A DNA stretch of 64,000 bases from an uncultured Lentisphaeria bacterium. Its GTDB lineage: Bacteria; Verrucomicrobiota; Lentisphaeria; Victivallales; Victivallaceae. Numbering within the stretch: the first letter of the stretch is position 1; every line of letters begins with the position of its first letter. Location: contig CALABZ010000086.1 of NCBI GenBank assembly GCA_937888615.1, positions 342 through 64,341 of the forward strand, read 5' to 3'. Position numbers and translations under genes: made by a program. Below the pieces are notes generated by a model. That model was given only the letters and a program-made list of their open reading frames with translations, was not told the DNA's origin and did no database searches. Below, one piece after another: positions 1-64,000 of this stretch.

Positions 1-698
1 AGTACCCGATTGTACATGCGCGGAGCCATAATCGTGCCGATGAATGCATCCTGGACCGCACTGCGCCAGTAGCCGCCGCCGATACTGATATTATCCCCGG
101 CGACAATCGTCAGGGCGCGTTCCCCGGAAGCCGCCAGAACGTTGTTGATATAAATCGATACTGTAACCGACGATGCCCCTGTCTCCTGGGTCAGCATGAT
201 ATGATTCCAGGCTAACTGATTCAGCGCATTTTCCGGGGTTTCCAGCATCAACGGATCAATGGCGGCACTGAACACGACTTTGTTTCCGGTCCGGAAGTTC
301 AGAGTGGTATGCAGCCCGGCAAGAGGCTGGCCGGCACAAAAAAAGGCTCTCCATTCGGTCCCGGAAGGCAATGAACCGCCTTTTACCCACACAGAAATGG
401 TGCGGTTCCCGGTATTATCCGCCATGCCGGAAGTTGAATACATGAACAGCGAACCACCGGGCGCAACAGCAGTCGATAAGCCGGAGAATGGATCGGTGGC
501 GATTTGCATGTCGCCCATAACAGTACGTGCTTGTCCGGTATCAGCGGTGTCGTTGGTGAACGAATCGTAAAAAATAAGGCCTTCCGAGGAGACCGGTCCC
601 CGGGGCGGCACTAGCGGCACGAAGATATTACCGAAGAGCAGACCGGGTGAACCAGTTTTTGGCAAGCGCTGTGCCGGAGACAGATAGATATTGCTCAT
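1..698 (-). CDS. LamG/concanavalin-like lectin-fold protein of the phage tail-fibre module (partial; the 3' end runs off the window; absent from the supplied ORF track)
   Basis: Hand translation of the minus strand from the ATG at 696-698 stays open to nt 1. That ATG lies 2 nt after the upstream gene's stop at 701-703. The sequence reads MSNIYLSPAQRLPKTGSPGLLFGNIF...NRTISVWVKGGSLPSGTEWRAFFCAGQ...WNHIMLTQETGASSVTVSIYINNVLAASGE...AFIGTIMAPRMYNRV. The last stretch resembles the typical LamG C-terminal strand. Confidence 0.6.
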   Translation of the reverse strand, partial: MSNIYLSPAQRLPKTGSPGLLFGNIFVPLVPPRGPVSSEGLIFYDSFTNDTADTGQARTVMGDMQIATDPFSGLSTAVAPGGSLFMYSTSGMADNTGNRTISVWVKGGSLPSGTEWRAFFCAGQPLAGLHTTLNFRTGNKVVFSAAIDPLMLETPENALNQLAWNHIMLTQETGASSVTVSIYINNVLAASGERALTIVAGDNISIGGGYWRSAVQDAFIGTIMAPRMYNRV

Positions 699-700
699 AA

Positions 701-1900
701 CTACACCTCTGCCGCCGGGGCGGTCCATGACACGGTTGCGGTTATTTCCGCGCCATCCCACGCGGAACCGGATTCCGTCAGAGTTACTGGTCGGACCTTA
801 ACGGTGGCAATGCCAGTGGCTTCGTCGACCACTGCATCTTCTGTCGCGGTGGCCGGGACCGCTGCACCGCCCAACTCCGATTTATTGATGGTACCCCAAC
901 CGGAACTCGATACGACAGGCGAATAAGATTCAGCAGGAACAGGGATCGTTTCGCCGGTGAACCCGGACATGTCGCCGGTCTGTATTCGAAACTCGTCAAT
1001 CCAACCCTTGAATGAACGGTATGTACCGCCGTATATCCGGGTACCGAAGTTCAGATTGCCGCCCTGAAGGGTAACGGCGGTTGGATTAATTACTCTCGCT
1101 CCGTTAAAGTATGCCGACCATTGCCCGGCTGCTTTGATAAATGCAACATGATCAAAGCCACCGGTGGGAGTAACCAAAGTATATACATCACGACTAACCG
1201 CAATCGCTACCTCTGTGCCGGAGGAATTATTAAAAGCCAACTCCAGTGCATGACGATCCCCGTCGTATTGGGTGGAGGAAAACAGAACCGGGTAACTGTG
1301 AGGCTGTGTACCATCGCCCTTAAACCAGAGGTCGATCCGGCAGGAATCCAAGGCATTCAGCGTTTCAGCAGTGTAATCAAGCACCAACGTTGACGCCGCA
1401 TCCCCTGCGCCCGGGAAATAGGCGCTCTTGCCGAATTTGCCGGTTTCGGCCAGCGTGACCCCACCCCCATTCGTAACAACAGCAGACCCCCCAAGTGCGA
1501 AATTGACAAACGGAGCCGCGTCGAAATGTAACAACACTTTGGTATTGTCATCATTGCCGCCACCAGATACAATCTCGCTGTAAATGGGAATATCATTATT
1601 TGCCGGACTGCCCGGCAAATTACCCGATACGGCACCCGGCATCCATTTCCCGGTTTCGGCATCGTAAACCAACGCCTGACCATCCGAGGCCCCGGCTGCC
1701 CCGGATACGTCCGAAAGATCGGCAAGCGCGGAAGCCCCGGCGCTTCCGCCTGTGAGTGTCCGGATCATGCCGGTGTGATCTTTGATATACTCGGTAACGG
1801 TGCCATCCGCGTTCTGCTTCACCCAACGCAGGTAGTAACCCTCCGACGGCGGCGCGGCACTGGCAAAATCGGTTTTGGTTTTAAATTGTGAAATCTGCAT
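701..1900 (-). CDS. Phage tail-fibre-like protein with a LamG (Laminin_G_3-like) domain
   Basis: 399-aa ORF with a CAGGAG RBS upstream of the ATG. The central part (GKSAYFPGAGDAASTLVLDY...IDLWFKGDG...HVAFIKAAGQWSAYFNGARV...SFKGWIDEFRIQTG) fits a LamG beta-sandwich. It has Gly/Ser/Ala-rich linkers and lies directly downstream of a collagen-like tail fibre gene. Confidence 0.6.
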   Translation of the reverse strand: MQISQFKTKTDFASAAPPSEGYYLRWVKQNADGTVTEYIKDHTGMIRTLTGGSAGASALADLSDVSGAAGASDGQALVYDAETGKWMPGAVSGNLPGSPANNDIPIYSEIVSGGGNDDNTKVLLHFDAAPFVNFALGGSAVVTNGGGVTLAETGKFGKSAYFPGAGDAASTLVLDYTAETLNALDSCRIDLWFKGDGTQPHSYPVLFSSTQYDGDRHALELAFNNSSGTEVAIAVSRDVYTLVTPTGGFDHVAFIKAAGQWSAYFNGARVINPTAVTLQGGNLNFGTRIYGGTYRSFKGWIDEFRIQTGDMSGFTGETIPVPAESYSPVVSSSGWGTINKSELGGAAVPATATEDAVVDEATGIATVKVRPVTLTESGSAWDGAEITATVSWTAPAAEV

Positions 1901-1969
1901 ATTTTTAAATCTCCTGTATATTCATGATTGGTGGGTTTGTTCTGCCCCATCTTCAGTCTGTATTTCACA

Positions 1970-2014
1970 AGGGCATGCCGACGGTTGGCGTGTCGATGCA
2001 TGCCCTGTTTTTTT
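1970..2014 (+). terminator. Strong stem-loop followed by T7 on the plus strand, between two minus-strand tail genes
   Basis: AGGGCATGC-CGAC...GTCG-AT-GCATGCCCT (1970-2006), then GTTTTTTT. The U-tract exists only in the plus-strand reading; on the minus strand the hairpin is preceded by A7. Confidence 0.4.
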
Positions 2015-2025
2015 GAGTATGGAAC

Positions 2026-4440
2026 TCAACCCGTGATCCAAATCATACCGTCAACCGGGTCCGCCGGTTCCGTTACACTGACAACCGCATTTATATTGCC
2101 GACCGCTCCGGTCGTACCTCTCGGAATGATAAAGTCCAGTACCGCGGCGCCGGAAGTACCCGAATTGATCACACTGACAGAACTTCCCGGTTCTCCAGTG
2201 GTCACTGTTCCAACCGACACTGTCGCCGCGACGCCATCCGGTCCGACAAGCCCAGTCGCACCACGCGGAACAACAAAGTTCAATACCGCGGCACCGACAG
2301 TCCCCGAATTGGTAACACTTGCTGAATCGCCCGGTTCTCCCGTCGTCACCGTTCCGACCGACACTGTCGCCGCAACGCCATCCGGTCCGACAGCGCCTTC
2401 CGGCCCAGCAGGACCGACGTCACCGCGCAGGCTGAACCCAGCCGACCAGTCACCGGCATCGTTGGAACGTTTATGATAAACCATGGCGGTTTCAATATCC
2501 AGATAAGCAAAATCTTTCTGTTCGCCATCGTACAGGGAGCGTTCCGTCAAGGTCCCGTAAGCATCAGGTTCAAAGCCTTTTCCGTCCTGCCCGTCTTCAC
2601 CCTTGACCCCAACCGCAAAGACGATTTTCCACATCCCGGAAACAGCCGGCAAATTGCGATAAATCATAATTGCCGCAAGATTGATTTCGGTCGAGTTTTC
2701 GCCATAAATGACTTCATTGAGTGCGAATGAATATTGGCGCCCGGTTTCGTCGATCACAGCAATGACCGGACGGGTATCCGGGAGCGTCAACTTACCATCC
2801 GTAACCGCACTGTCATCGAAAATATATTCGTCCGCCTCATTGCGCAGCCAAGCCAGATAATCAGCCTCGGTCCCTTCGTGACCGTTTTCAAGCCATATCT
2901 GGTAATCGCTTCTGGCGATTCCGCCTTGCGCAAAATAAATACGGCCGGTTTCAAACGCCGGGCATGAAGACCCGAAATAAACTCGAACGTCATCATCCGC
3001 TACCTTGACGTTTCTCAGGACGCCCTGTTCCGAGCCATAGGGCAATTGAAGTTCGCCATCCGCCGTATCAATGCAAACTGCCGCAATCATCGCTGCCGGA
3101 TGTTCGCGCAAACTGAAACTCAAATATTCCACCCCTTCGGATAGAGCGGTGAATTCCAGAGGAGGAACCAATCCGGTGTCCACATCCACAGGCGCATAAA
3201 ATTGAACGGGCAAAGGCTCACTCCAGTCACCATTGTCTCCGCTCCGTTTTTTGTAAAAATAAACGGTGGTGACTTTCGCTTCCTCATCAGTTTCGCTGGC
3301 CGCAAAGACGAAACCCGCCGCTTCGCCGTCATAGTTGCTGCGTTCGGACAAATCGCCGCTGGCGTCGTAATGGAAATCCCGCCCGTCCTCGCCTTTCATC
3401 CCTACAGCAAAAATGATTTTCCACAAGCCGGAAATGGCCGACAAGTTGCGATAAGTCTTAACCGCTTCAAGATTGATTTCGGTCGAACTTTCTCCGTAAA
3501 CGACTTCGTCGAGTGCAAACGGATACTGGTGTCCGATTTCATCAATCACCGCAATAACCGGGCGAGTACCTGGAATCGTCAGTATATTGCCCGTAACCGC
3601 GCTGTTGTCGAAAACATATTCCTCCGCTTTGCCATTGACCATTGTCAAAATCTGCGTGGTTTCATCGGAATACGTAATCGTGTAAGTGTCAATATCCCCT
3701 TCGGTGACGGTCTTGTCGATGGACACGATACCACGACCAGTCGCCCCCGAATGTCCGCGTGGAATTGAAATATCCTGCGTAGTTTCATCCGAATAGGTAA
3801 TCGTGTAAATATCGGCGTTCGCCGCTTCGTCAAACTCTTTCAACACAATGGTCGCGATACCGCGTCCGGGATCCCCTGCTCCCGGGATTTCGGCCTGGGC
3901 GATCAGGGCGCGGACCTGGGCGGCGTTAAGATATTCGGGATCATTTACCACATCCGAGGGTGCTTCGCCTCCGAGATAGACACGGTTGCAGACCATCAGT
4001 GAAAAGTGGACGGCGAACGTTGCCGACGTCGCCCCGTTTTCTGCGGAATAACCGCCTATTTCCCCATGAAGTTCAACTTTCTGCTGAAGCGCGACCGCTT
4101 CCAGCAATCCCGGATAAGCCGTATTCGGAATTTCCGCTTCGAAATAAACCCGTCCCTCTTCTTCCGTCAGGGCAATTCCATCCATCTTGAGAAGTTTCGG
4201 TACGGTCTCCCGGTCATAATCATTGTCCAGAGCCAGATAATAGCTGTCACTGCGAATATTATCGATGTCGACAGGGAGCATCACCCCGCCCGCGGAATCG
4301 GTTTCGGGCCGACGCAGATCAAACCGCAGTCGGATATGAGTCCCGACCGCAATTTCCGGTGTTGCCCGTCCTTCGCCGTATTCATCAATCCAGGTGCCGG
4401 CGGCGCCTTCAATCATCAAGATGCGAGTCATCTGTTCCAT
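2026..4440 (-). CDS. Phage tail fibre protein with a collagen-like G-X-Y stretch and repeated receptor-binding-type modules
   Basis: 804-aa ORF with a GGAGG RBS. The C-terminus reads GDVGPAGPEGAVGPDGVAATVSVGTVTTGEPGDSASVTNSGTVGAAVLNFVVPRGATG, repeated a second time. I recognise this motif from prophage tail-fibre and collagen-like proteins. Further internal duplications are listed as separate features. Confidence 0.75.
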   Translation of the reverse strand: MEQMTRILMIEGAAGTWIDEYGEGRATPEIAVGTHIRLRFDLRRPETDSAGGVMLPVDIDNIRSDSYYLALDNDYDRETVPKLLKMDGIALTEEEGRVYFEAEIPNTAYPGLLEAVALQQKVELHGEIGGYSAENGATSATFAVHFSLMVCNRVYLGGEAPSDVVNDPEYLNAAQVRALIAQAEIPGAGDPGRGIATIVLKEFDEAANADIYTITYSDETTQDISIPRGHSGATGRGIVSIDKTVTEGDIDTYTITYSDETTQILTMVNGKAEEYVFDNSAVTGNILTIPGTRPVIAVIDEIGHQYPFALDEVVYGESSTEINLEAVKTYRNLSAISGLWKIIFAVGMKGEDGRDFHYDASGDLSERSNYDGEAAGFVFAASETDEEAKVTTVYFYKKRSGDNGDWSEPLPVQFYAPVDVDTGLVPPLEFTALSEGVEYLSFSLREHPAAMIAAVCIDTADGELQLPYGSEQGVLRNVKVADDDVRVYFGSSCPAFETGRIYFAQGGIARSDYQIWLENGHEGTEADYLAWLRNEADEYIFDDSAVTDGKLTLPDTRPVIAVIDETGRQYSFALNEVIYGENSTEINLAAIMIYRNLPAVSGMWKIVFAVGVKGEDGQDGKGFEPDAYGTLTERSLYDGEQKDFAYLDIETAMVYHKRSNDAGDWSAGFSLRGDVGPAGPEGAVGPDGVAATVSVGTVTTGEPGDSASVTNSGTVGAAVLNFVVPRGATGLVGPDGVAATVSVGTVTTGEPGSSVSVINSGTSGAAVLDFIIPRGTTGAVGNINAVVSVTEPADPVDGMIWITG
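2116..2391 (-). repeat. Two tandem 144-nt (48-aa) repeats inside the tail fibre gene
   Basis: CCGACACTGTCGCCGC[G/A]ACGCCATCCGGTCCGAC occurs at 2214 and at 2358, a period of 144 nt. Protein copies: VGPDGVAATVSVGTVTTGEPG(D/S)S(A/V)SV(T/I)NSGT...AAVL(N/D)F(V/I)(V/I)PRG. Confidence 0.9.
2437..2838 (-). repeat. Distal copy of a ~135-aa intragenic duplication in the tail fibre gene
   Basis: aa 535-668 (EADEYIFDDSAVTDGKLTLPDTRPVIAVIDETGRQYSFALNEVIYGENSTEINLAAIMIYRNLPAVSGMWKIVFAVGVKGEDG...DAGDWS) parallels aa 272-407. DNA similarity is visible, for example GATTTTCCACA...CAAGATTGATTTCGGTCGA. Confidence 0.85.
3211..3627 (-). repeat. Proximal copy of the ~135-aa intragenic duplication in the tail fibre gene
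   Basis: aa 272-410: AEEYVFDNSAVTGNILTIPGTRPVIAVIDEIGHQYPFALDEVVYGESSTEINLEAVKTYRNLSAISGLWKIIFAVGMKGEDG...DNGDWS. This is a diverged copy of the 2437-2838 segment. Confidence 0.85.
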
Positions 4441-4444
4441 CAGT

Positions 4445-4552
4445 TTACCTCCAAATAGAATTTACATTGATGCCATTAACATTGGTACATTCGTCAACAT
4501 GATTGTCGCAGTATTGACCGCTAAACCAATAACCGATGTTTTGTTCAGACAT
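4445..4552 (-). CDS. Small hypothetical protein (35 aa), candidate first gene of the tail-fibre module; not in the ORF track
   Basis: AGGAGG lies 9 nt upstream of the ATG at 4550-4552. Hand translation: MSEQNIGYWFSGQYCDNHVDECTNVNGINVNSIWR. Its stop at 4445-4447 is 4 nt before the tail-fibre ATG, and its last codons supply that gene's GGAGG RBS. Confidence 0.35.
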   Translation of the reverse strand: MSEQNIGYWFSGQYCDNHVDECTNVNGINVNSIWR

Positions 4553-4615
4553 ACTTTTTTTCAACCTCCTGTAAAAAAACGCTTCATGCAATAATGAAAA
4601 ATGTCAACATATCGG

Positions 4616-4682
4616 GGATAAAAAGAAAAATTCCTCCGCCGGAAACGGTTGTGTTTCCGTGCGGAGGAATTTATTGATTTTT
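4616..4682. terminator. Bidirectional rho-independent terminator
   Basis: 16-bp stem with a one-base bulge (4631-4646 pairs with 4653-4669) and a 6-nt loop. It is flanked by an A/T-rich tract on the left (which reads TTTTTCTTTTTAT on the minus strand) and TTTATTGATTTTT on the right. It lies downstream of the minus-strand gene ending at 4832. Confidence 0.7.
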
Positions 4683-4831
4683 AAATATACTGCGACGGCG
4701 CACGCCGGAAACGGTTATTCCGTTATTTCGGCGCGGCCCAGGTAAATGTCGGCTGGAAGCGTACCGGGTCCTCCGAAAATCTCATGGGCCTTTACCAACT
4801 CCACCGCCGCCTGTTCAAATTCACCGGAATA

Positions 4832-6646
4832 TTACATGCCTTTGAAGTAAAACAATCTAATATTCTCCGGCTCGACCATAAACGTAAGAGTTTCCCCCAC
4901 AGCTTCATATATCTTATTCTCCCTCAAATCTTTTATGACATTCGGCTTGAATGGCAATTTTATTGTGGTTGAAGGCTTGCCACGGGAATAATTTCCCACT
5001 AAAAGCAACATTTCATTACCTTTCTTTATTGCGGAATATGTTAAATCCGGATTAGAACCTTTCAACTCCGATATTTCGCCATCTGCGACGAGGTCTTCAT
5101 AGGGCTGAAGCGATGCCAATGCTTTGACATGATAATAGAAGTCCAGCGGTGAATCGGTAAAATTAATCCATTCAAAATAAGTTATGCCTCCCGCACCGTT
5201 TAAAAACGCCTCCAAAACCATGAATTCAATTTTGTAGGAATCGAATTCTCCATAGCATCCGGAAGTCAACCATGGTATGATTTGTTTGTTCTTCATTAAT
5301 TTATGATTGGCACGAATATTTTCGTGCACCTCCCGGACCCGCCCTCCCACATAAAGACTTGGCTGGGCCATATCAATAAACTTCGGATAGTCCCGCTGAA
5401 AGAGATTAATTGCATAGGTTGGAATTAAGGGCTGGCGATCATAGCATCCTACCGCAGGCATATTAATCTTCGCAGCGGCTGCGCCCCGGGCTATTTCAGC
5501 TTTTAATTCTCTCATTAATTCCGAGCCGCAATCATACAAATATTCTTCCATATTCTTGCCGGATTTTTTCTGACGCTCAATACATCGGGAGCACTTTGGC
5601 GCAGTTGAAAATGCATTATGCCAGCATTCGATATCAAAAAACACGAAATCAGGCCGGGACATTTCAACACACCGGGCAATGCGATTCATTTCCGCAATAA
5701 AAAACGTTCCCCTGTAACTTGGGCAGAAATTCCGACGCTTTTCACCATCGGAATGCCGGCAGAATATTTCACTGCCTGCTTTTTGTTTTTCTCCCATATA
5801 ATGAATCGGTGACTCATTCATGATCACTTTAAAATTGCGTTCATGGGCGTTCTCTACAAATTTCGCAAAATCCTTATAATTATCGGGATTCCAATAACGG
5901 GGAAAAGTACTGACGCAATTAAATCCCAGCTTCCGCCAATTGGTGAAAAAATCGGGCCAGTTCATAGCTTGTCCTTCCGACATCCACGCCAAACTGATAT
6001 GCAACCGTTTAAAAGGCTCTAATAATGGAGCTGTAACCATTCTTACCGGCAGGCTTGTTTCCGGTTGCTTCTGATCTCCCGACAATGCATAAATATATGC
6101 TGTTCCGTAAGAGTCCTTCACCGTTCCGGCCGCTAGATACACCGTTGGACTATTCAGGTTTTTAAGCGGAATTGTATAACGGACATATTTCTGATCGCCG
6201 CGTTTAATGGAAACGCATTCCTTCACATTTGCCAGACGGACCGGTTCGGGGAGTTCGATCACTAAAGACGCCGCTTTTTTCCGTTCCTCCTTATCACGCA
6301 TGTCTTCGACATTGAAACGCTGCGGAGCAGGAATATTGGACATGAATGCCAATTCCGGCAGGCGGGGTTGAATAATTAACCCTTTCATGGGAATGGATAT
6401 ACCGGCTTTTTTATAAGCCTGATTATAGTCCTCCGACTTTCCATCCCCTTCGATCAACGCCATTTCATCACAGAAAACCCAATCCGTTTCCCCTGTAAGC
6501 TTCAAGATGACGTATCGCGCGCCAGCATTGATTTTGAGTTCAAAAGGATAAACCCTTGTCCGGGTGCCCAAGGCATTTTCCGGTAAATAGTAAAACTTCT
6601 TAAAATCACTTTTCCTCGCCTCGGCAGGCATTAAGCACATCTTCAT
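4832..6646 (-). CDS. Hypothetical protein without a signal peptide; possible glycan-active enzyme (weak)
   Basis: The listed ORF starts at 6679, inside the IS element. I place the start at the ATG at 6644-6646 (MKMCLMPAEARKSDF...), which precedes the IS insertion point. The ORF is long and uninterrupted, with a Cys-rich central part (FCPSYRG...DIECWHNAFSTAPKCSRCIE). I recognised no family. Confidence 0.65.
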   Translation of the reverse strand: MKMCLMPAEARKSDFKKFYYLPENALGTRTRVYPFELKINAGARYVILKLTGETDWVFCDEMALIEGDGKSEDYNQAYKKAGISIPMKGLIIQPRLPELAFMSNIPAPQRFNVEDMRDKEERKKAASLVIELPEPVRLANVKECVSIKRGDQKYVRYTIPLKNLNSPTVYLAAGTVKDSYGTAYIYALSGDQKQPETSLPVRMVTAPLLEPFKRLHISLAWMSEGQAMNWPDFFTNWRKLGFNCVSTFPRYWNPDNYKDFAKFVENAHERNFKVIMNESPIHYMGEKQKAGSEIFCRHSDGEKRRNFCPSYRGTFFIAEMNRIARCVEMSRPDFVFFDIECWHNAFSTAPKCSRCIERQKKSGKNMEEYLYDCGSELMRELKAEIARGAAAAKINMPAVGCYDRQPLIPTYAINLFQRDYPKFIDMAQPSLYVGGRVREVHENIRANHKLMKNKQIIPWLTSGCYGEFDSYKIEFMVLEAFLNGAGGITYFEWINFTDSPLDFYYHVKALASLQPYEDLVADGEISELKGSNPDLTYSAIKKGNEMLLLVGNYSRGKPSTTIKLPFKPNVIKDLRENKIYEAVGETLTFMVEPENIRLFYFKGM

Positions 6647-6647
6647 A

Positions 6648-7781
6648 AATATTTGACAAATAGAAAAGGCGTGATACATTATTTGTATGTCAACGGGAGA
6701 TGCATCATGAAAATAGTAAAACTCGCCTTATCCGAGCAGGAGAAAACAGAACTTGAGTATCTTCAAATCAACGGATCAAATCTGTTGAGGGAACGAAGTT
6801 TGGCCATACTTCATTGCGCGCAGGGGAAAAAGTTAACCTGGATCGCCGATGCTTTGAACCGGCGGATTTTAACGATTCGCTCCTGGATCGATTCCTTCCG
6901 CAAGTATGGCATCTCCGGCTTGTCGCGGGCATACTCTCCCGGACGTCCCAGTTTCAGGAAAAAGAATCTCCTGCCCGAATTACGGGAATGTTTATCGAAA
7001 TCGCCGCGAGATTACGGTTTCTTCGAAAATGTTTGGACTCTCAATTTGCTCAAGACTCACTTCAAAAAACAATTCAATCGCGATTTCAGCGCCTCTACAA
7101 TAACAAGACTGCTGAAAGACGAGGGTTACAGTTTTAAACGGCCCAAGAAATCCATGCCGACAAGTGCTCCGTCGAAGGAAGAAAAGTTGGGACAGGTCCA
7201 GCAAATTGCGCAAGAGATTCTTGCATTGAAAGATAACCAGGAAACCATCGTATTATTTCTTGATGAGTCCCATTTTTCAACGGAACCTTATGTGATTCGA
7301 GGCTGGCACAAGAAAGGAGAAGATTTTTTCCCTCAGGACTCCTCAAAAACGGGAAAGTCTTTCGGTATTTGGCGCATTCAATCCGGTCGGCAAACGTTTT
7401 TACTGGAAAAGCGCGTCGAAAAGTAACACCGGCGTCCTCCTTGCTTTCCTGCATCAACTTCTGGCTCAATTCAAGGGGAAACGCCTGGCGATTATTCTGG
7501 ACAACGCGTCCATTCATCGAAGCAAGAAACTGAAGCGGTTCCTTGAGAAATACCCAGATTTGAATATCTTCGCACTTCCGGCATATGCACCGGAGTATAA
7601 TCCCATCGAACAGGTCTGGCATTGGATCAAACCATTGGTTCACGTGGCGAAAACCATTGACAATGGCATTGAGGAGCTGATGCATCGTTTTCGCCAAGTC
7701 GCCTCCGCATGGCTCAATGGCAGGCTTGCTAAGTCACCAGCCGTCGGATCGGCATATGGGCAGATTTACTTGTTGAAAATT
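6648..7781 (+). mobile_element. IS630-family insertion sequence (~1.13 kb) flanked by TA
   Basis: Imperfect terminal inverted repeats: AAATATTTGACAAATAG at 6648-6664 against the reverse complement of 7765-7781, 12 of 17 matching. TA lies at 6646-6647 and at 7782-7783. The size and the internal DDE transposase fit IS630/Tc1-mariner. The boundaries are provisional. Confidence 0.6.
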
Positions 7782-7865
7782 TATGACGATATGTTTATTC
7801 ATAAAATGAGTCTTACAAAGCAAGGTTTATATCAGGATAAGCAACCTGCCCATTATGACGCATGA
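6707..7865 (+). pseudogene. IS630-family DDE transposase, split by a +1 frameshift and reading through the right IS end
   Basis: The N-terminal part (6707-7426) carries the HTH region and the first Asp (LFLDESHF). A second frame opens from 7296 and carries RESLSVFGAFNPVGKRFYW...LAIILDNASIH...YAPEYNPIEQVW (DD..E). The frames overlap around a T6 run at 7324-7329. The RBS GGGAGA lies before the ATG at 6707. Confidence 0.8.
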
Positions 7866-8502
7866 CGCCGCGCATATACCAGTTTACATGTCCGTCAAGA
7901 TGAGCCCAGTTAGCACCTTCCAGATTTTTTTCCGAACCATGATTGCATTTCTTATCGGTACTGGACATCTCTGGGAGTACAGAGACGTCCCCCACCAGAA
8001 ATAGGCGCCCGGGATCGGTACTGCGCGTAGGCCGGTTATGGGCAAACCAATAGCCGCCGTCACTGTACTCACTATTCCACATGCCGATATAAGGCGTATA
8101 AGGAAATCCGGTGCCGTCACCTGACGCCCGTTGGGCCTCCGAGAGGTTTGCGTAATATCCGGTGGGGCATTGCACAATATCCCAAGAGCCGAAATATGGG
8201 CGAAGTTGAGTACCGCTTCCGCCCTCATTGGTAACTCCGCTGAATTTACTGCTACCATCGGCGACCGGTCGCCAGTTATGCGGATAAGCAGGGGAACGGG
8301 TAGGCATCGGCAGATTATCATCATTATCATTTGAATACATTATTACCGAAGTCGCAATTTGTTTCAGGTTGGATGCGCATTTGATAATCTGCGCTTTATT
8401 GCGTGCTTTGCTTAATGCCGGCAGCAGCATCGCGGCCAGGATCGCGATGATCGCGATCACGACGAGGAGTTCGATGAGTGTGAAATTCTGGTCTTTTTTC
8501 AT
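7813..8502 (-). CDS. Prepilin-type N-terminal cleavage/methylation domain protein (pseudopilin-like)
   Basis: N-terminus [37 protein letters not shown]. The C-terminus [16 protein letters not shown] is a variant of the H-X9-DG motif with Asn in place of His. Confidence 0.85.
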
Positions 8503-8517
8503 TCTACATTTCCTATG

Positions 8518-11160
8518 TTATTTTGCGTGGTCAAGTAATTCAAAATATGCATCTGCCGCTTCCTCTACGTCCTGATCATTTTGTCCGCCTATCCATATCG
8601 TATCCTGATTCAAACAATATAGGAAACCGCCTCTGCGCCACTGAATTTCTGCCCTGAGTTCCGAAGGCAGTTTGGCAGCATATTCAGGAAAATCAGTTAT
8701 GGTTCCAATGATAATCGACTTTTTGCCCGGGATGGGTGCTTTACTGATTTGGATGGGATTGACAGTCGCATATTTTCCCTCAAGAAAGCCGGTCTCCTGC
8801 GTCCAATTTCGGTGATTATAGTTGAGGGAGGCTTCACAATACGGATAGTACCGGTCAACCATAATGCCAACGGTTTTGATATTGCGGGAAGGATTTTCCG
8901 TCAAAACGATCACAGCATTATTTTTTTTCTGATCCAGTGCGGTAAAGACCTTGGCTATGGTGGCCGGGGGCGATCCCCAAACGGTTTTTCCGGTGTATCC
9001 AAGTTCCAATGAATCGCCTTTGACAAGCTCAACCGTATTTTTTCGTCCCAACGTATTTCCGTTATGCCTGACTGAATCCAGAACCATGCCGTTAATCGCA
9101 TATTTGTGCAGGGATAATACGGCATTTCCGGCCATCTCAACGATCCTGATGACAGCGGAAGTGAACCCTTTTGCATGAATTTCGGCAATCAGGTTTTCCG
9201 ATCCGGTCACGGGAATGGCCGTGAAAGTTACGAGTTCTTTTGGGTCTAGGTGCAAATCGAACTCTATTTTGCCTCTTTCCATATGCTGCCTGATATCTTT
9301 TGGCTGATGCGGTAACAGAAGGTAGTCGCCGCTGCCGAAGTAGTCCGTTGAAACTTCAATCCGGGTGTCAATCGCTTCCCGTTGCGGGTTGCTGATGGTC
9401 AGGATAGTATCCTTGCCATAACCGAAACGACCGAGATAAAGCTTGCTGGAATCCTTACCGGTCATGGCCGGGACCGGATTCCAACCCGCTTTTTTGAGCG
9501 AGATGATTTGTTGAATATGAGGGATAAAGAAATTTCCATTGTCATAGCAAACCGCCCAGTTCATGGGGCTGACACCCAACTGATAGCATTTCAATAACTG
9601 CATGGTCGCCAATTGCTTGTATACTTCCCGTTTCTGTTCCCGGGTTTTAATTTCTTTCCAGGCGATCGAATCATGGGTTTCGCCTGCCGCAATGCCGCTC
9701 CAGAAAGTCATCGGCTTGCGCCCGGACAAGACCCGCAAAGTCATGACCTGGTCCAGCCTGACCTCCGGCCCCCCTTCGAACATGACGCCGTCCGCATGAA
9801 AAACCCCCAGATAAGATTGTTTGCTCAACGCCATATTCATATAGACCGAGAGGCGTTCGCCACGAAAACTTTTCAGCGTATGTATATAATCGGCAAAATA
9901 GACCGGCAGGATCGTATCCGGAGTATAAATTTTGCCGTCTTCATCGAAGCAGCGTCCGGTAGCCCATTGCATCTGTCCCGAACCGTAATTATCCATGCTA
10001 TGATTTGCCATGTCGAATGCAAAACCGTCGATCTTGTAATTTTCCGCGCAAAGCCGGAGTTCTTTCTCGATATAATCCTGCAATCCCGTCCCCGGGGTCC
10101 AGGTAAAATATGTCTTATTCCGATTGGCTTCGATGGAATAAAGTCCGGATATCATTTTTTCCCGGCCATGCTCATTCACAAAATGAGCGCCGGGATATTT
10201 ATCCGCCAAAGTACCCATCATATCCTTGACCAATATATAAAAATACATTGCGGCACGGCGACTTCCAACATCAAATTTAGTTGTTACATCCTGCCGAAAT
10301 TCCTCGAAAGTACCCTTCTTATGTTTGCGCAATCCATAAAAATTCAATGTTTCGGACTGTCCATTCTGCCACTGTTCCGGAATCGCATACCAATTGCCGG
10401 CCTCAAGCCATGGCGCGTAAGTCCATTCCCAGTTCAATTTCGAACGTCTGCCGGCATGCAATTGCAAAGGATGCTGGCTACCGCCCGCCAGATAATATCC
10501 GCCGATGCCGTATATGTTTTGATTGATACCGTCGGCGGGCTTGAACCAACCCGGATAACAGTTGTAATATTGTTCAAGAGCATCAAGCCAGCCAAACCGG
10601 GGAATAAAATCCATCAGGATAAATCCCAGTTTCTGCTCCTTGAGGTTATCCAAAACCATTGGGACCGATAACGTCAGGATGCTGTTCCCATTTTCCGTTG
10701 CCACCGCGGACTGAAATTCGCCCGCCACCGAGTCCGGCGTAATCCCCAACGCAATTCCTGCCTCCTGTCCATATGCACAAACAAAAGGCAAAGTGTCATA
10801 AGGTATTTTCCGGTTGAGACTGCCGTCTACCGGATGTACTTTGGCGCCATCATAATAAAATACATTCTTATCCTGATTAAGTGTTTTTTCAAGGACGACA
10901 CGCATCTTGTAGAATTGCTTACAGCTTTGCGGTACCCAAGCATTCAGCCGAATATCTTTGGCCATGTTTAAATCAATCAGGCTTATGTCACAAGTTATAT
11001 CTTGATATTGCCAAGTCATCCGGTTCCTGGAAACTTTTACATTTCCTTTTATCTCCTGATTGCCGATGTAAATCCTTATTTCACCGAGATTATTCGGTAA
11101 GGTAACCGCATATCCGCACATACACCAAAAGAAAAGTAACAATCCCCAATATTTATTCAT
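8518..11160 (-). CDS. Secreted hypothetical protein (880 aa), possibly glycoside-hydrolase-like
   Basis: Signal-peptide-like N-terminus MNKYWGLLLFFWCMCGYAV. The segment YKIDGFAFDMANH is reminiscent of TIM-barrel glycosidase strands (weak). Its start overlaps the stop of the upstream gene (TAATG at 11158-11162). Confidence 0.7.
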   Translation of the reverse strand: MNKYWGLLLFFWCMCGYAVTLPNNLGEIRIYIGNQEIKGNVKVSRNRMTWQYQDITCDISLIDLNMAKDIRLNAWVPQSCKQFYKMRVVLEKTLNQDKNVFYYDGAKVHPVDGSLNRKIPYDTLPFVCAYGQEAGIALGITPDSVAGEFQSAVATENGNSILTLSVPMVLDNLKEQKLGFILMDFIPRFGWLDALEQYYNCYPGWFKPADGINQNIYGIGGYYLAGGSQHPLQLHAGRRSKLNWEWTYAPWLEAGNWYAIPEQWQNGQSETLNFYGLRKHKKGTFEEFRQDVTTKFDVGSRRAAMYFYILVKDMMGTLADKYPGAHFVNEHGREKMISGLYSIEANRNKTYFTWTPGTGLQDYIEKELRLCAENYKIDGFAFDMANHSMDNYGSGQMQWATGRCFDEDGKIYTPDTILPVYFADYIHTLKSFRGERLSVYMNMALSKQSYLGVFHADGVMFEGGPEVRLDQVMTLRVLSGRKPMTFWSGIAAGETHDSIAWKEIKTREQKREVYKQLATMQLLKCYQLGVSPMNWAVCYDNGNFFIPHIQQIISLKKAGWNPVPAMTGKDSSKLYLGRFGYGKDTILTISNPQREAIDTRIEVSTDYFGSGDYLLLPHQPKDIRQHMERGKIEFDLHLDPKELVTFTAIPVTGSENLIAEIHAKGFTSAVIRIVEMAGNAVLSLHKYAINGMVLDSVRHNGNTLGRKNTVELVKGDSLELGYTGKTVWGSPPATIAKVFTALDQKKNNAVIVLTENPSRNIKTVGIMVDRYYPYCEASLNYNHRNWTQETGFLEGKYATVNPIQISKAPIPGKKSIIIGTITDFPEYAAKLPSELRAEIQWRRGGFLYCLNQDTIWIGGQNDQDVEEAADAYFELLDHAK

Positions 11161-12020
11161 TAGAAAACTCCGTTATATGTCTTGCCATTGATTGTAGTTA
11201 TGACCCATTTATACGACTCTTTGCAGGAGGGTAGCTCCATGGATACGGATGATTTCTCCCGGTCCGGTTTCAACTTGAATTCGGCGAGTTGTTTATTGGT
11301 GGAGTCATGCACCGTCATACTCGCCAACGCATATCCGCTCACCTCAAACCGGACACGGCGTTTTGCTTCTCCCAGATAAGGATTCTGGAGTAGTATCCAA
11401 CCGGCCGAACCAAAATAAGCCCCGGCCCTGAAATCGTAATCCGTAACCCCTTGCGACAAGGGGACCGTAAATTCCAGACTTAGCGTATACCACTCATCTT
11501 TGTTATGCCCCTTGACAAATTGCGGGTCAACAAACAAACCAATTTCGTCCGCAGACTCCTTACTTCTGCTGCCATCAATGTACGAAAAAATTCGAGTCTG
11601 GCTTAACGGAGGATTAAGAGGATTTTTTCCGTCATGCCATTGTTCGGTCTGAAGCCACAATAAAGTCCTTGTGTTTTCAGATTTGATATCGATCCTGGCA
11701 TAATAAGTGACCCCTTCCTTAACCGGTATGGGCTTTGCCTGGCTCCAGTAGCCCGGCAAGTCCCCGGGAGTATCAATGCGCAACATATTACAGCCGGATT
11801 GAGAATTTTTCTCTACCCTACCCTGAATTCCTTTACCATTGGCCATATTGGAAAAAACCCAGCCATCTGGAAATTTTTTGCCGTTCCTATTTTGAAAATT
11901 CGGATTTTCCAATAAGTTTGGAGAATAGGTCGTTCTGATTTTCACCTCCGGTTTTTCTGCGAATACTCCATGGCATATCAGCGAAATAAGACACATCAAC
12001 ACATAACTCTGAATTTTCAT
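11160..12020 (-). CDS. Secreted protein with a jelly-roll/CBM-like N-terminal domain (weak)
   Basis: Signal peptide MKIQSYVLMCLISLICHGVFA. The segment NLLENPNFQNRNGKKFPDGWVF resembles the opening strand of CBM4/9-type or galactose-binding-like modules. It is the first gene of a minus-strand operon. Confidence 0.65.
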   Translation of the reverse strand: MKIQSYVLMCLISLICHGVFAEKPEVKIRTTYSPNLLENPNFQNRNGKKFPDGWVFSNMANGKGIQGRVEKNSQSGCNMLRIDTPGDLPGYWSQAKPIPVKEGVTYYARIDIKSENTRTLLWLQTEQWHDGKNPLNPPLSQTRIFSYIDGSRSKESADEIGLFVDPQFVKGHNKDEWYTLSLEFTVPLSQGVTDYDFRAGAYFGSAGWILLQNPYLGEAKRRVRFEVSGYALASMTVHDSTNKQLAEFKLKPDREKSSVSMELPSCKESYKWVITTINGKTYNGVF

Positions 12021-12095
12021 TTTTCATTAATCTTCCTTCTGTTATTTTGCCCACATTTTTATTATACATGGATTGAATTATAAAAACAATGATCT

Positions 12096-12124
12096 ATATT
12101 ATCAAATATTGTATCATATTATCA
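12096..12124 (+). promoter_or_regulatory. Direct repeat ATATTATCA x2 spaced 20 bp, in the divergent AraC/operon control region
   Basis: ATATTATCA occurs at 12096-12104 and at 12116-12124, within the AT-rich 122-bp region between the operon start (12020) and the AraC ATG (12143). Confidence 0.25.
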
Positions 12125-12142
12125 CTTAAAAAGCGTTCAGTT

Positions 12143-13036
12143 ATGGAAATTGATAAAATCTGGCCTGACTCTATCATCATGAAGGCCAATTTCAAGGCCT
12201 TTAAATCAGGCGAAATTTTCAAACATTCGCAAGTGCAGAGCCGCTTTTTCGTCTGGTGCAAGAGCGGTCACGGAAGGATTATCGTCAATAGCCGGGATTT
12301 TGAACTCAATGCCGGAGATTACTTTTTCCTGCCATGGTGCCACCGGATCGATTATCACGCCTCCGACGACAATCCGTTCGCCATAAACTGTCTCCACCTC
12401 ATCCCCCGTTACCCCCGCGACCGCAGGGTTCTGTTTCGCATCTTCCATTCCCATTATGCGCAAAGCGAGGAGTACCAGATCCGCCGCGACGCAGCCCTGC
12501 CCGGTTTCGAAGGAATCATCCATGGGCGGTTAGCGCCCTACAATCCGCTGATCCTCCTCTCTGAATTCATCATCGCCCGATTTCTGCAAGTGCCGAAAAA
12601 CGAAGACCTGATGCGCCGCCTGGCCGGACTGTTCGTGCATGAACTGATCGTCCAGACCTCCACCCACGGACACAGGGTGCGCATCCGCAAGTCGGAAGAT
12701 TTCCCGTGGCCGTTGCGGCAAATGATGGATGCCATCGAAATCCTGGTCGAAGAACCGATCCCCAATGAGATTTTGCAGTATTACAGCAAAAAATCCATTC
12801 CCACGATCCACCGGCTCTTCAAGCGTTATTTGAACATGACGCCGCGAAACTGGATCAATCAGCGCAAAATACTCCACGCCGCCGACCTGATCAGCAATAG
12901 CGAACTGACCATGACCGAAGTGGCGAACCGCATCTGCATAAACGATAAGTTTTACTTTTCCAGGCTCTTCAAGAAACATATGAAAATCACCGCCGCCGAA
13001 TATCGACGGCTTTACCAGTACAGCCGCCAGAGCTGA
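12143..13036 (+). CDS. AraC family transcriptional regulator (cupin-like sensor plus dual HTH)
   Basis: The C-terminus NWINQRKILHAADLISNSELTMTEVANRICINDKFYFSRLFKKHMKITAAEYRR is a classic AraC HTH. The start is moved to MEIDKIW at 12143, because the listed 12089 start lies in AT-rich promoter DNA. Confidence 0.9.
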   Translation: MEIDKIWPDSIIMKANFKAFKSGEIFKHSQVQSRFFVWCKSGHGRIIVNSRDFELNAGDYFFLPWCHRIDYHASDDNPFAINCLHLIPRYPRDRRVLFRIFHSHYAQSEEYQIRRDAALPGFEGIIHGRLAPYNPLILLSEFIIARFLQVPKNEDLMRRLAGLFVHELIVQTSTHGHRVRIRKSEDFPWPLRQMMDAIEILVEEPIPNEILQYYSKKSIPTIHRLFKRYLNMTPRNWINQRKILHAADLISNSELTMTEVANRICINDKFYFSRLFKKHMKITAAEYRRLYQYSRQS

Positions 13037-13141
13037 TCCGGCTTGACGGATTATTTTCGTCATTTCCGTTTTTTGTGCTGTTGATTTATGGTCTGCCGGT
13101 GAGTATAATATACGGGATATATACAATCAGGAGACCGATAG

Positions 13142-14197
13142 ATGAGTTACCAACGCAATACCAGTCCGCAGAAAATGTTTTTGGCCATGGCAAAAGCCCA
13201 TCCCCCTATTCATTCTTTCCGCGATGAGGATGATTTCCCCGCCTGGAAGCATGAGGTCCGGCCGAAAGTACTGGCCACCCTCGGCGACTTCCCGGCACGA
13301 GTACCGCTCAACCCCGAATTGATCGTCGAATGGAACGAGGACGGCCTCCGCAAACGGCGCTATCTGATCGACGTATCGGAATATATTTCCGCCGAGGTAA
13401 TCGTGGCCTGCCCCGAAAACCTGCCGGAACGAGCCCGGCTGCCCGCCATTCTGTGCTGCCACGGCCACGGCCCCTTCGGCATGGCCCCGGTCATGGGCGA
13501 GCGGGCCAGCGCAGAAATACGCCAATCCATCGACTCCCACAATTATGATTACGGCCACCAGATGGCCAAAAAAGGATTCGTCACCTATGCCATTGACTGG
13601 ATCGGTTTCGGTGGCCGCAACGACAACGGCAAGCCGAATCTCCGCATGATGACCGCCAGCGACTGGTGCAACCAATTTTACCTGCATGCAACCATGCTCG
13701 GCATGACCTCGCTGTCCATCAATATCACCCACGGAATGGCCGCCACCGACTTCGTCTCCGGCCTGCCTTATGTGGATGCGGAACGGCTCGGCGTCATGGG
13801 ATTGTCCGGCGGCGGCACCATGTCGCTGTGGATGGGGCTATGCGATGACCGCATCAAAGCGGTGGAAGTTATCTGCTACAGCAACCTGTGGGCCGATTTC
13901 GGGCTGAACGACATCAACTACTGCGGCATGCAAGTGGCTCCCGGACTGTTCAAACTGGTGGACGTGCCGGAATTGCAGGGATTGCTTGCGCCAAAGCCGC
14001 TGCTGGTCGATATCGGTATTTACGATCCGTGTTTCCTGGTGGAAAGCGCCATGCGCTGTTACCGCAAGGTCGAGAAAATTTACCGGAAAGCCGAAGCCTC
14101 CGACCGTTTGGAATTGGATCTGTTCCCCGGCCCTCACGCCTGGAGCGGCAGGAAAGCCCCCGGTTTCTTCGGCAAATATCTCGGAAATAAACACTGA
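13142..14197 (+). CDS. Alpha/beta-hydrolase fold esterase (dienelactone hydrolase/acetyl esterase-like)
   Basis: Nucleophile elbow GLSGGG, upstream CCHGHGPFG, C-terminal PGPHAW. No signal peptide. Confidence 0.75.
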   Translation: MSYQRNTSPQKMFLAMAKAHPPIHSFRDEDDFPAWKHEVRPKVLATLGDFPARVPLNPELIVEWNEDGLRKRRYLIDVSEYISAEVIVACPENLPERARLPAILCCHGHGPFGMAPVMGERASAEIRQSIDSHNYDYGHQMAKKGFVTYAIDWIGFGGRNDNGKPNLRMMTASDWCNQFYLHATMLGMTSLSINITHGMAATDFVSGLPYVDAERLGVMGLSGGGTMSLWMGLCDDRIKAVEVICYSNLWADFGLNDINYCGMQVAPGLFKLVDVPELQGLLAPKPLLVDIGIYDPCFLVESAMRCYRKVEKIYRKAEASDRLELDLFPGPHAWSGRKAPGFFGKYLGNKH

Positions 14198-14207
14198 AAC
14201 GCGGCGG

Positions 14208-14522
14208 TCACTGGTGGAAAACTTCCTCCATGTCCGCCCACCATTCGTCCGCGGCGGCGGAGGCGACCGGTTCCTGGCAGGGATCGGTCTCGGCAAGCCA
14301 GACTCGGGTCATGCCGGAAAGTTTTTCCATATCGCGCTGATGATCGTCGCCGATGTATTCATAATAAGAGAAGAGATAGCCGTCCCGGTAGAAAATGCTG
14401 TAATTCCGAATGTTGCATTCGGTAATCGCCGCGGTCACTTCCGGGTACGGATTGGCATGCAGTTTCTTGTAATACGCGAGTTTTTCCGGTTTGACCTTGA
14501 TGACTTTGCCGTAACGTTTCAT
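14208..14522 (-). CDS. rhaM: L-rhamnose mutarotase
   Basis: The 104-aa sequence MKRYGKVIKVKPEKLAYYKKLHANPYPEVTAAITECNIRNYSIFYRDGYLFSYYEYIGDD...WWADMEEVFH matches the RhaM family pattern along its full length. Confidence 0.9.
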   Translation of the reverse strand: MKRYGKVIKVKPEKLAYYKKLHANPYPEVTAAITECNIRNYSIFYRDGYLFSYYEYIGDDHQRDMEKLSGMTRVWLAETDPCQEPVASAAADEWWADMEEVFHQ

Positions 14523-14564
14523 TTTTATCGATTCCTTGTATTGTCAGGTTAAAAACTACCGACC

Positions 14565-15845
14565 TTATTCGCTCAATCCCCGGATTTTCCCCACGCGCTG
14601 CAATACCGCCAATGGTTCGGTAACGCTGGTCATATAGATGGGATTCTGCCGGTAATTGCCATCGGAATGCATACATTCCCAGGGCGATCCAAAGTCCGGT
14701 CCCTGCCGGTAATCACCCTCCCGAAGCTCTTGAAAATATTCTTTCAACAGCCCGGAAGCCAGTTCTTCGTTTACCCGGGCGACAGCATAGGCCACCCACC
14801 CGACAGGCGTCCCCCAATAAGCACCGTTCTGATAAGTATTTTTCTTCGGCAGCGCCGATTCCCAGGCGGTTGTCGAATTAAAATCGGCATCAGTCGGCAC
14901 ATGGCGAATATTGCCTTTCCAACTAATCGTGTCCTGTTCAACAGCCCGTGCCAAGGTCCGGCACAGAGAATCCGCGGATTGCGGATTCAGCAGACCGTAA
15001 TATACGGCAAACGCGGAGCCCCAGACATCCGGCTGTGCACTCTTCCCCGTACTGGCTTTCAACAAGCCATACTCATGGGTGAAAAACCGGGGAATATTTT
15101 CCGTAATCAGGGAGGCGAGGTCCGAATATTTCTCATATTTTTCCCAATTCCCATCCAGCCGGAACAAATCGGCCAACTGCAAGGCGGCACGGCAACGGAG
15201 CAACGAGCAGAAAAGCAATTCGCCGGTGTGTTCAATCGCATCGGTAAAGCCGAAAGACACACCGCGGTTGGCCTCGCCGCAGCAAACCATGATGCCTTCT
15301 TTCTCGACCGGCGGCACGTTGAACGCCATTTCCAGTCGATCTAAAAGGGAAATCCCGGCGACTTCCGTCTTCAGCACGGTGATATCGTGTTTCTGATCAA
15401 CCAGTTGCCAGGCCATTTCCGTGAAATAAAAATGATCGTCCAGAGAGGGGAGATATCCCCATTTTTTGCCGCCCTGCCCTTCATAATCATCGATTGTACC
15501 CGGGAAAAAGATCGGTTTCCCGTCAAAACTGATATGGTCCGGGATCGCCCCTTTCGGGACAAAACTGCCGCTGGGGGTGTGCCAATCGTGGTCGGACTGG
15601 TGCTTTGCGGTCAAAAGCAATGCGTGCAACTGTTCATCCTGCCGAATCAGGCCGCATCCCTGCGACATGGCGAAATCCCGAATCCAGAATGCCGGATAAC
15701 CAGCGCCTCCACCGGGACGAATCAACGTATGGCCTGTCAGATTCGGTCCGAATTTTCCGACATATTCTCCCGGGCGCACCCTGGCGGCCTCGATCACGGC
15801 TTCCGCCAATTCCGTCAAATACCGCAAATCCTCAACTAAAACCAT
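14565..15845 (-). CDS. (alpha/alpha)6-barrel (six-hairpin) glycoside hydrolase-like protein, cytoplasmic
   Basis: GYPAFWIRDFAMS (the W-x-RD motif of six-hairpin glycosidases) and YQNGAYWGTPVGW near the C-terminus. No signal peptide. I did not identify the exact GH family. Confidence 0.55.
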   Translation of the reverse strand: MVLVEDLRYLTELAEAVIEAARVRPGEYVGKFGPNLTGHTLIRPGGGAGYPAFWIRDFAMSQGCGLIRQDEQLHALLLTAKHQSDHDWHTPSGSFVPKGAIPDHISFDGKPIFFPGTIDDYEGQGGKKWGYLPSLDDHFYFTEMAWQLVDQKHDITVLKTEVAGISLLDRLEMAFNVPPVEKEGIMVCCGEANRGVSFGFTDAIEHTGELLFCSLLRCRAALQLADLFRLDGNWEKYEKYSDLASLITENIPRFFTHEYGLLKASTGKSAQPDVWGSAFAVYYGLLNPQSADSLCRTLARAVEQDTISWKGNIRHVPTDADFNSTTAWESALPKKNTYQNGAYWGTPVGWVAYAVARVNEELASGLLKEYFQELREGDYRQGPDFGSPWECMHSDGNYRQNPIYMTSVTEPLAVLQRVGKIRGLSE

Positions 15846-15946
15846 CTTCCGACTCCAGTTCGGCCTTAATGTTTACAGATATCAATGAGTTCCGTATTGA
15901 ACGTCATTTCCCACTCCGCAACTCCACTGTTGGAACTTTTATTAAT

Positions 15947-16729
15947 TTACACACACTTCAGAATAAAATCAACAATCGGTTGCGGATTTTCCAGACAATG
16001 CGGATGATGGGCGGCGCCCTTCTTGCAGATGGTTTCGATCTCTCCGCCCAGCGCCCGATAACGGGACACGACCAGCAGGGTGTTTTCCGAGGCCGGGACC
16101 ACCTCGTCGGCATCCCCGTAGACATGGAGGATCGGGACGTGCGCCCGAGCCAGGGGCTCGAGATTATCCACCGGATTGCCGGGAAACGCCAGCGCCTGTT
16201 CCTCCGTCATGCCCCACGCGGCCAGGCAATTCCGCCATCCGGCCGCCTCGCCCGGCCCGACGCCCCGACCGCCTGGCCAGCTTTTGAAATCGCAAACCGG
16301 GTTATCAAGGTACAGGCAATAGACTTTGTCGGTATTTTTCGCCGCCCAGGAGTAGACGTCAAGCCCGCCGCGGCTGTAGCCGACCGGGACGCAGCGCGTG
16401 TCGAATCCAAGGGATTCCGTCAGAAAACGGTAAAGCAGGTCGAAATGGCGATTCGACTCCGGCGAACCGTACAGTTCGTCGATTTCGATATGGACCACAT
16501 ACCACCCCAGTTTCAGCATCGCCCAATCGGCATTCGGAAACGCCCCGAAAAAGCGCGCGCGCCAATACCAATGTTTCTCCGGCGCCGGTTCGCAGTCCGG
16601 CTCCACCACAATGCATTTGAGTCCGTTCAGGGTGAAATCATGGCGGCGAAACCCGCACCAGAGGGAAGCGGTGCCGGGAAAATCCGTGTCGAACATGTCA
16701 TTTTGTGAGATCATCTGCATCAAAAGCAT
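15947..16729 (-). CDS. Alpha/beta hydrolase (esterase/peptidase S9-like)
   Basis: GYSRGG nucleophile elbow, GDADEVVP acid-residue region and AAHHPH histidine region, in the expected order. Confidence 0.75.
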   Translation of the reverse strand: MLLMQMISQNDMFDTDFPGTASLWCGFRRHDFTLNGLKCIVVEPDCEPAPEKHWYWRARFFGAFPNADWAMLKLGWYVVHIEIDELYGSPESNRHFDLLYRFLTESLGFDTRCVPVGYSRGGLDVYSWAAKNTDKVYCLYLDNPVCDFKSWPGGRGVGPGEAAGWRNCLAAWGMTEEQALAFPGNPVDNLEPLARAHVPILHVYGDADEVVPASENTLLVVSRYRALGGEIETICKKGAAHHPHCLENPQPIVDFILKCV

Positions 16730-16813
16730 CCTTTATAATCAATCAGGCAACAATGTTATAAATCGGGGTAAACGGCGTTTTTCATCCGAGCACCGTAAGG
16801 TGCGCGATCATGA

Positions 16814-16842
16814 AATTTACACCATTTACCCCGTCCTGTCAA
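16814..16842 (-). promoter_or_regulatory. Sigma-70-like promoter candidate (TTGACA-17-TAAATT) for the esterase/GH/rhaM genes
   Basis: On the minus strand, TTGACA (16842-16837), a 17-nt spacer, then TAAATT (16819-16814). It lies in the 159-bp gap after the pseudopilin gene. Confidence 0.35.
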
Positions 16843-16888
16843 CAGGTGAATGACATTCTGATCTTCATATTTTTCGAATACGAACCGA

Positions 16889-17551
16889 TCACGGTTTGGG
16901 CAGGACTTTGCTGTCCATGTTTTTGTCGCGAACCAGATAATACGGACGTTTGGAACCGGCGGAAGCTCCGCCGTTGTAAACGACCGGCAGGTATTCCATC
17001 GCGGCGGCATGACCATCGGCGAAAGCGAACCCGGCGTTTTTGCCGTGGGCTTCCGGGTGCCAGATTCCGGCGATCCGTGAATCCCAGTAATACAATCCGG
17101 TGCCGTCGGCGGTGGCGTTGGGTTTGGCGTCGCAGAAGAGAACGGTTTCGGCGGGCGCTTTGAACTGGTTCATTTTGATGGCGACATTGAACGGAACGTC
17201 GCCGTTGCCGCCGACATAGAAATGGTTATAAGAGTAGGAATAGCGTTCCTTATTGTTGTTTCCCGGGCAACGGGTTTTGAAAATATCCAGGTAATTGTTG
17301 AATGCATGGGTGGTGTTGCACCAGTAAATCCCGCTTTTCGCATAATTGGGGGCGACATCGTCGTAGTCACCGGCATAAATCAGAAAGGCGGCACTGTACT
17401 GTTTGAGGCTGTTGAGACAACCGGCCTGCTTGGCCTTGTCGCGAGCGGCATTCAGCGCCGGCAGCAGCATTGCCGCCAGGATGGCGATGATGGCGATCAC
17501 AACGAGGAGTTCGATGAGCGTGAAATTTCCGTTTTTCCGATAAATTTTCAT
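16889..17551 (-). CDS. Prepilin-type N-terminal cleavage/methylation domain protein with an H-X9-DG motif
   Basis: [40 protein letters not shown] at the N-terminus and [17 protein letters not shown] (H-X9-DG) near the C-terminus. Confidence 0.9.
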
Positions 17552-17554
17552 GGC

Positions 17555-20500
17555 TTATTTCCTTATGTTGTTTGTTTTTCCGATGAATATCAAAGCCCCT
17601 TCGAACGGCGGGATATCGACATCGACGCCGTCCTTGTGAAGCGGGATTTCCCGGTCCGTCTTCAAGTCCACCGCCACCGAACCGGTTGGCGGAGCGAACT
17701 CCGCGGTCGTGCCGATGCGCCCGGAAACGGCTTTCGCGCTGTTATTCTGAATCGCCCAGACCATGCCCTTGTCGGCCCGCTGCCACAGGCTCATGCGCAA
17801 CGCCGGGGCAGTCTTCACCACCTTGTCTTTCAATTCCCAATACGGCACCCAGCGTGCTTTGCTGACGCCATATGAGGACAACTGGTTCTTGCGATGCAAT
17901 TCGTCGGCGTTCTGCGACCACTGCTTCGGAAACGGCGCCAGCGTGTTGACCCCGCTCCGGTACAGGTTGAACCACGCCGCCGCCCGCGGATACCACCCCG
18001 GATTCTTTTCGGCCAGATGCGGATGAATCAACTGGAGACAGATTTCCGTGGTGACGCCGCTGTTCCTGCCGGCGTAAATCGCCCGTGCCGCGTCGTCATC
18101 GATCAGCTCCGCCATGTCCACCCACGGGCGGTTGGTAAAGCCGAGATGCTCACCCAGAAACTGGGTCGTCACAAAAGCCGAGGTGGGAGGGGTGAACGTC
18201 ACGTGCGCTTTCACCACGCCGCCGTCCGGGATGAAAATATTGTAGATGCGCCGCGCCAGTTCGCGTATGCGCTCCACCGGAGTCGTGAAACCCCAGCTTC
18301 CATCCGGCATTTCATAGCCGCAGCCGAACGCCGGGTTGTTACTGCCGTTCAAGCCAAGGGAACCGTCCAGATAAACCCCTTCGATGCCGATTTCGCGCTT
18401 CAGCCGTTCCATGTTATAGACATAGTATTCGAGCTGGGGACTGGCCAGGCTGGCGATGTAGGTATTCATACGGGCCGGAGCATAATAACGGCTGCTGGCA
18501 TTGACATCGACCACGGTTTCGTCGATATAGTCCCGCATTTCCGGCACATCGGCGATTTCAAACCCGAAATACAGGAGAATCTTAATCCCGCGTTTCTTCG
18601 CCGCCGCCACCGCTTCCTTGACGATCGGTTCCCAGCGCGAGGAGCCCCCCGCCTGAATGTGACTCCAGTACTCAAAATAAATCATGTACTTAAAGCCGAG
18701 ATCGGCCAGTTCATCCAACTGGGTGCGGGCGTCGCTCTGCAGGGACAAGGGCCCGGCGAGCTGTTCGCCGCCGTTGAACGCAAGCGAATCCAGCAGGTAG
18801 GAGCCGGTGACACTGCCGAGTTCAAGACGAATCTTGCCGCCGAGCGCCGCCGGATCAATGCGTAATTTGCGCGGTTCGCCACCGTCGACGGAAAAAGCCA
18901 GTTCACTGCCTTCGCACGCGATCCGAACCTTATGCGCCTCATCCTTCGCCCACGGGGCGGGCTGGACCAGTTTTCCCCAGGGGGTAGAGAGAACCATCTC
19001 GCCGGTCTTGTTGACATAGTGCAGCGTTATTTTCGGCTTGCCCGGCACCGGGATGCCGAGAAGCAGGTCGTTGTAGGCGAAATACGGGAGCGGTTCGAGT
19101 TTATGATACGCCGCCAGGTCTTTCCCGGCCCGGAGCGTAAGCTCGAGATTCCATTTCTTCCCCGTCGTATCGAGTTCAAGTGTCTTCACCGCGTCGGGCT
19201 CCACGGCGGTCCGACCAAGCAACGGATTGAAACCGTGACAGATCCGTCCGCCCGCCTCGTAGTAATCATCAGGATACGGGCGCACCGGGGCCGCTTCCAT
19301 GAAAAAATGCCACTGCCGTTCTCCGGTAAAACCCTTGTCGGCATCATAGAAGTTCAGCCGAAGCAGTGCACCGCCGCCTTTCTGCGGGATGATTTCGACC
19401 ATCCTGCCGGGGCGGCTCTGCCAGTTCCCGTAGGTGTCGGTGGTGAAATAGAATCCGATATCATCACTGGCGATCCAGATTTCGGCGCGCCGGTTTTGCG
19501 GGGTCATCATGTCAAAGGCCAACGGCTTGTCCGGCAGTCTGCCGGCGGCGTCGCGGGACGAGGTTTCCAGCAACGGCTGAAGAAACTCCGCGCATTCAGA
19601 GCTGATGAATATTTCCAGCGCCACTTTTTTCAGCCCGGAACGCGGCCGGACCTTCAGCGTATACTTCATAAATCCATCGAAGTCCATGAACCCCGAGACA
19701 TCCACCGTCCCCACGGCGGAAACCGCCTCACCATTGAAATCCGCACGGGCCCCGCCCGGACTGCCTTTCAACATCAACGGCGCGGAAGCCTTGTTCACAT
19801 AGACGGTCCTGCCGTCGTCGCCGGTCAAGGCCAGACGAATGCCGTCGCGGCCGAGTACCGGCTTGCGCTGTGAGGTGATCGACTGCGGAAACAGGGCGTC
19901 TCGGAAACTGTAGGTGCGTCCCCAACAATTCAGACTGCCTCCATCCACCGTGACCGGCGTCCACGGTTTCGGTACGACATCGCCCACGGTCCCCGCGGTG
20001 GTATCGGCCCAGACCGGGCGCGGCGGAATTTCGAACGGATAATCCCGTACAATCGCCGCCTTGCCGCTTCGATCATATACGGTGAGCTCCGCCTTGTAGC
20101 TTGCCGCATTCTTCAAACCATCCATCATAATAAATATACGATGATCAAATCCGGTCAGCGGTTTGGAATAAGACTTCAATTCCCGTCCATCCCGGTCCAA
20201 CAGCCGCACCGATACTTTTTCCGGTTTCTGTCCGGCATCGGGCAGATGATGAGCGGTAATCCAGATGGAAGCGGCGCGGCGCACCGGATATTTCTTGATC
20301 TCCACCGAAATGTCGTTCGCCACGATGACCGGCTTGCATTCCTGCGCCAGCAATTTTCCGTCCGGGCCGGTCTGCATCACTGTCAACCAGTAACGTCCCG
20401 GTGCCACCGGTGGAAGCTGTAATGTCCAATTCCCCGCGTTTTTCAGGGTTTCCGAGGCCTGTGCCACGGCTCCGCGCCCGGTTTTATCGAAGTCGGTGAT

Positions 20501-21988
20501 GACGAAGCCGCCGAGGTTTTCGCGCCCCTCACCGTTGTTTTGTTCAGGGAACAGTAACGCCCGGACCATACCGGCAGTCTCCATCATCCCGGCGACATTG
20601 AACACGCTCGCCTGCCGGGTGATTCTGCCGAAACCGGCGGCGGGCGTCTTTTCCGTCCCGAACTCGATCGTGCCGAACTGCCCGTCAAGGTGATGATACT
20701 GGAAGTTCGGACTCCAGCAAAATCCGATATAATTCTCGCCGGCCAGGAACGCGCAGAAATTCGCCCCCCAGCGCGCCCCGGTCTTCGGAGCCGAAACCGC
20801 AAAATTCTTGAACGGAATAGCAAAGGTCGCACTCCACTGCTTGCCGTTCACCGCCGTATTTCCGCGCCAGTCGGCGTTCCATGAAAAAGTATGGCGCGGG
20901 GCCGCGTCGTCGCGCTGTCCGTTGCAGTTCAGCTTGAACTGATACGGATTCTTCGCCGCGCCCGGTATGGAAAAGATCACCTGTACGGCGTCATCCCGTT
21001 CCAGGCCGTCATCGCCTTTCGCCTCGGGGGGAGTCACGGCCAAGGGGGCGCGTTTCTGGTTCACGATAAACCCGACGTAGATATTTTCGTCGTCATATAA
21101 TAGATATGTGTTGAAATCAAGTTTGGCGGTAATCTCGAATTCGCCCCGGTAAACGGGGTTGGTCAGCACCGCCGCGCGTCCCCAGTCCCCGCCGCGCGGA
21201 ACGCCGTTCAACGGCGGCGGCTGCGATACTTTGGGAATGACGGCAAACGGACGTTCTTCAAAGCCGGACGCCGTCGCCTCCTGTTGCACTTTCGGCGGGG
21301 CCGCGTCATATTCAGGGATCGCCGCCAGACGCAGTTTTTTCATTGCGAAATCGCCTTCCCATTTCAAATCGTCGCTCCAGCCGCATGCGCCGAGGAACAG
21401 ATTGCCCGGCTTGAATCCGGCGGGCGCCTTGGTTTCCCCCAACACTTTGCCATCGACGGAAAGAATGACCCGGGTACCGTCATAAACGCACTTGATCCGG
21501 TAGTTCGTGTCCTTTTTCGCCACGAATTTTCCGTAGGGAGTTCCGGCCACATACCATTTGGAATCCTGCATGATGCCGAACTGAAGCCCGCGTTTGTCCA
21601 CCGTATAGCGGAAGAATATGTTCGGACCGCCGAGGATATACATGTCGCGGTTGAAACTCGGAGCATCGGTACGCATGGTAAGGTCGAATGAAATCGTAAA
21701 CGCCCCGTTGCGGATAAAATCTTTTTTCAATAACAATATAGGCTTCTTCCGGGTCAGAGCGGTGCGCGGCCGATAATCCAGCGCGCCGCTGCGGAACGCT
21801 ATCTGAGGCGAGGGCATCAGTTTCGAAAGACCACCTTCGACGGGTTTATCCACCGTCTCCCGGTCCGGGACAAAATTGTATTCATCCGCCGTTTTCTGAA
21901 TCGTGACCGGAACGGCCTTTCCCTGTCCGAAACAGCCGATCTGTAACAGCAGAACAGCCGTCATTAAACCATAAAATCTGATAAACAT
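17555..21988 (-). CDS. Giant secreted multidomain protein (LamG-like, CBM9-like, C-terminal TIM-barrel-like region)
   Basis: The start is moved to MFIRFYGLMTAVLLLQIGCFGQ (ATG at 21986-21988, RBS GAAGGG). LamG-like segment: AFTISFDLTM...YRIKCVYDGTRVILSVDGKVLGE. CBM9-like segment: YLLYDDENIYVGFIV...DDAVQVIF...YQFKLNCNG...WSATFAIPFKNF. C-terminal segment: KRGIKILLYFGFEI...IEGVYLDGS. Confidence 0.75.
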   Translation of the reverse strand: MFIRFYGLMTAVLLLQIGCFGQGKAVPVTIQKTADEYNFVPDRETVDKPVEGGLSKLMPSPQIAFRSGALDYRPRTALTRKKPILLLKKDFIRNGAFTISFDLTMRTDAPSFNRDMYILGGPNIFFRYTVDKRGLQFGIMQDSKWYVAGTPYGKFVAKKDTNYRIKCVYDGTRVILSVDGKVLGETKAPAGFKPGNLFLGACGWSDDLKWEGDFAMKKLRLAAIPEYDAAPPKVQQEATASGFEERPFAVIPKVSQPPPLNGVPRGGDWGRAAVLTNPVYRGEFEITAKLDFNTYLLYDDENIYVGFIVNQKRAPLAVTPPEAKGDDGLERDDAVQVIFSIPGAAKNPYQFKLNCNGQRDDAAPRHTFSWNADWRGNTAVNGKQWSATFAIPFKNFAVSAPKTGARWGANFCAFLAGENYIGFCWSPNFQYHHLDGQFGTIEFGTEKTPAAGFGRITRQASVFNVAGMMETAGMVRALLFPEQNNGEGRENLGGFVITDFDKTGRGAVAQASETLKNAGNWTLQLPPVAPGRYWLTVMQTGPDGKLLAQECKPVIVANDISVEIKKYPVRRAASIWITAHHLPDAGQKPEKVSVRLLDRDGRELKSYSKPLTGFDHRIFIMMDGLKNAASYKAELTVYDRSGKAAIVRDYPFEIPPRPVWADTTAGTVGDVVPKPWTPVTVDGGSLNCWGRTYSFRDALFPQSITSQRKPVLGRDGIRLALTGDDGRTVYVNKASAPLMLKGSPGGARADFNGEAVSAVGTVDVSGFMDFDGFMKYTLKVRPRSGLKKVALEIFISSECAEFLQPLLETSSRDAAGRLPDKPLAFDMMTPQNRRAEIWIASDDIGFYFTTDTYGNWQSRPGRMVEIIPQKGGGALLRLNFYDADKGFTGERQWHFFMEAAPVRPYPDDYYEAGGRICHGFNPLLGRTAVEPDAVKTLELDTTGKKWNLELTLRAGKDLAAYHKLEPLPYFAYNDLLLGIPVPGKPKITLHYVNKTGEMVLSTPWGKLVQPAPWAKDEAHKVRIACEGSELAFSVDGGEPRKLRIDPAALGGKIRLELGSVTGSYLLDSLAFNGGEQLAGPLSLQSDARTQLDELADLGFKYMIYFEYWSHIQAGGSSRWEPIVKEAVAAAKKRGIKILLYFGFEIADVPEMRDYIDETVVDVNASSRYYAPARMNTYIASLASPQLEYYVYNMERLKREIGIEGVYLDGSLGLNGSNNPAFGCGYEMPDGSWGFTTPVERIRELARRIYNIFIPDGGVVKAHVTFTPPTSAFVTTQFLGEHLGFTNRPWVDMAELIDDDAARAIYAGRNSGVTTEICLQLIHPHLAEKNPGWYPRAAAWFNLYRSGVNTLAPFPKQWSQNADELHRKNQLSSYGVSKARWVPYWELKDKVVKTAPALRMSLWQRADKGMVWAIQNNSAKAVSGRIGTTAEFAPPTGSVAVDLKTDREIPLHKDGVDVDIPPFEGALIFIGKTNNIRK

Positions 21989-22007
21989 AGATAAACCCTT
22001 CTTTCTT

Positions 22008-22988
22008 TTATTTTCTGCAAGACTCACGGACGATCAACTGCGGGGTCAACACCGTTTTTTCGACCGGGGTTTCGGGATTCCGCACCAGCGCCATCATTTT
22101 GTCCGCCAACACCTCGGCAATGCGCCGGGTTCCCACCTGGATCGTGGTCAGCGCCGGATACACATAGCCGCTGCAGCGAATATCGTCATAGCCGACAAAA
22201 CCAAGATCCGACGGGACATTCAGTCCACCGTTCCGGGCTTCGCGCATGGCGCTGATGGCAATGACGTCGTTATGCGTCACAAACACCTCAGGCAAGGCCC
22301 CGCCTTTAACCAGGAATTCACGAAAAACCCGGCTGCCGTCCTCGTAACTGACCATGCAGTTCAGCATCCATTCCTCGCGATACTCCAGGCCGTTCCGTTC
22401 CAAACGGTTTCGAAAAAGAGTCGGACGCGTAAGGTCGTCCATCAACGAGCCGATATAACCGATTTTACGGTATCCCCGGCTCAACAGGTGTTCGAAAATC
22501 AGATCGAACGACATCTCGTAGTCGGAAACGACCGAATGCAGTTTATCACTGATTCCGAATACCAGACACGGCAGTTTACAGGCGAAGAGCTCGGGAATCT
22601 CACCGCAATGAATCAAGCCGTCGATGCCGAGGTTCCCGATATTCTTCACATTGACACCGCGGTTTGTCAGCGAATCCCAGAACATGATATGGCTGTTGAA
22701 CCCGCGATCCTGCAGGAAACATTGCAGATAGAACAGCATTTCCGAATAGGAATCCTCGAAATAATAACTCGGGAAACAGATTCCAATCTGATAATTCAAC
22801 TTATTGACCAGACTGCAGGCGGCGCGGTTGGGTTGGTAATTCAGTTTTTTGGCAATCTGCCGGACCCGGGTGGCCTTTTCTTCCGAAACCCGGCTGTTTC
22901 CGGTATTGTGCAGTACCGACGAAACCGCCTGGAACGACACGCCGCTCAATTCGGCGATATCCTTGATCGTAACTCTTTTCTGTACCAT
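22008..22988 (-). CDS. LacI family transcriptional regulator
   Basis: N-terminal HTH VTIKDIAELSGVSFQAVSSVLHNTGNSRVSEEKATRVRQIAKKLNYQPNRAACSL, followed by a periplasmic-binding-protein-like sugar-binding core. Confidence 0.92.
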   Translation of the reverse strand: MVQKRVTIKDIAELSGVSFQAVSSVLHNTGNSRVSEEKATRVRQIAKKLNYQPNRAACSLVNKLNYQIGICFPSYYFEDSYSEMLFYLQCFLQDRGFNSHIMFWDSLTNRGVNVKNIGNLGIDGLIHCGEIPELFACKLPCLVFGISDKLHSVVSDYEMSFDLIFEHLLSRGYRKIGYIGSLMDDLTRPTLFRNRLERNGLEYREEWMLNCMVSYEDGSRVFREFLVKGGALPEVFVTHNDVIAISAMREARNGGLNVPSDLGFVGYDDIRCSGYVYPALTTIQVGTRRIAEVLADKMMALVRNPETPVEKTVLTPQLIVRESCRK

Positions 22989-23011
22989 AAAATTTTCCTC
23001 GAATCAGTTGA

Positions 23012-23065
23012 ACCGAACGTTCTATCAAAACACCGTGACTAAAAACCTGACCGAACGTTCTATCA
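23012..23065. promoter_or_regulatory. Two exact 16-bp direct repeats containing the palindrome GAACGTTC (candidate LacI operators)
   Basis: ACCGAACGTTCTATCA occurs at 23012-23027 and again at 23050-23065, starting 24 bp upstream of the LacI start codon. Central-CG palindromes are typical of LacI-family operators. Confidence 0.4.
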
Positions 23066-23227
23066 TGCTATTATTATATCGTCAACCCCGCGAATTGTCA
23101 ATACCCCGAAATAAAAAAAACGCCACTTGCCATAAAAATGTTCCATTCATAAAAAAAGATATATCGTTGGTTCCGTTGTTGAAAAACTGTTAACGATGTT
23201 GATTTTCGTATTCGGTGGCGACGGCGG

Positions 23228-23320
23228 TTGCGAAAAGTCGCAAAAATATCTTTTTTTTCTCAAACTTGATTTTTCATCGTTTCCCAGGGAACATTTCTTC
23301 GGGAAACGGTGTCTTTTTTA
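23228..23320 (+). terminator. Two tandem terminator-like hairpins in the long leader/intergenic region upstream of the SPFH operon
   Basis: TTGCGA-aaag-TCGCAA (23228-23243) with T8 at 23251-23258. CGTTTCCC-15 nt-GGGAAACG (23278-23308) with T6 at 23314-23319. No plus-strand gene lies upstream of them. Confidence 0.35.
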
Positions 23321-23446
23321 CGAACAAGGGGGTTCTTTCCCCGAATATTGGCAAGTTTTTTTCACAAAGGATTTGTTTTTAAGTAAAATATTGTATATTA
23401 TATTAAAAATGTCAACAGGAAACAACTACACAACCTAGAGGAACCA

Positions 23447-25378
23447 ATGGAAAACAACAAGAGGCTGCGCGAGCACTACGAGAAATCGGGGACATTGATG
23501 AAGCTCTCGATCATCGGGGGAGTTCTGAGTCTGATCGGAATGATCGTAGTCATAGTGCTGGGTATTTCGACATGGTCGAAATACGGGTCGTGGGCAGGGA
23601 GCGATGTTTTTGCCCTGATGGTGGTGCCGTTTGCCATGGCCACACTGTATGCGGTGGCTTCGGCGATTTACGGCAGCATGGCCAAAAGCGCCTACCTGGA
23701 GGAAGAGGAAAAAGCCGACCTCGAAAAACGCAAAGAAAGCATCTCCGCGTTCAATGTCAATGAAGATGTGCGTTTTACGGCGGGACGGGCGTTTAAAAAC
23801 TACAAGAAATACGGTCCTTATGTGATTGCGGCTCTCGGGTTGATCCTGATCGCCGCAATTTTGCTTTCATTCTCCCGTATGTGGCTCAACCGCCAGGCCG
23901 GGGTGATGCCGATCCCGATGGATTCCATGTATACGGTGGTGGTCTCGCTGGTTTTCATGCTTTTCAGTTTGCTTTTCGGCGCGTTCTTCATCGGCCAGTC
24001 CAAAGAGCCGATCTACCGCTGGCTGAGGCCGATGGGCGCGTGGATGATCGCCGCGTTCGTGGTTGCGATACTGTCCATGATCGGCGGGATATATTATCAC
24101 TACAAGATTCCGCAACCGAACCAGATTTTCACCCGTATCGTCTATATCAGTTATATTGTATTGGGGAGTGAGCTGGTATTCAGTTTCATTTCCGAATTCT
24201 ATCGCCCGCGCTCACTGGAAGTGCCGCGGCCGGTTTTTGAAAGCCGCCTCCTGGCGCTTTTCACCGAACCCGGCGGTGTGGCGCGGAATATCGCCAACAT
24301 GCTCGACTATCAGTTTGGGTTCAAAGTTTCCGGCACCTGGATTTACGGGTTTCTGGAACGGGCATTGTTCCCGCTGCTGATCATCTGGTTCCTGATCATC
24401 TGGCTTTTCACCTGTATCGCCGAGGTCGGCCCGAATCAGGCCGGGTTCCGCATGAGGTTTGGAGAAGTCCTCGATAAGAACAAGCCGCTGGAGTCCGGCA
24501 TCTACTTCAAACTGCCGTATCCTTTCGGCAAAATCCTGACGTATTCCTGCGATGAAATTTATCAGGTTTTCATCGGCGCCGCCATGTTCACCGAGGACGG
24601 CAAGCCCACCCGGCCCAGCACCGTGCTCTGGAACAAAGTTCATTACGCTTCCGAGGCCAAATATCTGATCGCCTCTCCCACCGATGACAAAAACTCGGTG
24701 CCGGTTTCACAGCTCACCAACAGCATTCCGGTCCAATACCGCATCCGCAAGAGTCAGCTTTACGATTATGCGTTCCGAAATCAGGACGTGTCAAAATTCC
24801 TGAAAGACATCGGTGAACAGGTCGCCGCCAAATACTTTGCCAGCGTGTCCATCTTCGACATCATGTCCGGCGGCCGCACCGAAGCGGCGACAGATCTCCG
24901 CAAAATGATCCAGGCCGAAGTCGATCATCTCGGCCTCGGCGTCGAAATCGTCCGGGTCAACATCCACGATTCGCACCCGCCGGCGGATGTCGCCAGCGAA
25001 TTCCAGAATGTGATTTCGGCCATGGAAGAGAAGGAAACCGAAATATACAAAGGCAAAGCCTATGCGAACCGGATCATCCCTGAAGCCCGTTCGGAAAAGG
25101 CCCGGCTGATCTCGGAAGCCACTTCCTACGCCTTTTATACGAAAACCGTCTCCCAGGCGGAAAGTGAACGTTTCAACCGTCAGTTGGTCGCCTACCGTGT
25201 GCTGCCGAACTACTTCATGTTGAGGACCTACCTCGACATGCTCGAGCAGAACCTTCAGAATGTCCGCAAATACGTGCTGGGTTCGTCCCTCGAATATGAA
25301 GTGTACGAATTCAACTTCGAGCGCAAAAGCCAGCTTGACCTGATCGATGCCGATCTGGATCAATTAGTGAGAAATTAA
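23447..25378 (+). CDS. SPFH/band-7 (HflK-like) protein fused to an N-terminal polytopic membrane domain
   Basis: About 6-7 hydrophobic helices in aa 1-325. An SPFH core follows (GPNQAGFRMRFGEVL...GIYFKLPYPFGKI...VEIVRVNIHDSHPPADVASEFQNV), then a HflK-like coiled C-terminus (KGKAYANRIIPEARSEKARLISEATSY). Confidence 0.8.
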   Translation: MENNKRLREHYEKSGTLMKLSIIGGVLSLIGMIVVIVLGISTWSKYGSWAGSDVFALMVVPFAMATLYAVASAIYGSMAKSAYLEEEEKADLEKRKESISAFNVNEDVRFTAGRAFKNYKKYGPYVIAALGLILIAAILLSFSRMWLNRQAGVMPIPMDSMYTVVVSLVFMLFSLLFGAFFIGQSKEPIYRWLRPMGAWMIAAFVVAILSMIGGIYYHYKIPQPNQIFTRIVYISYIVLGSELVFSFISEFYRPRSLEVPRPVFESRLLALFTEPGGVARNIANMLDYQFGFKVSGTWIYGFLERALFPLLIIWFLIIWLFTCIAEVGPNQAGFRMRFGEVLDKNKPLESGIYFKLPYPFGKILTYSCDEIYQVFIGAAMFTEDGKPTRPSTVLWNKVHYASEAKYLIASPTDDKNSVPVSQLTNSIPVQYRIRKSQLYDYAFRNQDVSKFLKDIGEQVAAKYFASVSIFDIMSGGRTEAATDLRKMIQAEVDHLGLGVEIVRVNIHDSHPPADVASEFQNVISAMEEKETEIYKGKAYANRIIPEARSEKARLISEATSYAFYTKTVSQAESERFNRQLVAYRVLPNYFMLRTYLDMLEQNLQNVRKYVLGSSLEYEVYEFNFERKSQLDLIDADLDQLVRN

Positions 25379-25415
25379 TCAGGAAATCATATAAAAACAA
25401 GGGAGCCTGCCAATT

Positions 25416-26360
25416 ATGAGCACAGAAGCCGAACTCGCAAAATCAAAGAAACCATGGGCTACGATTATTCTGGGCTTGATCGTCGCGGCCATCTTTTTAA
25501 CCGTGATCTTCTCCTACCAGGTGGAAGACCGCGAAACCGCTCTGGTCGTGACCACCTCCAGGGTATCCGATACCCCGGTCGGGCCGGGCTGGCATTTCCG
25601 CTGGCCTTATCCGATCCAGAAAATCGTCAAATTCGACAACCGTTACCGGATTTTCGACGGCAACGTCGGCAAACTGGAAGAAACCCTGACCAAGGACAGT
25701 CACAACGTCATCGTCGGAATCTTCACGATCTACTCCATCAAGGATCCGGTCACATTTTACCGGAAACTCGTTGATGTCACCAATGCCGAGGAAAACCTCA
25801 ACACCTGGATGCGCAGCGTGAAAACCGAAACCTTCGGCCGCTATGATTTCAACCAGTTGGTCAATGTCGATCCGGCCAAAATGAAACTCTCCCTCATGGA
25901 GAAGGAAATGACCGAGCACCTCGGCAAGATCACCACTCCCTACGGCATCGAAATTAAAATGGTCGGCATCAAAGCCATCAATATTCCGGAATCCGTCACC
26001 TCCAAAGTGTTTGACCGGATGAAGAGCGAACGCCAGGCCGAGGCTGAAATCTACCGTTCACAGGGTGCCGCCGAAGCCAAAATCATTCGCAACAACGCCG
26101 ATACCGACGCCAGCAATGTCCTGGCCGAAGCGGAAGCCGAAGCCCAGAAAATCCGCGCCAAAGGCGATGCCGAGGCCGCTCAATTCTATGCGGCTTTCAA
26201 GCAGGATCCGAAGTTGGCGTCTTTCCTGCGCAAACTTGAGGCTTTAAAGAAAGTCATGAAAGACAAGACCACCCTGATCATCGATACCAACACGGCTCCG
26301 TTCGATGTGCTGAAGGTCAACTCCGACTCCCTCGAACAACCCAAATCGGCCAACAAGTAA
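25416..26360 (+). CDS. SPFH/band-7 protein, HflC-like
   Basis: A single N-terminal TM helix (WATIILGLIVAAIFLTVIF), an SPFH core, and ERQAEAEIYRSQGAAEAKIIRNNADTDASNVLAEAEAEAQKIRAKGDAEAAQFY, a typical HflC C-terminal helix. Confidence 0.85.
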   Translation: MSTEAELAKSKKPWATIILGLIVAAIFLTVIFSYQVEDRETALVVTTSRVSDTPVGPGWHFRWPYPIQKIVKFDNRYRIFDGNVGKLEETLTKDSHNVIVGIFTIYSIKDPVTFYRKLVDVTNAEENLNTWMRSVKTETFGRYDFNQLVNVDPAKMKLSLMEKEMTEHLGKITTPYGIEIKMVGIKAINIPESVTSKVFDRMKSERQAEAEIYRSQGAAEAKIIRNNADTDASNVLAEAEAEAQKIRAKGDAEAAQFYAAFKQDPKLASFLRKLEALKKVMKDKTTLIIDTNTAPFDVLKVNSDSLEQPKSANK

Positions 26361-26378
26361 CCGGCGGAGGCCAGTTTT

Positions 26379-27527
26379 ATGGATAACTTAACGGAAGAAA
26401 AAATAATCCACGGAGTAGAACCCGGCGGTGCTTACGACCAGGGGTTGAAAGCCCTGGTCCACATGGCCAAGTTCCTCTTCTTCGCCATGGTTCTGGTGAT
26501 CGTGGTAATGCTGATTTATTATATCGCCGCCAGTGGTCTCTGTTCGGTTCCGCCGCAACAAGCCGCATTGGTGCTGAGATTCGGCAAATACCAGACCGTA
26601 CACACGGAAGGATGGCACTGGTACCCGCCGTCACCGGTCTATTCGTTCGTCTATATCAAGACCAGTTCGCAAACGGTTGACGTGACCTTCGAATCGCAGG
26701 CCGCCAACCAAATGCAGAATCCGGAGATGGCTCCGGAAAACAAACCGCTGGTCCCCGGCGCCGATAATTACCTGCTCTCCGGCGACGCCAACATCATCCA
26801 CACGTCGTGGTCGGTCGAATACCGGGTGTTCAATCCCCGCAAATACTATGAAACCATTCAGGGACCGATCAATCCGCTGAACAATGACGCGGTACAGGTC
26901 GATCCGAAGACCAAAGAACAGCAGGGTATCCGCGGTCCCCAGACCCTGCTTCGCAACCTCCTGCGTTGCGTTGTCATCAACGTCACCGCCGGGAAAAAAG
27001 TGGAAAACCTCCTCTACAACAATAAAGATTATTCGGATGAAGTGCAGCAGCAGTTCATCAACCTGATCACCTCCATGGATATCGGGATCGAAATCAACAA
27101 CGTGATCCTGCGGCAGGCCTCGCCCCCGGCCAGCACTCGCCGCGCGTTCAGCGAAGTGACCGAGGCGAACCAGATCCGCAGCACCGAAATCGAAAAGGCG
27201 CGCGAATACAAGGTAAATACTGAAACCACCACCCGGGCCAGAGCCCAGCAGATCCTGTCCGAAGCCGGAGCCTACCGGATTCGCACCGTGGCGCAGCTCG
27301 AAGCCGAAAGCATTTACTTCAAAAGCATCTACGACCAGTACAAGGCCAACCCGGAATCGGTCCTGACCGCGCTGTACAACAATACGCTGGTCAATGTCCT
27401 AAGCGCCGTGGATGACAAATATATTGTGGGCGACTACAGCAACGGCGAAAAACGCCGCCAGGTCCGGATCCAGTTGAATCCCGAACCGCGAAAGCCCAAA
27501 GCGAAACCTGAAAGCGAGGTGCGTTAA
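26379..27527 (+). CDS. SPFH/band-7 protein, HflK-like (third paralog)
   Basis: TM helix FFAMVLVIVVMLIYYIAA, then PPQQAALVLRFGKYQTV...GWHWYPP and a C-terminal coiled segment (KAREYKVNTETTTRARAQQILSEAGAYR). Confidence 0.8.
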   Translation: MDNLTEEKIIHGVEPGGAYDQGLKALVHMAKFLFFAMVLVIVVMLIYYIAASGLCSVPPQQAALVLRFGKYQTVHTEGWHWYPPSPVYSFVYIKTSSQTVDVTFESQAANQMQNPEMAPENKPLVPGADNYLLSGDANIIHTSWSVEYRVFNPRKYYETIQGPINPLNNDAVQVDPKTKEQQGIRGPQTLLRNLLRCVVINVTAGKKVENLLYNNKDYSDEVQQQFINLITSMDIGIEINNVILRQASPPASTRRAFSEVTEANQIRSTEIEKAREYKVNTETTTRARAQQILSEAGAYRIRTVAQLEAESIYFKSIYDQYKANPESVLTALYNNTLVNVLSAVDDKYIVGDYSNGEKRRQVRIQLNPEPRKPKAKPESEVR

Positions 27528-27529
27528 TC

Positions 27530-29569
27530 ATGGCTGAGAATACGATGACCAACGAAGTACCGACCCCCTGCGCCTGCGGCCACGACCATGCCCATGAGCA
27601 TCAAAACGCCCCCGTGCAGAAAGCCGAACATAAACACGAGCACAACCACAGCAAGGGCTTTGTCTGTCCCACTTGCGGAGAAGTCTCCGAAGGGACCGGG
27701 CATGACCGTTCCATGGGACGTTTGGGATTTGCCCTGCTCGGCGGTTGTTTCACCCTGAACTCTTTCCTGCTGAACTGGTTGCTGCCGAGTTACGCGCTGG
27801 CCGCCGAATACAGCGCCCTGGTCGGCGCCGTAATCCTGGCCATGCCGATCGTCTGGACCGCGACCAAGGATCTCTGGAAAGGCAAAGTCTACATGAACGA
27901 ACTGGTGGCCCTGGCTATCCTGGCGGCCATCGCCGGCGGGAACTTCCAGACCGCCGGAATCATCGCCTTTTTCCTGCTGCTGACAATCATTATCGAAACC
28001 CGCACCGCCAGCGGCGCACAGCGTTCGATCGAAGAATTGATCAAGCTGACGCCGAGCACGGCACACGTCATGCGTGACGGCGTCGAGGTCGACGTCGAAG
28101 CTTCCGAGCTTGTGGTCGGCGATATTGTCCGGGTCCGCGCCGGGGACAATTTCCCGGTGGACGGCCGTATTATCAAGGGCGAGAGCACCGTTAACCAGGC
28201 TTCAATCACCGGGGAATCGGTCCCTGTCGACAAAGCGGTCAACGACGACGTTTTCGCCGGTACCCAGAACCTGACCGGCGGCGTTGAAATCAAAGTGACC
28301 AAGATCGGGGAAGACACCACCCTGGGCAAAGTCAAGGAAATGATCCTGGCGGCCGAAGGTTCCAAGACCCCGATCGTCCGTATTATCGACCGTTACGCCA
28401 GTTATTACACGCCGACCATTTTGATGCTTGCCGCCGTAACCTGGTGGTTCTCCAACGGCAACATGAGCCAGGTGATCACACTGATGGTCATCGCCTGTCC
28501 CTGCGCGGTCGTGCTGGCCACACCGACAGCGGTGGTCGCGGCGGTAGCCGCCGCCGCCCGTCTCGGCATCCTGATCAAAAATGTGGCGCACCTGGAATTA
28601 GCGACTAAAGTTCGCACGTTTGTTTTCGACAAAACCGGTACGTTGACCAACGGCCTGTTGTCGGTGGTTCGCCTGAACCCCTTCGAAGGCACCGAACCCG
28701 CCGAACTGCTTGCCATCGCGGCCAGCGCCGAACAGTACAGCAATCACCCGACCGGCAAAGCCATGCAGAAACTGGCCGCCGAAGCAGGTTTGACCCTGCT
28801 TGACACGACGGATTTTGAGGAAATTCACGGCAAAGGCGTCAGCGCTGCCGTCGACGGCAGGAAATGCCTGATCGGGCGCGCCACCTGGCTCGAAACGCTG
28901 GGCTTCAATGTTCCGGAGGAAAAAGCCGAGGACGCCGCCAATATCAGTATTGTGTATGTGGCCTGCGACGGGAAGTTGATCGGCTGGCTCGGACTTCGCG
29001 ACAAACTGCGCGACGAAGCGCCGAAGATGATCGCCGACCTGCGTGCTCTGGGCGTCCGCAACTGCGCCATGGTAACAGGCGACCGCAAATCGGTGGCCGA
29101 AATCGTGGCCGCCCAACTGCATATCGATGATTACCGCAGCGAATGCCTGCCCGAAGGCAAAGTGGAATATGTGAAGAACGCCTCGAAAAATTCAATCGTT
29201 GCGGTTGTCGGCGACGGCGTGAACGATGCTCCGGCCCTGGCCGCCGGCGACCTCGGGATCGCGATGGGAGCCATCGGCAGTGACGTGGCGATCAACAGTG
29301 CGTCGATCGCGCTGATGACCAACGATCTGCGCCGGATTCCGGCACTGGTGTCGTTGTCGCGCAAAATGTGCGTGATCATGAACCAGAACGTATTCGTCGG
29401 TTTTCTCTTCGTCGTCGGCGGAATGATCATGGCCCTGGTCGGTTTGCTGACTCCGGTGGCGGCCGCCGTGCTCCACACGCTCAGTACGATCCTGATCATC
29501 TTCAACAGCGCGCGCCTGGTGCGCAGCGGCGAAGAAATAACGCTTGAAAGTTCTTCCGAAGAACTGTAA
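27530..29569 (+). CDS. Heavy-metal-translocating P1B-type ATPase with a His/Cys-rich N-terminus
   Basis: Motifs CPC (MVIACPCAVVLATP), DKTGTLT, SNHPTGKA and GDGVNDAPAL. The N-terminus is CACGHDHAHEHQNAPVQKAEHKHEHNHSKGFVCPTCGE, and I saw no ferredoxin-fold HMA domain. The gene starts 2 nt after the preceding stop. Confidence 0.93.
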   Translation: MAENTMTNEVPTPCACGHDHAHEHQNAPVQKAEHKHEHNHSKGFVCPTCGEVSEGTGHDRSMGRLGFALLGGCFTLNSFLLNWLLPSYALAAEYSALVGAVILAMPIVWTATKDLWKGKVYMNELVALAILAAIAGGNFQTAGIIAFFLLLTIIIETRTASGAQRSIEELIKLTPSTAHVMRDGVEVDVEASELVVGDIVRVRAGDNFPVDGRIIKGESTVNQASITGESVPVDKAVNDDVFAGTQNLTGGVEIKVTKIGEDTTLGKVKEMILAAEGSKTPIVRIIDRYASYYTPTILMLAAVTWWFSNGNMSQVITLMVIACPCAVVLATPTAVVAAVAAAARLGILIKNVAHLELATKVRTFVFDKTGTLTNGLLSVVRLNPFEGTEPAELLAIAASAEQYSNHPTGKAMQKLAAEAGLTLLDTTDFEEIHGKGVSAAVDGRKCLIGRATWLETLGFNVPEEKAEDAANISIVYVACDGKLIGWLGLRDKLRDEAPKMIADLRALGVRNCAMVTGDRKSVAEIVAAQLHIDDYRSECLPEGKVEYVKNASKNSIVAVVGDGVNDAPALAAGDLGIAMGAIGSDVAINSASIALMTNDLRRIPALVSLSRKMCVIMNQNVFVGFLFVVGGMIMALVGLLTPVAAAVLHTLSTILIIFNSARLVRSGEEITLESSSEEL

Positions 29570-29595
29570 AAACCAAACGGGGGGAGAATTAGATT

Positions 29596-30759
29596 ATGGC
29601 AAACGAAAACAACCAGCCGGTAGTCAATGCGGTCGGACTGACCAAGATATTCCGGGACTTCTGGGGCAGACCAAAAGCCAAGGCGGTGATGGATATCGAT
29701 TTCAACGTATACCCCGGTGAAGTGATCGGGCTTCTCGGCCCGAATGGTTCCGGCAAGTCCACCACCGTCAAAATGCTGCTGGGACTCCTCTATCCGACGG
29801 CCGGTACCCTCTCCGTGCTGGGGCGCTCGCCCCGCGCGGTGGAAACCAAACTGGAAATCGGTTACCTGCCGGAAGAATCCTATCTTTACAAATACCTGAC
29901 CGCCAGTGAGACGCTCGACTTTTTCGGAGCACTCTTCGGGTTGTCGGCGGCGGAACGGAAACTTCGTACCGAGCAATTGCTGGACATGGTGGGGCTAAGC
30001 CACGCCCGCCGCCGCCGTGTCGGTGAATTTTCCAAGGGTATGGCGCGCCGGATCGGTCTGGCCCAGGCCATGATCAACGACCCCGCGTTGCTGATTCTGG
30101 ACGAACCGACTTCCGGACTCGACCCGCTGGGCTGCAAGGAAGTCAAGGATTTGATTCTGCACCTGAAAAAACGAGGCAAAACCGTGATCGTAACCAGTCA
30201 CATGCTCAGCGACGTGGAAGATATCTGCGACCGCGTCATGATCATGTACGGCGGCAAAATCCGTGCCGAAGGAACCTTGAAGGAACTCCTGACCATTACC
30301 GATTCCAGCCGCATCACCACCCCGGTTCTCAGCCCGGAAATCACGGCCAAAGTGCTTAAAATCCTGCGCGAAAACTTCGGCAGCGAAGAAGAGTTCCGGG
30401 TGGATCATCCCCGCAAGAGCCTTGAAGAATTCTTCCTTGATGTCATCAATCAGGCCCGCCATGACAGCGTCGAAACCGCCGGTGTGGTCAGCGGCGGCAA
30501 TATCGCCAGCTACCTGAACGACGACAAAGATACGGTCCTGAGCGCCTTGACCCAAAACGAAGAAACCGTGGAAGAGAAAGAGCCATTCCCGGACCCCGGC
30601 GAAGTTTCCAGAGCAGAGGCCGCCGTCGAAGCCCGCCTCGAAAAATTGACGGAGGAAGAAAAGCCGGTCGAACCGGAAGTCAGTAAGAAAGACGAACTGG
30701 CAGCCGAGAAACTGGCCGAAGCCAACGATAAACTAAAAGACTTGCTGTCCGGTAAATGA
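29596..30759 (+). CDS. ABC transporter ATP-binding protein (ABC-2/DrrA-like) with an acidic coiled C-terminal extension
   Basis: Walker A GPNGSGKST, signature FSKGMARR, Walker B LLILDEPTSGLD, H-loop SHML. The C-terminal ~90 aa are Glu/Lys-rich. Confidence 0.92.
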   Translation: MANENNQPVVNAVGLTKIFRDFWGRPKAKAVMDIDFNVYPGEVIGLLGPNGSGKSTTVKMLLGLLYPTAGTLSVLGRSPRAVETKLEIGYLPEESYLYKYLTASETLDFFGALFGLSAAERKLRTEQLLDMVGLSHARRRRVGEFSKGMARRIGLAQAMINDPALLILDEPTSGLDPLGCKEVKDLILHLKKRGKTVIVTSHMLSDVEDICDRVMIMYGGKIRAEGTLKELLTITDSSRITTPVLSPEITAKVLKILRENFGSEEEFRVDHPRKSLEEFFLDVINQARHDSVETAGVVSGGNIASYLNDDKDTVLSALTQNEETVEEKEPFPDPGEVSRAEAAVEARLEKLTEEEKPVEPEVSKKDELAAEKLAEANDKLKDLLSGK

Positions 30760-30782
30760 CGGCTTAACTGAGAGAATAGCAT

Positions 30783-32222
30783 ATGGTGCCATTTTTAGGA
30801 ATTGTGCGACTGACACTGAAAACGGCGGTCAGATCCAATATTTTTCAGTTACTGCTGTTAGTGCTGCTGGTCTGCATCGTCGCCGTCCCGACCTCAATCG
30901 CCGGAGACGGAACCGCCCGGGGATATATTCAGATATCCCTGAAATACAGTCTGGCGATGACCGGTTTTATCCTGTCGCTGTCATCGGTCTGGCTCGGATG
31001 TTTCATCATGTCGCGCGACACGGAAACCTACCAGCTCCACATGGTAGTGACCAAATCCATCTCGCGCCTGACAGTCTGGGTCGGCAAATGGACCGGGATC
31101 GTCCTGATTCATCTGGTGCTGCTCTTGCTGGCTTCGCTGACGATCTACTTCATCGTTCAGTACCAGTATCACCGCCAAAGTTTCTCCGCCGAAGAAAAAC
31201 AGCGCATTGAAAACGAAGTCATGGTAGCCCGGCGCGTTTATTATCCGATCATGCCCAAAATGGACGAGCTGGCCCGCAAGGAACTGGCCCGCAGGCTGGA
31301 AATAAACAAACGCAGCGGACGAACGGTAGATGAATCCCAAATGGCCCAGGACCAGTTGTTCCAGGACATCAAGCGGGAAATTGTCTCCCGCTACTCCCAG
31401 ATTGCGTTTGGTGAAGTCCGCGAATGGCGTTATGAAAATCTGCCGACAGACTACACGGGACCGGTTTTTCTGCGTTTTCGTTTTTACGTGTCCAAAATCG
31501 GCGGCAACGAACAGCGGCTCTCCCAGGGCCTGTGGATTTTAGGCTTTCCGTTCCTGCCGGAAGAACAGGAAACCGGAAAGCAGAAAGTGACCGAGCAGAA
31601 AGACATCAAAGAGAAAAAATACAATTTTGCGGCCTATCCGATGAGTCAAGGGCCGGAACAGATCATGTCCGGTGAATTCCACGAACGCGTAATTAGTTCG
31701 AAGTTCATCAGCGCAAACGGTGAAATGCTGATTGCGTTCCAGAATTTCGACACGAACCGGGAAGGCATGTTTTTCCAGCCGGCGGACGGACCGAAGATTC
31801 TGGTCAGCGCCGGCAGCTTCACCAGCAACTACTTCCGGGCGGTACTGGTCATTTTCATCCAACTGCTGATCATGGCGGGGCTGGGATGCGCGGCGGCTTC
31901 GGTGTTGAGCATGCCTACCGCCGTTTTCCTGGTGATTTCCTACATCATTGCGGGCAGTCTGTCCATACTCCTGAGCGGAACTACTTATTTCAGCGGTCCG
32001 GCGGACTATCTGGGGTCTTACATGGGCAAGATTCTGCTGCTTTTCGTCATTCCGCTGCAGGCGTTCGATATTTCATATTATGTGGCGGGGGGCGAACTGA
32101 TCGAATTTTCGTTGATCGGTTCGATCTTCCTGCAATATTTCATCCTGCGGGGGGTACCGTTTTTCCTGCTTGGAATGTTTTTGTATAAACGCAGAGAACT
32201 GGGGCTGGTAATCAGAAAATGA
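30783..32222 (+). CDS. Polytopic membrane protein, ABC-2-type permease-like with a large central soluble insert
   Basis: Three N-terminal and three or four C-terminal hydrophobic helices flank a ~200-aa charged region. It follows the ABC ATPase by 23 nt. Confidence 0.6.
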   Translation: MVPFLGIVRLTLKTAVRSNIFQLLLLVLLVCIVAVPTSIAGDGTARGYIQISLKYSLAMTGFILSLSSVWLGCFIMSRDTETYQLHMVVTKSISRLTVWVGKWTGIVLIHLVLLLLASLTIYFIVQYQYHRQSFSAEEKQRIENEVMVARRVYYPIMPKMDELARKELARRLEINKRSGRTVDESQMAQDQLFQDIKREIVSRYSQIAFGEVREWRYENLPTDYTGPVFLRFRFYVSKIGGNEQRLSQGLWILGFPFLPEEQETGKQKVTEQKDIKEKKYNFAAYPMSQGPEQIMSGEFHERVISSKFISANGEMLIAFQNFDTNREGMFFQPADGPKILVSAGSFTSNYFRAVLVIFIQLLIMAGLGCAAASVLSMPTAVFLVISYIIAGSLSILLSGTTYFSGPADYLGSYMGKILLLFVIPLQAFDISYYVAGGELIEFSLIGSIFLQYFILRGVPFFLLGMFLYKRRELGLVIRK

Positions 32223-33868
32223 ATAATAAACTCCGAAATTTGGTGCTCATTCTGTCGCTGGTGGCCGTTACCGGTATTCTGGCAATTCTCCTGAACTCGA
32301 CCAGTGACCGGCTCAACGTGATGGTCAAAGAGCATAACCTCCACGCGACCGGGCAGATCAGCAATGCGCCGCCGATGGTTGTTTTCACCACCATGGCGCT
32401 GGGCAGTTTCCGCGGCATTCTGGCGGATGTGCTGTGGCTGCGCGCCGCTTCGCTGCAGGATTCCGGCAATTACTTCGAAATGGTCCAGCTTGCATACTGG
32501 ATTACCGAACTCCAACCGCGTTTTTCAGGGGCCACCGCCTACTTGGCCTGGAATATGGCGTACAACATTTCCGTGACCTGTTCGTTGCCGCAGGACCGCT
32601 GGCGCTGGGTCATGGAGGGAATTCGCCTGATCCGGGACAAGGCCATCAATTATAACCCCAGCGATCCGGTCATTTACAAAGAACTCGGCTGGATTTTTAT
32701 GCACAAAATGGGAAATGTCCTCGACGACGCCAACAAATATTACAAAAACCGACTGGCGGTGGAAGTCGGCGAAATCATCGGCGACAATCCCGACTGGGAG
32801 AAGTATATCGCGGCACCGAAAGACGAGGCCGCATTCAAAAAATTATATCCACCGAAGAATCCGTTCTGGAAGACTCTGGAAACGGCCGGTTTCGCCAACC
32901 TCGGGGAACTCTACGCCAAATTCGTCGAGGCCAAGGGACAAGTGCCTGAATCGCTGACCAAACAGATGGCGGCCGATAAAATCAACATCGATATTGATTA
33001 CTATCTGCGCCGTCAATGGCTGATGGAGGAGTTCCGCCTCGACGCCGACCTGATCAACCAGATCAATAAAGAGTACGGCAAACTGGAATGGCGTCTGCCG
33101 GAATCCCAGGCCATCTACTGGGCGACCAAGGGGCTTGAAATGACGGTGGGGCACCGCGATCTTTCCTGTGAACGCATGATCACCCAAGCCCTCAGCAACT
33201 CCTTCCAGGCCGGTCGTATTCTGTGGCTTGACAAGGTGAATTACGAAAACATCATCCTGGTCCCGAACTTCAATGTGGTCGATTCAGTAGAAAAGGCCTA
33301 TCAGAAAGCCTGGGAACAGAACGATCATCAGTCCAGTTTCCGTTCGGCGAAGATCAACTTCTACAAAGATGCGATCACGCTGTTGTACAACTACGGCGAC
33401 ATCAAAAAGGCCCAGGAATATTACGGCAAACTCCGCAAGGAAGAGCCCGGAGCACATCGGTTGTCGCTGGACAATTTCGTCATGAAGGAATGGTCGGAAG
33501 ACGTTCGGGACGCCAGCATCAAGCAAGCGACCGACCAGATCAGCGGCCTGATTTACCAGAGTTGCCTGTATCTGGCGCTGGGTGACGACGACGCGGCCAC
33601 ATCCCACGAACGCATGGCGCGTTTCCTCTACGGCACTTATATGAAGACCGTGGAAGGCATTGAAGGGCGTGTCGGCCTGCCGCCCTACGCGCAGATGAAG
33701 AAATCAATCGTGGAATTCTGTTTGAAAACTTTCCCGCCGGCAGTGGCGGCAGTCCTGCGCGATCGACTAAGTCAGGAACTCGAAGATCAGAACAAGCAAT
33801 TGCCCGAGCAGAAAAGCTCGTTGCTGCCGGACAGCAAAGCGCTTCTACCGCTGCCCGCCATTAAGTAA
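32219..33868 (+). CDS. Membrane-anchored helical hypothetical protein (549 aa)
   Basis: ATGA start/stop overlap with the permease-like gene. One N-terminal TM helix (LVLILSLVAVTGILAILL), followed by W/Y-rich helical sequence. I recognised no family. Confidence 0.65.
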   Translation: MNNKLRNLVLILSLVAVTGILAILLNSTSDRLNVMVKEHNLHATGQISNAPPMVVFTTMALGSFRGILADVLWLRAASLQDSGNYFEMVQLAYWITELQPRFSGATAYLAWNMAYNISVTCSLPQDRWRWVMEGIRLIRDKAINYNPSDPVIYKELGWIFMHKMGNVLDDANKYYKNRLAVEVGEIIGDNPDWEKYIAAPKDEAAFKKLYPPKNPFWKTLETAGFANLGELYAKFVEAKGQVPESLTKQMAADKINIDIDYYLRRQWLMEEFRLDADLINQINKEYGKLEWRLPESQAIYWATKGLEMTVGHRDLSCERMITQALSNSFQAGRILWLDKVNYENIILVPNFNVVDSVEKAYQKAWEQNDHQSSFRSAKINFYKDAITLLYNYGDIKKAQEYYGKLRKEEPGAHRLSLDNFVMKEWSEDVRDASIKQATDQISGLIYQSCLYLALGDDDAATSHERMARFLYGTYMKTVEGIEGRVGLPPYAQMKKSIVEFCLKTFPPAVAAVLRDRLSQELEDQNKQLPEQKSSLLPDSKALLPLPAIK

Positions 33869-33882
33869 CAAGCAAAAAAACG

Positions 33883-33921
33883 AACGGGTCCCGTACCATA
33901 TTGGAGCGGGACCCGTTTTTT
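33883..33921. terminator. Bidirectional rho-independent terminator
   Basis: AACGGGTCCCG (33883-33893) pairs with CGGGACCCGTT (33907-33917). It is preceded by A7 and followed by T-rich sequence, and lies between convergent genes. Confidence 0.85.
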
Positions 33922-33950
33922 ATTTCAATAAAGAGGGGAAACGAAGGGAG

Positions 33951-34394
33951 TCAGAATACGTATTCCGCCTTTTTGGCTTTTGCCCTGGAATTTTCTTCGA
34001 TCACATGGGCCAGGGTAATCGCCGCGGCCTCGCGACGAAATGTTTCGGAAAGGCGCTTCCAGATGCGGGTGGTTTCACAAACGGGCAGACGTGAACAAAT
34101 CTGACTGCCTTTGGTACAGCGGACCAGTTCCAGTTTGCCTTCGAAGAGCTCGATCACTTCCAACAGCGTAATGGACTCGGGGGGACGGCTCAAAAGATAT
34201 CCGCCGGCGCATCCGCGTTCCGCCCGGACCATGCCGGAGCGTTTCAGCGAAATCATGATCTGTTCGATATAGGGCTCGGTTATCTCCTGGGTTTCGGCCA
34301 GTGTTTTGCCCTTGACCGATACGCCGGTATTATAATTGAGCGCCAGTTGAATCAGAATCCTGACTCCATACCTGGATTTACTGGAAAGGTTCAT
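33951..34394 (-). CDS. Rrf2 family transcriptional regulator (three-Cys, Fe-S-type)
   Basis: SKSRYGVRILIQLALNY...LAETQEITEPYIEQIMISLKRSGMVRAERGCAGGYLLSRP, plus the Cys triad CTKGSQICSRLPVC. Confidence 0.9.
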   Translation of the reverse strand: MNLSSKSRYGVRILIQLALNYNTGVSVKGKTLAETQEITEPYIEQIMISLKRSGMVRAERGCAGGYLLSRPPESITLLEVIELFEGKLELVRCTKGSQICSRLPVCETTRIWKRLSETFRREAAAITLAHVIEENSRAKAKKAEYVF

Positions 34395-34592
34395 AATTGC
34401 CTCCTCATCATATTACAAAAAAAATAATGTCTATTCAAAAAGTAAAGTATGACTTTTTCCGAAAAAAGCAAGTCCCTAAATCAATTTATTTGGATTTTTT
34501 TCATCATTTTTTATCATCCCAGTGTAAAAAACATGCTGAATTTGTGCCGTTTATGATTGAATTTCCCATATTTAATTATATTATTTTAAAGG

Positions 34593-34611
34593 CACCGGTA
34601 TTTCACCGGTA
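34593..34611 (+). promoter_or_regulatory. CACCGGTA x2 with 11-bp period, just upstream of the flavoprotein start
   Basis: CACCGGTA at 34593-34600 and at 34604-34611. Each copy contains the palindrome ACCGGT. The site lies 20 bp before the ATG at 34632, in the region divergent from Rrf2. Confidence 0.25.
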
Positions 34612-34631
34612 CGAAATATAGGGATACAGTT

Positions 34632-35252
34632 ATGAAAGTTCTATTAATCAACGGCAGTCCCCACCGCCAGGGGTGTACCTTTACCGCGTTGTCCGAAGTC
34701 GCGGCAACGCTGGAAAAACACGAAATCGACACGGAAATCTTCCACATCGGCGTCAAGGCGATTCACGGCTGTACCGCTTGCGGGGCCTGCGCCGAAAGCG
34801 GCTATTGTGTATTCAAAGAGGACACGGTAAACAGTGCCATCGATCTGTGCAAAAAAGCGGACGGCATTATCGTCGGCTCCCCGGTGTATTATGCGGGACC
34901 GAACGGAGCGTTGTGCGCATTCCTGGACCGGGTGTTCTTTATGAAGAGCCGTCCCTATGCCTACAAACCGGCGGCGGCGGTCGTCAGTTGTCGTCGCGGC
35001 GGGGCCAGCGCGGCATTCGACCGGCTGAACAAATATTTCACGATCTCAAACATGCCGGTCGTGCCCTCCCAATACTGGAACGCGGTCCACGGCAACACCC
35101 CCGATGAGGTGCGCCAGGATGCCGAGGGACTCCAGATCATGCGTACCCTGGGCAATAATATGGCATGGTTGCTGAAGTGCATTGAAGCCGCTAAAGGCAA
35201 AGTTCAACTCCCGGTAACGGAAGCCCCGGTCAGGACAAATTTCATTCGCTGA
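34632..35252 (+). CDS. NAD(P)H-dependent FMN reductase / iron-sulfur flavoprotein-like
   Basis: MKVLLINGSPHRQGCT...HGCTACGACAESGYC...IIVGSPVYYAGPNGALCAFLDR, i.e. a flavodoxin-like fold with a Cys cluster. Confidence 0.85.
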   Translation: MKVLLINGSPHRQGCTFTALSEVAATLEKHEIDTEIFHIGVKAIHGCTACGACAESGYCVFKEDTVNSAIDLCKKADGIIVGSPVYYAGPNGALCAFLDRVFFMKSRPYAYKPAAAVVSCRRGGASAAFDRLNKYFTISNMPVVPSQYWNAVHGNTPDEVRQDAEGLQIMRTLGNNMAWLLKCIEAAKGKVQLPVTEAPVRTNFIR

Positions 35253-35345
35253 AACCCGACTCTTGCCGAAATAATTCCGTTGACGGATTGAAAAAACACC
35301 GTTCCGGCGCTACATTTCTCAAATGTAAAAAAACGGAAAACAGCA

Positions 35346-35546
35346 ATGAAAATAATTTTTAACCGAAAAGAAATGGATGTCGCAGACGGCGTCACCTTGC
35401 GGGATTTTCTTCTGTCGGCCGGGCTCAATCTGGAACGTGTCATCGTGGAATTGAACGATGAACTGGTCCCGGGTCCCCGTTGGGAAGAAACCGTGCTGAA
35501 CGACGGCGACCGGCTTCTGGCGGTAACATTCGTCGGCGGAGGTTGA
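35346..35546 (+). CDS. thiS: ThiS-family sulfur carrier protein (ubiquitin-like, C-terminal GG)
   Basis: 66 aa, ending in VGGG. The length and pattern (NGK/RKE...TL..LL...G......VELN...VP) are typical of ThiS. Confidence 0.85.
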   Translation: MKIIFNRKEMDVADGVTLRDFLLSAGLNLERVIVELNDELVPGPRWEETVLNDGDRLLAVTFVGGG

Positions 35547-35550
35547 TCGC

Positions 35551-36162
35551 ATGAACTGCCTGCACCGTGGGCTGGAACGTTATTTCAGCGCGGAACAACT
35601 GGCGCGAATCGCCGCCGTGCGGGTCGGAATCGCCGGCGCCGGAGGGTTAGGGTCGAATTGCGCGCAAATGCTGGTGCGCAGCGGCTTCACCCAGTTGACG
35701 ATTGCCGATTTCGACGTGGTGGAAGCGGCAAACCTGAACCGTCAGTTCTTCTTCCCGGATCAGCTCGGCAGACCGAAGGTCGAGGCACTCCGGGAAAATC
35801 TGTTGCGCCTGAACCCCGATTTGAGGGCGAATTTTGTCAACCGCAGGATCGACGCGGACAACGCGCCGGAAACCTTTGCCGGGTGCGACGTGATCGTCGA
35901 AGCATTCGACCGCGCGGAATACAAAAAAATGTTGGCCGAAGTCTTTTATAACGCCGTTCCCCTCTACATTTCGGCCTCCGGCCTCGGCGGCTGGGGAAAC
36001 AGCGACTCCATCACGGTCCGGCGCGTCAACAGTCGTTTTTACCTGGTCGGCGACAGCGTCACCGAGGCGAACGAAGCAGCTCCGCCCTGTGCCCCCAGGG
36101 TTCATATCGCCGCCGCCAAGCAGGCGGACCTGGTACTGGCATATGCATTAGGAGATATTTAA
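35551..36162 (+). CDS. thiF: ThiF-family adenylyltransferase, short form
   Basis: GIAGAGGLGSNCAQMLVRSGF Rossmann motif and ADFDVVEAANLNRQ. It starts 4 nt after thiS. Confidence 0.8.
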   Translation: MNCLHRGLERYFSAEQLARIAAVRVGIAGAGGLGSNCAQMLVRSGFTQLTIADFDVVEAANLNRQFFFPDQLGRPKVEALRENLLRLNPDLRANFVNRRIDADNAPETFAGCDVIVEAFDRAEYKKMLAEVFYNAVPLYISASGLGGWGNSDSITVRRVNSRFYLVGDSVTEANEAAPPCAPRVHIAAAKQADLVLAYALGDI

Positions 36163-36182
36163 ATCATGAAGGAGAATCTGTC

Positions 36183-37091
36183 ATGCAGGATATGATCAAT
36201 GAAATCAAGCGCCTGAAAAAAGAGCGCAACGCCATCATCCTTGCCCATAATTATGTGCTGCCGGAAATACAGGACATTGCCGATTTTCTGGGTGACTCAT
36301 TGGAGCTGAGCATCAAGGCCCGCGATGCCAAAGCCGACGTCATCGTATTCTGCGGCGTCCGTTTTATGGCCGAAACCGCCAAGATTCTCTCTCCTGAGCG
36401 GACCGTACTGCTGCCGGTGCCCGACGCCGGTTGTCCGATGGCCGACATGGCCGACGCCGAAAAAGTCCGCGCTTTCCGCAAACAATATCCCGACGCCGTC
36501 GCCATCTGCTATGTCAACAGCACGGCGGAGGTCAAGGCGGAAGTCGACATCTGCTGTACGTCGTCCAACGTCGACAAAATCGTCAGTCTGGTGCCGAAAG
36601 ACCGTGACATCATTTTCCTGCCGGACATTAACCTCGGCGCCAATGTCAGCAACAAGCTGAACCGGAAAATGTTGTTCTGGCCCGGCTTCTGCCCGATTCA
36701 CCATCATGCCACGCCGGAAATGGTCCGCGCGGCGCGTATCGCCCACCCCGGTGCAATCGTACTTGTACACCCCGAATGCCCGGTCGAAACAGTCGCCGAG
36801 GCCGATTATGCGCTGAGCACCGGCGGCATCCTCCAGTTCGTCCGCGAATCGGAGGCGAAAGAATTCATCGTCGGCACCGAATACGGCATCATAAACCGTC
36901 TGAAAAACGAGAATCCCGGCAAGAAGTTCTATAAACTACCCCATGACCTGATCTGTCCCGACATGAAGAAAACCAAACTGGCGGACGTACTGAACGCCCT
37001 CCAAAATATGGTCCACAAAGTGGAACTCCCCGTCGAGCTCATGGACCGCGCCAGACTGCCGATCACCCGGATGCTCGAACAGAAATTATGA
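36183..37091 (+). CDS. nadA: Quinolinate synthase
   Basis: NAIILAHNYVLPEIQDIADFLGDSLELS...FCGVRFMAETAKILSP...GCPMADM...CYVNS...CTSSN...HPEC. Matches NadA along its full length. Confidence 0.95.
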   Translation: MQDMINEIKRLKKERNAIILAHNYVLPEIQDIADFLGDSLELSIKARDAKADVIVFCGVRFMAETAKILSPERTVLLPVPDAGCPMADMADAEKVRAFRKQYPDAVAICYVNSTAEVKAEVDICCTSSNVDKIVSLVPKDRDIIFLPDINLGANVSNKLNRKMLFWPGFCPIHHHATPEMVRAARIAHPGAIVLVHPECPVETVAEADYALSTGGILQFVRESEAKEFIVGTEYGIINRLKNENPGKKFYKLPHDLICPDMKKTKLADVLNALQNMVHKVELPVELMDRARLPITRMLEQKL

Positions 37092-38158
37092 GTACGAAAC
37101 CTTTATATGTAGCGGCGATGAGCGGCGGAGTCGACTCCACCGTCGCCGCCGCGCTGGCCCTCGAGTCCGGAGCCCGCGTAACCGGCGTGACGCTGATCCT
37201 GCGGGACTGCGACGGCAACGGCGGCTGCGGCAGCGACGACCGCGAACAGGTCACCCGGGTCGCCGCCCAGCTTGGTATTGAGCACCAGTTCCTTGATCTG
37301 CGCCGCGAATTCCGCGAAAAAGTGTTGGAATATTCCTGGAACGAATATCGGGCCGGACGCACCCCGAATCCCTGTGCGTTCTGTAATTTTCACCTGAAAT
37401 TCGGACTGCTTGCTGAACACGCCCGCGCCCTCGGCGCCGACGCCATGCTGACCGGCCATTACGCCATCCTTGATCATGAAAAAGGCGAACTCCGTCACGC
37501 CGTCGATACCAGCAAGGACCAGGTCTATTTCCTCGCGCTCCTGACCCGCGAACAACTGAAGTTCTGCCGGATGCCCCTCGGTTCTTTGACCAAAGACGAA
37601 GTGCGCCGCCGCGCCGATGTGCTGGGACTTGAAAACGCGCGGAAAAAGGAAAGCCAGGATGCCTGCTTCGGGGTTCCCGGTGAAGCTTTTTCGCAAACAC
37701 TGGCGGCTTATTTCGAAGCCGCGCCGGTCCCCGGTGAAATCGTGGATGAAAACGGCAAGGTGCTGGGACGCCATCAGGGCATTCATCTTTATACCATCGG
37801 CCAGCGCAAAGGGCTCGGCGTGGCGATGGGCCGTCCGGCCTATGTGACGGCTATCGACGCGAAAACCGGGCGCGTGGTGCTTTCCACCGACTCAAGCGTA
37901 CTGTTGCGGAACATTATCGAAGTGGACCGGGTCAACATGATGGCGGACCGCCCCGAACAATTCCAATGCGAAGTCCAGACCCGTTACCGCCAGAAACCGG
38001 TGCCGGCGACTGTAACCCTGCTGGCCGGAGGACGGGCTCGACTGGAATTAAACTCACCGGTCACGGCTCCGGCGGTCGGACAGGTCGCGGCCTTTTATGA
38101 CGGCGACCTGGTTCTCGGCGGCGGCATTATCACACAAACCAGCCAAAAGGAAAAATAA
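37088..38158 (+). CDS. mnmA: tRNA 2-thiouridine(34) synthase MnmA
   Basis: PP-loop AAMSGGVDSTVAA, NPCAFCN, TGHYA, DQVYFL, QDACF and HLYTIGQRKGLG. ATGA overlap with nadA. Confidence 0.95.
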   Translation: MSTKPLYVAAMSGGVDSTVAAALALESGARVTGVTLILRDCDGNGGCGSDDREQVTRVAAQLGIEHQFLDLRREFREKVLEYSWNEYRAGRTPNPCAFCNFHLKFGLLAEHARALGADAMLTGHYAILDHEKGELRHAVDTSKDQVYFLALLTREQLKFCRMPLGSLTKDEVRRRADVLGLENARKKESQDACFGVPGEAFSQTLAAYFEAAPVPGEIVDENGKVLGRHQGIHLYTIGQRKGLGVAMGRPAYVTAIDAKTGRVVLSTDSSVLLRNIIEVDRVNMMADRPEQFQCEVQTRYRQKPVPATVTLLAGGRARLELNSPVTAPAVGQVAAFYDGDLVLGGGIITQTSQKEK

Positions 38159-38159
38159 A

Positions 38160-39449
38160 ATGACGTTGAAAACATTCATGTCGGCAATGGTCCTCGCCAT
38201 TAGTTCGCTGGCTCTGTCCGCACAAAATACAGCCCTGCAGGTAACGACGGACAAACCGGAAGGGATTTACCGGAACGGCGAAAATGTTATTTTCAATATT
38301 CAGGTGCTTGAAAACGGCAAACCCGCTCCCGGCGAAAAATTCAGTTATGAACTGTGGACGGACGGACAGAAACCCATGAAGAACTCCGCCGTTTCCGCCG
38401 CCGAGCCGATACAGGTTAAATCCGCCCTTGATAAACCCGGCTGGACCCATATAGCGGTTTCGCTGACCGACAAGGACGGCAAGCCGATCGCAAAGAGCGT
38501 AAAACGCCTCGGCGCCATGATTGATCCGGAATCCATCAAGCCGGGAGCCGACGAACCGAAGGATTTCGACGCGTTCTGGAAGGAACAGCGCGAAACGTTG
38601 AACAAAGTCCCGGTGAAAGCCATTTTAGATGACGCGGGCGTCATCGAGAAAGACGGCGTCAAATACCGTTGCTACGACGTCAAAATCGATTGCGCCAGCG
38701 TGGCCCCGGTCTCCGGCTACCTGACGATTCCCGAAGGTGCAAAGCCGGGTTCATTGAAAGCGGTGGTCTATTATCACGGCGCGGGCGTCCGCAGTTCCGA
38801 CAAACAGATGAACCCCAACGCGATCGTGCTGGATGTCAACGCTCACGGAATCCTTAACGGACAGCCGCGGGAATTCTATCAATACCTGAACCGGACCAAT
38901 CTTTCCGGTTATCAGTTCCGCAATGCGGAGGACCGTTACAAATTTTATTTCCGCGAAATGTTCCTGAGGGTCATGCGCGCACTTGACTATATGAAGAACC
39001 GCCCGGAATGGAACGGCAAAGACTTGATCGCCTACGGTTCCAGCCAGGGCGGCGCCCAGGCGCTGGCGGCGGCGGGCCTGGACCCGCAGGTGACTTTGTG
39101 CGTGGCCTGCGTACCGGCCCTGAGCGACCACGGCGGCCTTCTGGCCGGGCGTGAATCCGGCTGGCCGCGGCTGATCCGACTGGACAAGGACGGGAAACCG
39201 GACAACGCCAAAATTGCGGAAACGTCCGGCTATTACGACTCGGCTAATTTTGCCAAACGAATCAAGGCCGAAACCTGTATGTCGGCGGGATTCATCGACA
39301 CGGTTTGCGTGCCGACCTCGGTATACGCCGCTTACAACAGCCTTCCGGCCGGCACCAAAAAAATCATGTACAACATGCCCGCCATGGGTCACGTCGGGAA
39401 TAACCCGCCCGGGCAAAAACGGCTTCAGGAAGTCCTGTCCGCCAAATAA
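38160..39449 (+). CDS. Secreted acetyl xylan esterase (AXE1/CE7-like)
   Basis: The start is moved to MTLKTFMSAMVLAISSLALSAQ, 1 nt after the mnmA stop. Motifs YHGAGVRS, nucleophile GSSQGG and C-terminal GHVG. Confidence 0.75.
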   Translation: MTLKTFMSAMVLAISSLALSAQNTALQVTTDKPEGIYRNGENVIFNIQVLENGKPAPGEKFSYELWTDGQKPMKNSAVSAAEPIQVKSALDKPGWTHIAVSLTDKDGKPIAKSVKRLGAMIDPESIKPGADEPKDFDAFWKEQRETLNKVPVKAILDDAGVIEKDGVKYRCYDVKIDCASVAPVSGYLTIPEGAKPGSLKAVVYYHGAGVRSSDKQMNPNAIVLDVNAHGILNGQPREFYQYLNRTNLSGYQFRNAEDRYKFYFREMFLRVMRALDYMKNRPEWNGKDLIAYGSSQGGAQALAAAGLDPQVTLCVACVPALSDHGGLLAGRESGWPRLIRLDKDGKPDNAKIAETSGYYDSANFAKRIKAETCMSAGFIDTVCVPTSVYAAYNSLPAGTKKIMYNMPAMGHVGNNPPGQKRLQEVLSAK

Positions 39450-40085
39450 TCATTCCCTGCCGAACGGCATGGTGACATAAAGCAGCGAATCGCCGGGGAG
39501 CTTCATTTCCTCGGCGAGTTTTTTTGTATCCACCGCGCCGCAGACGACCGTGGCGAAACCGCCCGAAGCCGCATACAGGTAAATGTTCTGAACCACAAAT
39601 CCGATATGCATCGGAGCATAAACAGCGATCCGGTCCGTGGGAAACCGCTTCGCCTTCATTTTCGCTGAATCGGATACCGGGATCAAGACCACCGGGGCGG
39701 TCGTATGCATTTGAGTCTGGAAACCGCAGAACGGACGCAGGTCGCGGGCCTGTTCCAACAATAATTCGTGTTTGGCGGGATCATACCGGTACAGTCCGTC
39801 TTTCATGGCGGCATAAAGTACGATATCCTGAATATTGCGGGCGGTGGGATTGGTGCGGCGTCCGTCCGGCCGGGTCACGCCGGTGGCGGCGTAGCACAAA
39901 TCGGATAACTCCTGCATAGTAAGCGGTTTGTCGCTGATATTCCGCTTCGACTTGCGTTCAGTCAGTACTTGCATGAACGGTTTGCCGCCGGTTTTATCCG
40001 GGGGCGGCAACTTAATGACTTTATCAGCGGCAGTCAGGCAGGCAAACGCTCCGCACAAAGCGAGACAGCATAATGATTTCTTCAT
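39450..40085 (-). CDS. Nitroreductase-family protein with a signal peptide
   Basis: MKKSLCCLALCGAFACLTA signal. RKSKRNISDKPLTMQELSDLCYAATG and PTARNIQDIVLY are typical of the nitroreductase/SagB-like fold. Confidence 0.7.
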   Translation of the reverse strand: MKKSLCCLALCGAFACLTAADKVIKLPPPDKTGGKPFMQVLTERKSKRNISDKPLTMQELSDLCYAATGVTRPDGRRTNPTARNIQDIVLYAAMKDGLYRYDPAKHELLLEQARDLRPFCGFQTQMHTTAPVVLIPVSDSAKMKAKRFPTDRIAVYAPMHIGFVVQNIYLYAASGGFATVVCGAVDTKKLAEEMKLPGDSLLYVTMPFGRE

Positions 40086-40142
40086 AAATTCCTCCGGGTT
40101 ACTGGAATAAATTACACCCGGAAGAAACTCGTGTCAAATTAT

Positions 40143-40949
40143 TTAGAATGTTTTGGCCGCGTAATCGACGGCATTGCGGAAGAACGCGACCCCCTGCCCT
40201 TCGGGCGGAAGTTCGCCTTTCAGCTTGTCGGTGGTCCAACTCGGGGAGTTGAACGGCGACAGGAACGCTTCCGGGTGGGGCATCAGTCCGAAGATACGCC
40301 CGGTGGAGTCGCAAATACCGGCAATGGCATTCAACGAACCGTTGGGATTGGCCGGGAAACTGTCGGCAATGGAGCCGTCGGCATTAGCGTAACGGAGAAC
40401 GACCAGATTGTTCTTTTCGATCAATTCCATCGTGGCCTCGTCAGCGACGAATTTGCCTTCGCCATGGCGGATCGGCAGACGCACGAGATCAATTCCCTTC
40501 GTGAACACGCAGGGCGAAGCGGGATTGGCTTTCAGATAACACCAGTCATCGCGGAAAACACCGGAATCGTTGTGGGCCAGCGCCGCCTGCTGGGTGAAAT
40601 ACTGGCCGTTCAGCGCCGGAACCATGCCCAGCCGGGTCAGCGTCTGGAAGCCGTTGCAGATGCCGATGACGAGTTTGCCGTCGGCGATGAATTTTTCGAG
40701 CTGGTCGCGCAGGTTGTATTTGACGCGGTTGGCGAAAACAGAACCAGAGCCGAGATGATCCCCGAACGAAAATCCACCGATAAATGCCAGGATATGAAAC
40801 TCGCCCAGGTTACGCTTGCCGGCGAGGATATCGTTCAGGTGAACTTTTTCGGCGGTGGCCCCGCAATAATTGAAGGCGGTGGCGGTTTCTTTTTCACAAT
40901 TTAATCCGAATCCGGTAATAACCAACACTTTGACGTCTGCTTTATCCAT
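40143..40949 (-). CDS. purQ: Phosphoribosylformylglycinamidine synthase glutamine amidotransferase subunit (PurQ, long form)
   Basis: VLVITGFGLNCEKET, GGFSFGD, GICNGFQ (catalytic Cys), MPHPE. Confidence 0.75.
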   Translation of the reverse strand: MDKADVKVLVITGFGLNCEKETATAFNYCGATAEKVHLNDILAGKRNLGEFHILAFIGGFSFGDHLGSGSVFANRVKYNLRDQLEKFIADGKLVIGICNGFQTLTRLGMVPALNGQYFTQQAALAHNDSGVFRDDWCYLKANPASPCVFTKGIDLVRLPIRHGEGKFVADEATMELIEKNNLVVLRYANADGSIADSFPANPNGSLNAIAGICDSTGRIFGLMPHPEAFLSPFNSPSWTTDKLKGELPPEGQGVAFFRNAVDYAAKTF

Positions 40950-41062
40950 ATCGACCCTGGCTGTTTGACAAGTTAAAAATCATTTCAGGTAAATTACCCC
41001 CAATCCCCCTGATTTTCAAATCAATATGGTCATGAAATGACAATTTTATCGCGGTCGCAAAG

Positions 41063-41701
41063 TCATTGTCCGGCTTCATCGTTCAACCGCGCGAAAAACT
41101 CGTGCATAAAGGCGGCGCGTTCATGGGCGAGCTCGCGCCCGGCCCCGGTCAGCATCCGATCTTCGATATGGCGAAGCTTGACCAGATACTCGCGATACGC
41201 CGAGTCCTCGCGGCTGTACTCGGCGGAATTCATGGCTTCTTCGGCGGTGTTGTGGAGGCGGGCGCCTTCGCGCCCGGCGAAGTAAAACGCGCGGCCAATG
41301 CCGACCGCACCGATAGAGTCGAGTTTGTCGGCATCGTAAACAATTTTTTCTTCAAGCGTCTGCGGAATCAGTTTGCCGCGGAAGCGGTGGGTTCGCACAC
41401 AGGCGGCCACCTTGACGATAAACTCCGGCTCACAGCCGTGTTTTTCCAACAATTCGGCGGCCTGTTCCGCACCGTAACGGGCATGGCAGTGCCGCCCTTT
41501 GGAGCGTATTTCCTCGGGACGGCCAATATCGTGCAGCAGTGCGGCGGTTTCCACCACCGTCAGGTCCGCGCCGGATTCCAGCGCCGCCAGCTTCCGGGCA
41601 TTGGCAAGCACCCGCATGGTGTGGTCGAAATCATGACAGCCGGAGGCGGACTCAAGGATCGTTCTTACCTCCGCTTCAAGGACGGCGAAAAGTCCGGTCA
41701 T
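41063..41701 (-). CDS. HD-domain metal-dependent phosphohydrolase
   Basis: CHDFDHTMRV...AALLHDIGR...DADKLDSIG. Confidence 0.85.
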   Translation of the reverse strand: MTGLFAVLEAEVRTILESASGCHDFDHTMRVLANARKLAALESGADLTVVETAALLHDIGRPEEIRSKGRHCHARYGAEQAAELLEKHGCEPEFIVKVAACVRTHRFRGKLIPQTLEEKIVYDADKLDSIGAVGIGRAFYFAGREGARLHNTAEEAMNSAEYSREDSAYREYLVKLRHIEDRMLTGAGRELAHERAAFMHEFFARLNDEAGQ

Positions 41702-42246
41702 GAGTTCTCCAGGAGTTCGAACAGTTCTTCCGGTGTATCGGCTACCCGGATCAGCCCGTAGTGTGGAGAACGTAAAAATCCCTCGTTACAGCAATGCTCC
41801 AGGAAACGCAAAAGATGGTTATAGAATCCCGCAGTGTTCAGAAACACGCACGGGAGCATGTGCAAATTAAGCTGGCGCCAGGCAAAGGCCTCCATGATTT
41901 CGTCGAGGGTACCGAAACCGCCGGGCATAGCGATCAGCGCGTCGGCCTTTTCGATCATCATCCGTTTACGGGTATGCATGGAATCGACGACATGAAGTTC
42001 GGTCAGCCCCGGATGGACCAATTCTCCGGGAAGCTTGTCCGGGATGATTCCGGTGACTTTGCCGCCTTCCCGCAAAACCGCGTCAGCGATAATCCCCATG
42101 GTGCCGGAGGCCGCACCGCCATAGATCAGCGAACAGCCGCGCCGGGCGATCATTGATCCCAGGCGCATCGCCGTGTCGCGGTAAATCGGCGACACCTCGC
42201 CGGAAGAACCGCAGTACACACAAATGTTACGGATTTTTGTGTTCAT
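41698..42246 (-). CDS. LOG family (TIGR00730-type) nucleotide 5'-monophosphate nucleosidase
   Basis: ICVYCGSS...LIYGGAASGTMG...PGGFGTLDEIMEA. ATGA overlap with the HD gene. Confidence 0.9.
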   Translation of the reverse strand: MNTKIRNICVYCGSSGEVSPIYRDTAMRLGSMIARRGCSLIYGGAASGTMGIIADAVLREGGKVTGIIPDKLPGELVHPGLTELHVVDSMHTRKRMMIEKADALIAMPGGFGTLDEIMEAFAWRQLNLHMLPCVFLNTAGFYNHLLRFLEHCCNEGFLRSPHYGLIRVADTPEELFELLENS

Positions 42247-43072
42247 ACATGGCCTTCAGCTTGCGTACATAATCACGCATCGCCAGCGGCAATGAGGCGT
42301 CGCCGGCAATCCGGTCGAGAACTTTCAAGGCTTGCGCCGTTCCGCCGGCGGTCAATAATTTTCCGGCCTCCGCCAATTCCAGTTCGGCAGGCAGGGGAGA
42401 CAACACATCCCGGACCTCTTCCTGTTCGCGATCCACTTTACCGAGCAACCGGACAGCACCATTCAGCGCGACGGTACGGTCGGCCAGCGTCACGTGCGTC
42501 ATAGAAAGAGTCCGCAGGTATGCTTCCAGTGCCGGAAGCGGGAAACCGTGTTTCTCATAGGCGCGACCGGTGGAAAGCATGGCCCGTCCCGAAAAGCTGT
42601 TGCCGACCTGTGCGCCGTAATCATACGACACCAGAGCCTTGCGCCATTGGCCGCCCTGTTCCTGAAGCTGACCATACAGACAGTAATATTCTCCTTTGAA
42701 CGCCGGAGGCACCGCGTCCGCATCCGCAATCACGCCCAACGCTTCCCGTGAACGTCCGAGCGCGCCGAGGAGCCGCATCCGATGAAATTTGAACCGGCAG
42801 AGCCAAGCCTTGTCGCCTCCGCATTCATCAATCATCTTGTCGGCGACGGCAAGCGCCCGCGGGTAATCTTTCAGTTCGCTCATGGCAAGGATCGCGAAAT
42901 GCGCCGCTTTGCAGCGCTCGGTCGATGGCGCGGTCGGGAATTTTTCGAAAAAAGCAATGACTTCCGGGTAGCTGCCCTGCTGGAAAAGTTTCGCTCCTTT
43001 CATGGCGCTGTCGTCCGCCCGCAGCGTCAGGACGGCGGCAAAAGATAAAACGGCCAGTAATACATACTTCAT
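42227..43072 (-). CDS. Secreted helical-repeat (TPR-like) hypothetical protein
   Basis: Signal peptide MKYVLLAVLSFAAVLTLRA, followed by a repetitive Ala/Leu-rich helical pattern. Confidence 0.55.
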   Translation of the reverse strand: MKYVLLAVLSFAAVLTLRADDSAMKGAKLFQQGSYPEVIAFFEKFPTAPSTERCKAAHFAILAMSELKDYPRALAVADKMIDECGGDKAWLCRFKFHRMRLLGALGRSREALGVIADADAVPPAFKGEYYCLYGQLQEQGGQWRKALVSYDYGAQVGNSFSGRAMLSTGRAYEKHGFPLPALEAYLRTLSMTHVTLADRTVALNGAVRLLGKVDREQEEVRDVLSPLPAELELAEAGKLLTAGGTAQALKVLDRIAGDASLPLAMRDYVRKLKAMYEHKNP

Positions 43073-43193
43073 ATAATTGTCTCCCGAAGTCTGAATAAAG
43101 TTAGTACGAAAATCGGGAAATACAAGCCGGGTGCGGCAATTTTTGGTTTATTCGGTTGCTTTGGAGTGATTCCCAAGTTATATTTACAAGGAT

Positions 43194-45005
43194 ATGGAAC
43201 ATTACGGAGATCATACGTTGAAGATACTGGAAAAAATCGCCATTGCGGCCATCGTGACGCTGACAGTGCTATTGCCGCTCAAATTCGCCTCTCTGATCGG
43301 TATACCGGAAGCCACCGCCCTTTTCCCTGAAGAACTTTTTCCATGGCTCATCGTGCTCTGGCCGGTATCAGCGTTTCCCGTTTTCAGCGCGGCGGTGCTG
43401 ATTATCGCGCTGATTGCGTTCAGGCCGCGCCCGAATAAACAGTTCAAGGCCTTCGTCATCGCCGGGCTGTGGCTACTCCTCGGACTGGTCGGCTATATCG
43501 GCGCGATCAACGCCGAAACTTATGACTTCGTCGCCATGGAGATTCCGCATGGACTCGGAATCGGGGCCTATGCCGCCTCGGTTTACCTGTTGCTGTCGAA
43601 CCGCCCCGAATGGCGGCGGAAACTCCTTTTTATCATGTTCGCTACCGCCATGCTGGTGGCATTGCTGGGGTGGGAACAGCGTCTGGCGGGCTTCGAGGAC
43701 ACGCGCAATTTCACCATCCAGCAGGAACAATCGACTGGCCTCGCTCTCTCCGAGGCCTTGAAAGCCCGTATTTTCGACGACCGGATTTATTCCACGTTCG
43801 GCTCCTGCAACAATCTCGGCGGTTTTCTGTTGATGATGCTGCCGCTGCTCTTTTATCTGGCCTGGCGGGCGGGCGGGCGGATCGAACCACCATGGGGCGG
43901 ACGAATCGTATTCCTGTCGCTGGGGGTGTTGATCATGGCGGCGCCGTTTTTCATGACCGCCAGCCGGGCGGCTTTCGCCTGTCTGCTGGCGACGTGCGTA
44001 CTTTTCGTACTGATGCTTCCGGTCGGGAAATGGGTCCGTTGGGGAATCGTCGGCGGAGCGGTTTTCGCCGTGATTGCCGGGACGTTTTACATCGCACTTC
44101 GCGGGCGCGGCTTCTCCTCAATGGAAGCGCGGTTGGATTATCAATGGTCCTCGCTGTGGATCTTCCTGAAAAATCCGTTTCTCGGCACCGGCTGGGGGGA
44201 TTTTTTCCACGACTACATGATCATCAAGCGTTTTCCGGGAAATGAAGCGCCGCACGACCCGCATTGCATGATCGCCGCCTATTTCAGCCAGTGCGGAATC
44301 CTCGGCGGACTGGTCTGTCTCGCAGTCCTGTTTTATCCGTTGTGGGAGGGCTGGCGCAAAATCCACCGTTCCGCGCAATCCGTTTTTTCCAATCTTGATA
44401 CCTGGCTGCTGCTTGGAATCGCCGGCGTGACCATGCATTCACAGCTCGACACCAACATGCAGGTGCCGGCGATGATGTGCTACCTTGCAGGATTCCAAAT
44501 CATCCTGTTGACCGATGAGAAAGAACCGGAACGTACACTCGGGACGAAAACCCGTTGGTTCCTCCAGGTTGGCTTCGTCCTGGCGGCGCTCTGGATGGCG
44601 CTGGCGGGCGGCTGGGGCAGCGTCAAGCTGGTTCAGGGCGAAAAAGCCTTCGCCACCCTCTGCGACCTGGCCTCTCCGATGGGCAAAAAGCCCGAAGAAT
44701 TTTACCGGGTCTCCCCGGAACAAGTCAATCTGGCGTTGAACAAAGCTGTGGAACTGCGGCCGTATTCACCGTTCCCGTGGCAGGTGGCGGCGGACTTCAT
44801 GTTCGGGCGCGGCCTGTACGATATCGCCGAAATCTATTACCTGAAAGCGTTGGAACTGTCCCCCGAGCGGGCCTCTCTGAACCATCGTCTCCACCGACTC
44901 TACCGGCTGACCGGCAACGAAGCCCAGGCCGCCAAATACCTGAAACGCGCACAGGAATTATTTCCCAACAACGAAGATTACCGGGAGCCATGGTCGCCGA
45001 AATGA
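43194..45005 (+). CDS. O-antigen ligase/polymerase-like (Wzy_C) membrane protein with C-terminal TPR repeats
   Basis: More than 10 hydrophobic helices. The loop TASRAAFACLLAT...RGRGFSSMEARLDYQW...GTGWGDFFHDY is typical of the O-antigen ligase family. The C-terminus YYLKALELSPERASLNHRLHRLYRLTGNEAQAAKYLKRAQELFP is TPR. Confidence 0.75.
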   Translation: MEHYGDHTLKILEKIAIAAIVTLTVLLPLKFASLIGIPEATALFPEELFPWLIVLWPVSAFPVFSAAVLIIALIAFRPRPNKQFKAFVIAGLWLLLGLVGYIGAINAETYDFVAMEIPHGLGIGAYAASVYLLLSNRPEWRRKLLFIMFATAMLVALLGWEQRLAGFEDTRNFTIQQEQSTGLALSEALKARIFDDRIYSTFGSCNNLGGFLLMMLPLLFYLAWRAGGRIEPPWGGRIVFLSLGVLIMAAPFFMTASRAAFACLLATCVLFVLMLPVGKWVRWGIVGGAVFAVIAGTFYIALRGRGFSSMEARLDYQWSSLWIFLKNPFLGTGWGDFFHDYMIIKRFPGNEAPHDPHCMIAAYFSQCGILGGLVCLAVLFYPLWEGWRKIHRSAQSVFSNLDTWLLLGIAGVTMHSQLDTNMQVPAMMCYLAGFQIILLTDEKEPERTLGTKTRWFLQVGFVLAALWMALAGGWGSVKLVQGEKAFATLCDLASPMGKKPEEFYRVSPEQVNLALNKAVELRPYSPFPWQVAADFMFGRGLYDIAEIYYLKALELSPERASLNHRLHRLYRLTGNEAQAAKYLKRAQELFPNNEDYREPWSPK

Positions 45006-45652
45006 GTGAATTATCCACTACCGAAATGTTGATTCTGCGCAAGAGCCCCTACCGCGAAAGCAGTCTCATCGCCGCCGGAATCACCCCCGAAAACGGACGC
45101 CTCGACCTGGTGGTTAAGGGCGAATTGGCGTTCAGCAAAAAGAAATTTCCGGTCATCGACCTTTTCCGCGAGATTCAAGTCGAATTCGCCCGCAGTCCGC
45201 AGTCCACACTGCATAATCTGTGCCAGGCGGAGGTCATCGCCGACTGCGGCGAAGAACTGGCCGCCGCCCACGACAACTTTCTGCTGGCCTCGGAACTCGG
45301 CGAATTGATCCTGAAAACCGCCAAACCGGACCTCCCCTGTCCTGAAACCTTCGACGCCGCCCTGAACGTCCTGGGAATGCTCAGCCGCATTGCCGCGGAC
45401 GAACCGCAGGCCCCCGCCAAGCGTGCCCGTTGCGCCGCCATGATGAAGCTGGTCATCCTCAGCGAAAACGGCCTGCTGCCGGAATACCTCGACCCCGATC
45501 CCGATGCCAACGTCGAAAAACACGATCTGCTCGACCATATCCTCGCCGCCGCCCAGGGGCTCGACGACCCGCCCGTCAACACCGGACGTTTCTGGACGCA
45601 GATGAACCAATGGGCCGATCAGTTGATCGCCAAAGCGGAATTGTGCGGATGA
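45002..45652 (+). CDS. recO: DNA repair protein RecO
   Basis: The start is taken at the ATGA overlap with the upstream stop. MSELSTTEMLILRKSPYRESSLIAAGITPENGRLDLVVKG...IDLFREIQVEF fits the RecO N-terminal OB-fold pattern. Confidence 0.65.
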   Translation: MSELSTTEMLILRKSPYRESSLIAAGITPENGRLDLVVKGELAFSKKKFPVIDLFREIQVEFARSPQSTLHNLCQAEVIADCGEELAAAHDNFLLASELGELILKTAKPDLPCPETFDAALNVLGMLSRIAADEPQAPAKRARCAAMMKLVILSENGLLPEYLDPDPDANVEKHDLLDHILAAAQGLDDPPVNTGRFWTQMNQWADQLIAKAELCG

Positions 45653-46128
45653 CCGACGAAGAATTACAGGTGATGAAAAGCGCGGTCCGCATATTGACCC
45701 GCCGGCCGCATTCGCGCAAGGAGCTGATCGACAAGCTGATGGCGCGCGACTTCCGTTACCCCGCCGTGCTGGCGGTGATCCGGGAATGCGAGAAACACGG
45801 TTATCTGAACGACCGCCAGATGGTCGAGGATTACGCCGACGAACTCGCCGCCCGCGGCCACGGCGATTTTAAAATCAAGCTGAAACTGCGCAGCAAAGGG
45901 CTTTCCCCCGACCTGATCACCGAAAAACTGGAGGCGCTGAACGAAGATTCGCCCCCCGCCGAACGCGCCGAACAGGCTCTGGAACATCGGCTGCCCGCCC
46001 TGAACCGTGAAAAAGATCCCCGCAAACGCCGCGAAAAGGCTTACCGTTTCCTCGCTTCACGCGGTTTCGACGGCGAAAGTATCCGGGCCGCGCTGGAGCA
46101 TATGGAGAATGATGATGAAGATTATTGA
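45649..46128 (+). CDS. recX: Regulatory protein RecX
   Basis: ATGA overlap with recO. AVRILTRRPHSRKELIDKLMARDF...VIRECEKHGYLNDRQMVEDYADEL...KAYRFLASRGFDGESI shows three-helix repeats typical of RecX. Confidence 0.85.
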   Translation: MTDEELQVMKSAVRILTRRPHSRKELIDKLMARDFRYPAVLAVIRECEKHGYLNDRQMVEDYADELAARGHGDFKIKLKLRSKGLSPDLITEKLEALNEDSPPAERAEQALEHRLPALNREKDPRKRREKAYRFLASRGFDGESIRAALEHMENDDEDY

Positions 46129-46972
46129 TGCGCACATTCATTTCGGCGTCAGCGAAGGCTTCGACCATGTAGCGCAGGAGTCCAGGCAGGTCAACAGCGT
46201 GGAATTTCTCGCCAAAGCTTTTGCCGACAACCATGTCGTCCAAGCCATCGCGATGGGTACCCGGCGCGGCGACAACTCCGCCGTCTGTTCCCCGCAGACC
46301 CCGGACCTCGGCGGCAAACTTAATCCAGAACACTACAACCAGCCGGACTTCATCCGCTACTGCTGCGGCGTGGACAGTTCGGCCCTGCCGGGCTGCGACC
46401 TTGCCCAATCCCTGGCCGAATTCGAACAACTGTTGCGTACTCCTCAATGCGTGGGCATAAAGATATACACCGGCTACAATCATCTGTACCCGCACGACCG
46501 CATTCATTACCCCTTTTACGAGCTGGCGCAGCAGTACGACGTGCCGGTGGTGCTGCATACCGGCGACACCGCCGGAACCCGCGGGCTGGTCAAGTATTCA
46601 CACCCGTTGGAAATCGATGAGCTGGCGATGGCGTTTCCACAGGTGCGCTTCGTCATGGCGCATTACGGCAATCCCTGGATTGTCGACGCTACCGAAGTGG
46701 CGATTAAAAATCCGAACGTCTTCATCGATCTATCAGGACTTGCCGCCGGGGACTTCAGCGTGGACGATTTTTTCGAGAACTACCGCGGCTATGTGGAGCA
46801 CCTGCGGACCTGGATGGCGTACCTGTCCGATTACGGCAAATTCATGTACGGTTCCGACTGGCCGCTGGTACGCGTCGACACCTACATCGAACTGATCCGG
46901 CGGCTGACGCCGGAGAAATACCACCCGCAGATTTTTTACGAAAACGCCAAGCGCGTCTTTACCAGACTCTGA
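46109..46972 (+). CDS. Amidohydrolase-2-type TIM-barrel metal-dependent hydrolase
   Basis: MMMKIIDAHIHFG...VVLHTGD...FVMAHYGNPW...YGSDWP, i.e. the HxH, His and Asp metal ligands in order. Confidence 0.8.
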   Translation: MMMKIIDAHIHFGVSEGFDHVAQESRQVNSVEFLAKAFADNHVVQAIAMGTRRGDNSAVCSPQTPDLGGKLNPEHYNQPDFIRYCCGVDSSALPGCDLAQSLAEFEQLLRTPQCVGIKIYTGYNHLYPHDRIHYPFYELAQQYDVPVVLHTGDTAGTRGLVKYSHPLEIDELAMAFPQVRFVMAHYGNPWIVDATEVAIKNPNVFIDLSGLAAGDFSVDDFFENYRGYVEHLRTWMAYLSDYGKFMYGSDWPLVRVDTYIELIRRLTPEKYHPQIFYENAKRVFTRL

Positions 46973-46978
46973 CGGAGT

Positions 46979-47812
46979 TCAACGGAACTTCTCGGCCTGA
47001 TAAATCCGGGTTTCCCGGTATTCGGCGTCCGGATCGCTGAAAAAACAGGTGAATGGTTTGTTGCTGCGCCCTTTCACGTATTCAAGAGTTTTGCGGTCCA
47101 GCGCGACAATGGCGCTGACCGCCCCGGCCCGCGCCGCCATGCCGCACAGCTTCATCCGTTCGGCAAGTCCAAGCTTCTCTACCGTCGAGCCGCAGAATTC
47201 CAGCGCACAGCCGGCAGCGGCGCCGCCGATATCTTCAAGCAGGTTGGCGATTATGCGTTCCGTACCGACATTTTCCGGCAGTTTGCCGTTGATTTCAATT
47301 TTCAGCGATGGCGGCACGGTAAGTCCGTAGATGCCGGTTCCCATGATTGCCGCCGCGCCGGCACTGCCGACCCCGGAAGCGAAAAGTCCGAACGCCCCGT
47401 GTTGGCAAGTCATCGGATCGGTGCCGAACAGCACTTCGCCGGGTCGGCAATGGCCGCGTTTCGGCAACGCCTGATGGCAGTTTCCGATATAGTCGGTGGT
47501 GTCCGGGTCATAAAAGTACGGAAGCCCCTGTTCTTCGACGAACTCGCGTATCGCCGCCAGACGCCGACGATACGTCTCTTCGTCCGGCACAGCCTCGTGT
47601 CCGGGGATAATGACCACGCCGTCACGGCGGAAAATCCTGCCGTCCGCCCCGAATTCGCGTTTGAAAATATCAATGACTTCCGGACCGCGAACTTCATGAG
47701 TCAGCAGTACATCGACATGGACCCGAATCTTGTCGCCGGGTTTGATCGCGTCCTGCCCGGCCGCATGGGCCAGAATGTATTCGGTAATCGTCATTCCCAT
47801 AATTTCAGACAT
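46979..47812 (-). CDS. Aconitase-family (LeuC/HacA N-terminal-like) protein, truncated and degenerate
   Basis: MTITEYILAHAAGQDAIKPGDKIRVHVDVLLTHE...GNCHQALPKRGHCRPGEVLFGTDPMTCQHGAFGLFASGVGSAGAA...ERMKLCGMAARAGAV aligns by eye with LeuC domains 1-2. The protein stops at 277 aa, and DSHT is replaced by DPMT. Confidence 0.55.
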   Translation of the reverse strand: MSEIMGMTITEYILAHAAGQDAIKPGDKIRVHVDVLLTHEVRGPEVIDIFKREFGADGRIFRRDGVVIIPGHEAVPDEETYRRRLAAIREFVEEQGLPYFYDPDTTDYIGNCHQALPKRGHCRPGEVLFGTDPMTCQHGAFGLFASGVGSAGAAAIMGTGIYGLTVPPSLKIEINGKLPENVGTERIIANLLEDIGGAAAGCALEFCGSTVEKLGLAERMKLCGMAARAGAVSAIVALDRKTLEYVKGRSNKPFTCFFSDPDAEYRETRIYQAEKFR

Positions 47813-47841
47813 CCTCTATTGATTGTCATGCTTATACTCAA

Positions 47842-48705
47842 TTAGGGTAATGGCGGCAGTAATTTGTCGAACAAGTAAAGGATGAAACTGTCGCCGATAA
47901 TCCATATGCAGGTCGCCGCCGCCAGAAATGGCCCGAACGGAACCGCCAGTCTAGACAAAGACTTGCCCCGCGCCAATGCCGCGCCAAACCCGATCAGCGT
48001 ACCCGCCACCGAGGCGATCAACAGTATCGAAAACGCGGCGAACGGCCCGAGGCAGGCGCCGAGCGCCGCGATGTATTTGACATCCCCCAGCCCGAAAGCA
48101 TCCTGACGGAAGATTTTCTCGCCGAGGAACGACACGCCCCACATCACCAGCCCGCACCCCAGCAGGGTAAAAATCGCATACGAGGCCGCCAGCAAATGGT
48201 TCTCCTGCCGCCAGGTTTCAGGAAACACCAACGCACTGACCAGCCCCAGAATCATGGTCGGAAATGTGATGCGGTCCGGGATGATCAGGTGTTCGAAATC
48301 GATAAAAGCCGTAGTCACCGCCAGCATGATCAGCCCGAAATAAAGCGGTAGAAATGTCAACGGATACCCCAGATAAACCACCTTGACAAATACCAGCAGG
48401 AACAGAACCCCGGTTAACAGTTCGACCAGAAAATAACGGATCGTGATCGGTTGCGCGCAGCCGCTGCATTTTCCGCGAAGCGCCAGCCAACTGACCAGCG
48501 GAATATTCTCGTACCAACGGATGTGATGTCCGCATTTGGGACAATGCGAGGGGGCGGTGACCACCGATTCCCCGCGCGGAATCCGCCAGATGCAAACATT
48601 CAGGAAACTGCCGATACAACAGCCGAGCCAGAAAACAAACACTGAAAACAAGACCGGCATTTCCTGAATCATCTCATAAAGGGTGGTAGTTGCGGGCGGT
48701 GTCAT
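47842..48705 (-). CDS. Prepilin peptidase (A24 family, PilD/GspO-like)
   Basis: The start is moved to MTPPATT at 48705, 5 nt after the upstream stop. Motifs GSFLNVCIWRIP, the zinc-ribbon CPKCGHHIRWYENIPLVSWLALRGKCSGC, IPDRIT and GLGDVKY. Confidence 0.9.
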   Translation of the reverse strand: MTPPATTTLYEMIQEMPVLFSVFVFWLGCCIGSFLNVCIWRIPRGESVVTAPSHCPKCGHHIRWYENIPLVSWLALRGKCSGCAQPITIRYFLVELLTGVLFLLVFVKVVYLGYPLTFLPLYFGLIMLAVTTAFIDFEHLIIPDRITFPTMILGLVSALVFPETWRQENHLLAASYAIFTLLGCGLVMWGVSFLGEKIFRQDAFGLGDVKYIAALGACLGPFAAFSILLIASVAGTLIGFGAALARGKSLSRLAVPFGPFLAAATCIWIIGDSFILYLFDKLLPPLP

Positions 48706-48710
48706 GATTT

Positions 48711-50648
48711 TTACTTCTGCTCCATTTTTTCGATTGCGTCGTTCAAAGCTTTGCGCATGATTTCCACCGGGGCGCTCAACCCGGTCCATAGTTCAAAAGC
48801 ACGGGCCCCCTGATGCAACAGCATGCCGCGTCCGTCCGCCGCGGGCAGTTGACGCTCGCGCATCCATTTGAGCAAAGGGGTCTGCTTGTAGATCGTGTCG
48901 AAAAACGGCAATCCCTTGATCAGTTCGGGATTCACCGGCATCGGATCATCCGCTTTCAGCCCGAGGCTCGTCCCCTGAATCACCACCTTGGAAGCGGCGG
49001 CCAGAGCCCGGATGTGATCCTCGTCATCAAGGGCTGAACAATCTGTCTTGAGCTTGGGAAAATGCGATTTCAATTCGGCGGCCAAATCACACGCCTTGCT
49101 CAATGTGCGATTCGCAAAAAACAATTTTGAGGCCCCGGTGGCGGCGAAACAGAACGCCGTCGCCTTCACCGCTCCGCCGCACCCCAAAAACAGAATCGAA
49201 CTGCCCTGAATCATCAGTCCGAATGCTTCGAACAATGCCATCGCCAATCCGTAACCGTCCGTCGAATACCCGGACAGTTTCCCGTCCCGGATCACAACGG
49301 TGTTGACGCTGGCGGCCCGACGGGCCGACTCCTCCACTTCATCCAGAAAAGGAATAATGTTCTCCTTGTGGGGGACAGTAATGTTGAATCCGAGCAATTT
49401 CTCCCGGGCCTCTTCCACAAAACCAGCCAGTTCGTCTTTGGATACCTCCACTTTGTCGTAAGGAGAGCCCAGGCCCGCCGCCTTGAACGCTGCATTCTGC
49501 ATCTGCGGGGACAACGAATGCGCCACCGGATGCCCGATCACCACATATTGGGTTCTGCGCAGATAAAAATGCTTTGAATTGCCCATCTTGTCATAACCGA
49601 TGGACTCGTTAATGTCCCGGATTGATTTTTCAAGGGCCTTTCTGGATTGCTCGGAATTCTCATCAATCCCGGGCTTGCCGCTGTAGAGCTGATACCCCGC
49701 GCGATAATGAGTATCGGTAATATTCGGCATGAGGACATTGGCCCCGGCCAACAGCCCGAGTTCACGCCCATTGGCGGACAACGCCTGCAGCGCAGTGGTC
49801 GAAGCAATATTGATATCCTTCAGCAAAATCCGGGCGCAGGCAATCATTTTCAATCCCAGTTCAAGCTGTTTCTGGCGGCGCACGTCGAAATCCGGCATAG
49901 CGGCCGCCAGCGGCGTCTGCGGATGCACCAGGTACGGTCCCATCCCGATCATGTCAATGTCCATTCGTTGAAAAAAACGCAGATCGTGGACCAGATTGTC
50001 CAGCGACTGATACGGCAGTCCGATCATGACACCGGTCCCGGTCTGGTATCCGACGGTCTGGAGGTCGAGCAGGCATTGCAGCCGCCGCTGGTAGGAATGG
50101 TCGCTCGGATGCAGTTTGGCGTACAACTCAGGATCTGAAGCCTCGATCCGCAGCAGATACCGAAGCGCCCCGGCCTCCAGCCAGCGCCGGTAAGTTTCAA
50201 TCGTCTGTTCGCCGAGCGAAAGGGTAATTCCAAGCTGGCCGTTGGTACGCCGCGTGATCTCCTTGAGAATGTATTCGATAAAATCAATGAATTCTTCGTC
50301 ATTGCGTTCGCCGCCCTGCAGAACGATGGAACCGTAGTGGTTATTCTGGGCCCAGATAACATTCTTCATGATTTCATTCTTTGTCAGCCAGAACCGCTTG
50401 ACATCGTGGTTGCTTTTGCGGATGCCGCAATAAAAACAGTCTTTATTGCAGATGTTGCTGAGCTCGACCAGCCCGCGAAAATAGACCACACGCCCGACGT
50501 ATTTGGTTTTCACCTCATAGGCCAGTTGATAAAGGCGTTGCAATTCGTCCGGGTCGGTAAGTCCCAGCAAATGTTTCAACCCGGCGTCATCCGGCTCACC
50601 GCCGTTTTCAATAAATTTGAAAAGTTCTTCCGTATTCATAATTTCCAT
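48711..50648 (-). CDS. Fusion protein: HydE/BioB-like radical SAM domain plus shikimate dehydrogenase (AroE)
   Basis: The N-terminal ~355 aa read GLVELSNICNKDCFYCGIRKSN (CxxxCxxC)...VLQGGERND. The C-terminal ~280 aa read VIGHPVAHSLSPQMQNAAF...NITVPHKE...NTV...STDGYG...GCGGAVKA...ANR...LLHQGARAFELWTG, covering all the AroE motifs. Confidence 0.85.
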   Translation of the reverse strand: MEIMNTEELFKFIENGGEPDDAGLKHLLGLTDPDELQRLYQLAYEVKTKYVGRVVYFRGLVELSNICNKDCFYCGIRKSNHDVKRFWLTKNEIMKNVIWAQNNHYGSIVLQGGERNDEEFIDFIEYILKEITRRTNGQLGITLSLGEQTIETYRRWLEAGALRYLLRIEASDPELYAKLHPSDHSYQRRLQCLLDLQTVGYQTGTGVMIGLPYQSLDNLVHDLRFFQRMDIDMIGMGPYLVHPQTPLAAAMPDFDVRRQKQLELGLKMIACARILLKDINIASTTALQALSANGRELGLLAGANVLMPNITDTHYRAGYQLYSGKPGIDENSEQSRKALEKSIRDINESIGYDKMGNSKHFYLRRTQYVVIGHPVAHSLSPQMQNAAFKAAGLGSPYDKVEVSKDELAGFVEEAREKLLGFNITVPHKENIIPFLDEVEESARRAASVNTVVIRDGKLSGYSTDGYGLAMALFEAFGLMIQGSSILFLGCGGAVKATAFCFAATGASKLFFANRTLSKACDLAAELKSHFPKLKTDCSALDDEDHIRALAAASKVVIQGTSLGLKADDPMPVNPELIKGLPFFDTIYKQTPLLKWMRERQLPAADGRGMLLHQGARAFELWTGLSAPVEIMRKALNDAIEKMEQK

Positions 50649-50743
50649 AAAATCACAATTTCATTTCTCTTGTATGATTAAAATATCAACAAGTACGATT
50701 TCTTCAAGGTGGAACCCGGAAAAATATGCTTAAAATCCGAATA

Positions 50744-50776
50744 TGGCATTGACATTGCCGGAATTGCGGCTATAAG
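50744..50776 (+). promoter_or_regulatory. Overlapping sigma-54-like (TGGCAT-N5-TTGC) and sigma-70-like (TTGACA-16-TATAAG) promoter motifs upstream of the activator gene
   Basis: TGGCATTGACATTGC at 50744-50758. TTGACA at 50749-50754, a 16-nt spacer, then TATAAG at 50771-50776. The ATG is at 50814. Confidence 0.4.
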
Positions 50777-50813
50777 ATAGAGAAACAGATTTTACCAGGA
50801 CAAACCGGAATAT

Positions 50814-52160
50814 ATGACCGTAAAGAACAAAAAAACGCTGACGAAAGCTTCGACCGAAGCGATTCTCGAAAGTATCTCGGACGGCGTTTTCACCGTTGAC
50901 AGCGAATGGCGCATCAGCTCATTCAACCGCGCTGCGGAAACCATTACCGGCATCGATCGGGACGACGCCATCGGGCGCCCCTGCTCGGAAGTCTTCAAAT
51001 CCAGCATGTGCGAAACCTCCTGTGCCCTCCGCAACACTCTCGAAACCGGCAAACAAACGGTTAACCGCACCGGATTCATCATCGACCGCCAGGGACGCAA
51101 AATTCCGGTCAGTGTCTCCACCGCGGTACTGCGCGACGCCTCGGGACGGGTGATCGGCGGTGCCGAAACGTTCCGCGATCTTAGCGAAGTGGAAGCCCTC
51201 CGGCACGAGCTTTCCGAACGCAGCCGCCTCGGTGACCTGGTCACCCGGAGCTCCTCGATGCGCCAGATCAGCGAACTCGCCCCGCTGGTGGCCGCCAGCT
51301 CCTCCACCGTACTGATCAACGGCGAAACCGGCACCGGCAAGGAACTGCTGGCCCGGGCGATCCACGGCATGAGCAAACGCGCCGCCAAACCGTTCGTCGC
51401 CATCAACTGCGGCGCATTGCCGGATACCCTGCTCGAATCGGAACTTTTCGGCTACCGCAAAGGCGCGTTCACCGGCGCGACCCAGGACAAGCCGGGATTG
51501 TTCGCCCGCGCCGCCGCCGGTACGCTGTTCCTGGACGAAATCGGCGACATCTCTCCGGCGCTCCAAATCCGATTGCTGCGGGTGTTGCAGGAACACACCT
51601 ACGAGCCACTGGGCGGAACCCGCGCGGTAAGTACCGATGCCCGGGTCATAGCCGCCACGCACCGCGACCTCGCCGAACTGGTCAAAAACGGCCGCTTCCG
51701 CGAAGACCTTTATTATCGGATCAACGTGATCCGGTTAGAATTGCCGCCGCTGCGCCGCCGCAAAGAAGACATCCCGCTGCTGGTCGAACACTTTATCGAA
51801 CGTTTCAACCGCCTCCAACAGAAAAATATCGCGGGGATCGCCCCCGCCGCCCTCGAACTGCTGTTCGCCCACGACTGGCCCGGCAATGTGCGGGAACTGG
51901 AAAATGTCATCGAACGGGCGTTCGTCATCTGTACCGGCGACAGAATCACCCCCGAAAACCTGCCCGAAGAACTGACCGGGCGCGCCGGCAAAAATCGTTC
52001 CGGCGGCATCGGCGCGGCGGTAAACCAGGCCGAACGCCAATCCATTCAGGCGGCGTTGCAGAATTGCAACGGAAATTGTCAGGCCGCCGCCCGGATGTTG
52101 GGCGTTCACAAGACCACACTCTACCGGAAAATGAAGGTTCTCGGCCTCAAACGTCCCTGA
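50814..52160 (+). CDS. Sigma-54-dependent transcriptional activator (PAS sensor, AAA+, Fis-type HTH; no receiver domain)
   Basis: PAS: [33 protein letters not shown]+: [19 protein letters not shown], the GAFTGA loop ([10 protein letters not shown]), [19 protein letters not shown]-terminal HTH: [18 protein letters not shown]. Confidence 0.93.
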
Positions 52161-52174
52161 TCGCATTTTCTCAA

Positions 52175-52220
52175 GTTGCAATATTGCACCCATCATCTTT
52201 GAAAGTCGCAATATTGCTAC
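52175..52220. promoter_or_regulatory. Two palindromic upstream activator sites (GCAATATTGC cores) spaced 30 bp
   Basis: TGCAATATTGCA at 52177-52188 (a perfect 12-bp palindrome) and GCAATATTGC at 52208-52217. The centres are 30 bp apart and lie about 87 and 117 bp upstream of the -24 element. Confidence 0.55.
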
Positions 52221-52297
52221 CTATTTCTCTATCTACTATCCGTCCGCAAAAGCCACAAGACACTACAATCAAAAACCTTACAATAATACACAAAACA

Positions 52298-52312
52298 TGG
52301 CACGGCGTTTGC
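52298..52312 (+). promoter_or_regulatory. Sigma-54 (-24/-12) promoter
   Basis: TGGCACGGCGTTTGC (followed by T) matches the TGGCACG-N4-TTGCW consensus at every specified position. It lies about 40 nt upstream of the ATG at 52353. Confidence 0.8.
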
Positions 52313-52352
52313 TCTATAATCTTTCGTAACTGAAAACGAATATGGATACACC

Positions 52353-52727
52353 ATGAAAATCGCTTTAACCGTATGGAATGGCCGGATCGCACCGGTTTTT
52401 GATGTCGCCGGACGCCTGCTGATCGTCGATGAAGGGCAGGATTTGAAAGACGGCATGGAATGCGTCATGGCGGAAATGGAATGCCTCCCGGTCCGCATTA
52501 CCCGACTGAAACGGCTGGGCGTCGATGTCCTGGTCTGCGGCGCGATTTCCCGTCCGGCCCGAATGCTGGCGGAAAGTCAGGGCATCCGACTTCACGGTTT
52601 TATCTCCGGCAATCTTGAGGACGTATTTGAAGCATGGCGAAACAACAAACTCGACCACGAAAGTTTTGCCATGCCAGGATGCGCGCACCGTCATCACTGT
52701 TGCCGCCGCCGAAAAATGAAGATGTAA
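52353..52727 (+). CDS. NifX/NifB-type (dinitrogenase FeMo-cofactor-binding family) domain protein with a Cys/His-rich tail
   Basis: MKIALTVWNGRIAPVFDVAGRLLIV...LKRLGVDVLVCGAISRPARMLAESQGIRL. The tail is PGCAHRHHCCRRRK. Confidence 0.85.
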   Translation: MKIALTVWNGRIAPVFDVAGRLLIVDEGQDLKDGMECVMAEMECLPVRITRLKRLGVDVLVCGAISRPARMLAESQGIRLHGFISGNLEDVFEAWRNNKLDHESFAMPGCAHRHHCCRRRKMKM

Positions 52728-52775
52728 TGCACCATGGTGTCCGAAATAACCAAATCAACAAAAGGAGTCAATATC

Positions 52776-53000
52776 ATGCCGAACGGTGATGGAACCGGTC
52801 CCCTCGGAACGGGACCCAGATGGGGCGCGGGATGCCGCGCCGGAAATAACAACCCCGGAATGGGTTTCGGCCGGAAAAACGGCGGGCGCGGCGCATGGTG
52901 CCGTAATTTTCCTGCGGACCGGACGACGCTGGAACGGCAGGCGGAAGTCCTGCAGACACGCTTAGATGCCGTCAAACGCCAAATGGATGACAAATCCTGA
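52776..53000 (+). CDS. DUF5320-like small Gly-rich protein with a C-terminal coiled coil
   Basis: The start is moved to MPNGDGTGPLGTGPRWGAGCRAG (RBS AAAGGAG 8 nt upstream). The MP(R/N)GDGTGP opening and the C-terminal helix LERQAEVLQTRLDAVKRQM match what I recall of DUF5320. Confidence 0.7.
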   Translation: MPNGDGTGPLGTGPRWGAGCRAGNNNPGMGFGRKNGGRGAWCRNFPADRTTLERQAEVLQTRLDAVKRQMDDKS

Positions 53001-53028
53001 CCCGCGTCCGATAACTCTATATAACTCT

Positions 53029-53054
53029 CCCGGCGGCGGTTTTCCGCCGCCGGG
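53029..53054 (+). other. Perfect 11-bp GC-rich hairpin inside the operon (intercistronic)
   Basis: CCCGGCGGCGG-tttt-CCGCCGCCGGG, followed by AATGGAGATTACATTATG, so there is no U-tract and the next gene's RBS comes immediately after. Confidence 0.6.
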
Positions 53055-53069
53055 AATGGAGATTACATT

Positions 53070-53432
53070 ATGAAAATCGCAGTAACTACCGCCGGAACCA
53101 CCCTGGACGATGCTCTGGAGAGCCGTTTCGGGCGTACGCCCCGCTTCCTGATCGTCGATACGGCGGACGGCACATTCGAGTCCGTGGACAATATCCAGAA
53201 CCTGAACGCCGCCCAGGGCGCGGGGATTCAGGCGGCCATGACCGTCGTCAACGCCGGTGCGGAAGCCGTCATCACCGGGCATTGCGGGCCGAAAGCCTTC
53301 CGGGTTCTCAATGAAGCCGGCGTTAAAATCTACAATATCGAAACCGTCACCGTCCGTGAAGCGGTCAAACTTTACCAGGAAGGCAAATTGCAGCCCGCGG
53401 AAAACGCCGACGTGGAAGGACACTGGTTATAA
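53070..53432 (+). CDS. NifX/NifB-type cofactor-binding domain protein
   Basis: MKIAVTTAGTTLDDALESRFGRTPRFLIVD...NAAQGAGIQAAMTVVNAGAEAVITGHCGPKAFRVLNEAGVKIY is the canonical pattern of this family. Confidence 0.9.
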   Translation: MKIAVTTAGTTLDDALESRFGRTPRFLIVDTADGTFESVDNIQNLNAAQGAGIQAAMTVVNAGAEAVITGHCGPKAFRVLNEAGVKIYNIETVTVREAVKLYQEGKLQPAENADVEGHWL

Positions 53433-54292
53433 TGAAAATAGCAGTGGCGTCCGGCAAAGGCGGTACCGGCAAAACCACAGTGGCTTTGGCTTTGGCCGAA
53501 GCAGCCGCCACCGGGGTTTGCCTGCTCGACTGCGATGTGGAGGAGCCGAACTGCCGCCTGTTCGCACCGGCGGAAACCGTTTCCGAACCGGTCGGCATAC
53601 CGATGCCGGTCATTGACTCCGCACGTTGCAACGGATGTGGCGAATGCGCCCGAATCTGCCGTTTCCACGCGATTGCCGCGCTGAAACAAAAGGTTCTGCT
53701 GTTTCCCGAACTGTGTCACGGGTGCGGCGGCTGTTCGCGAATCTGTCCGACCGGAGCCTTGACCGAGCAACCCCGGCCAATCGGGGAAACCGGCCTTTCG
53801 AACAATGGCGGATTTCCGTTGCTGGACGGGCGGCTCGGCATCGGTCAGACAATGGCTCCACCCCTGATCCGCGCGGTCAAAGACCAGGGAGCACAATTGA
53901 AGGAAACAGAACTCGCCATCATCGACTGTCCGCCGGGAACGGCCTGCCCGATGGTGACAGCGGTGCGCGGTGTAGACTTCGTGTTGCTGGTCACCGAACC
54001 AACGCCGTTCGGATTGCATGACCTGAAACTGGCAGTGGAGGCGCTAAAAGAACTATCATTGCCCGCAGGCGTAATCATCAATCGCGCCGACAGCGGCGAT
54101 GGCCGGGTCCGGCGTTACTGCATGTTGGAAGCGCATATCCCGATTCTGCTGGAAATCCCGGCGCGACGGGACATCGCAGAGGCTTACTCGCGGGGCGAAA
54201 CGCTCCTTCAGGCCGCTCCGGACCTGAAACCGGCGTTCAAAAAGGTTCTCGTGAGCATCCGCGAAATGACGACAAAGGAGGCGGTACGATGA
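53432..54292 (+). CDS. MinD/CooC-like P-loop ATPase with an inserted 2x[4Fe-4S] ferredoxin domain
   Basis: Deviant Walker A ASGKGGTGKTT, CNGCGECARICRFHA and CHGCGGCSRICP motifs, then IIDCPPG and LLVTEPTPFGLHD. TAATG overlap with the preceding gene. Confidence 0.88.
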   Translation: MKIAVASGKGGTGKTTVALALAEAAATGVCLLDCDVEEPNCRLFAPAETVSEPVGIPMPVIDSARCNGCGECARICRFHAIAALKQKVLLFPELCHGCGGCSRICPTGALTEQPRPIGETGLSNNGGFPLLDGRLGIGQTMAPPLIRAVKDQGAQLKETELAIIDCPPGTACPMVTAVRGVDFVLLVTEPTPFGLHDLKLAVEALKELSLPAGVIINRADSGDGRVRRYCMLEAHIPILLEIPARRDIAEAYSRGETLLQAAPDLKPAFKKVLVSIREMTTKEAVR

Positions 54293-55155
54293 AAGAACTG
54301 GTTATCCTGAGCGGCAAAGGCGGCACCGGCAAAACCAGCATCACCGGTTCCTTCGCCGCATTGGCCCGAAACGCGGTATTGGCGGATTGCGATGTGGACG
54401 CCGCCGACCTGCACCTGTTGCTGGGACCGAACGTCCGCGCCAGACACGACTTTATTTCCGGCAACGAGGCGATAATCGACCCATCCCGCTGTACACAGTG
54501 CGGCACCTGCGCCGAATTATGCCGATTTCAAGCGATCAGCCGAAAGAACGGACGAATAACGCTTGATCCTTTCGGTTGCGAAGGTTGCGGCGTCTGCGTG
54601 GAATTCTGCCCGGAACAGGCTATTGCATTCCCGGAACGCCATTGCGGTGAATGGTACGAGTCGGACACCGTTTACGGACCGATGGTCCACGCGAAGCTCG
54701 CCCCGGCCGCCGAAAACTCCGGCAAACTGGTCACCCGGGTACGTACCGCGGCCCGGGCGGAGGCTGAAAAACGAGGCGCCGAATTGATCCTGATCGACGG
54801 TCCGCCCGGCATCGGCTGTCCGGTCATAGCCTCACTCAGCGGAGCGACGGCGGTGCTGGTGGTCACCGAACCGACCGTTTCAGGGGAACACGACCTCGGG
54901 CGGGTATTGCAATTGGCGAAACATTTCCGGGTTCCGGCGATGGTTTGCGTGAATAAATGGGATTTGAACCCCGAAACAACGTTGCGAATCGAACAGACAA
55001 CGGTCGCCGCCGGCGCAGTGCCGGTCGGCAGAATTCCTTATGATACGATCTTTACCACGGCCATGATTAATGGCCGCACGGTGGTCGATTATCCGGAATC
55101 CAAGGCCGCTGAAAATATTGTTAGAATATGGGAGCAATTATGTCAGACAATATGA
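54289..55155 (+). CDS. MinD/CooC-like P-loop ATPase with an inserted 2x[4Fe-4S] ferredoxin domain (paralog)
   Basis: LSGKGGTGKTS, CTQCGTCAELCRFQA, CEGCGVCVEFCP, LIDGPPGIGCP, LVVTEPTVSGEHD. ATGA overlap with the preceding gene. Confidence 0.88.
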   Translation: MKELVILSGKGGTGKTSITGSFAALARNAVLADCDVDAADLHLLLGPNVRARHDFISGNEAIIDPSRCTQCGTCAELCRFQAISRKNGRITLDPFGCEGCGVCVEFCPEQAIAFPERHCGEWYESDTVYGPMVHAKLAPAAENSGKLVTRVRTAARAEAEKRGAELILIDGPPGIGCPVIASLSGATAVLVVTEPTVSGEHDLGRVLQLAKHFRVPAMVCVNKWDLNPETTLRIEQTTVAAGAVPVGRIPYDTIFTTAMINGRTVVDYPESKAAENIVRIWEQLCQTI

Positions 55156-56378
55156 AGACGTGTGACCATGCCGCCGGATGCGGCGGCCACAATCACGAAC
55201 AGAACGAACAGAACGAACAGGAAAAACTGCGGTGCTGCCTGGACCGGATTCAGCACAAGATCATCGTCATGTCCGGCAAGGGCGGCGTGGGCAAAAGCAC
55301 CGTGGCCGTAAACCTGGCGGTGGCCTTGTCCATGGCCGGAAAACGGGTGGGACTGCTGGATGTCGATATCCACGGCCCCAGCATTCCGGTGATGTTGAAC
55401 CTGACCGGGGAACAGTTGGCCATGGCCGGCGAAAAGATGCAGCCGGTCAGCATCGGCACCCTGAAAGTCATGTCGATCGGTTTCCTGCTGCGCGACAGCG
55501 ACGAAGCCGTGATCTGGCGCGGCCCGATGAAGATGGGCGTGATCCGGCAATTCCTGACCGACGTCGAATGGGGCGATCTGGATTATCTGGTGATCGACCT
55601 GCCGCCGGGTACCGGCGACGAATCGCTTTCGATCTGCCAGACAGTGGAAAACGCCGACGGCGCGATCGTGGTAACGACCCCGCAGGAAGTTTCCGCCGCG
55701 GACGTCCGCAAATCGGTTGATTTCTGTCTGAAACTCGACTTGCCGGTCCTTGGAATCGTCGAAAACATGAGCGGTTTTGTCTGCCCGAAGTGCGGCGAAG
55801 TGACCGAGATTTTCAATTCCGGCGCCGGACAGGCGATCGCCGACAAATTCGGTCTGCGGCTGCTTGGCAAAATCCCGCTGGACCCATTGGTCTGCGCTGC
55901 CGGTGATTCCGGCAAACCCCTTATCTATCATTATTCAAAAACGGCTGTCGCCAAGGCATTTGAAACGGTCATCGCGCCGATTCTGGCCCTGTCGGAAGCT
56001 GTCAACTCTCAACCCAACAACAACAAAGAGAACAAAAACATGAAAATCGCCATTCCCCTTGCCGACGGAAAACTGTGCATGCATTTCGGACATTGCGAAC
56101 AATTCGCTCTGATCGACGTCAACGTCGATACCCAGCGAGTTACAGCCAGTGAACTCGTCACGCCGCCGCCCCACGAGCCCGGCCTGCTCCCGAAATGGCT
56201 CGGCGAAAAAGGCGTCACCCAGATCATCGCCGGCGGCATGGGCGAACGCGCCCAGCAACTGTTCGCCTCCCAGCATATCAACGTCGTGACGGGCGCTCCG
56301 GCGGAAGAACCGGAGAAACTGGTGGCGGATTTTCTTTCCGGGACACTTGTCACCGGTGAAAACGCCTGCGATCATTAG
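55140..56378 (+). CDS. Mrp/NBP35 (ApbC-like) Fe-S carrier ATPase fused to a C-terminal NifX/NifB-type domain
   Basis: The start is at MSDNMK (RBS GGGAG). Mrp part: VMSGKGGVGKSTVAVNLA...VIWRGPM...DYLVIDLPPGTGDE...CPKCGE. C-terminal ~115 aa: MKIAIPLADGKLCMHFGHCEQFALIDV...VTQIIAGGMGERAQQLF. The N-terminus is His/Cys-rich (CDHAAGCGGHNHEQNEQNEQE). Confidence 0.9.
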   Translation: MSDNMKTCDHAAGCGGHNHEQNEQNEQEKLRCCLDRIQHKIIVMSGKGGVGKSTVAVNLAVALSMAGKRVGLLDVDIHGPSIPVMLNLTGEQLAMAGEKMQPVSIGTLKVMSIGFLLRDSDEAVIWRGPMKMGVIRQFLTDVEWGDLDYLVIDLPPGTGDESLSICQTVENADGAIVVTTPQEVSAADVRKSVDFCLKLDLPVLGIVENMSGFVCPKCGEVTEIFNSGAGQAIADKFGLRLLGKIPLDPLVCAAGDSGKPLIYHYSKTAVAKAFETVIAPILALSEAVNSQPNNNKENKNMKIAIPLADGKLCMHFGHCEQFALIDVNVDTQRVTASELVTPPPHEPGLLPKWLGEKGVTQIIAGGMGERAQQLFASQHINVVTGAPAEEPEKLVADFLSGTLVTGENACDH

Positions 56379-56379
56379 G

Positions 56380-56787
56380 ATGAAGCGGGAAACACCATCC
56401 CCTCATCCCCATCCTCATTGCCTGCTCTGCGGAGACCGAAATCCGCAGAGCTTGCAACTGCATTTCGACGACGACGGCGAAGGACGGGTTTCCCGCTTCA
56501 AAGGCCGCCGTATTTTGCAGGGATATGAGGGGATATTACATGGGGGAGTCATCGCCTCGCTGCTGGACTCCGCCATGACCAACTGTCTGTTCCTCCAGGG
56601 CATCCGGGCGGTGACGGGTGAACTCAAAGTACGCTACCGCCATCCGGTTCCGTGTTACGCAGAACTGCTGCTGCGGGCGCAGATCGTGGAAACGCGAGGT
56701 TCGTTTTACGAGCTGAAAGCGGAACTGCTGCTGGAAGAACGGATCATGGCGCACGCCGACGCCAAATTCATCCGGCTCGCCGATTAG
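56380..56787 (+). CDS. Hotdog-fold thioesterase (PaaI/4HBT-like) with an N-terminal CxxC
   Basis: GILHGGVIASLLDSAMTNCLF is the PaaI-type active-site region. The N-terminus is HPHPHCLLCGDRNP. The gene starts 1 nt after the Mrp stop. Confidence 0.8.
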   Translation: MKRETPSPHPHPHCLLCGDRNPQSLQLHFDDDGEGRVSRFKGRRILQGYEGILHGGVIASLLDSAMTNCLFLQGIRAVTGELKVRYRHPVPCYAELLLRAQIVETRGSFYELKAELLLEERIMAHADAKFIRLAD

Positions 56788-56851
56788 CGCGCCTCCCCCT
56801 GCGATTCACAACCTGTCAAATCATTATTCACATTTTTTAATGAGTTGCCTA

Positions 56852-56880
56852 TTGACAAATGTCGCGGTACATGTTATAAT
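56852..56880 (+). promoter_or_regulatory. Consensus sigma-70 promoter (TTGACA-17-TATAAT) of the LacI-pseudopilin-exoprotein operon
   Basis: TTGACA at 56852-56857, a 17-nt spacer, then TATAAT at 56875-56880. The ATG is at 56929. Confidence 0.7.
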
Positions 56881-56898
56881 AAATGTATCGCGACATTT
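56857..56898. promoter_or_regulatory. 42-bp palindrome spanning the -10 box (candidate operator)
   Basis: AAATGTCGCGGTACAT (56857-56872) and ATGTATCGCGACATTT (56883-56898) are inverted repeats matching at 15 of 16 positions. The 10-bp centre GTTATAATAA contains the -10 hexamer. Confidence 0.5.
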
Positions 56899-56928
56899 AA
56901 TGTATGAAACCATGAAGAAAGGCAAACC

Positions 56929-57948
56929 ATGATCACCTTGTCGGAAGTAGCCGAAGCAGCCGGAGTATCCCGCTCGGCGGTATCCAAAGCCCTGCTGGGG
57001 GGCGGCGGTAAAACCACCAAAGTGAGCGAGAAAAACATCATCCGCATCCGCGAAACCGCGGCGCGTCTCGGCTATCGTCCGAACCTGCTGGCCCAACGTC
57101 TGGCCAATAAGCGTCAGGATATCATCGGGGTGATCATCGACAGCCAATGCTGCGGGCTGTACAACAATATCATGAGTACGATTGAACATTTGACGTTCAG
57201 TTCCGGCTGTCGGCTCCAGGTCGGCCTGGTTCACGACAGTTACGACGCGATCAAAAAATATGTCGACGACCTCCTCGGCTACAATATCCAGAGCGTCATC
57301 TGCCTGGCGCATTACTACAGTTTCGCCGAACAGATTCCGCCATTGTTCAAGCCGTTCAAGAATGCGCTGTTCATCAGCAAGCCGATGACGGAGAAAAAAT
57401 TCTCGTTTGTTTCGCCGGACTATTATGCCATCTTTTACGAAGCTGTGGAGTATTTGCTGAAGCTGAATCACCGCCGGATTGTTTTCGCGAAAACGAATTA
57501 CGACACCTATGACGCCAGGGTTCGGGCCCAGGCTTTCCACGATGCCCACCGGGCATACGGCGTGGAATATGTCGAAGAGCAGATTTATAAAGAAAACGCC
57601 GGCGAGATCGACACGCCGGAGCTGATGGACCGGTTTCTCTCCGACATCCTGCCGTTGAAACCGGACGCGTTGATTCTGGGAAACGGCATCGCCATCAACT
57701 GGTGCATCCGGAAACTGCGCGAAAGAAATCTCCGGGTCCCGGAAGATATTTCGATTATCGGGATGGACGACTGGTCGGGCAGCCAGGCCATGACTCCGTC
57801 GATCACGGTGATGAACAATAACTACCGCGAAATCGCCCGGCAGGCGGTCCAGCTCATCCAGGAAAACGCCAAAAACGAAACCCCGCAGATCAAGGAAATT
57901 TTCATCAGAGGCCAATTAGTTCTCGGTGAATCATGTACCCGCAAATAA
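56929..57948 (+). CDS. LacI family transcriptional regulator
   Basis: MITLSEVAEAAGVSRSAVSKALLGGGGKTTKVSEKNIIRIRETAARLGYRPNLLAQRL HTH, plus a sugar-binding core. Confidence 0.92.
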   Translation: MITLSEVAEAAGVSRSAVSKALLGGGGKTTKVSEKNIIRIRETAARLGYRPNLLAQRLANKRQDIIGVIIDSQCCGLYNNIMSTIEHLTFSSGCRLQVGLVHDSYDAIKKYVDDLLGYNIQSVICLAHYYSFAEQIPPLFKPFKNALFISKPMTEKKFSFVSPDYYAIFYEAVEYLLKLNHRRIVFAKTNYDTYDARVRAQAFHDAHRAYGVEYVEEQIYKENAGEIDTPELMDRFLSDILPLKPDALILGNGIAINWCIRKLRERNLRVPEDISIIGMDDWSGSQAMTPSITVMNNNYREIARQAVQLIQENAKNETPQIKEIFIRGQLVLGESCTRK

Positions 57949-57969
57949 CAAACCAGGAGGAATATATCT

Positions 57970-58683
57970 ATGAATTCAGAAAGAACAAAACATTTCACAC
58001 TTATAGAGTTATTAGTAGTTATAGCCATCATAGCAATACTTGCGGCGATGCTGCTGCCGGCATTGAACAGCGCCCGCGAAAAAGCGCGATCCATCAGCTG
58101 CCTTTCCAATTTGAAGCAACTGGGTACTGCCGTCCATCTCTATGCCGACGACAATAACGGTTTCTCCACCGCGGTTTATCCGGACCGGTTCGGTGGAACC
58201 CGCTGGTGCGTTGAATACAACAGCAAATATATTCTGGACAGAAATGTCTTTTTGTGCCCCTCCGAGCCGCTGGCGAAATGGGAATCGACCTGGGAGACCG
58301 ACTGGATCCCATACGGTGTACCCAAGGAAATCGTCGGTCAGTACGGAACCCTGTTCAATAAAAAACCGCTTCCGGTTAAGTTGACTGATTTGCTCCATAA
58401 CGGCGCCACCCCCGCCCTTATCGGCGAAACCATCATAAAAGGCAAACCTGGAGCAAGCCATCCGGGAATGCTTTTTTATACCGTCGTCCCACCCAGCCCT
58501 TTCCAACTGCTTCCCGCCGCCTGGGAGCCGATTGACGCGCGTCATAACATGCAGGCAAATTTTGCAATCATCGATGGCAGTGCGGTTTCCCTCGGCACAA
58601 CCCGTATTCAGAGTGAAGTCAAAAAGTATTTCCGTCCCTATCAGTCCTGGAACGGTTCCGGCTTCACCCTGGTTTTCAACTAG
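57970..58683 (+). CDS. Prepilin-type N-terminal cleavage/methylation domain protein with an H-X9-DG motif
   Basis: [39 protein letters not shown] at the N-terminus, and [24 protein letters not shown]. Confidence 0.9.
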
Positions 58684-58711
58684 ACACAAACCTGATTTAA
58701 CGGAGTATCAA

Positions 58712-61516
58712 ATGAAACGAATCAGCATTTTTTCTTTCCTGCTTCTGGCCTGTACGATCATGGCGGAAGATCCCTTTCCGGTAATGGACCCCGCCGGCTC
58801 AATGCCTGACAAGCAGGGCAATCCGCTCTTTTACGGCCATGCCGAATTCCAGGCGAAGGATGCTTTTCCGTACCTGAAACCGGACAGCCAGACAGGCGAC
58901 AGGCAGTTTCTGGTGACGGCCATTAATCTCAACCGCAACTGGCGGAAACCGTTCCGTTACGATGAAACCGCTCTCCGGCAGGAGATCGACCTGATCGCGC
59001 CGCAGGATGATTATGTAACCGCAGGTCTTTCCGTCTTCATGCTTGCACCCATGAATTTGCTCGAACTGAATGTCACGCCCCTGACCGCCTCGTCCGGAAA
59101 ACAAATCGCGGCGGATAGAATCCGGTTTTTTACAATTGTGCCGCGGGAACGCAACCAGCGTTTCCGTGATGCTCACCTGTTGCTCGAACCAAAGTTGACG
59201 GAACTGAAAAAAGGAGAACAGATCAATCTTATGCTCATGGCGGATATTCCGGCGGGAACCGAAGCGGGTCTTTATGAGGGGCAGATCCGAGTCGGCAAAT
59301 GCGTGGTTCCGCTGAAAATCAGGGTCATGGATTTTACCTTGCCGCGGGCCGGGTCATTCGGCTTTTACCTGAATGGAAACCTCTACACGCCGGGTGAAAA
59401 ATCGATCCAGCAAAACGGCTATATTGAAAAAAATCTTCCCCGGTACTTCAATTTCTACCGGACACGCCGCCTGAATTCCATTACCTTATACGACAATCTG
59501 CCCGATCTGCATTATGTAAACGGCAAAGTGACCGGCGAACTCGCCGACATTACCAGAACCGCCGCCGCCATGAAACAGGCTGGCCTGGACGGTCTCCTGA
59601 TCGTTGACCTGCGTAATGTCAGCTACTGGGCCAACGCCGTCGCCCAAAAGCTCGATAGCCTTGAACAAAGTGGTCAGAAAATCCCCGCCGGAGATATCGG
59701 CGTGACCATAAAAAACAGAAAAAGCCAGACAACCCCTTACAATCAACGCGCCAAAGATGTTTTCGAACAAGCCCTGCGTTACATCGTGGAATACGCGCAA
59801 CGGGAATCATGGCCGGATTACAAACTCATCGTGGAAGAAGAGATCGGCAACAACTATCCGGTAAAACTCGCCGGTTATGAATCATTTATGCCGGTACTGA
59901 TGAAAGTCTGCCCGGAACGCGCCGCCATCGTTGACAACGGAATCGGTTACGGGCGGAAAAATGCCATCGACTATGGAGCACGCGACCGGGTCCGCCACCG
60001 CCAATACAACAGTTGGGACGAAGACGGATTGGCCGCCGCCCGCAAGGATGATGTGGAAATATGGTCCTTCAACTACGGTCCTTCACGGCTGGTTCACGGA
60101 TTCTTACAGCAGCGACTCAATTCCAAAGGACATCACCAATGGGCGGATATGTGGGATTCCTTCAATTTCCAGTGGCACTACACCAAGCTCACCGACAAGG
60201 GGGTCGTATCGTCGCTGGAAGTGGAAAGAATGCACGAAGGATGTGTCGATTATGCCGCCTGCGAATACCTGAAAAAACTGATCACCGAACAGGGAAAATC
60301 CGGCAATCGCGAATTGGCTGATTTCGGGCGTCAAGTCCTGAAAGACGTCACCGCCGATCTGCCGGTACTGGGCGATACAGCCAGGAATTACGCCTCACTG
60401 CTGACCGATGAAAATCTGAATGCACGTCGCTGGCAGGTATTTCTGGCCATCGACAAACTGTTGAAACATCCGGCTCCTGCGGCAATCGTTCCCGGCAAAC
60501 CATCCGTCCTGATCCGCAAGGCCCTCCTGCCACCATTAAAGGAAACCAACTATGTCGTCAACCTGAAAAACAGCGAAGGCAAACTGGAAGAATCCGGAGA
60601 GAAAACGGAAAAATTCTGGAGCACCACCCTCGGCCCCCTCACCTTCCTGACCGAGCATGAAGCCCAGCTCAAAGCCCGTGCCAGCACCATTGAAGAATAT
60701 CAAAAACTGAACCAGCCAAGCTATACCATCGTAAATCTGGCCTGCCTGCCGGAAGGATTGGCCGTCTGGTCCCTCACCAACAATGTCCGTCCCGAAGGCG
60801 GATACCGCTACGAACGCGGCGATGACGACGGCGACATGTGGAAAGACGACTGCATGGAGTTTTTCTTTGCCCTGCCCAACGGCAAACTGTGCCGCCTCCT
60901 CTATAATTCAGCCGGGGCCAAAACCTTTATTTACGACGGCAAAATTCTCCCCGGGGCCGATATTTCAAGTTATCATAAATCACCGGTCAACGGCAGCGGC
61001 GGCACCAGCAACAAATTGCTGATTCCGTGGCGGTATTTCGGTCTGAAGCAGGCCCCTGTCCCCGGCACGGTCTGGGAATTCAATGTAGGGCGGGAATTTC
61101 ACAGCCACCAGGCAATCCTTTCCTGGGCTCGGGTAGGACAAAGTTTTCATGAACGGGATAAATGGGGACGGCTGGTGTTCGCCGGCGGCGGTCAGGCCAA
61201 AATCAAACTCGCACCGACCATTACCATTGAACCGAATGTCAATCCGCAAATCATCAGCGGCGAGGAACTCCGGTTCAATCTGGAATCACGAGCCGCCGGC
61301 GTCAAAGAACTCCAGCTCGAAGGACTGCTGGCGCATTCAAACGGTCAGAAGATATCCCTGCCCAACCTGAAACTCCACGTCGGAATGGCGGAATTTCTCC
61401 TGAAAACGAATGGTCTGGCACCAGGTCACTGGACACTGCAACTGTGGTTGAAAGGAACGGTTCCAGCCCCGGCCAACAGTGTTCCGTTCACGATCCTGTC
61501 CTCACCCTGGCTGTAA
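58712..61516 (+). CDS. Secreted 934-aa protein, glycoside-hydrolase-like with a C-terminal CBM9-like domain
   Basis: The start is moved to MKRISIFSFLLLACTIMA (the listed 58532 start overlaps the pilin gene). The C-terminal DDCMEFFFALPNG...LLYNSAG...WEFNVGREF parallels the CBM9-like segment of the 1477-aa protein. The central region was not assigned. Confidence 0.7.
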   Translation: MKRISIFSFLLLACTIMAEDPFPVMDPAGSMPDKQGNPLFYGHAEFQAKDAFPYLKPDSQTGDRQFLVTAINLNRNWRKPFRYDETALRQEIDLIAPQDDYVTAGLSVFMLAPMNLLELNVTPLTASSGKQIAADRIRFFTIVPRERNQRFRDAHLLLEPKLTELKKGEQINLMLMADIPAGTEAGLYEGQIRVGKCVVPLKIRVMDFTLPRAGSFGFYLNGNLYTPGEKSIQQNGYIEKNLPRYFNFYRTRRLNSITLYDNLPDLHYVNGKVTGELADITRTAAAMKQAGLDGLLIVDLRNVSYWANAVAQKLDSLEQSGQKIPAGDIGVTIKNRKSQTTPYNQRAKDVFEQALRYIVEYAQRESWPDYKLIVEEEIGNNYPVKLAGYESFMPVLMKVCPERAAIVDNGIGYGRKNAIDYGARDRVRHRQYNSWDEDGLAAARKDDVEIWSFNYGPSRLVHGFLQQRLNSKGHHQWADMWDSFNFQWHYTKLTDKGVVSSLEVERMHEGCVDYAACEYLKKLITEQGKSGNRELADFGRQVLKDVTADLPVLGDTARNYASLLTDENLNARRWQVFLAIDKLLKHPAPAAIVPGKPSVLIRKALLPPLKETNYVVNLKNSEGKLEESGEKTEKFWSTTLGPLTFLTEHEAQLKARASTIEEYQKLNQPSYTIVNLACLPEGLAVWSLTNNVRPEGGYRYERGDDDGDMWKDDCMEFFFALPNGKLCRLLYNSAGAKTFIYDGKILPGADISSYHKSPVNGSGGTSNKLLIPWRYFGLKQAPVPGTVWEFNVGREFHSHQAILSWARVGQSFHERDKWGRLVFAGGGQAKIKLAPTITIEPNVNPQIISGEELRFNLESRAAGVKELQLEGLLAHSNGQKISLPNLKLHVGMAEFLLKTNGLAPGHWTLQLWLKGTVPAPANSVPFTILSSPWL

Positions 61517-61537
61517 TTTACCGCCGGGGATGAGCGA

Positions 61538-62824
61538 TCAGAGGTTGCCTTTCAACAGTTCGGCGGCTTCACGGCTGCCGTTCTCGGCGGCCTGGTGAAG
61601 CCATTCGAGCCCGGTCTTCTCGTCTTTGGCGGTGCCTACACCGTAATAGTGGCACAGCCCCAACTGAAGCTGGGCCCGATTGTCTTTGGCCGCGGCGGCC
61701 TGTTTGAACCAGAAAAAAGCCGCCGACTCGTCTTTCGGCATGACATCCCCTTTCAAGTAATACAGTCCGACATTGTATTGGCCGTGTGTATTGCCGCGCT
61801 TGGCCGATTCGAGGAACATGTCAAAAGCCCCCTTCGGGTTTTTATCCATCCCGATCCCTTCAGCCGCATAGACGCCGAGTTTGAAAAAAGCGAATGAATT
61901 GCCCTTGGACGCACTCCGCCGGAGCCATTCCAATGACTGCGGAATATCGACGGGCATATACATGCCGGAAGCACAATAATCAGCCATTTTCACCTCGGAC
62001 ATCGAATCCCCAAGCCGAGCGGCCCGGCGGAAATATTCAAAAGCCTTCTGCGCGTCCGGGACTGCGCCGACGCCGACTTCATAGCAGTGCGCCAGCTTCG
62101 CCATCGCTTCACGGTCATCCCGCGCGGCGGCTTTCTCCAGCCAAAACAACATTTTGGCCTCGTCCTTTTCGCATCCCCAGCCGCCGAACCAGCAGTCGGC
62201 CAACAGCCGCATGGCATCACAGTCCCCGGCTTCGGCGGCTTCATTCAGGAGGTCAAATGCGCGGGCGGTTTCTTTCGGATCGCGTTCGGCGACCGGCTTG
62301 TTCAGCAACATGTCGGCGCGGGCACGCTTGGCCGGGACATAATTCTGGCGGATCAATTCTTCGAGGAGGGCTTCGGCACGGGCGCGATCGGGCATAACGG
62401 CAGGAAATTTCTCATCTCCGCAGGTTTCGGCGGGAATCCCGGTCAGGTACGTCAGCGCCATGTTGAAACGCGCCCCGGCAAGCCCCTTGTCCGCAGCCTG
62501 TTTGTAATACATGAACGCCTGATAGAGACTCTGCCGGACTCCAACACCACGCTCGTAACAAATCGCCATATTGAAAACCGCCTGCGGATGTCCCTGCGCC
62601 GCCGCCAACCGGTACCAGTAAGCGGCGATGGTGAAGTTGCGGACACGCCCGGTGTCGCCGTAAAAATATTCGTTGCCGAGCCGCCACTGGGCGTTGGCAT
62701 CGCCCTCCCGGGCTTTGCGGCGCAGTTCATCAACGGGTGAACCGTCGGGATCTTTCACCTGGGCTCCGAGCGAAAAGGCACCGGCAAGCAACAGAAAGGC
62801 GAAAATGGTCCGGCAGAAACCCAT
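61538..62824 (-). CDS. Sel1-like repeat (SLR/TPR) protein with a signal peptide
   Basis: The start is moved to MGFCRTIFAFLLLAGAFSLGA. There are more than 8 repeats of the GDANAQWRLGNEYFYG...A..WYRLAAAQGH type. Confidence 0.85.
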   Translation of the reverse strand: MGFCRTIFAFLLLAGAFSLGAQVKDPDGSPVDELRRKAREGDANAQWRLGNEYFYGDTGRVRNFTIAAYWYRLAAAQGHPQAVFNMAICYERGVGVRQSLYQAFMYYKQAADKGLAGARFNMALTYLTGIPAETCGDEKFPAVMPDRARAEALLEELIRQNYVPAKRARADMLLNKPVAERDPKETARAFDLLNEAAEAGDCDAMRLLADCWFGGWGCEKDEAKMLFWLEKAAARDDREAMAKLAHCYEVGVGAVPDAQKAFEYFRRAARLGDSMSEVKMADYCASGMYMPVDIPQSLEWLRRSASKGNSFAFFKLGVYAAEGIGMDKNPKGAFDMFLESAKRGNTHGQYNVGLYYLKGDVMPKDESAAFFWFKQAAAAKDNRAQLQLGLCHYYGVGTAKDEKTGLEWLHQAAENGSREAAELLKGNL

Positions 62825-62831
62825 CGCGGTC

Positions 62832-63881
62832 TTATTGATGATCAAGCTCGGCTTTGAGCGCGGCGATTTTAGCCTCAAGATCTTTGACCTTGTCGCTCAG
62901 TCGATTAAATTTCTTGGGCAAAGCATGGCGGAACAGAAAGTCGCGCTGGGGTTCTGCGGGAAGCCCGAGCAGAATCGACTGCGGCGGACAGCTCTTGGAA
63001 GCCGCGGAGGTGGCCGCCAGCTTGGTTCCGGCTCCCAACGTGATATGTCCGTTCACGCCGGACTGGGCCGCCAGGATTACGCCTTGTTCCAGTTCGGCGC
63101 TGCCGGCGATGCCGCACTGGGCGATCAGGATTGAATATTCGCCCACGACCACATTATGCGCGACCATGACCATGTTGTCAATCTTCACGTCGTGTTTGAT
63201 CCAGGTACGGCCGAAGCGGGCGCGGTCCACGGTGGAGTTGGCGCCGATTTCGACGTTGTCGTCGATCTGGACAATTCCGGTCTGCGGCACTTTGACGATG
63301 CCTTTGTCGGTGAACTGATAACCGAAACCGTCGGCTCCGATCACTACGCCGGGATGCAGAATAATATTATTGCCGAGCTTGCAACGATGCATAATGGAGA
63401 CATTGGGGTAGATGAGACACTTGTTGCCGACCGTGGTCTTTTCGCCAATGTAACAACCGGCACCGATGACGGTGCCGTCGCCGATCATCACATCGTCAGC
63501 GATTACCGCGTTCGAGCCGATATGCACACCGGCGCCGATTTTCGCGCTTGGCGAAACCACCGCGCCGGGCTGAATACCGGGGGCATACATCACCGGTTCC
63601 GGGGCAAAAAACGTCAGGATTTCGGAAAAAGCGGCATCGACATTGTCACAGACGATCAAGGTTTTGTCGGCGGCACCGGCTTCGGCCAATCCTTTGCCGA
63701 CGAGCACCACGCCCGCCTTGGAGGCGGTAAGCTGGGCGCTGTAATGATCATTGCCGACGAATGACAACTGTTCCGCCGTCGCTTCCTTTATCGAATTAAC
63801 GCCGGTAACGACCCGCGCCGGATCTCCGGCCAGCGTGCCTTTTACCATATCGGCGATTTCCTGTGCCGTCATCTGCTTCAT
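62832..63881 (-). CDS. lpxD: UDP-3-O-acylglucosamine N-acyltransferase
   Basis: N-terminal domain ...LSFVGNDHYSAQLTASKAGVVLV, then left-handed beta-helix hexapeptide repeats (IGAGVHIGSNAVIADDVMIGDGTVIGAGCYIG...) and a C-terminal helix. Confidence 0.93.
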   Translation of the reverse strand: MKQMTAQEIADMVKGTLAGDPARVVTGVNSIKEATAEQLSFVGNDHYSAQLTASKAGVVLVGKGLAEAGAADKTLIVCDNVDAAFSEILTFFAPEPVMYAPGIQPGAVVSPSAKIGAGVHIGSNAVIADDVMIGDGTVIGAGCYIGEKTTVGNKCLIYPNVSIMHRCKLGNNIILHPGVVIGADGFGYQFTDKGIVKVPQTGIVQIDDNVEIGANSTVDRARFGRTWIKHDVKIDNMVMVAHNVVVGEYSILIAQCGIAGSAELEQGVILAAQSGVNGHITLGAGTKLAATSAASKSCPPQSILLGLPAEPQRDFLFRHALPKKFNRLSDKVKDLEAKIAALKAELDHQ

Positions 63882-63898
63882 AATGTCTCCTCGTTTGA

Positions 63899-64000
63899 TT
63901 ATTTGCTGCCGTCGGCGGCGCCGCGGTTCAGTTCGCGCAGCACGGCTTCGGTAATGTCCAATGTATTCTGGTAAAATACGACCGCAGAAATATTGTTGGT
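63899..64000 (-). CDS. skp: OmpH/Skp-like periplasmic chaperone, 3' end only (partial; not in the ORF track)
   Basis: Hand translation gives ...TNNISAVVFYQNTLDITEAVLRELNRGAADGSK-stop. The position immediately upstream of lpxD fits the conserved skp-lpxD arrangement. Confidence 0.5.
   Translation of the reverse strand, partial: TNNISAVVFYQNTLDITEAVLRELNRGAADGSK

Follow-up and report, generated by a model that had tools for sequence, protein, structure and literature searches.

An ORP gene cluster from a Victivallales-like genome: a probable sigma-54 operon and a proposal for how it may work

We wanted to know which system is encoded between positions 50744 and 56787 of a 64,000-nucleotide stretch of DNA (the window, by which we mean this whole stretch), for which the original prediction had proposed an uncharacterised metallocluster machine, from a gene combination with no experimentally defined role. 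The locus is a further member of the known ORP ("orange protein") system and not a new system. The claim of no defined role was thus wrong in substance, as the combination is published and has a curated MrpORP model, while "uncharacterised" is half right for the physiological function, since cell division has only been suggested as its output. We consider it likely that the locus is a Lentisphaerota (Victivallales-like) ORP system, arranged as a single sigma-54 operon preceded by the gene for its regulator and working by the mechanism proposed below.

The ORP system has been studied in Desulfovibrio since 2011 and consists of redox-switched iron-sulfur ATPases and small cluster-carrier proteins, encoded in D. 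vulgaris Hildenborough by orpR, orp3-5 and orp7-9. As relayed by the papers that cite it, the 2011 study defined the protein complex and reported a sigma-54 promoter together with its matching activator; dependence on IHF, a regulon mapped by ChIP-seq and Fe-S transfer in vitro followed in later papers. The activator OrpR senses redox via a [4Fe-4S] cluster in its PAS domain, switches the ORP genes on at low redox potential and, by ChIP-seq, has a two-operon regulon (PMC8359166). MrpORP binds Fe-S clusters and hands them to Orp3 and Orp4 (PMC6345978). These two ATPases co-purify with the orange protein, which holds a Mo-Cu-S cluster; its physiological ligand may be another one.

Gene order and the ORP proteins

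Eight co-directional genes were called on the + strand, activator included, and the packing described in the original prediction was found at all four junctions that it named when these were read base by base. The ORP and ATPase A genes share TAATG (53430-53434), ATPase A and ATPase B meet in ATGA (54289-54292) with AAGGAGG upstream, ATPase B and MrpORP overlap by 16 nt (55140-55155) with GGAG 5 nt before the ATG, and the TAG of MrpORP (56376-56378) is followed by the ATG of the thioesterase gene at 56380. The starts of the three ambiguous genes (74, 412 and 135 aa) agree with public gene calls in an exact-sequence look-up. Between the DUF5320 and ORP genes lies a G+C-rich hairpin with 12 perfectly paired bp, a UUUU loop and no T-run after it (53028..53055, + strand; -33.1 kcal/mol, z = -4.6, with 0 of 200 shuffles folding as well), which possibly serves transcript stabilisation, processing or partial attenuation.

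Comparison of gene neighbourhoods, a check put forward with the original prediction, showed that the order OrpR, tailed NifX, (DUF5320), ORP, ATPase, ATPase, MrpORP is fully or largely kept across 80 related loci. The many loci sharing the window order span several phyla and include Desulfovibrionaceae (L030); the cluster of the cultured relative Victivallis vadensis (L001) is 72% identical to that of the window. The ORP genes of the window are laid out as one probable operon, whereas D. vulgaris has two divergent operons, a layout seen also in L050. The host is probably Victivallales-like (Lentisphaerota), while OrpR was earlier thought to be confined to Deltaproteobacteria.

The locus was identified as an ORP system because, in the first place, the fusion protein MrpORP (Orp9; 55140..56378, + strand, 412 aa), with an Mrp/NBP35 P-loop domain joined to a NifX-like domain, passes the curated equivalog model NCBIfam NF041136 'MrpORP' with 541.9 bits (cut-off 450), and because all four MrpORP motifs listed in PMC6345978 can be read in its translation: CPKC in the P-loop domain, and CMHFGHCE, TPPPHEPGLLP and a terminal CDH in the NifX-like domain. 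Its Pfam matches are PF10609 (344 bits) and a C-terminal Nitro_FeMo-Co domain (59.5 bits), and its PDB match is Cfd1 (E=1e-70). A further ground is the 120-aa orange protein (ORP/Orp8) homologue (53070..53432, + strand), a single NifX-like domain (Nitro_FeMo-Co, 79.6 bits) that matches the D. gigas ORP structure 2WFB (E=1.1e-21) and MTH1175 (1EO1, E=3.5e-23).

The identification also follows from a pair of paralogous MinD-type ATPases which, like Orp3 and Orp4, have two Fer4 motifs apiece. ATPase A (53432..54292, + strand, 286 aa) has a MinD/ParA fold with the deviant Walker A motif GKGGTGKT and an inserted two-[4Fe-4S] ferredoxin domain, and ATPase B (54289..55155, + strand, 288 aa) has the same architecture; Pfam finds CbiA/ParA and two Fer4 domains in both. 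The insertion of ATPase A comes after the segment DCDVEEPN, the MinD structure and Pfam ParA matches covering residues 2-48 and 159-273 and the ferredoxin matches residues 58-111. Two CxxCxxCxxxCP motifs per ATPase had been predicted; the second motif reads so in both proteins, but the first is CxxCxxCxxxC-R. Neighbouring pairs of the two paralogues were found in most related loci.

The first gene after the activator encodes a 124-aa NifX-fold protein with a Cys/His tail (…AMPGCAHRHHCC…; 52353..52727, + strand). It scores just below the Pfam cut-off (25.3 versus 26.3 bits), while profile-profile alignment with hhalign matches it to a NifX-like family at 98.65% probability (E=4.9e-16), and its AF2 model (pLDDT 87.8) matches the NifX-fold structures of PH0822, TM1816, NifX, NafY and ORP with query-normalised TM-scores of 0.59-0.72. 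Among 70 homologues, C62 and M107-P108-G109 are invariant and C110 is near-invariant. The next gene encodes a 74-aa DUF5320 protein (52776..53000, + strand), again below the Pfam cut-off (25.6 versus 27 bits) and recognised by iterative jackhmmer searches, in which the family was present in 32 of the 80 related loci, co-directional with the core genes. The family shares the conserved start MPxGDxTGPxGxGPxTGRxxGxCxG; as read from the sequences, the window protein combines this Cys-containing N-terminal motif with a stretch rich in Gly, Arg and aromatic residues and a heptad-like helical segment at its C-terminus. It is unusually short (74 aa versus ~110-130), and of its 45 N-terminal residues 14 are Gly, 6 are cationic, 4 aromatic and 1 acidic. 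The tailed NifX-fold protein is probably the counterpart of Orp7 and the DUF5320 protein, by gene order in L050, probably that of Orp5, both mappings being drawn from gene order in MAGs and not from D. vulgaris sequences. In two loci (L053 and L018) a NifX domain is fused to a DUF5320-like tail, the same architecture as that of the thioferrate-binding protein IssA.

The last gene encodes a THEM4-like hotdog-fold thioesterase (56380..56787, + strand, 135 aa; 4HBT 45 bits) with a conserved N-terminal HxxCxxCGxxN motif and PDB matches to human THEM4 (4GAH/4AE8, E=5.6e-11). Its CxxC is present in 20 of 20 homologues, and HGG…D and VTxEL are complete in 16 close homologues. A thioesterase gene follows the Mrp gene at a distance of up to 200 nt in 11 of 26 PVC loci versus 1 of 44 others. 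Relative to Desulfovibrio ORP, the window adds a thioesterase typical of PVC-group versions, which may be a lineage-specific add-on. Another difference is an adjoining divergent gene (48711-50648, - strand) for the [FeFe]-hydrogenase maturase HydE fused to shikimate dehydrogenase (AroE). All family calls of the original prediction held in the profile-HMM check, those below Pfam thresholds by other means, but its statement that each family is linked to clusters did not, DUF5320 and the thioesterase not being families with an established link of this kind.

Regulator and promoters

The orpR-like gene (50814..52160, + strand, 448 aa) encodes the PAS-AAA+-HTH activator that had been predicted immediately upstream (PAS_9, Sigma54_activat with 232 bits and GAFTGA, and the Fis-type HTH_8). 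It is a further reason for the identification that its PAS domain retains the OrpR Cys triad and acidic residue, C57-x-E59-x6-C66-x3-C70, with the spacing of C52/C61/C65 and D/E54 in D. vulgaris OrpR (PMC8359166), where redox sensing requires the cysteines of C-x-[D/E]-x6-C-x3-C. Of the 29 OrpR homologues from related loci that were scanned, 23 have the motif, and a contig end truncates 4 of the 6 that lack it. A putative sigma-70-like promoter precedes the gene (TTGACA, 18 nt, TAAGAT; 50749..50778, + strand), a match at 10 of 12 consensus positions; D. vulgaris orpR is also sigma-70 driven (PMC3897727). The start given in the original prediction, 50744, coincides with this promoter, whose TTGACA begins at 50749.

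The predicted consensus -24/-12 promoter was recovered as TGGCACGGCGTTTGCT (52298..52313, + strand), the sole zero-mismatch match to TGGCAC-N5-TTGCW in 64 kb. About 2 chance matches are expected with up to 1 mismatch, and a single match is not significant alone; this one gains credibility from its position, ~40 nt ahead of the first gene and just behind a gene for an enhancer-binding protein. Inspection by eye of 20 related loci showed a GG-N10-GC element at the corresponding place ahead of the first orp gene in ~19 of them. A candidate OrpR-binding enhancer (52164..52220) consists of two 24-nt direct repeats 30 bp apart, each with an exact palindrome GCAATATTGC (52178-52187 and 52208-52217, ~110 and ~140 nt upstream of the inferred start). 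OrpR would bind at these two palindromes; its site in D. vulgaris is GGGCGYRTTTTGCGCCC, and paired GYNGC-N6-GCNRC-type palindromes stand at the same place in many related loci examined. IHF is required in D. vulgaris, but we found no IHF consensus between enhancer and promoter in the window, with up to 1 mismatch allowed.

Proposed mechanism and alternatives

In the mechanism that we propose, the sigma-70-like promoter would drive OrpR, which would sit on the two palindromes. At low redox potential, with its PAS [4Fe-4S] cluster intact, OrpR would use ATP to open the sigma-54 promoter, as shown in D. vulgaris, and at higher potential the operon would be off; we infer this gating because the Cys triad is conserved. 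The seven genes would be translated together via their overlapping or abutting junctions. An MrpORP dimer with a bridging [4Fe-4S] cluster on CPKC would then load the ferredoxin inserts of both ATPases, as shown in vitro for the D. vulgaris proteins, and the ATPases would form a complex with the orange protein, as they do in that organism. By analogy with D. vulgaris proteins ~50% identical, as judged from Desulfovibrionaceae and Maridesulfovibrio loci, the genes would be co-transcribed, OrpR would bind its sites, and the proteins would contain Fe-S clusters and form the complex. As a conjecture, the ATPase pair could be an ATP-switched Fe-S module, its ferredoxin domain directly following a switch-I-like segment. 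This module would act on an anionic metal-sulfide species carried by the NifX-fold domains, namely those of the orange protein, of its paralogue with the Cys/His tail and of the MrpORP C-terminus, and the Gly/Arg/aromatic-rich DUF5320 protein would help to keep the species bound. The carrier idea gains support because all three NifX-like domains were confirmed, because the NifX-DUF5320 fusions have the IssA architecture, and because genes for a NifU-type scaffold, a Cys/Met PLP enzyme, radical SAM proteins and HydG occur as accessory genes in related ORP loci.

The original prediction saw instead a dedicated machine assembling or delivering a complex metallocluster for a client encoded elsewhere, e.g. 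the H-cluster of [FeFe]-hydrogenase or a Mo/W enzyme. Metallocluster handling as such agrees with the published biochemistry of the homologous system (PMC6345978, PMC8359166), the NifX-fold proteins NifB, NifX, NafY and IssA carry complex Fe-S species (PMC5524996), and the Mo-Cu-S cluster of the orange protein, the HydE gene directly upstream, HydG in the gene chain of L004, L068 and L069 and the other accessory genes interleaved in related loci all favour such a role. However, no candidate client is conserved beside the core in the 80 loci, HydE adjoins it in the window only and HydG occurs in just those 3 loci, and the demonstrated cluster recipients of MrpORP are, besides the test protein aconitase, only Orp3 and Orp4. 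The predicted absence of nifHDK, hydrogenase and CODH genes was borne out for structural families in the Pfam/NCBIfam scan of window ORFs (~36 of 49 long ORFs covered, ~10 of them without a family at the cut-offs used), although a hydrogenase maturase is present as the HydE fusion. Delivery to an absent client is unsupported by these results, and we regard it as a doubtful, if serious, alternative.

A published suggestion, which we consider unlikely, is that these MinD/ParA/Mrp-type ATPases position the septum or chromosome in anaerobes without a Min system, the Fe-S domains merely tying this to anaerobiosis. The D. vulgaris authors favour a cell-division link on the grounds of morphological defects in orpR mutants and the polar position of MrpORP-GFP, and Orp3 and Orp4 were noted to have amphipathic helices at their C-termini (PMC8359166, PMC6345978, PMC4672049); the C-terminal 11-mers of the window ATPases likewise rank near the top for amphipathicity within their own proteins (3 of 276 and 1 of 278), and both have the deviant Walker A with its signature lysine. 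Against this, both ATPases fall far under the MinD models (30-48 bits versus the cut-off of 213 and 56-60 versus that of 202), and no division, MinC or MinE gene was seen among annotated window neighbours or recurrent accessory genes of related loci. Positioning by itself also hardly accounts for an Fe-S carrier, for as many as three carriers of the NifX fold or for accessory genes that mobilise Fe/S, and the authors themselves term the link a hypothesis awaiting confirmation.

It is rather improbable that the system stores or buffers iron-sulfide (or thiometallate) polymers in the manner of IssA and is produced only where conditions are strongly reducing and sulfidic. On this view an anionic polymer would be nucleated by NifX-fold proteins and wrapped by the cationic, Gly-rich DUF5320 protein, with the ATPases loading or mobilising it. 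MTH1175, the best structural relative of the window orange protein, was placed in the IssA clade by the IssA paper (PMC5524996), the N-terminal 45 residues of DUF5320 resemble the IssA tail, the fusions in L053 and L018 join the two parts, and related loci have genes for peroxiredoxin and CoA-disulfide reductase interspersed. But the window orange protein has no tail, its DUF5320 protein is short, the likeness to the IssA tail is one of composition and not of sequence homology, and neither a particle nor thioferrate is reported for any ORP protein. Finally, that unrelated neighbours came to be co-directional by accident, with a promoter match due to chance, has next to no probability: matches to the promoter pattern are expected at random, but the same genes in the same order in several phyla contradict this explanation, the gene junctions overlap or abut, and the promoter and palindromes are positionally conserved.

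Gene layout and promoter region of the operon

On the + strand, between 50.7 and 56.8 kb, we found eight genes, an activator gene and seven tightly packed genes behind it. The activator, which resembles OrpR, the sigma-54 activator of the Desulfovibrio 'orange protein' (ORP) gene cluster, is encoded at 50814-52160. It is followed by genes for a NifX-like protein of 124 aa with the tail PGCAHRHHCC (tailed NifX, 52353-52727), a DUF5320 protein (52776-53000), a 120-aa homologue of the orange protein (53070-53432), two ferredoxin-inserted MinD-type ATPases, A (53432-54292) and B (54289-55155), an Mrp-NifX fusion called MrpORP (55140-56378), and a hotdog thioesterase (56380-56787). The original prediction had described this gene set together with its junctions, its promoter and its activator, and all of these were borne out. 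The junctions, each read base by base, are TAATG at 53430-53434, ATGA at 54289-54292, a 16-nt overlap at 55140-55155 preceded by GGAG, and a 1-nt spacer at 56379. All eight proteins have exact public matches, and this exact-sequence look-up also showed that the starts chosen for three ambiguous genes agree with the public gene calls. The 69-nt gap between the DUF5320 and orange protein genes contains a hairpin (53028-53055) with a perfect 12-bp G+C stem and a UUUU loop (-33.1 kcal/mol, z = -4.6), and no T-run comes after it. This hairpin, which is one of the differences from the D. vulgaris system, could lead to different expression levels of the two operon halves. Its outer stem may pair with the GGAG ahead of the orange protein gene.

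The sequence TGGCACGGCGTTTGCT (52298-52313) is the sole perfect -24/-12 match within the window. Two exact palindromes, GCAATATTGC, lie about 110 and 140 bp 5' of the inferred start; they are 30 bp apart and are embedded in 24-nt direct repeats. A separate sigma-70-like promoter, with TTGACA at 50749, lies ahead of the activator gene and accounts for the start at 50744 of the original prediction. By Pfam, the activator is composed of PAS, Sigma54_activat and HTH_8 domains. Its PAS domain carries the motif C57-x-E59-x6-C66-x3-C70, the spacing of which equals that of C52, D/E54, C61 and C65 of OrpR; C52, C61 and C65 are required for redox sensing by OrpR and were proposed to hold its [4Fe-4S] cluster (PMC8359166). 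Judged from its sequence, the locus appears to possess both the sigma-54 promoter and the cognate activator with three conserved PAS cysteines that are expected of an ORP system.

The window and D. vulgaris have in common a sigma-54 promoter with upstream palindromes and a sigma-70-like promoter specific to the activator gene. They differ in the palindrome itself, TTGCAATATTGCA in the window and GGGCGYRTTTTGCGCCC in D. vulgaris, and in the activator, with GAFTGA in the former and GAFTDA in the latter. They also differ in that D. vulgaris has IHF sites between enhancer and promoter, IHF being needed for its orp transcription (PMC8359166), whereas the window has no recognisable site. With at most one mismatch allowed, the IHF consensus WATCARNNNNTTR had no match between enhancer and promoter (52220-52298), and an IHF site was rejected for this region. 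An A-rich tract is found there in place of the consensus.

Assignment to the ORP system and its relatives

The window locus is a member of the ORP system, a known kind of gene cluster. The ORP complex is found widely among strict anaerobes, and work on it goes back more than ten years. The original prediction was right about the general metallocluster theme. It was mistaken in holding that no role has been defined experimentally for this gene combination, since three results identify it as the ORP system: the fusion protein matches over its full length the NCBIfam model NF041136, 'iron-sulfur cluster carrier protein MrpORP' (541.9 bits, cut-off 450), the 120-aa protein matches the crystal structure of the D. 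gigas orange protein, 2WFB (E=1.1e-21, residues 2-110), and the activator has the cysteine spacing of OrpR.

In D. vulgaris Hildenborough, orpR is DVU2106, orp3-orp4-orp5 are DVU2103-2105 and orp7-orp8-orp9 are DVU2107-2109 (PMC3897727; PMC6345978; PMC8359166), with orpR placed between two divergent sigma-54 operons, orp5-orp4-orp3 and orp7-orp8-orp9 (PMC8359166; PMC6345978). Orp3 and Orp4, two paralogues, are ATPases that each carry a pair of [4Fe-4S] ferredoxin motifs, Orp8 is the orange protein, to which a Mo-Cu-S cluster is bound, and Orp9, or MrpORP, joins an Mrp/NBP35 domain to a 'Di-Nase' (NifX-like) domain (PMC6345978). Orp5 is homologous to a small [2Fe-2S] protein (PMC8359166; PMC6345978). 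According to later papers that cite it, a 2011 J. Bacteriol. study described a physical complex of Orp3, Orp4, Orp5, Orp8 and Orp9. The window and D. vulgaris share a sigma-54 activator of the PAS/[4Fe-4S] type, the orange protein, two ferredoxin-inserted MinD-type ATPases, MrpORP and, probably, two small accessory proteins. In contrast to the sulfate reducer D. vulgaris, the host of the window is a PVC-group bacterium, its genes form one co-directional operon instead of two divergent ones flanking orpR, and the thioesterase gene is an extra, eighth gene. Since the single-operon layout is also seen in Desulfovibrionaceae (locus L030), the divergent pair is a trait of the model strain and not a defining feature.

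Relatives were collected by scanning species-representative genomes with the fusion protein, which gave 80 loci (L001-L080). The best were a Victivallis vadensis MAG (72%) and other Lentisphaerota, followed by Verrucomicrobiota/Kiritimatiellia, Planctomycetota and many Desulfobacterota, and then by Synergistota, Fusobacteriota, Bacillota and candidate phyla. Homologues of the tailed NifX also include Victivallaceae-labelled ones. These homologues and the best hits, together with a DUF1559 prepilin-type gene and a prepilin peptidase gene close by, point to a probable Victivallales-like host for the window. The gene neighbourhood proved to be conserved, the order OrpR, tailed NifX, (DUF5320), ORP, ATPase, ATPase, MrpORP recurring in the related loci. 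The OrpR cysteine motif was present in 23 of the 29 homologues scanned, a contig end cutting four of the six that lacked it. Ahead of the first orp gene, the related loci that were examined have a GG-N10-GC promoter, and many of them also the paired palindromes. The design of the regulation has therefore been kept in different phyla, which contradicts the impression that OrpR is confined to Deltaproteobacteria (PMC8359166). Outside this class, the whole system including OrpR was found in the window and in MAGs labelled Verrucomicrobiota, Planctomycetota, Krumholzibacteria and UBP1. One record, L002, labelled as an Akkermansia muciniphila MAG, holds a PVC-type ORP cluster with the thioesterase, its fusion protein being 63% identical to that of the window; its DNA looks G+C-rich by eye, so that the species label looks doubtful.

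The two small genes of the window sit at the positions expected of Orp5 and Orp7, a probable correspondence drawn from gene order. In L050, which is divergent like Desulfovibrio, DUF5320, ATPase and ATPase are on one strand, the DUF5320 gene heading the ATPase operon, and OrpR, tailed NifX, ORP and MrpORP are on the other, the tailed NifX gene coming after orpR. From this layout we infer that Orp5 is of the DUF5320 type and Orp7 of the tailed NifX type. The window locus thus takes the ORP/OrpR system to PVC bacteria, and its minimal single-operon form defines a core made of the tailed NifX, DUF5320, the orange protein, two ATPases and MrpORP. Victivallis vadensis, which is cultivable and has a close homologue, could become a second experimental model.

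Carriers, ATPases and thioesterase

The families proposed for the operon were supported by profile searches, with PAS, Sigma54_activat, HTH_8, Nitro_FeMo-Co, CbiA/ParA, Fer4, PF10609 and 4HBT all being found. Nitro_FeMo-Co scored 79.6 bits in the 120-aa protein and 59.5 bits in the C-terminus of MrpORP. Together with the 2WFB match, this shows that the cluster encodes a single-domain NifX-like orange protein (Orp8); the same protein matches MTH1175 at E=3.5e-23. The Pfam scores of the tailed NifX and DUF5320 proteins were slightly below the cut-offs, and these two proteins were therefore tested separately; both families were supported in this way. In profile-profile comparison, the tailed NifX matched the NifX-like family over 109 columns (98.65% probability, E=4.9e-16), and most of its more than 1,200 homologues carry PF02579. 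Structures that its AlphaFold model (pLDDT 87.8) resembles are the orange protein itself, NafY, NifX in its complex with NifEN, PH0822, TM1816 and MJ0327. C62 did not vary among 70 homologues, nor did M-P-G in the C-terminal motif, and C110 hardly did. The DUF5320 family is present in 32 of the 80 related loci. Its start, MPxGDxTGPxGxGPxTGRxxGxCxG, is invariant and leads into a Gly/Arg/aromatic-rich middle and a C-terminal segment that by eye is helical and heptad-like; the window copy (74 aa) is shorter than usual for the family. Its 45 N-terminal residues contain 6 cationic, 1 acidic, 14 Gly and 4 aromatic ones. No solved structure was found for DUF5320. Some DUF5320-type and some tailed NifX proteins of the relatives end in a four-Cys zinc-ribbon-like segment, CxCPxCG…CPKCG (L031, 5987-6262; L053, 6228-6455; L033, 1126-1800; L020, 3223-3810; also L042, L044 and L046). 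A 'small iron-sulfur protein of the ORP operon' is reported to bind [2Fe-2S], and the Cys-rich variant may be a protein of this kind.

IssA, the thioferrate storage protein of Pyrococcus furiosus, joins a NifX domain of the MTH1175 clade to a disordered, cationic segment rich in Gly and aromatic residues, and this tail is proposed to bind thioferrate (PMC5524996). The window set has the same elements, and at two related loci (L053, 5575-6210; L018, 2239-2946) an orange-protein-like NifX domain is fused to a DUF5320-like Gly-rich tail in an IssA-like architecture. In the window, by contrast, these are separate genes, the Gly-rich segment being a DUF5320 protein with a helical C-terminal tail. 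Membership of the IssA-type storage proteins was considered and rejected: the window orange protein has the domain but not the tail, and the DUF5320 protein is alike in composition only. Carriers of anionic metal-sulfur clusters in nitrogenase cofactor biosynthesis, namely the NifX, NafY and NifB C-terminal domains, have the fold common to all three NifX domains of the window. The window sequences, however, cluster with the MTH1175/ORP group and not with NifX proper. A role in nif cofactor biosynthesis was rejected because the fold is accompanied by no nifHDK, nifEN or nifB radical-SAM partner, either in the ORFs scanned or in the 80-locus census.

Both ATPases consist of CbiA/ParA and two Fer4 stretches (Pfam), and their four-Cys motifs are legible in the translation. 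They are two paralogous MinD-type ATPases with two [4Fe-4S] ferredoxin motifs each, as in the ORP system. The motif CxxCxxCxxxCP had been claimed twice for each of them; this is correct for the second copy, which ends in CP, and not for the first, which ends in CR. Both proteins end in strongly amphipathic segments, as noted for Orp3/Orp4. They share the KGGxGK[ST] P-loop with the deviant Walker A dimeric ATPases of the MinD/ParA, NifH and CooC types, which implies an ATP-dependent dimer; the adjoining Mrp-type protein would bear a metal cluster at its own dimer interface. Unlike the MinD/ParA, NifH and CooC proteins, the window ATPases have a two-cluster ferredoxin insert of about 110 residues after a switch-I-like segment. 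MinD structures and Pfam ParA match residues 2-48 and 159-273, ferredoxins match residues 58-111, and the insertion directly follows DCDVEEPN/DCDVDAAD, a segment corresponding to switch I of MinD/NifH-type ATPases. Among solved structures we found MinD and ferredoxin pieces and none that spans a whole ferredoxin-inserted ATPase, and the literature retrieved for COG1149, COG1433 and 'inserted ferredoxin domain' concerned HdrA, Fsr and MMP16, not such ATPases. Membership of the Min system (MinCDE) was rejected, the ATPases scoring 30-48 bits with minD_bact (cut-off 212.9) and 56-60 bits with minD_arch (cut-off 201.75), and no MinC or MinE matching among the Pfam-scanned neighbours.

The fusion protein scored 344 bits with PF10609 and has the motifs CPKC, CMHFGHCE, TPPPHEPGLLP and a terminal CDH, which are the MrpORP signatures of PMC6345978; a two-domain MrpORP (Orp9) is thus encoded in the cluster. 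With Orp9 of D. vulgaris and Dde_3202 of D. alaskensis it shares the deviant Walker A, CxxC, CxHFGHCE, TPPPHxPGxxP and the terminal CDH. Cysteines in the N-terminal extension are common to it and the known MrpORP proteins, with the pattern C-x5-C-x21-CC in the window, CX3CX20CXC in D. vulgaris and CXCX5CX4C in D. alaskensis. Unlike them, it is devoid of a long inter-domain linker.

The last gene encodes a 4HBT protein (Pfam) with a THEM4-like hotdog fold, matching PDB 4GAH at E=5.6e-11. The same fold is found in human THEM4/THEM5 and bacterial PaaI-type acyl-CoA thioesterases, and its HGG…D and VTxEL align with THEM4, whose Asp and Thr are catalytic. What distinguishes it from these enzymes is an N-terminal HxxCxxC motif and, in the PVC group, a fixed place right behind an Fe-S carrier gene. 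The N-terminal CxxC is kept in 20 of 20 homologues, and HxxCxxCGxxN, HGG…D and VTxEL are kept in the 16 close ones. A thioesterase gene lies within 200 nt 3' of the Mrp gene in 11 of 26 PVC loci, as against 1 of 44 others, and is a lineage-typical accessory of the PVC versions.

Neighbouring genes and possible function

Co-directional genes interleaved with the ORP core were counted in the 80 loci. They encode a radical SAM protein of about 310 aa (21 loci), an MBL-fold protein (18), a SAM methyltransferase (16), a TrmO-like protein (9), a 1-Cys peroxiredoxin and a CoA-disulfide reductase (7 each), DUF89 (at least 6), an FmdB zinc ribbon (6), and a Cys/Met PLP enzyme, a NifU-type scaffold and DUF134 (5 each). 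Such genes interrupt the core, for example, in the Victivallis vadensis cluster (L001, 3776-6227), in L010 (4017-6682), and in L068 and L069. NCBIfam offers no specific name for the recurrent radical SAM and MBL-fold families. The 64 kb of the window were searched with representatives of 18 accessory families that recur in these loci (radical SAM, MBL-fold, methyltransferase, TrmO-like, peroxiredoxin, CoA-disulfide reductase, DUF89, NifU-N, DUF134 and others), and no counterpart came up. No division genes were among the recurrent families identified in the 80 loci, and the interleaved genes, mostly Fe/S-mobilising, radical-SAM and redox-protection ones, mildly favour cofactor or Fe-S handling over septum positioning.

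The original prediction had placed a client enzyme outside the window, and this found no support, the census of the 80 loci having yielded no conserved candidate client. It had also stated that no hydrogenase genes are present. As to structural genes, the Pfam/NCBIfam scans, which took in about 36 of the 49 long ORFs (about 10 of them without a family at the thresholds applied), showed none for nitrogenase, CODH or hydrogenase. The statement is not quite right otherwise, given that a 645-aa ORF on the - strand (48711-50648), divergent from orpR with 165 bp between them, encodes HydE fused to a full shikimate dehydrogenase AroE. The HydE part, a radical-SAM maturase of the [FeFe]-hydrogenase H-cluster, scored 320.5 bits with TIGR03956 (cut-off 254.6) and the AroE part 216 bits with TIGR00507 (cut-off 200.2). 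This domain combination looks unusual. HydG, HydF and HydA were absent from the ORFs scanned in the window. When the 80 loci were searched by tblastn with HydE, AroE and HydG, HydE adjacency was seen in the window only, and HydE was rejected as a conserved neighbour; HydG occurs in the orp gene chain of three loci (L004, L068 and L069; 444 bits, cut-off 312). A neighbour seen once, HydE, and one seen in three loci, HydG, are too weak a basis for naming a client. In L024 (Maridesulfovibrio), genes that by eye look like hypA/hypB, whose products insert nickel into [NiFe]-hydrogenase, lie directly 5' of orpR on the same strand (4299-5321), and L028 has the same pair of ORF families.

A mechanism for the window can be transferred from the Desulfovibrionaceae proteins, with which homology is about 50%. 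In D. vulgaris, orp transcription depends on OrpR, which works at about -425 mV, is switched off when the potential goes up by about 140 mV, needs the three PAS cysteines and binds in vivo at the two orp promoters only (PMC8359166). The MrpORP of that species carries a bridging [4Fe-4S] cluster on CxxC and a [3Fe-4S] cluster on its NifX-like domain, has a polar location in the cell and hands clusters to the complex of Orp3, Orp4 and Orp8 in its apo form (PMC6345978). In the window, a low redox potential would keep the OrpR cluster intact, and the activator, bound to the two palindromes, would open the sigma-54 promoter so that the seven genes are co-expressed. MrpORP would mature the two ATPases, which would then associate with the orange protein. 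Since the ferredoxin insert comes right after the switch-I segment, as judged from the structure and Pfam match ranges, the nucleotide state should move the clusters, and we infer that the ATPase pair may act as an ATP-switched Fe-S module on a metal-sulfide species carried by the NifX-fold domains, of which there are three. A part in holding this anion may fall to the DUF5320 protein, as its N-terminal composition recalls the putative thioferrate-binding tail of IssA and as the fusions of L053 and L018 suggest.

On a bolder reading, to which we give little credence, the PVC ORP module would not be a cell-division device but would serve as a workshop for a complex metal-sulfur cofactor, driven by ATP and gated by redox state. 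It would assemble, mend or hand over a cluster that is organometallic or bears thiolate, such as one for [FeFe]-hydrogenase, while the thioesterase would release or proofread an acyl- or thio-linked intermediate. This reading is drawn from the partners of the module, namely the THEM4-like thioesterase behind MrpORP, the adjacent HydE or HydG and, in relatives, the interleaved NifU-type scaffold, Cys/Met PLP enzyme, radical SAM protein and methyltransferase. The thioesterase, and sometimes HydE or HydG, adjoining the core in PVC versions are in any case leads to function, and if the cofactor workshop were real, the PVC lineage would offer the first handle on the role of the orange protein complex.

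Downstream of the operon no intrinsic terminator was seen after 56787. A sigma-70 promoter with 12 of 12 consensus positions (56852-56880; TTGACA, 17 nt, TATAAT, with TG) stands ahead of a LacI-family regulator gene, and the orp operon ends before it. The stretch 56929-61516, with this regulator, a DUF1559 prepilin-type protein (57970-58683) and a protein of about 935 aa without a Pfam family, is a typical PVC-group sugar-utilisation neighbourhood; a prepilin peptidase gene is also among the neighbours in the window. Further away, long ORFs of 426-880 aa with no Pfam family at E<=1e-8 (2026-4440, 4832-6679, 8518-11160, 14565-15845 and 30783-33868) may encode lineage-specific PVC proteins. Finally, 33951-38158 is a run of sulfur- and Fe-S-related housekeeping genes, encoding an Rrf2-family regulator, an FMN reductase, a ThiF-family protein, the [4Fe-4S] enzyme NadA and MnmA.
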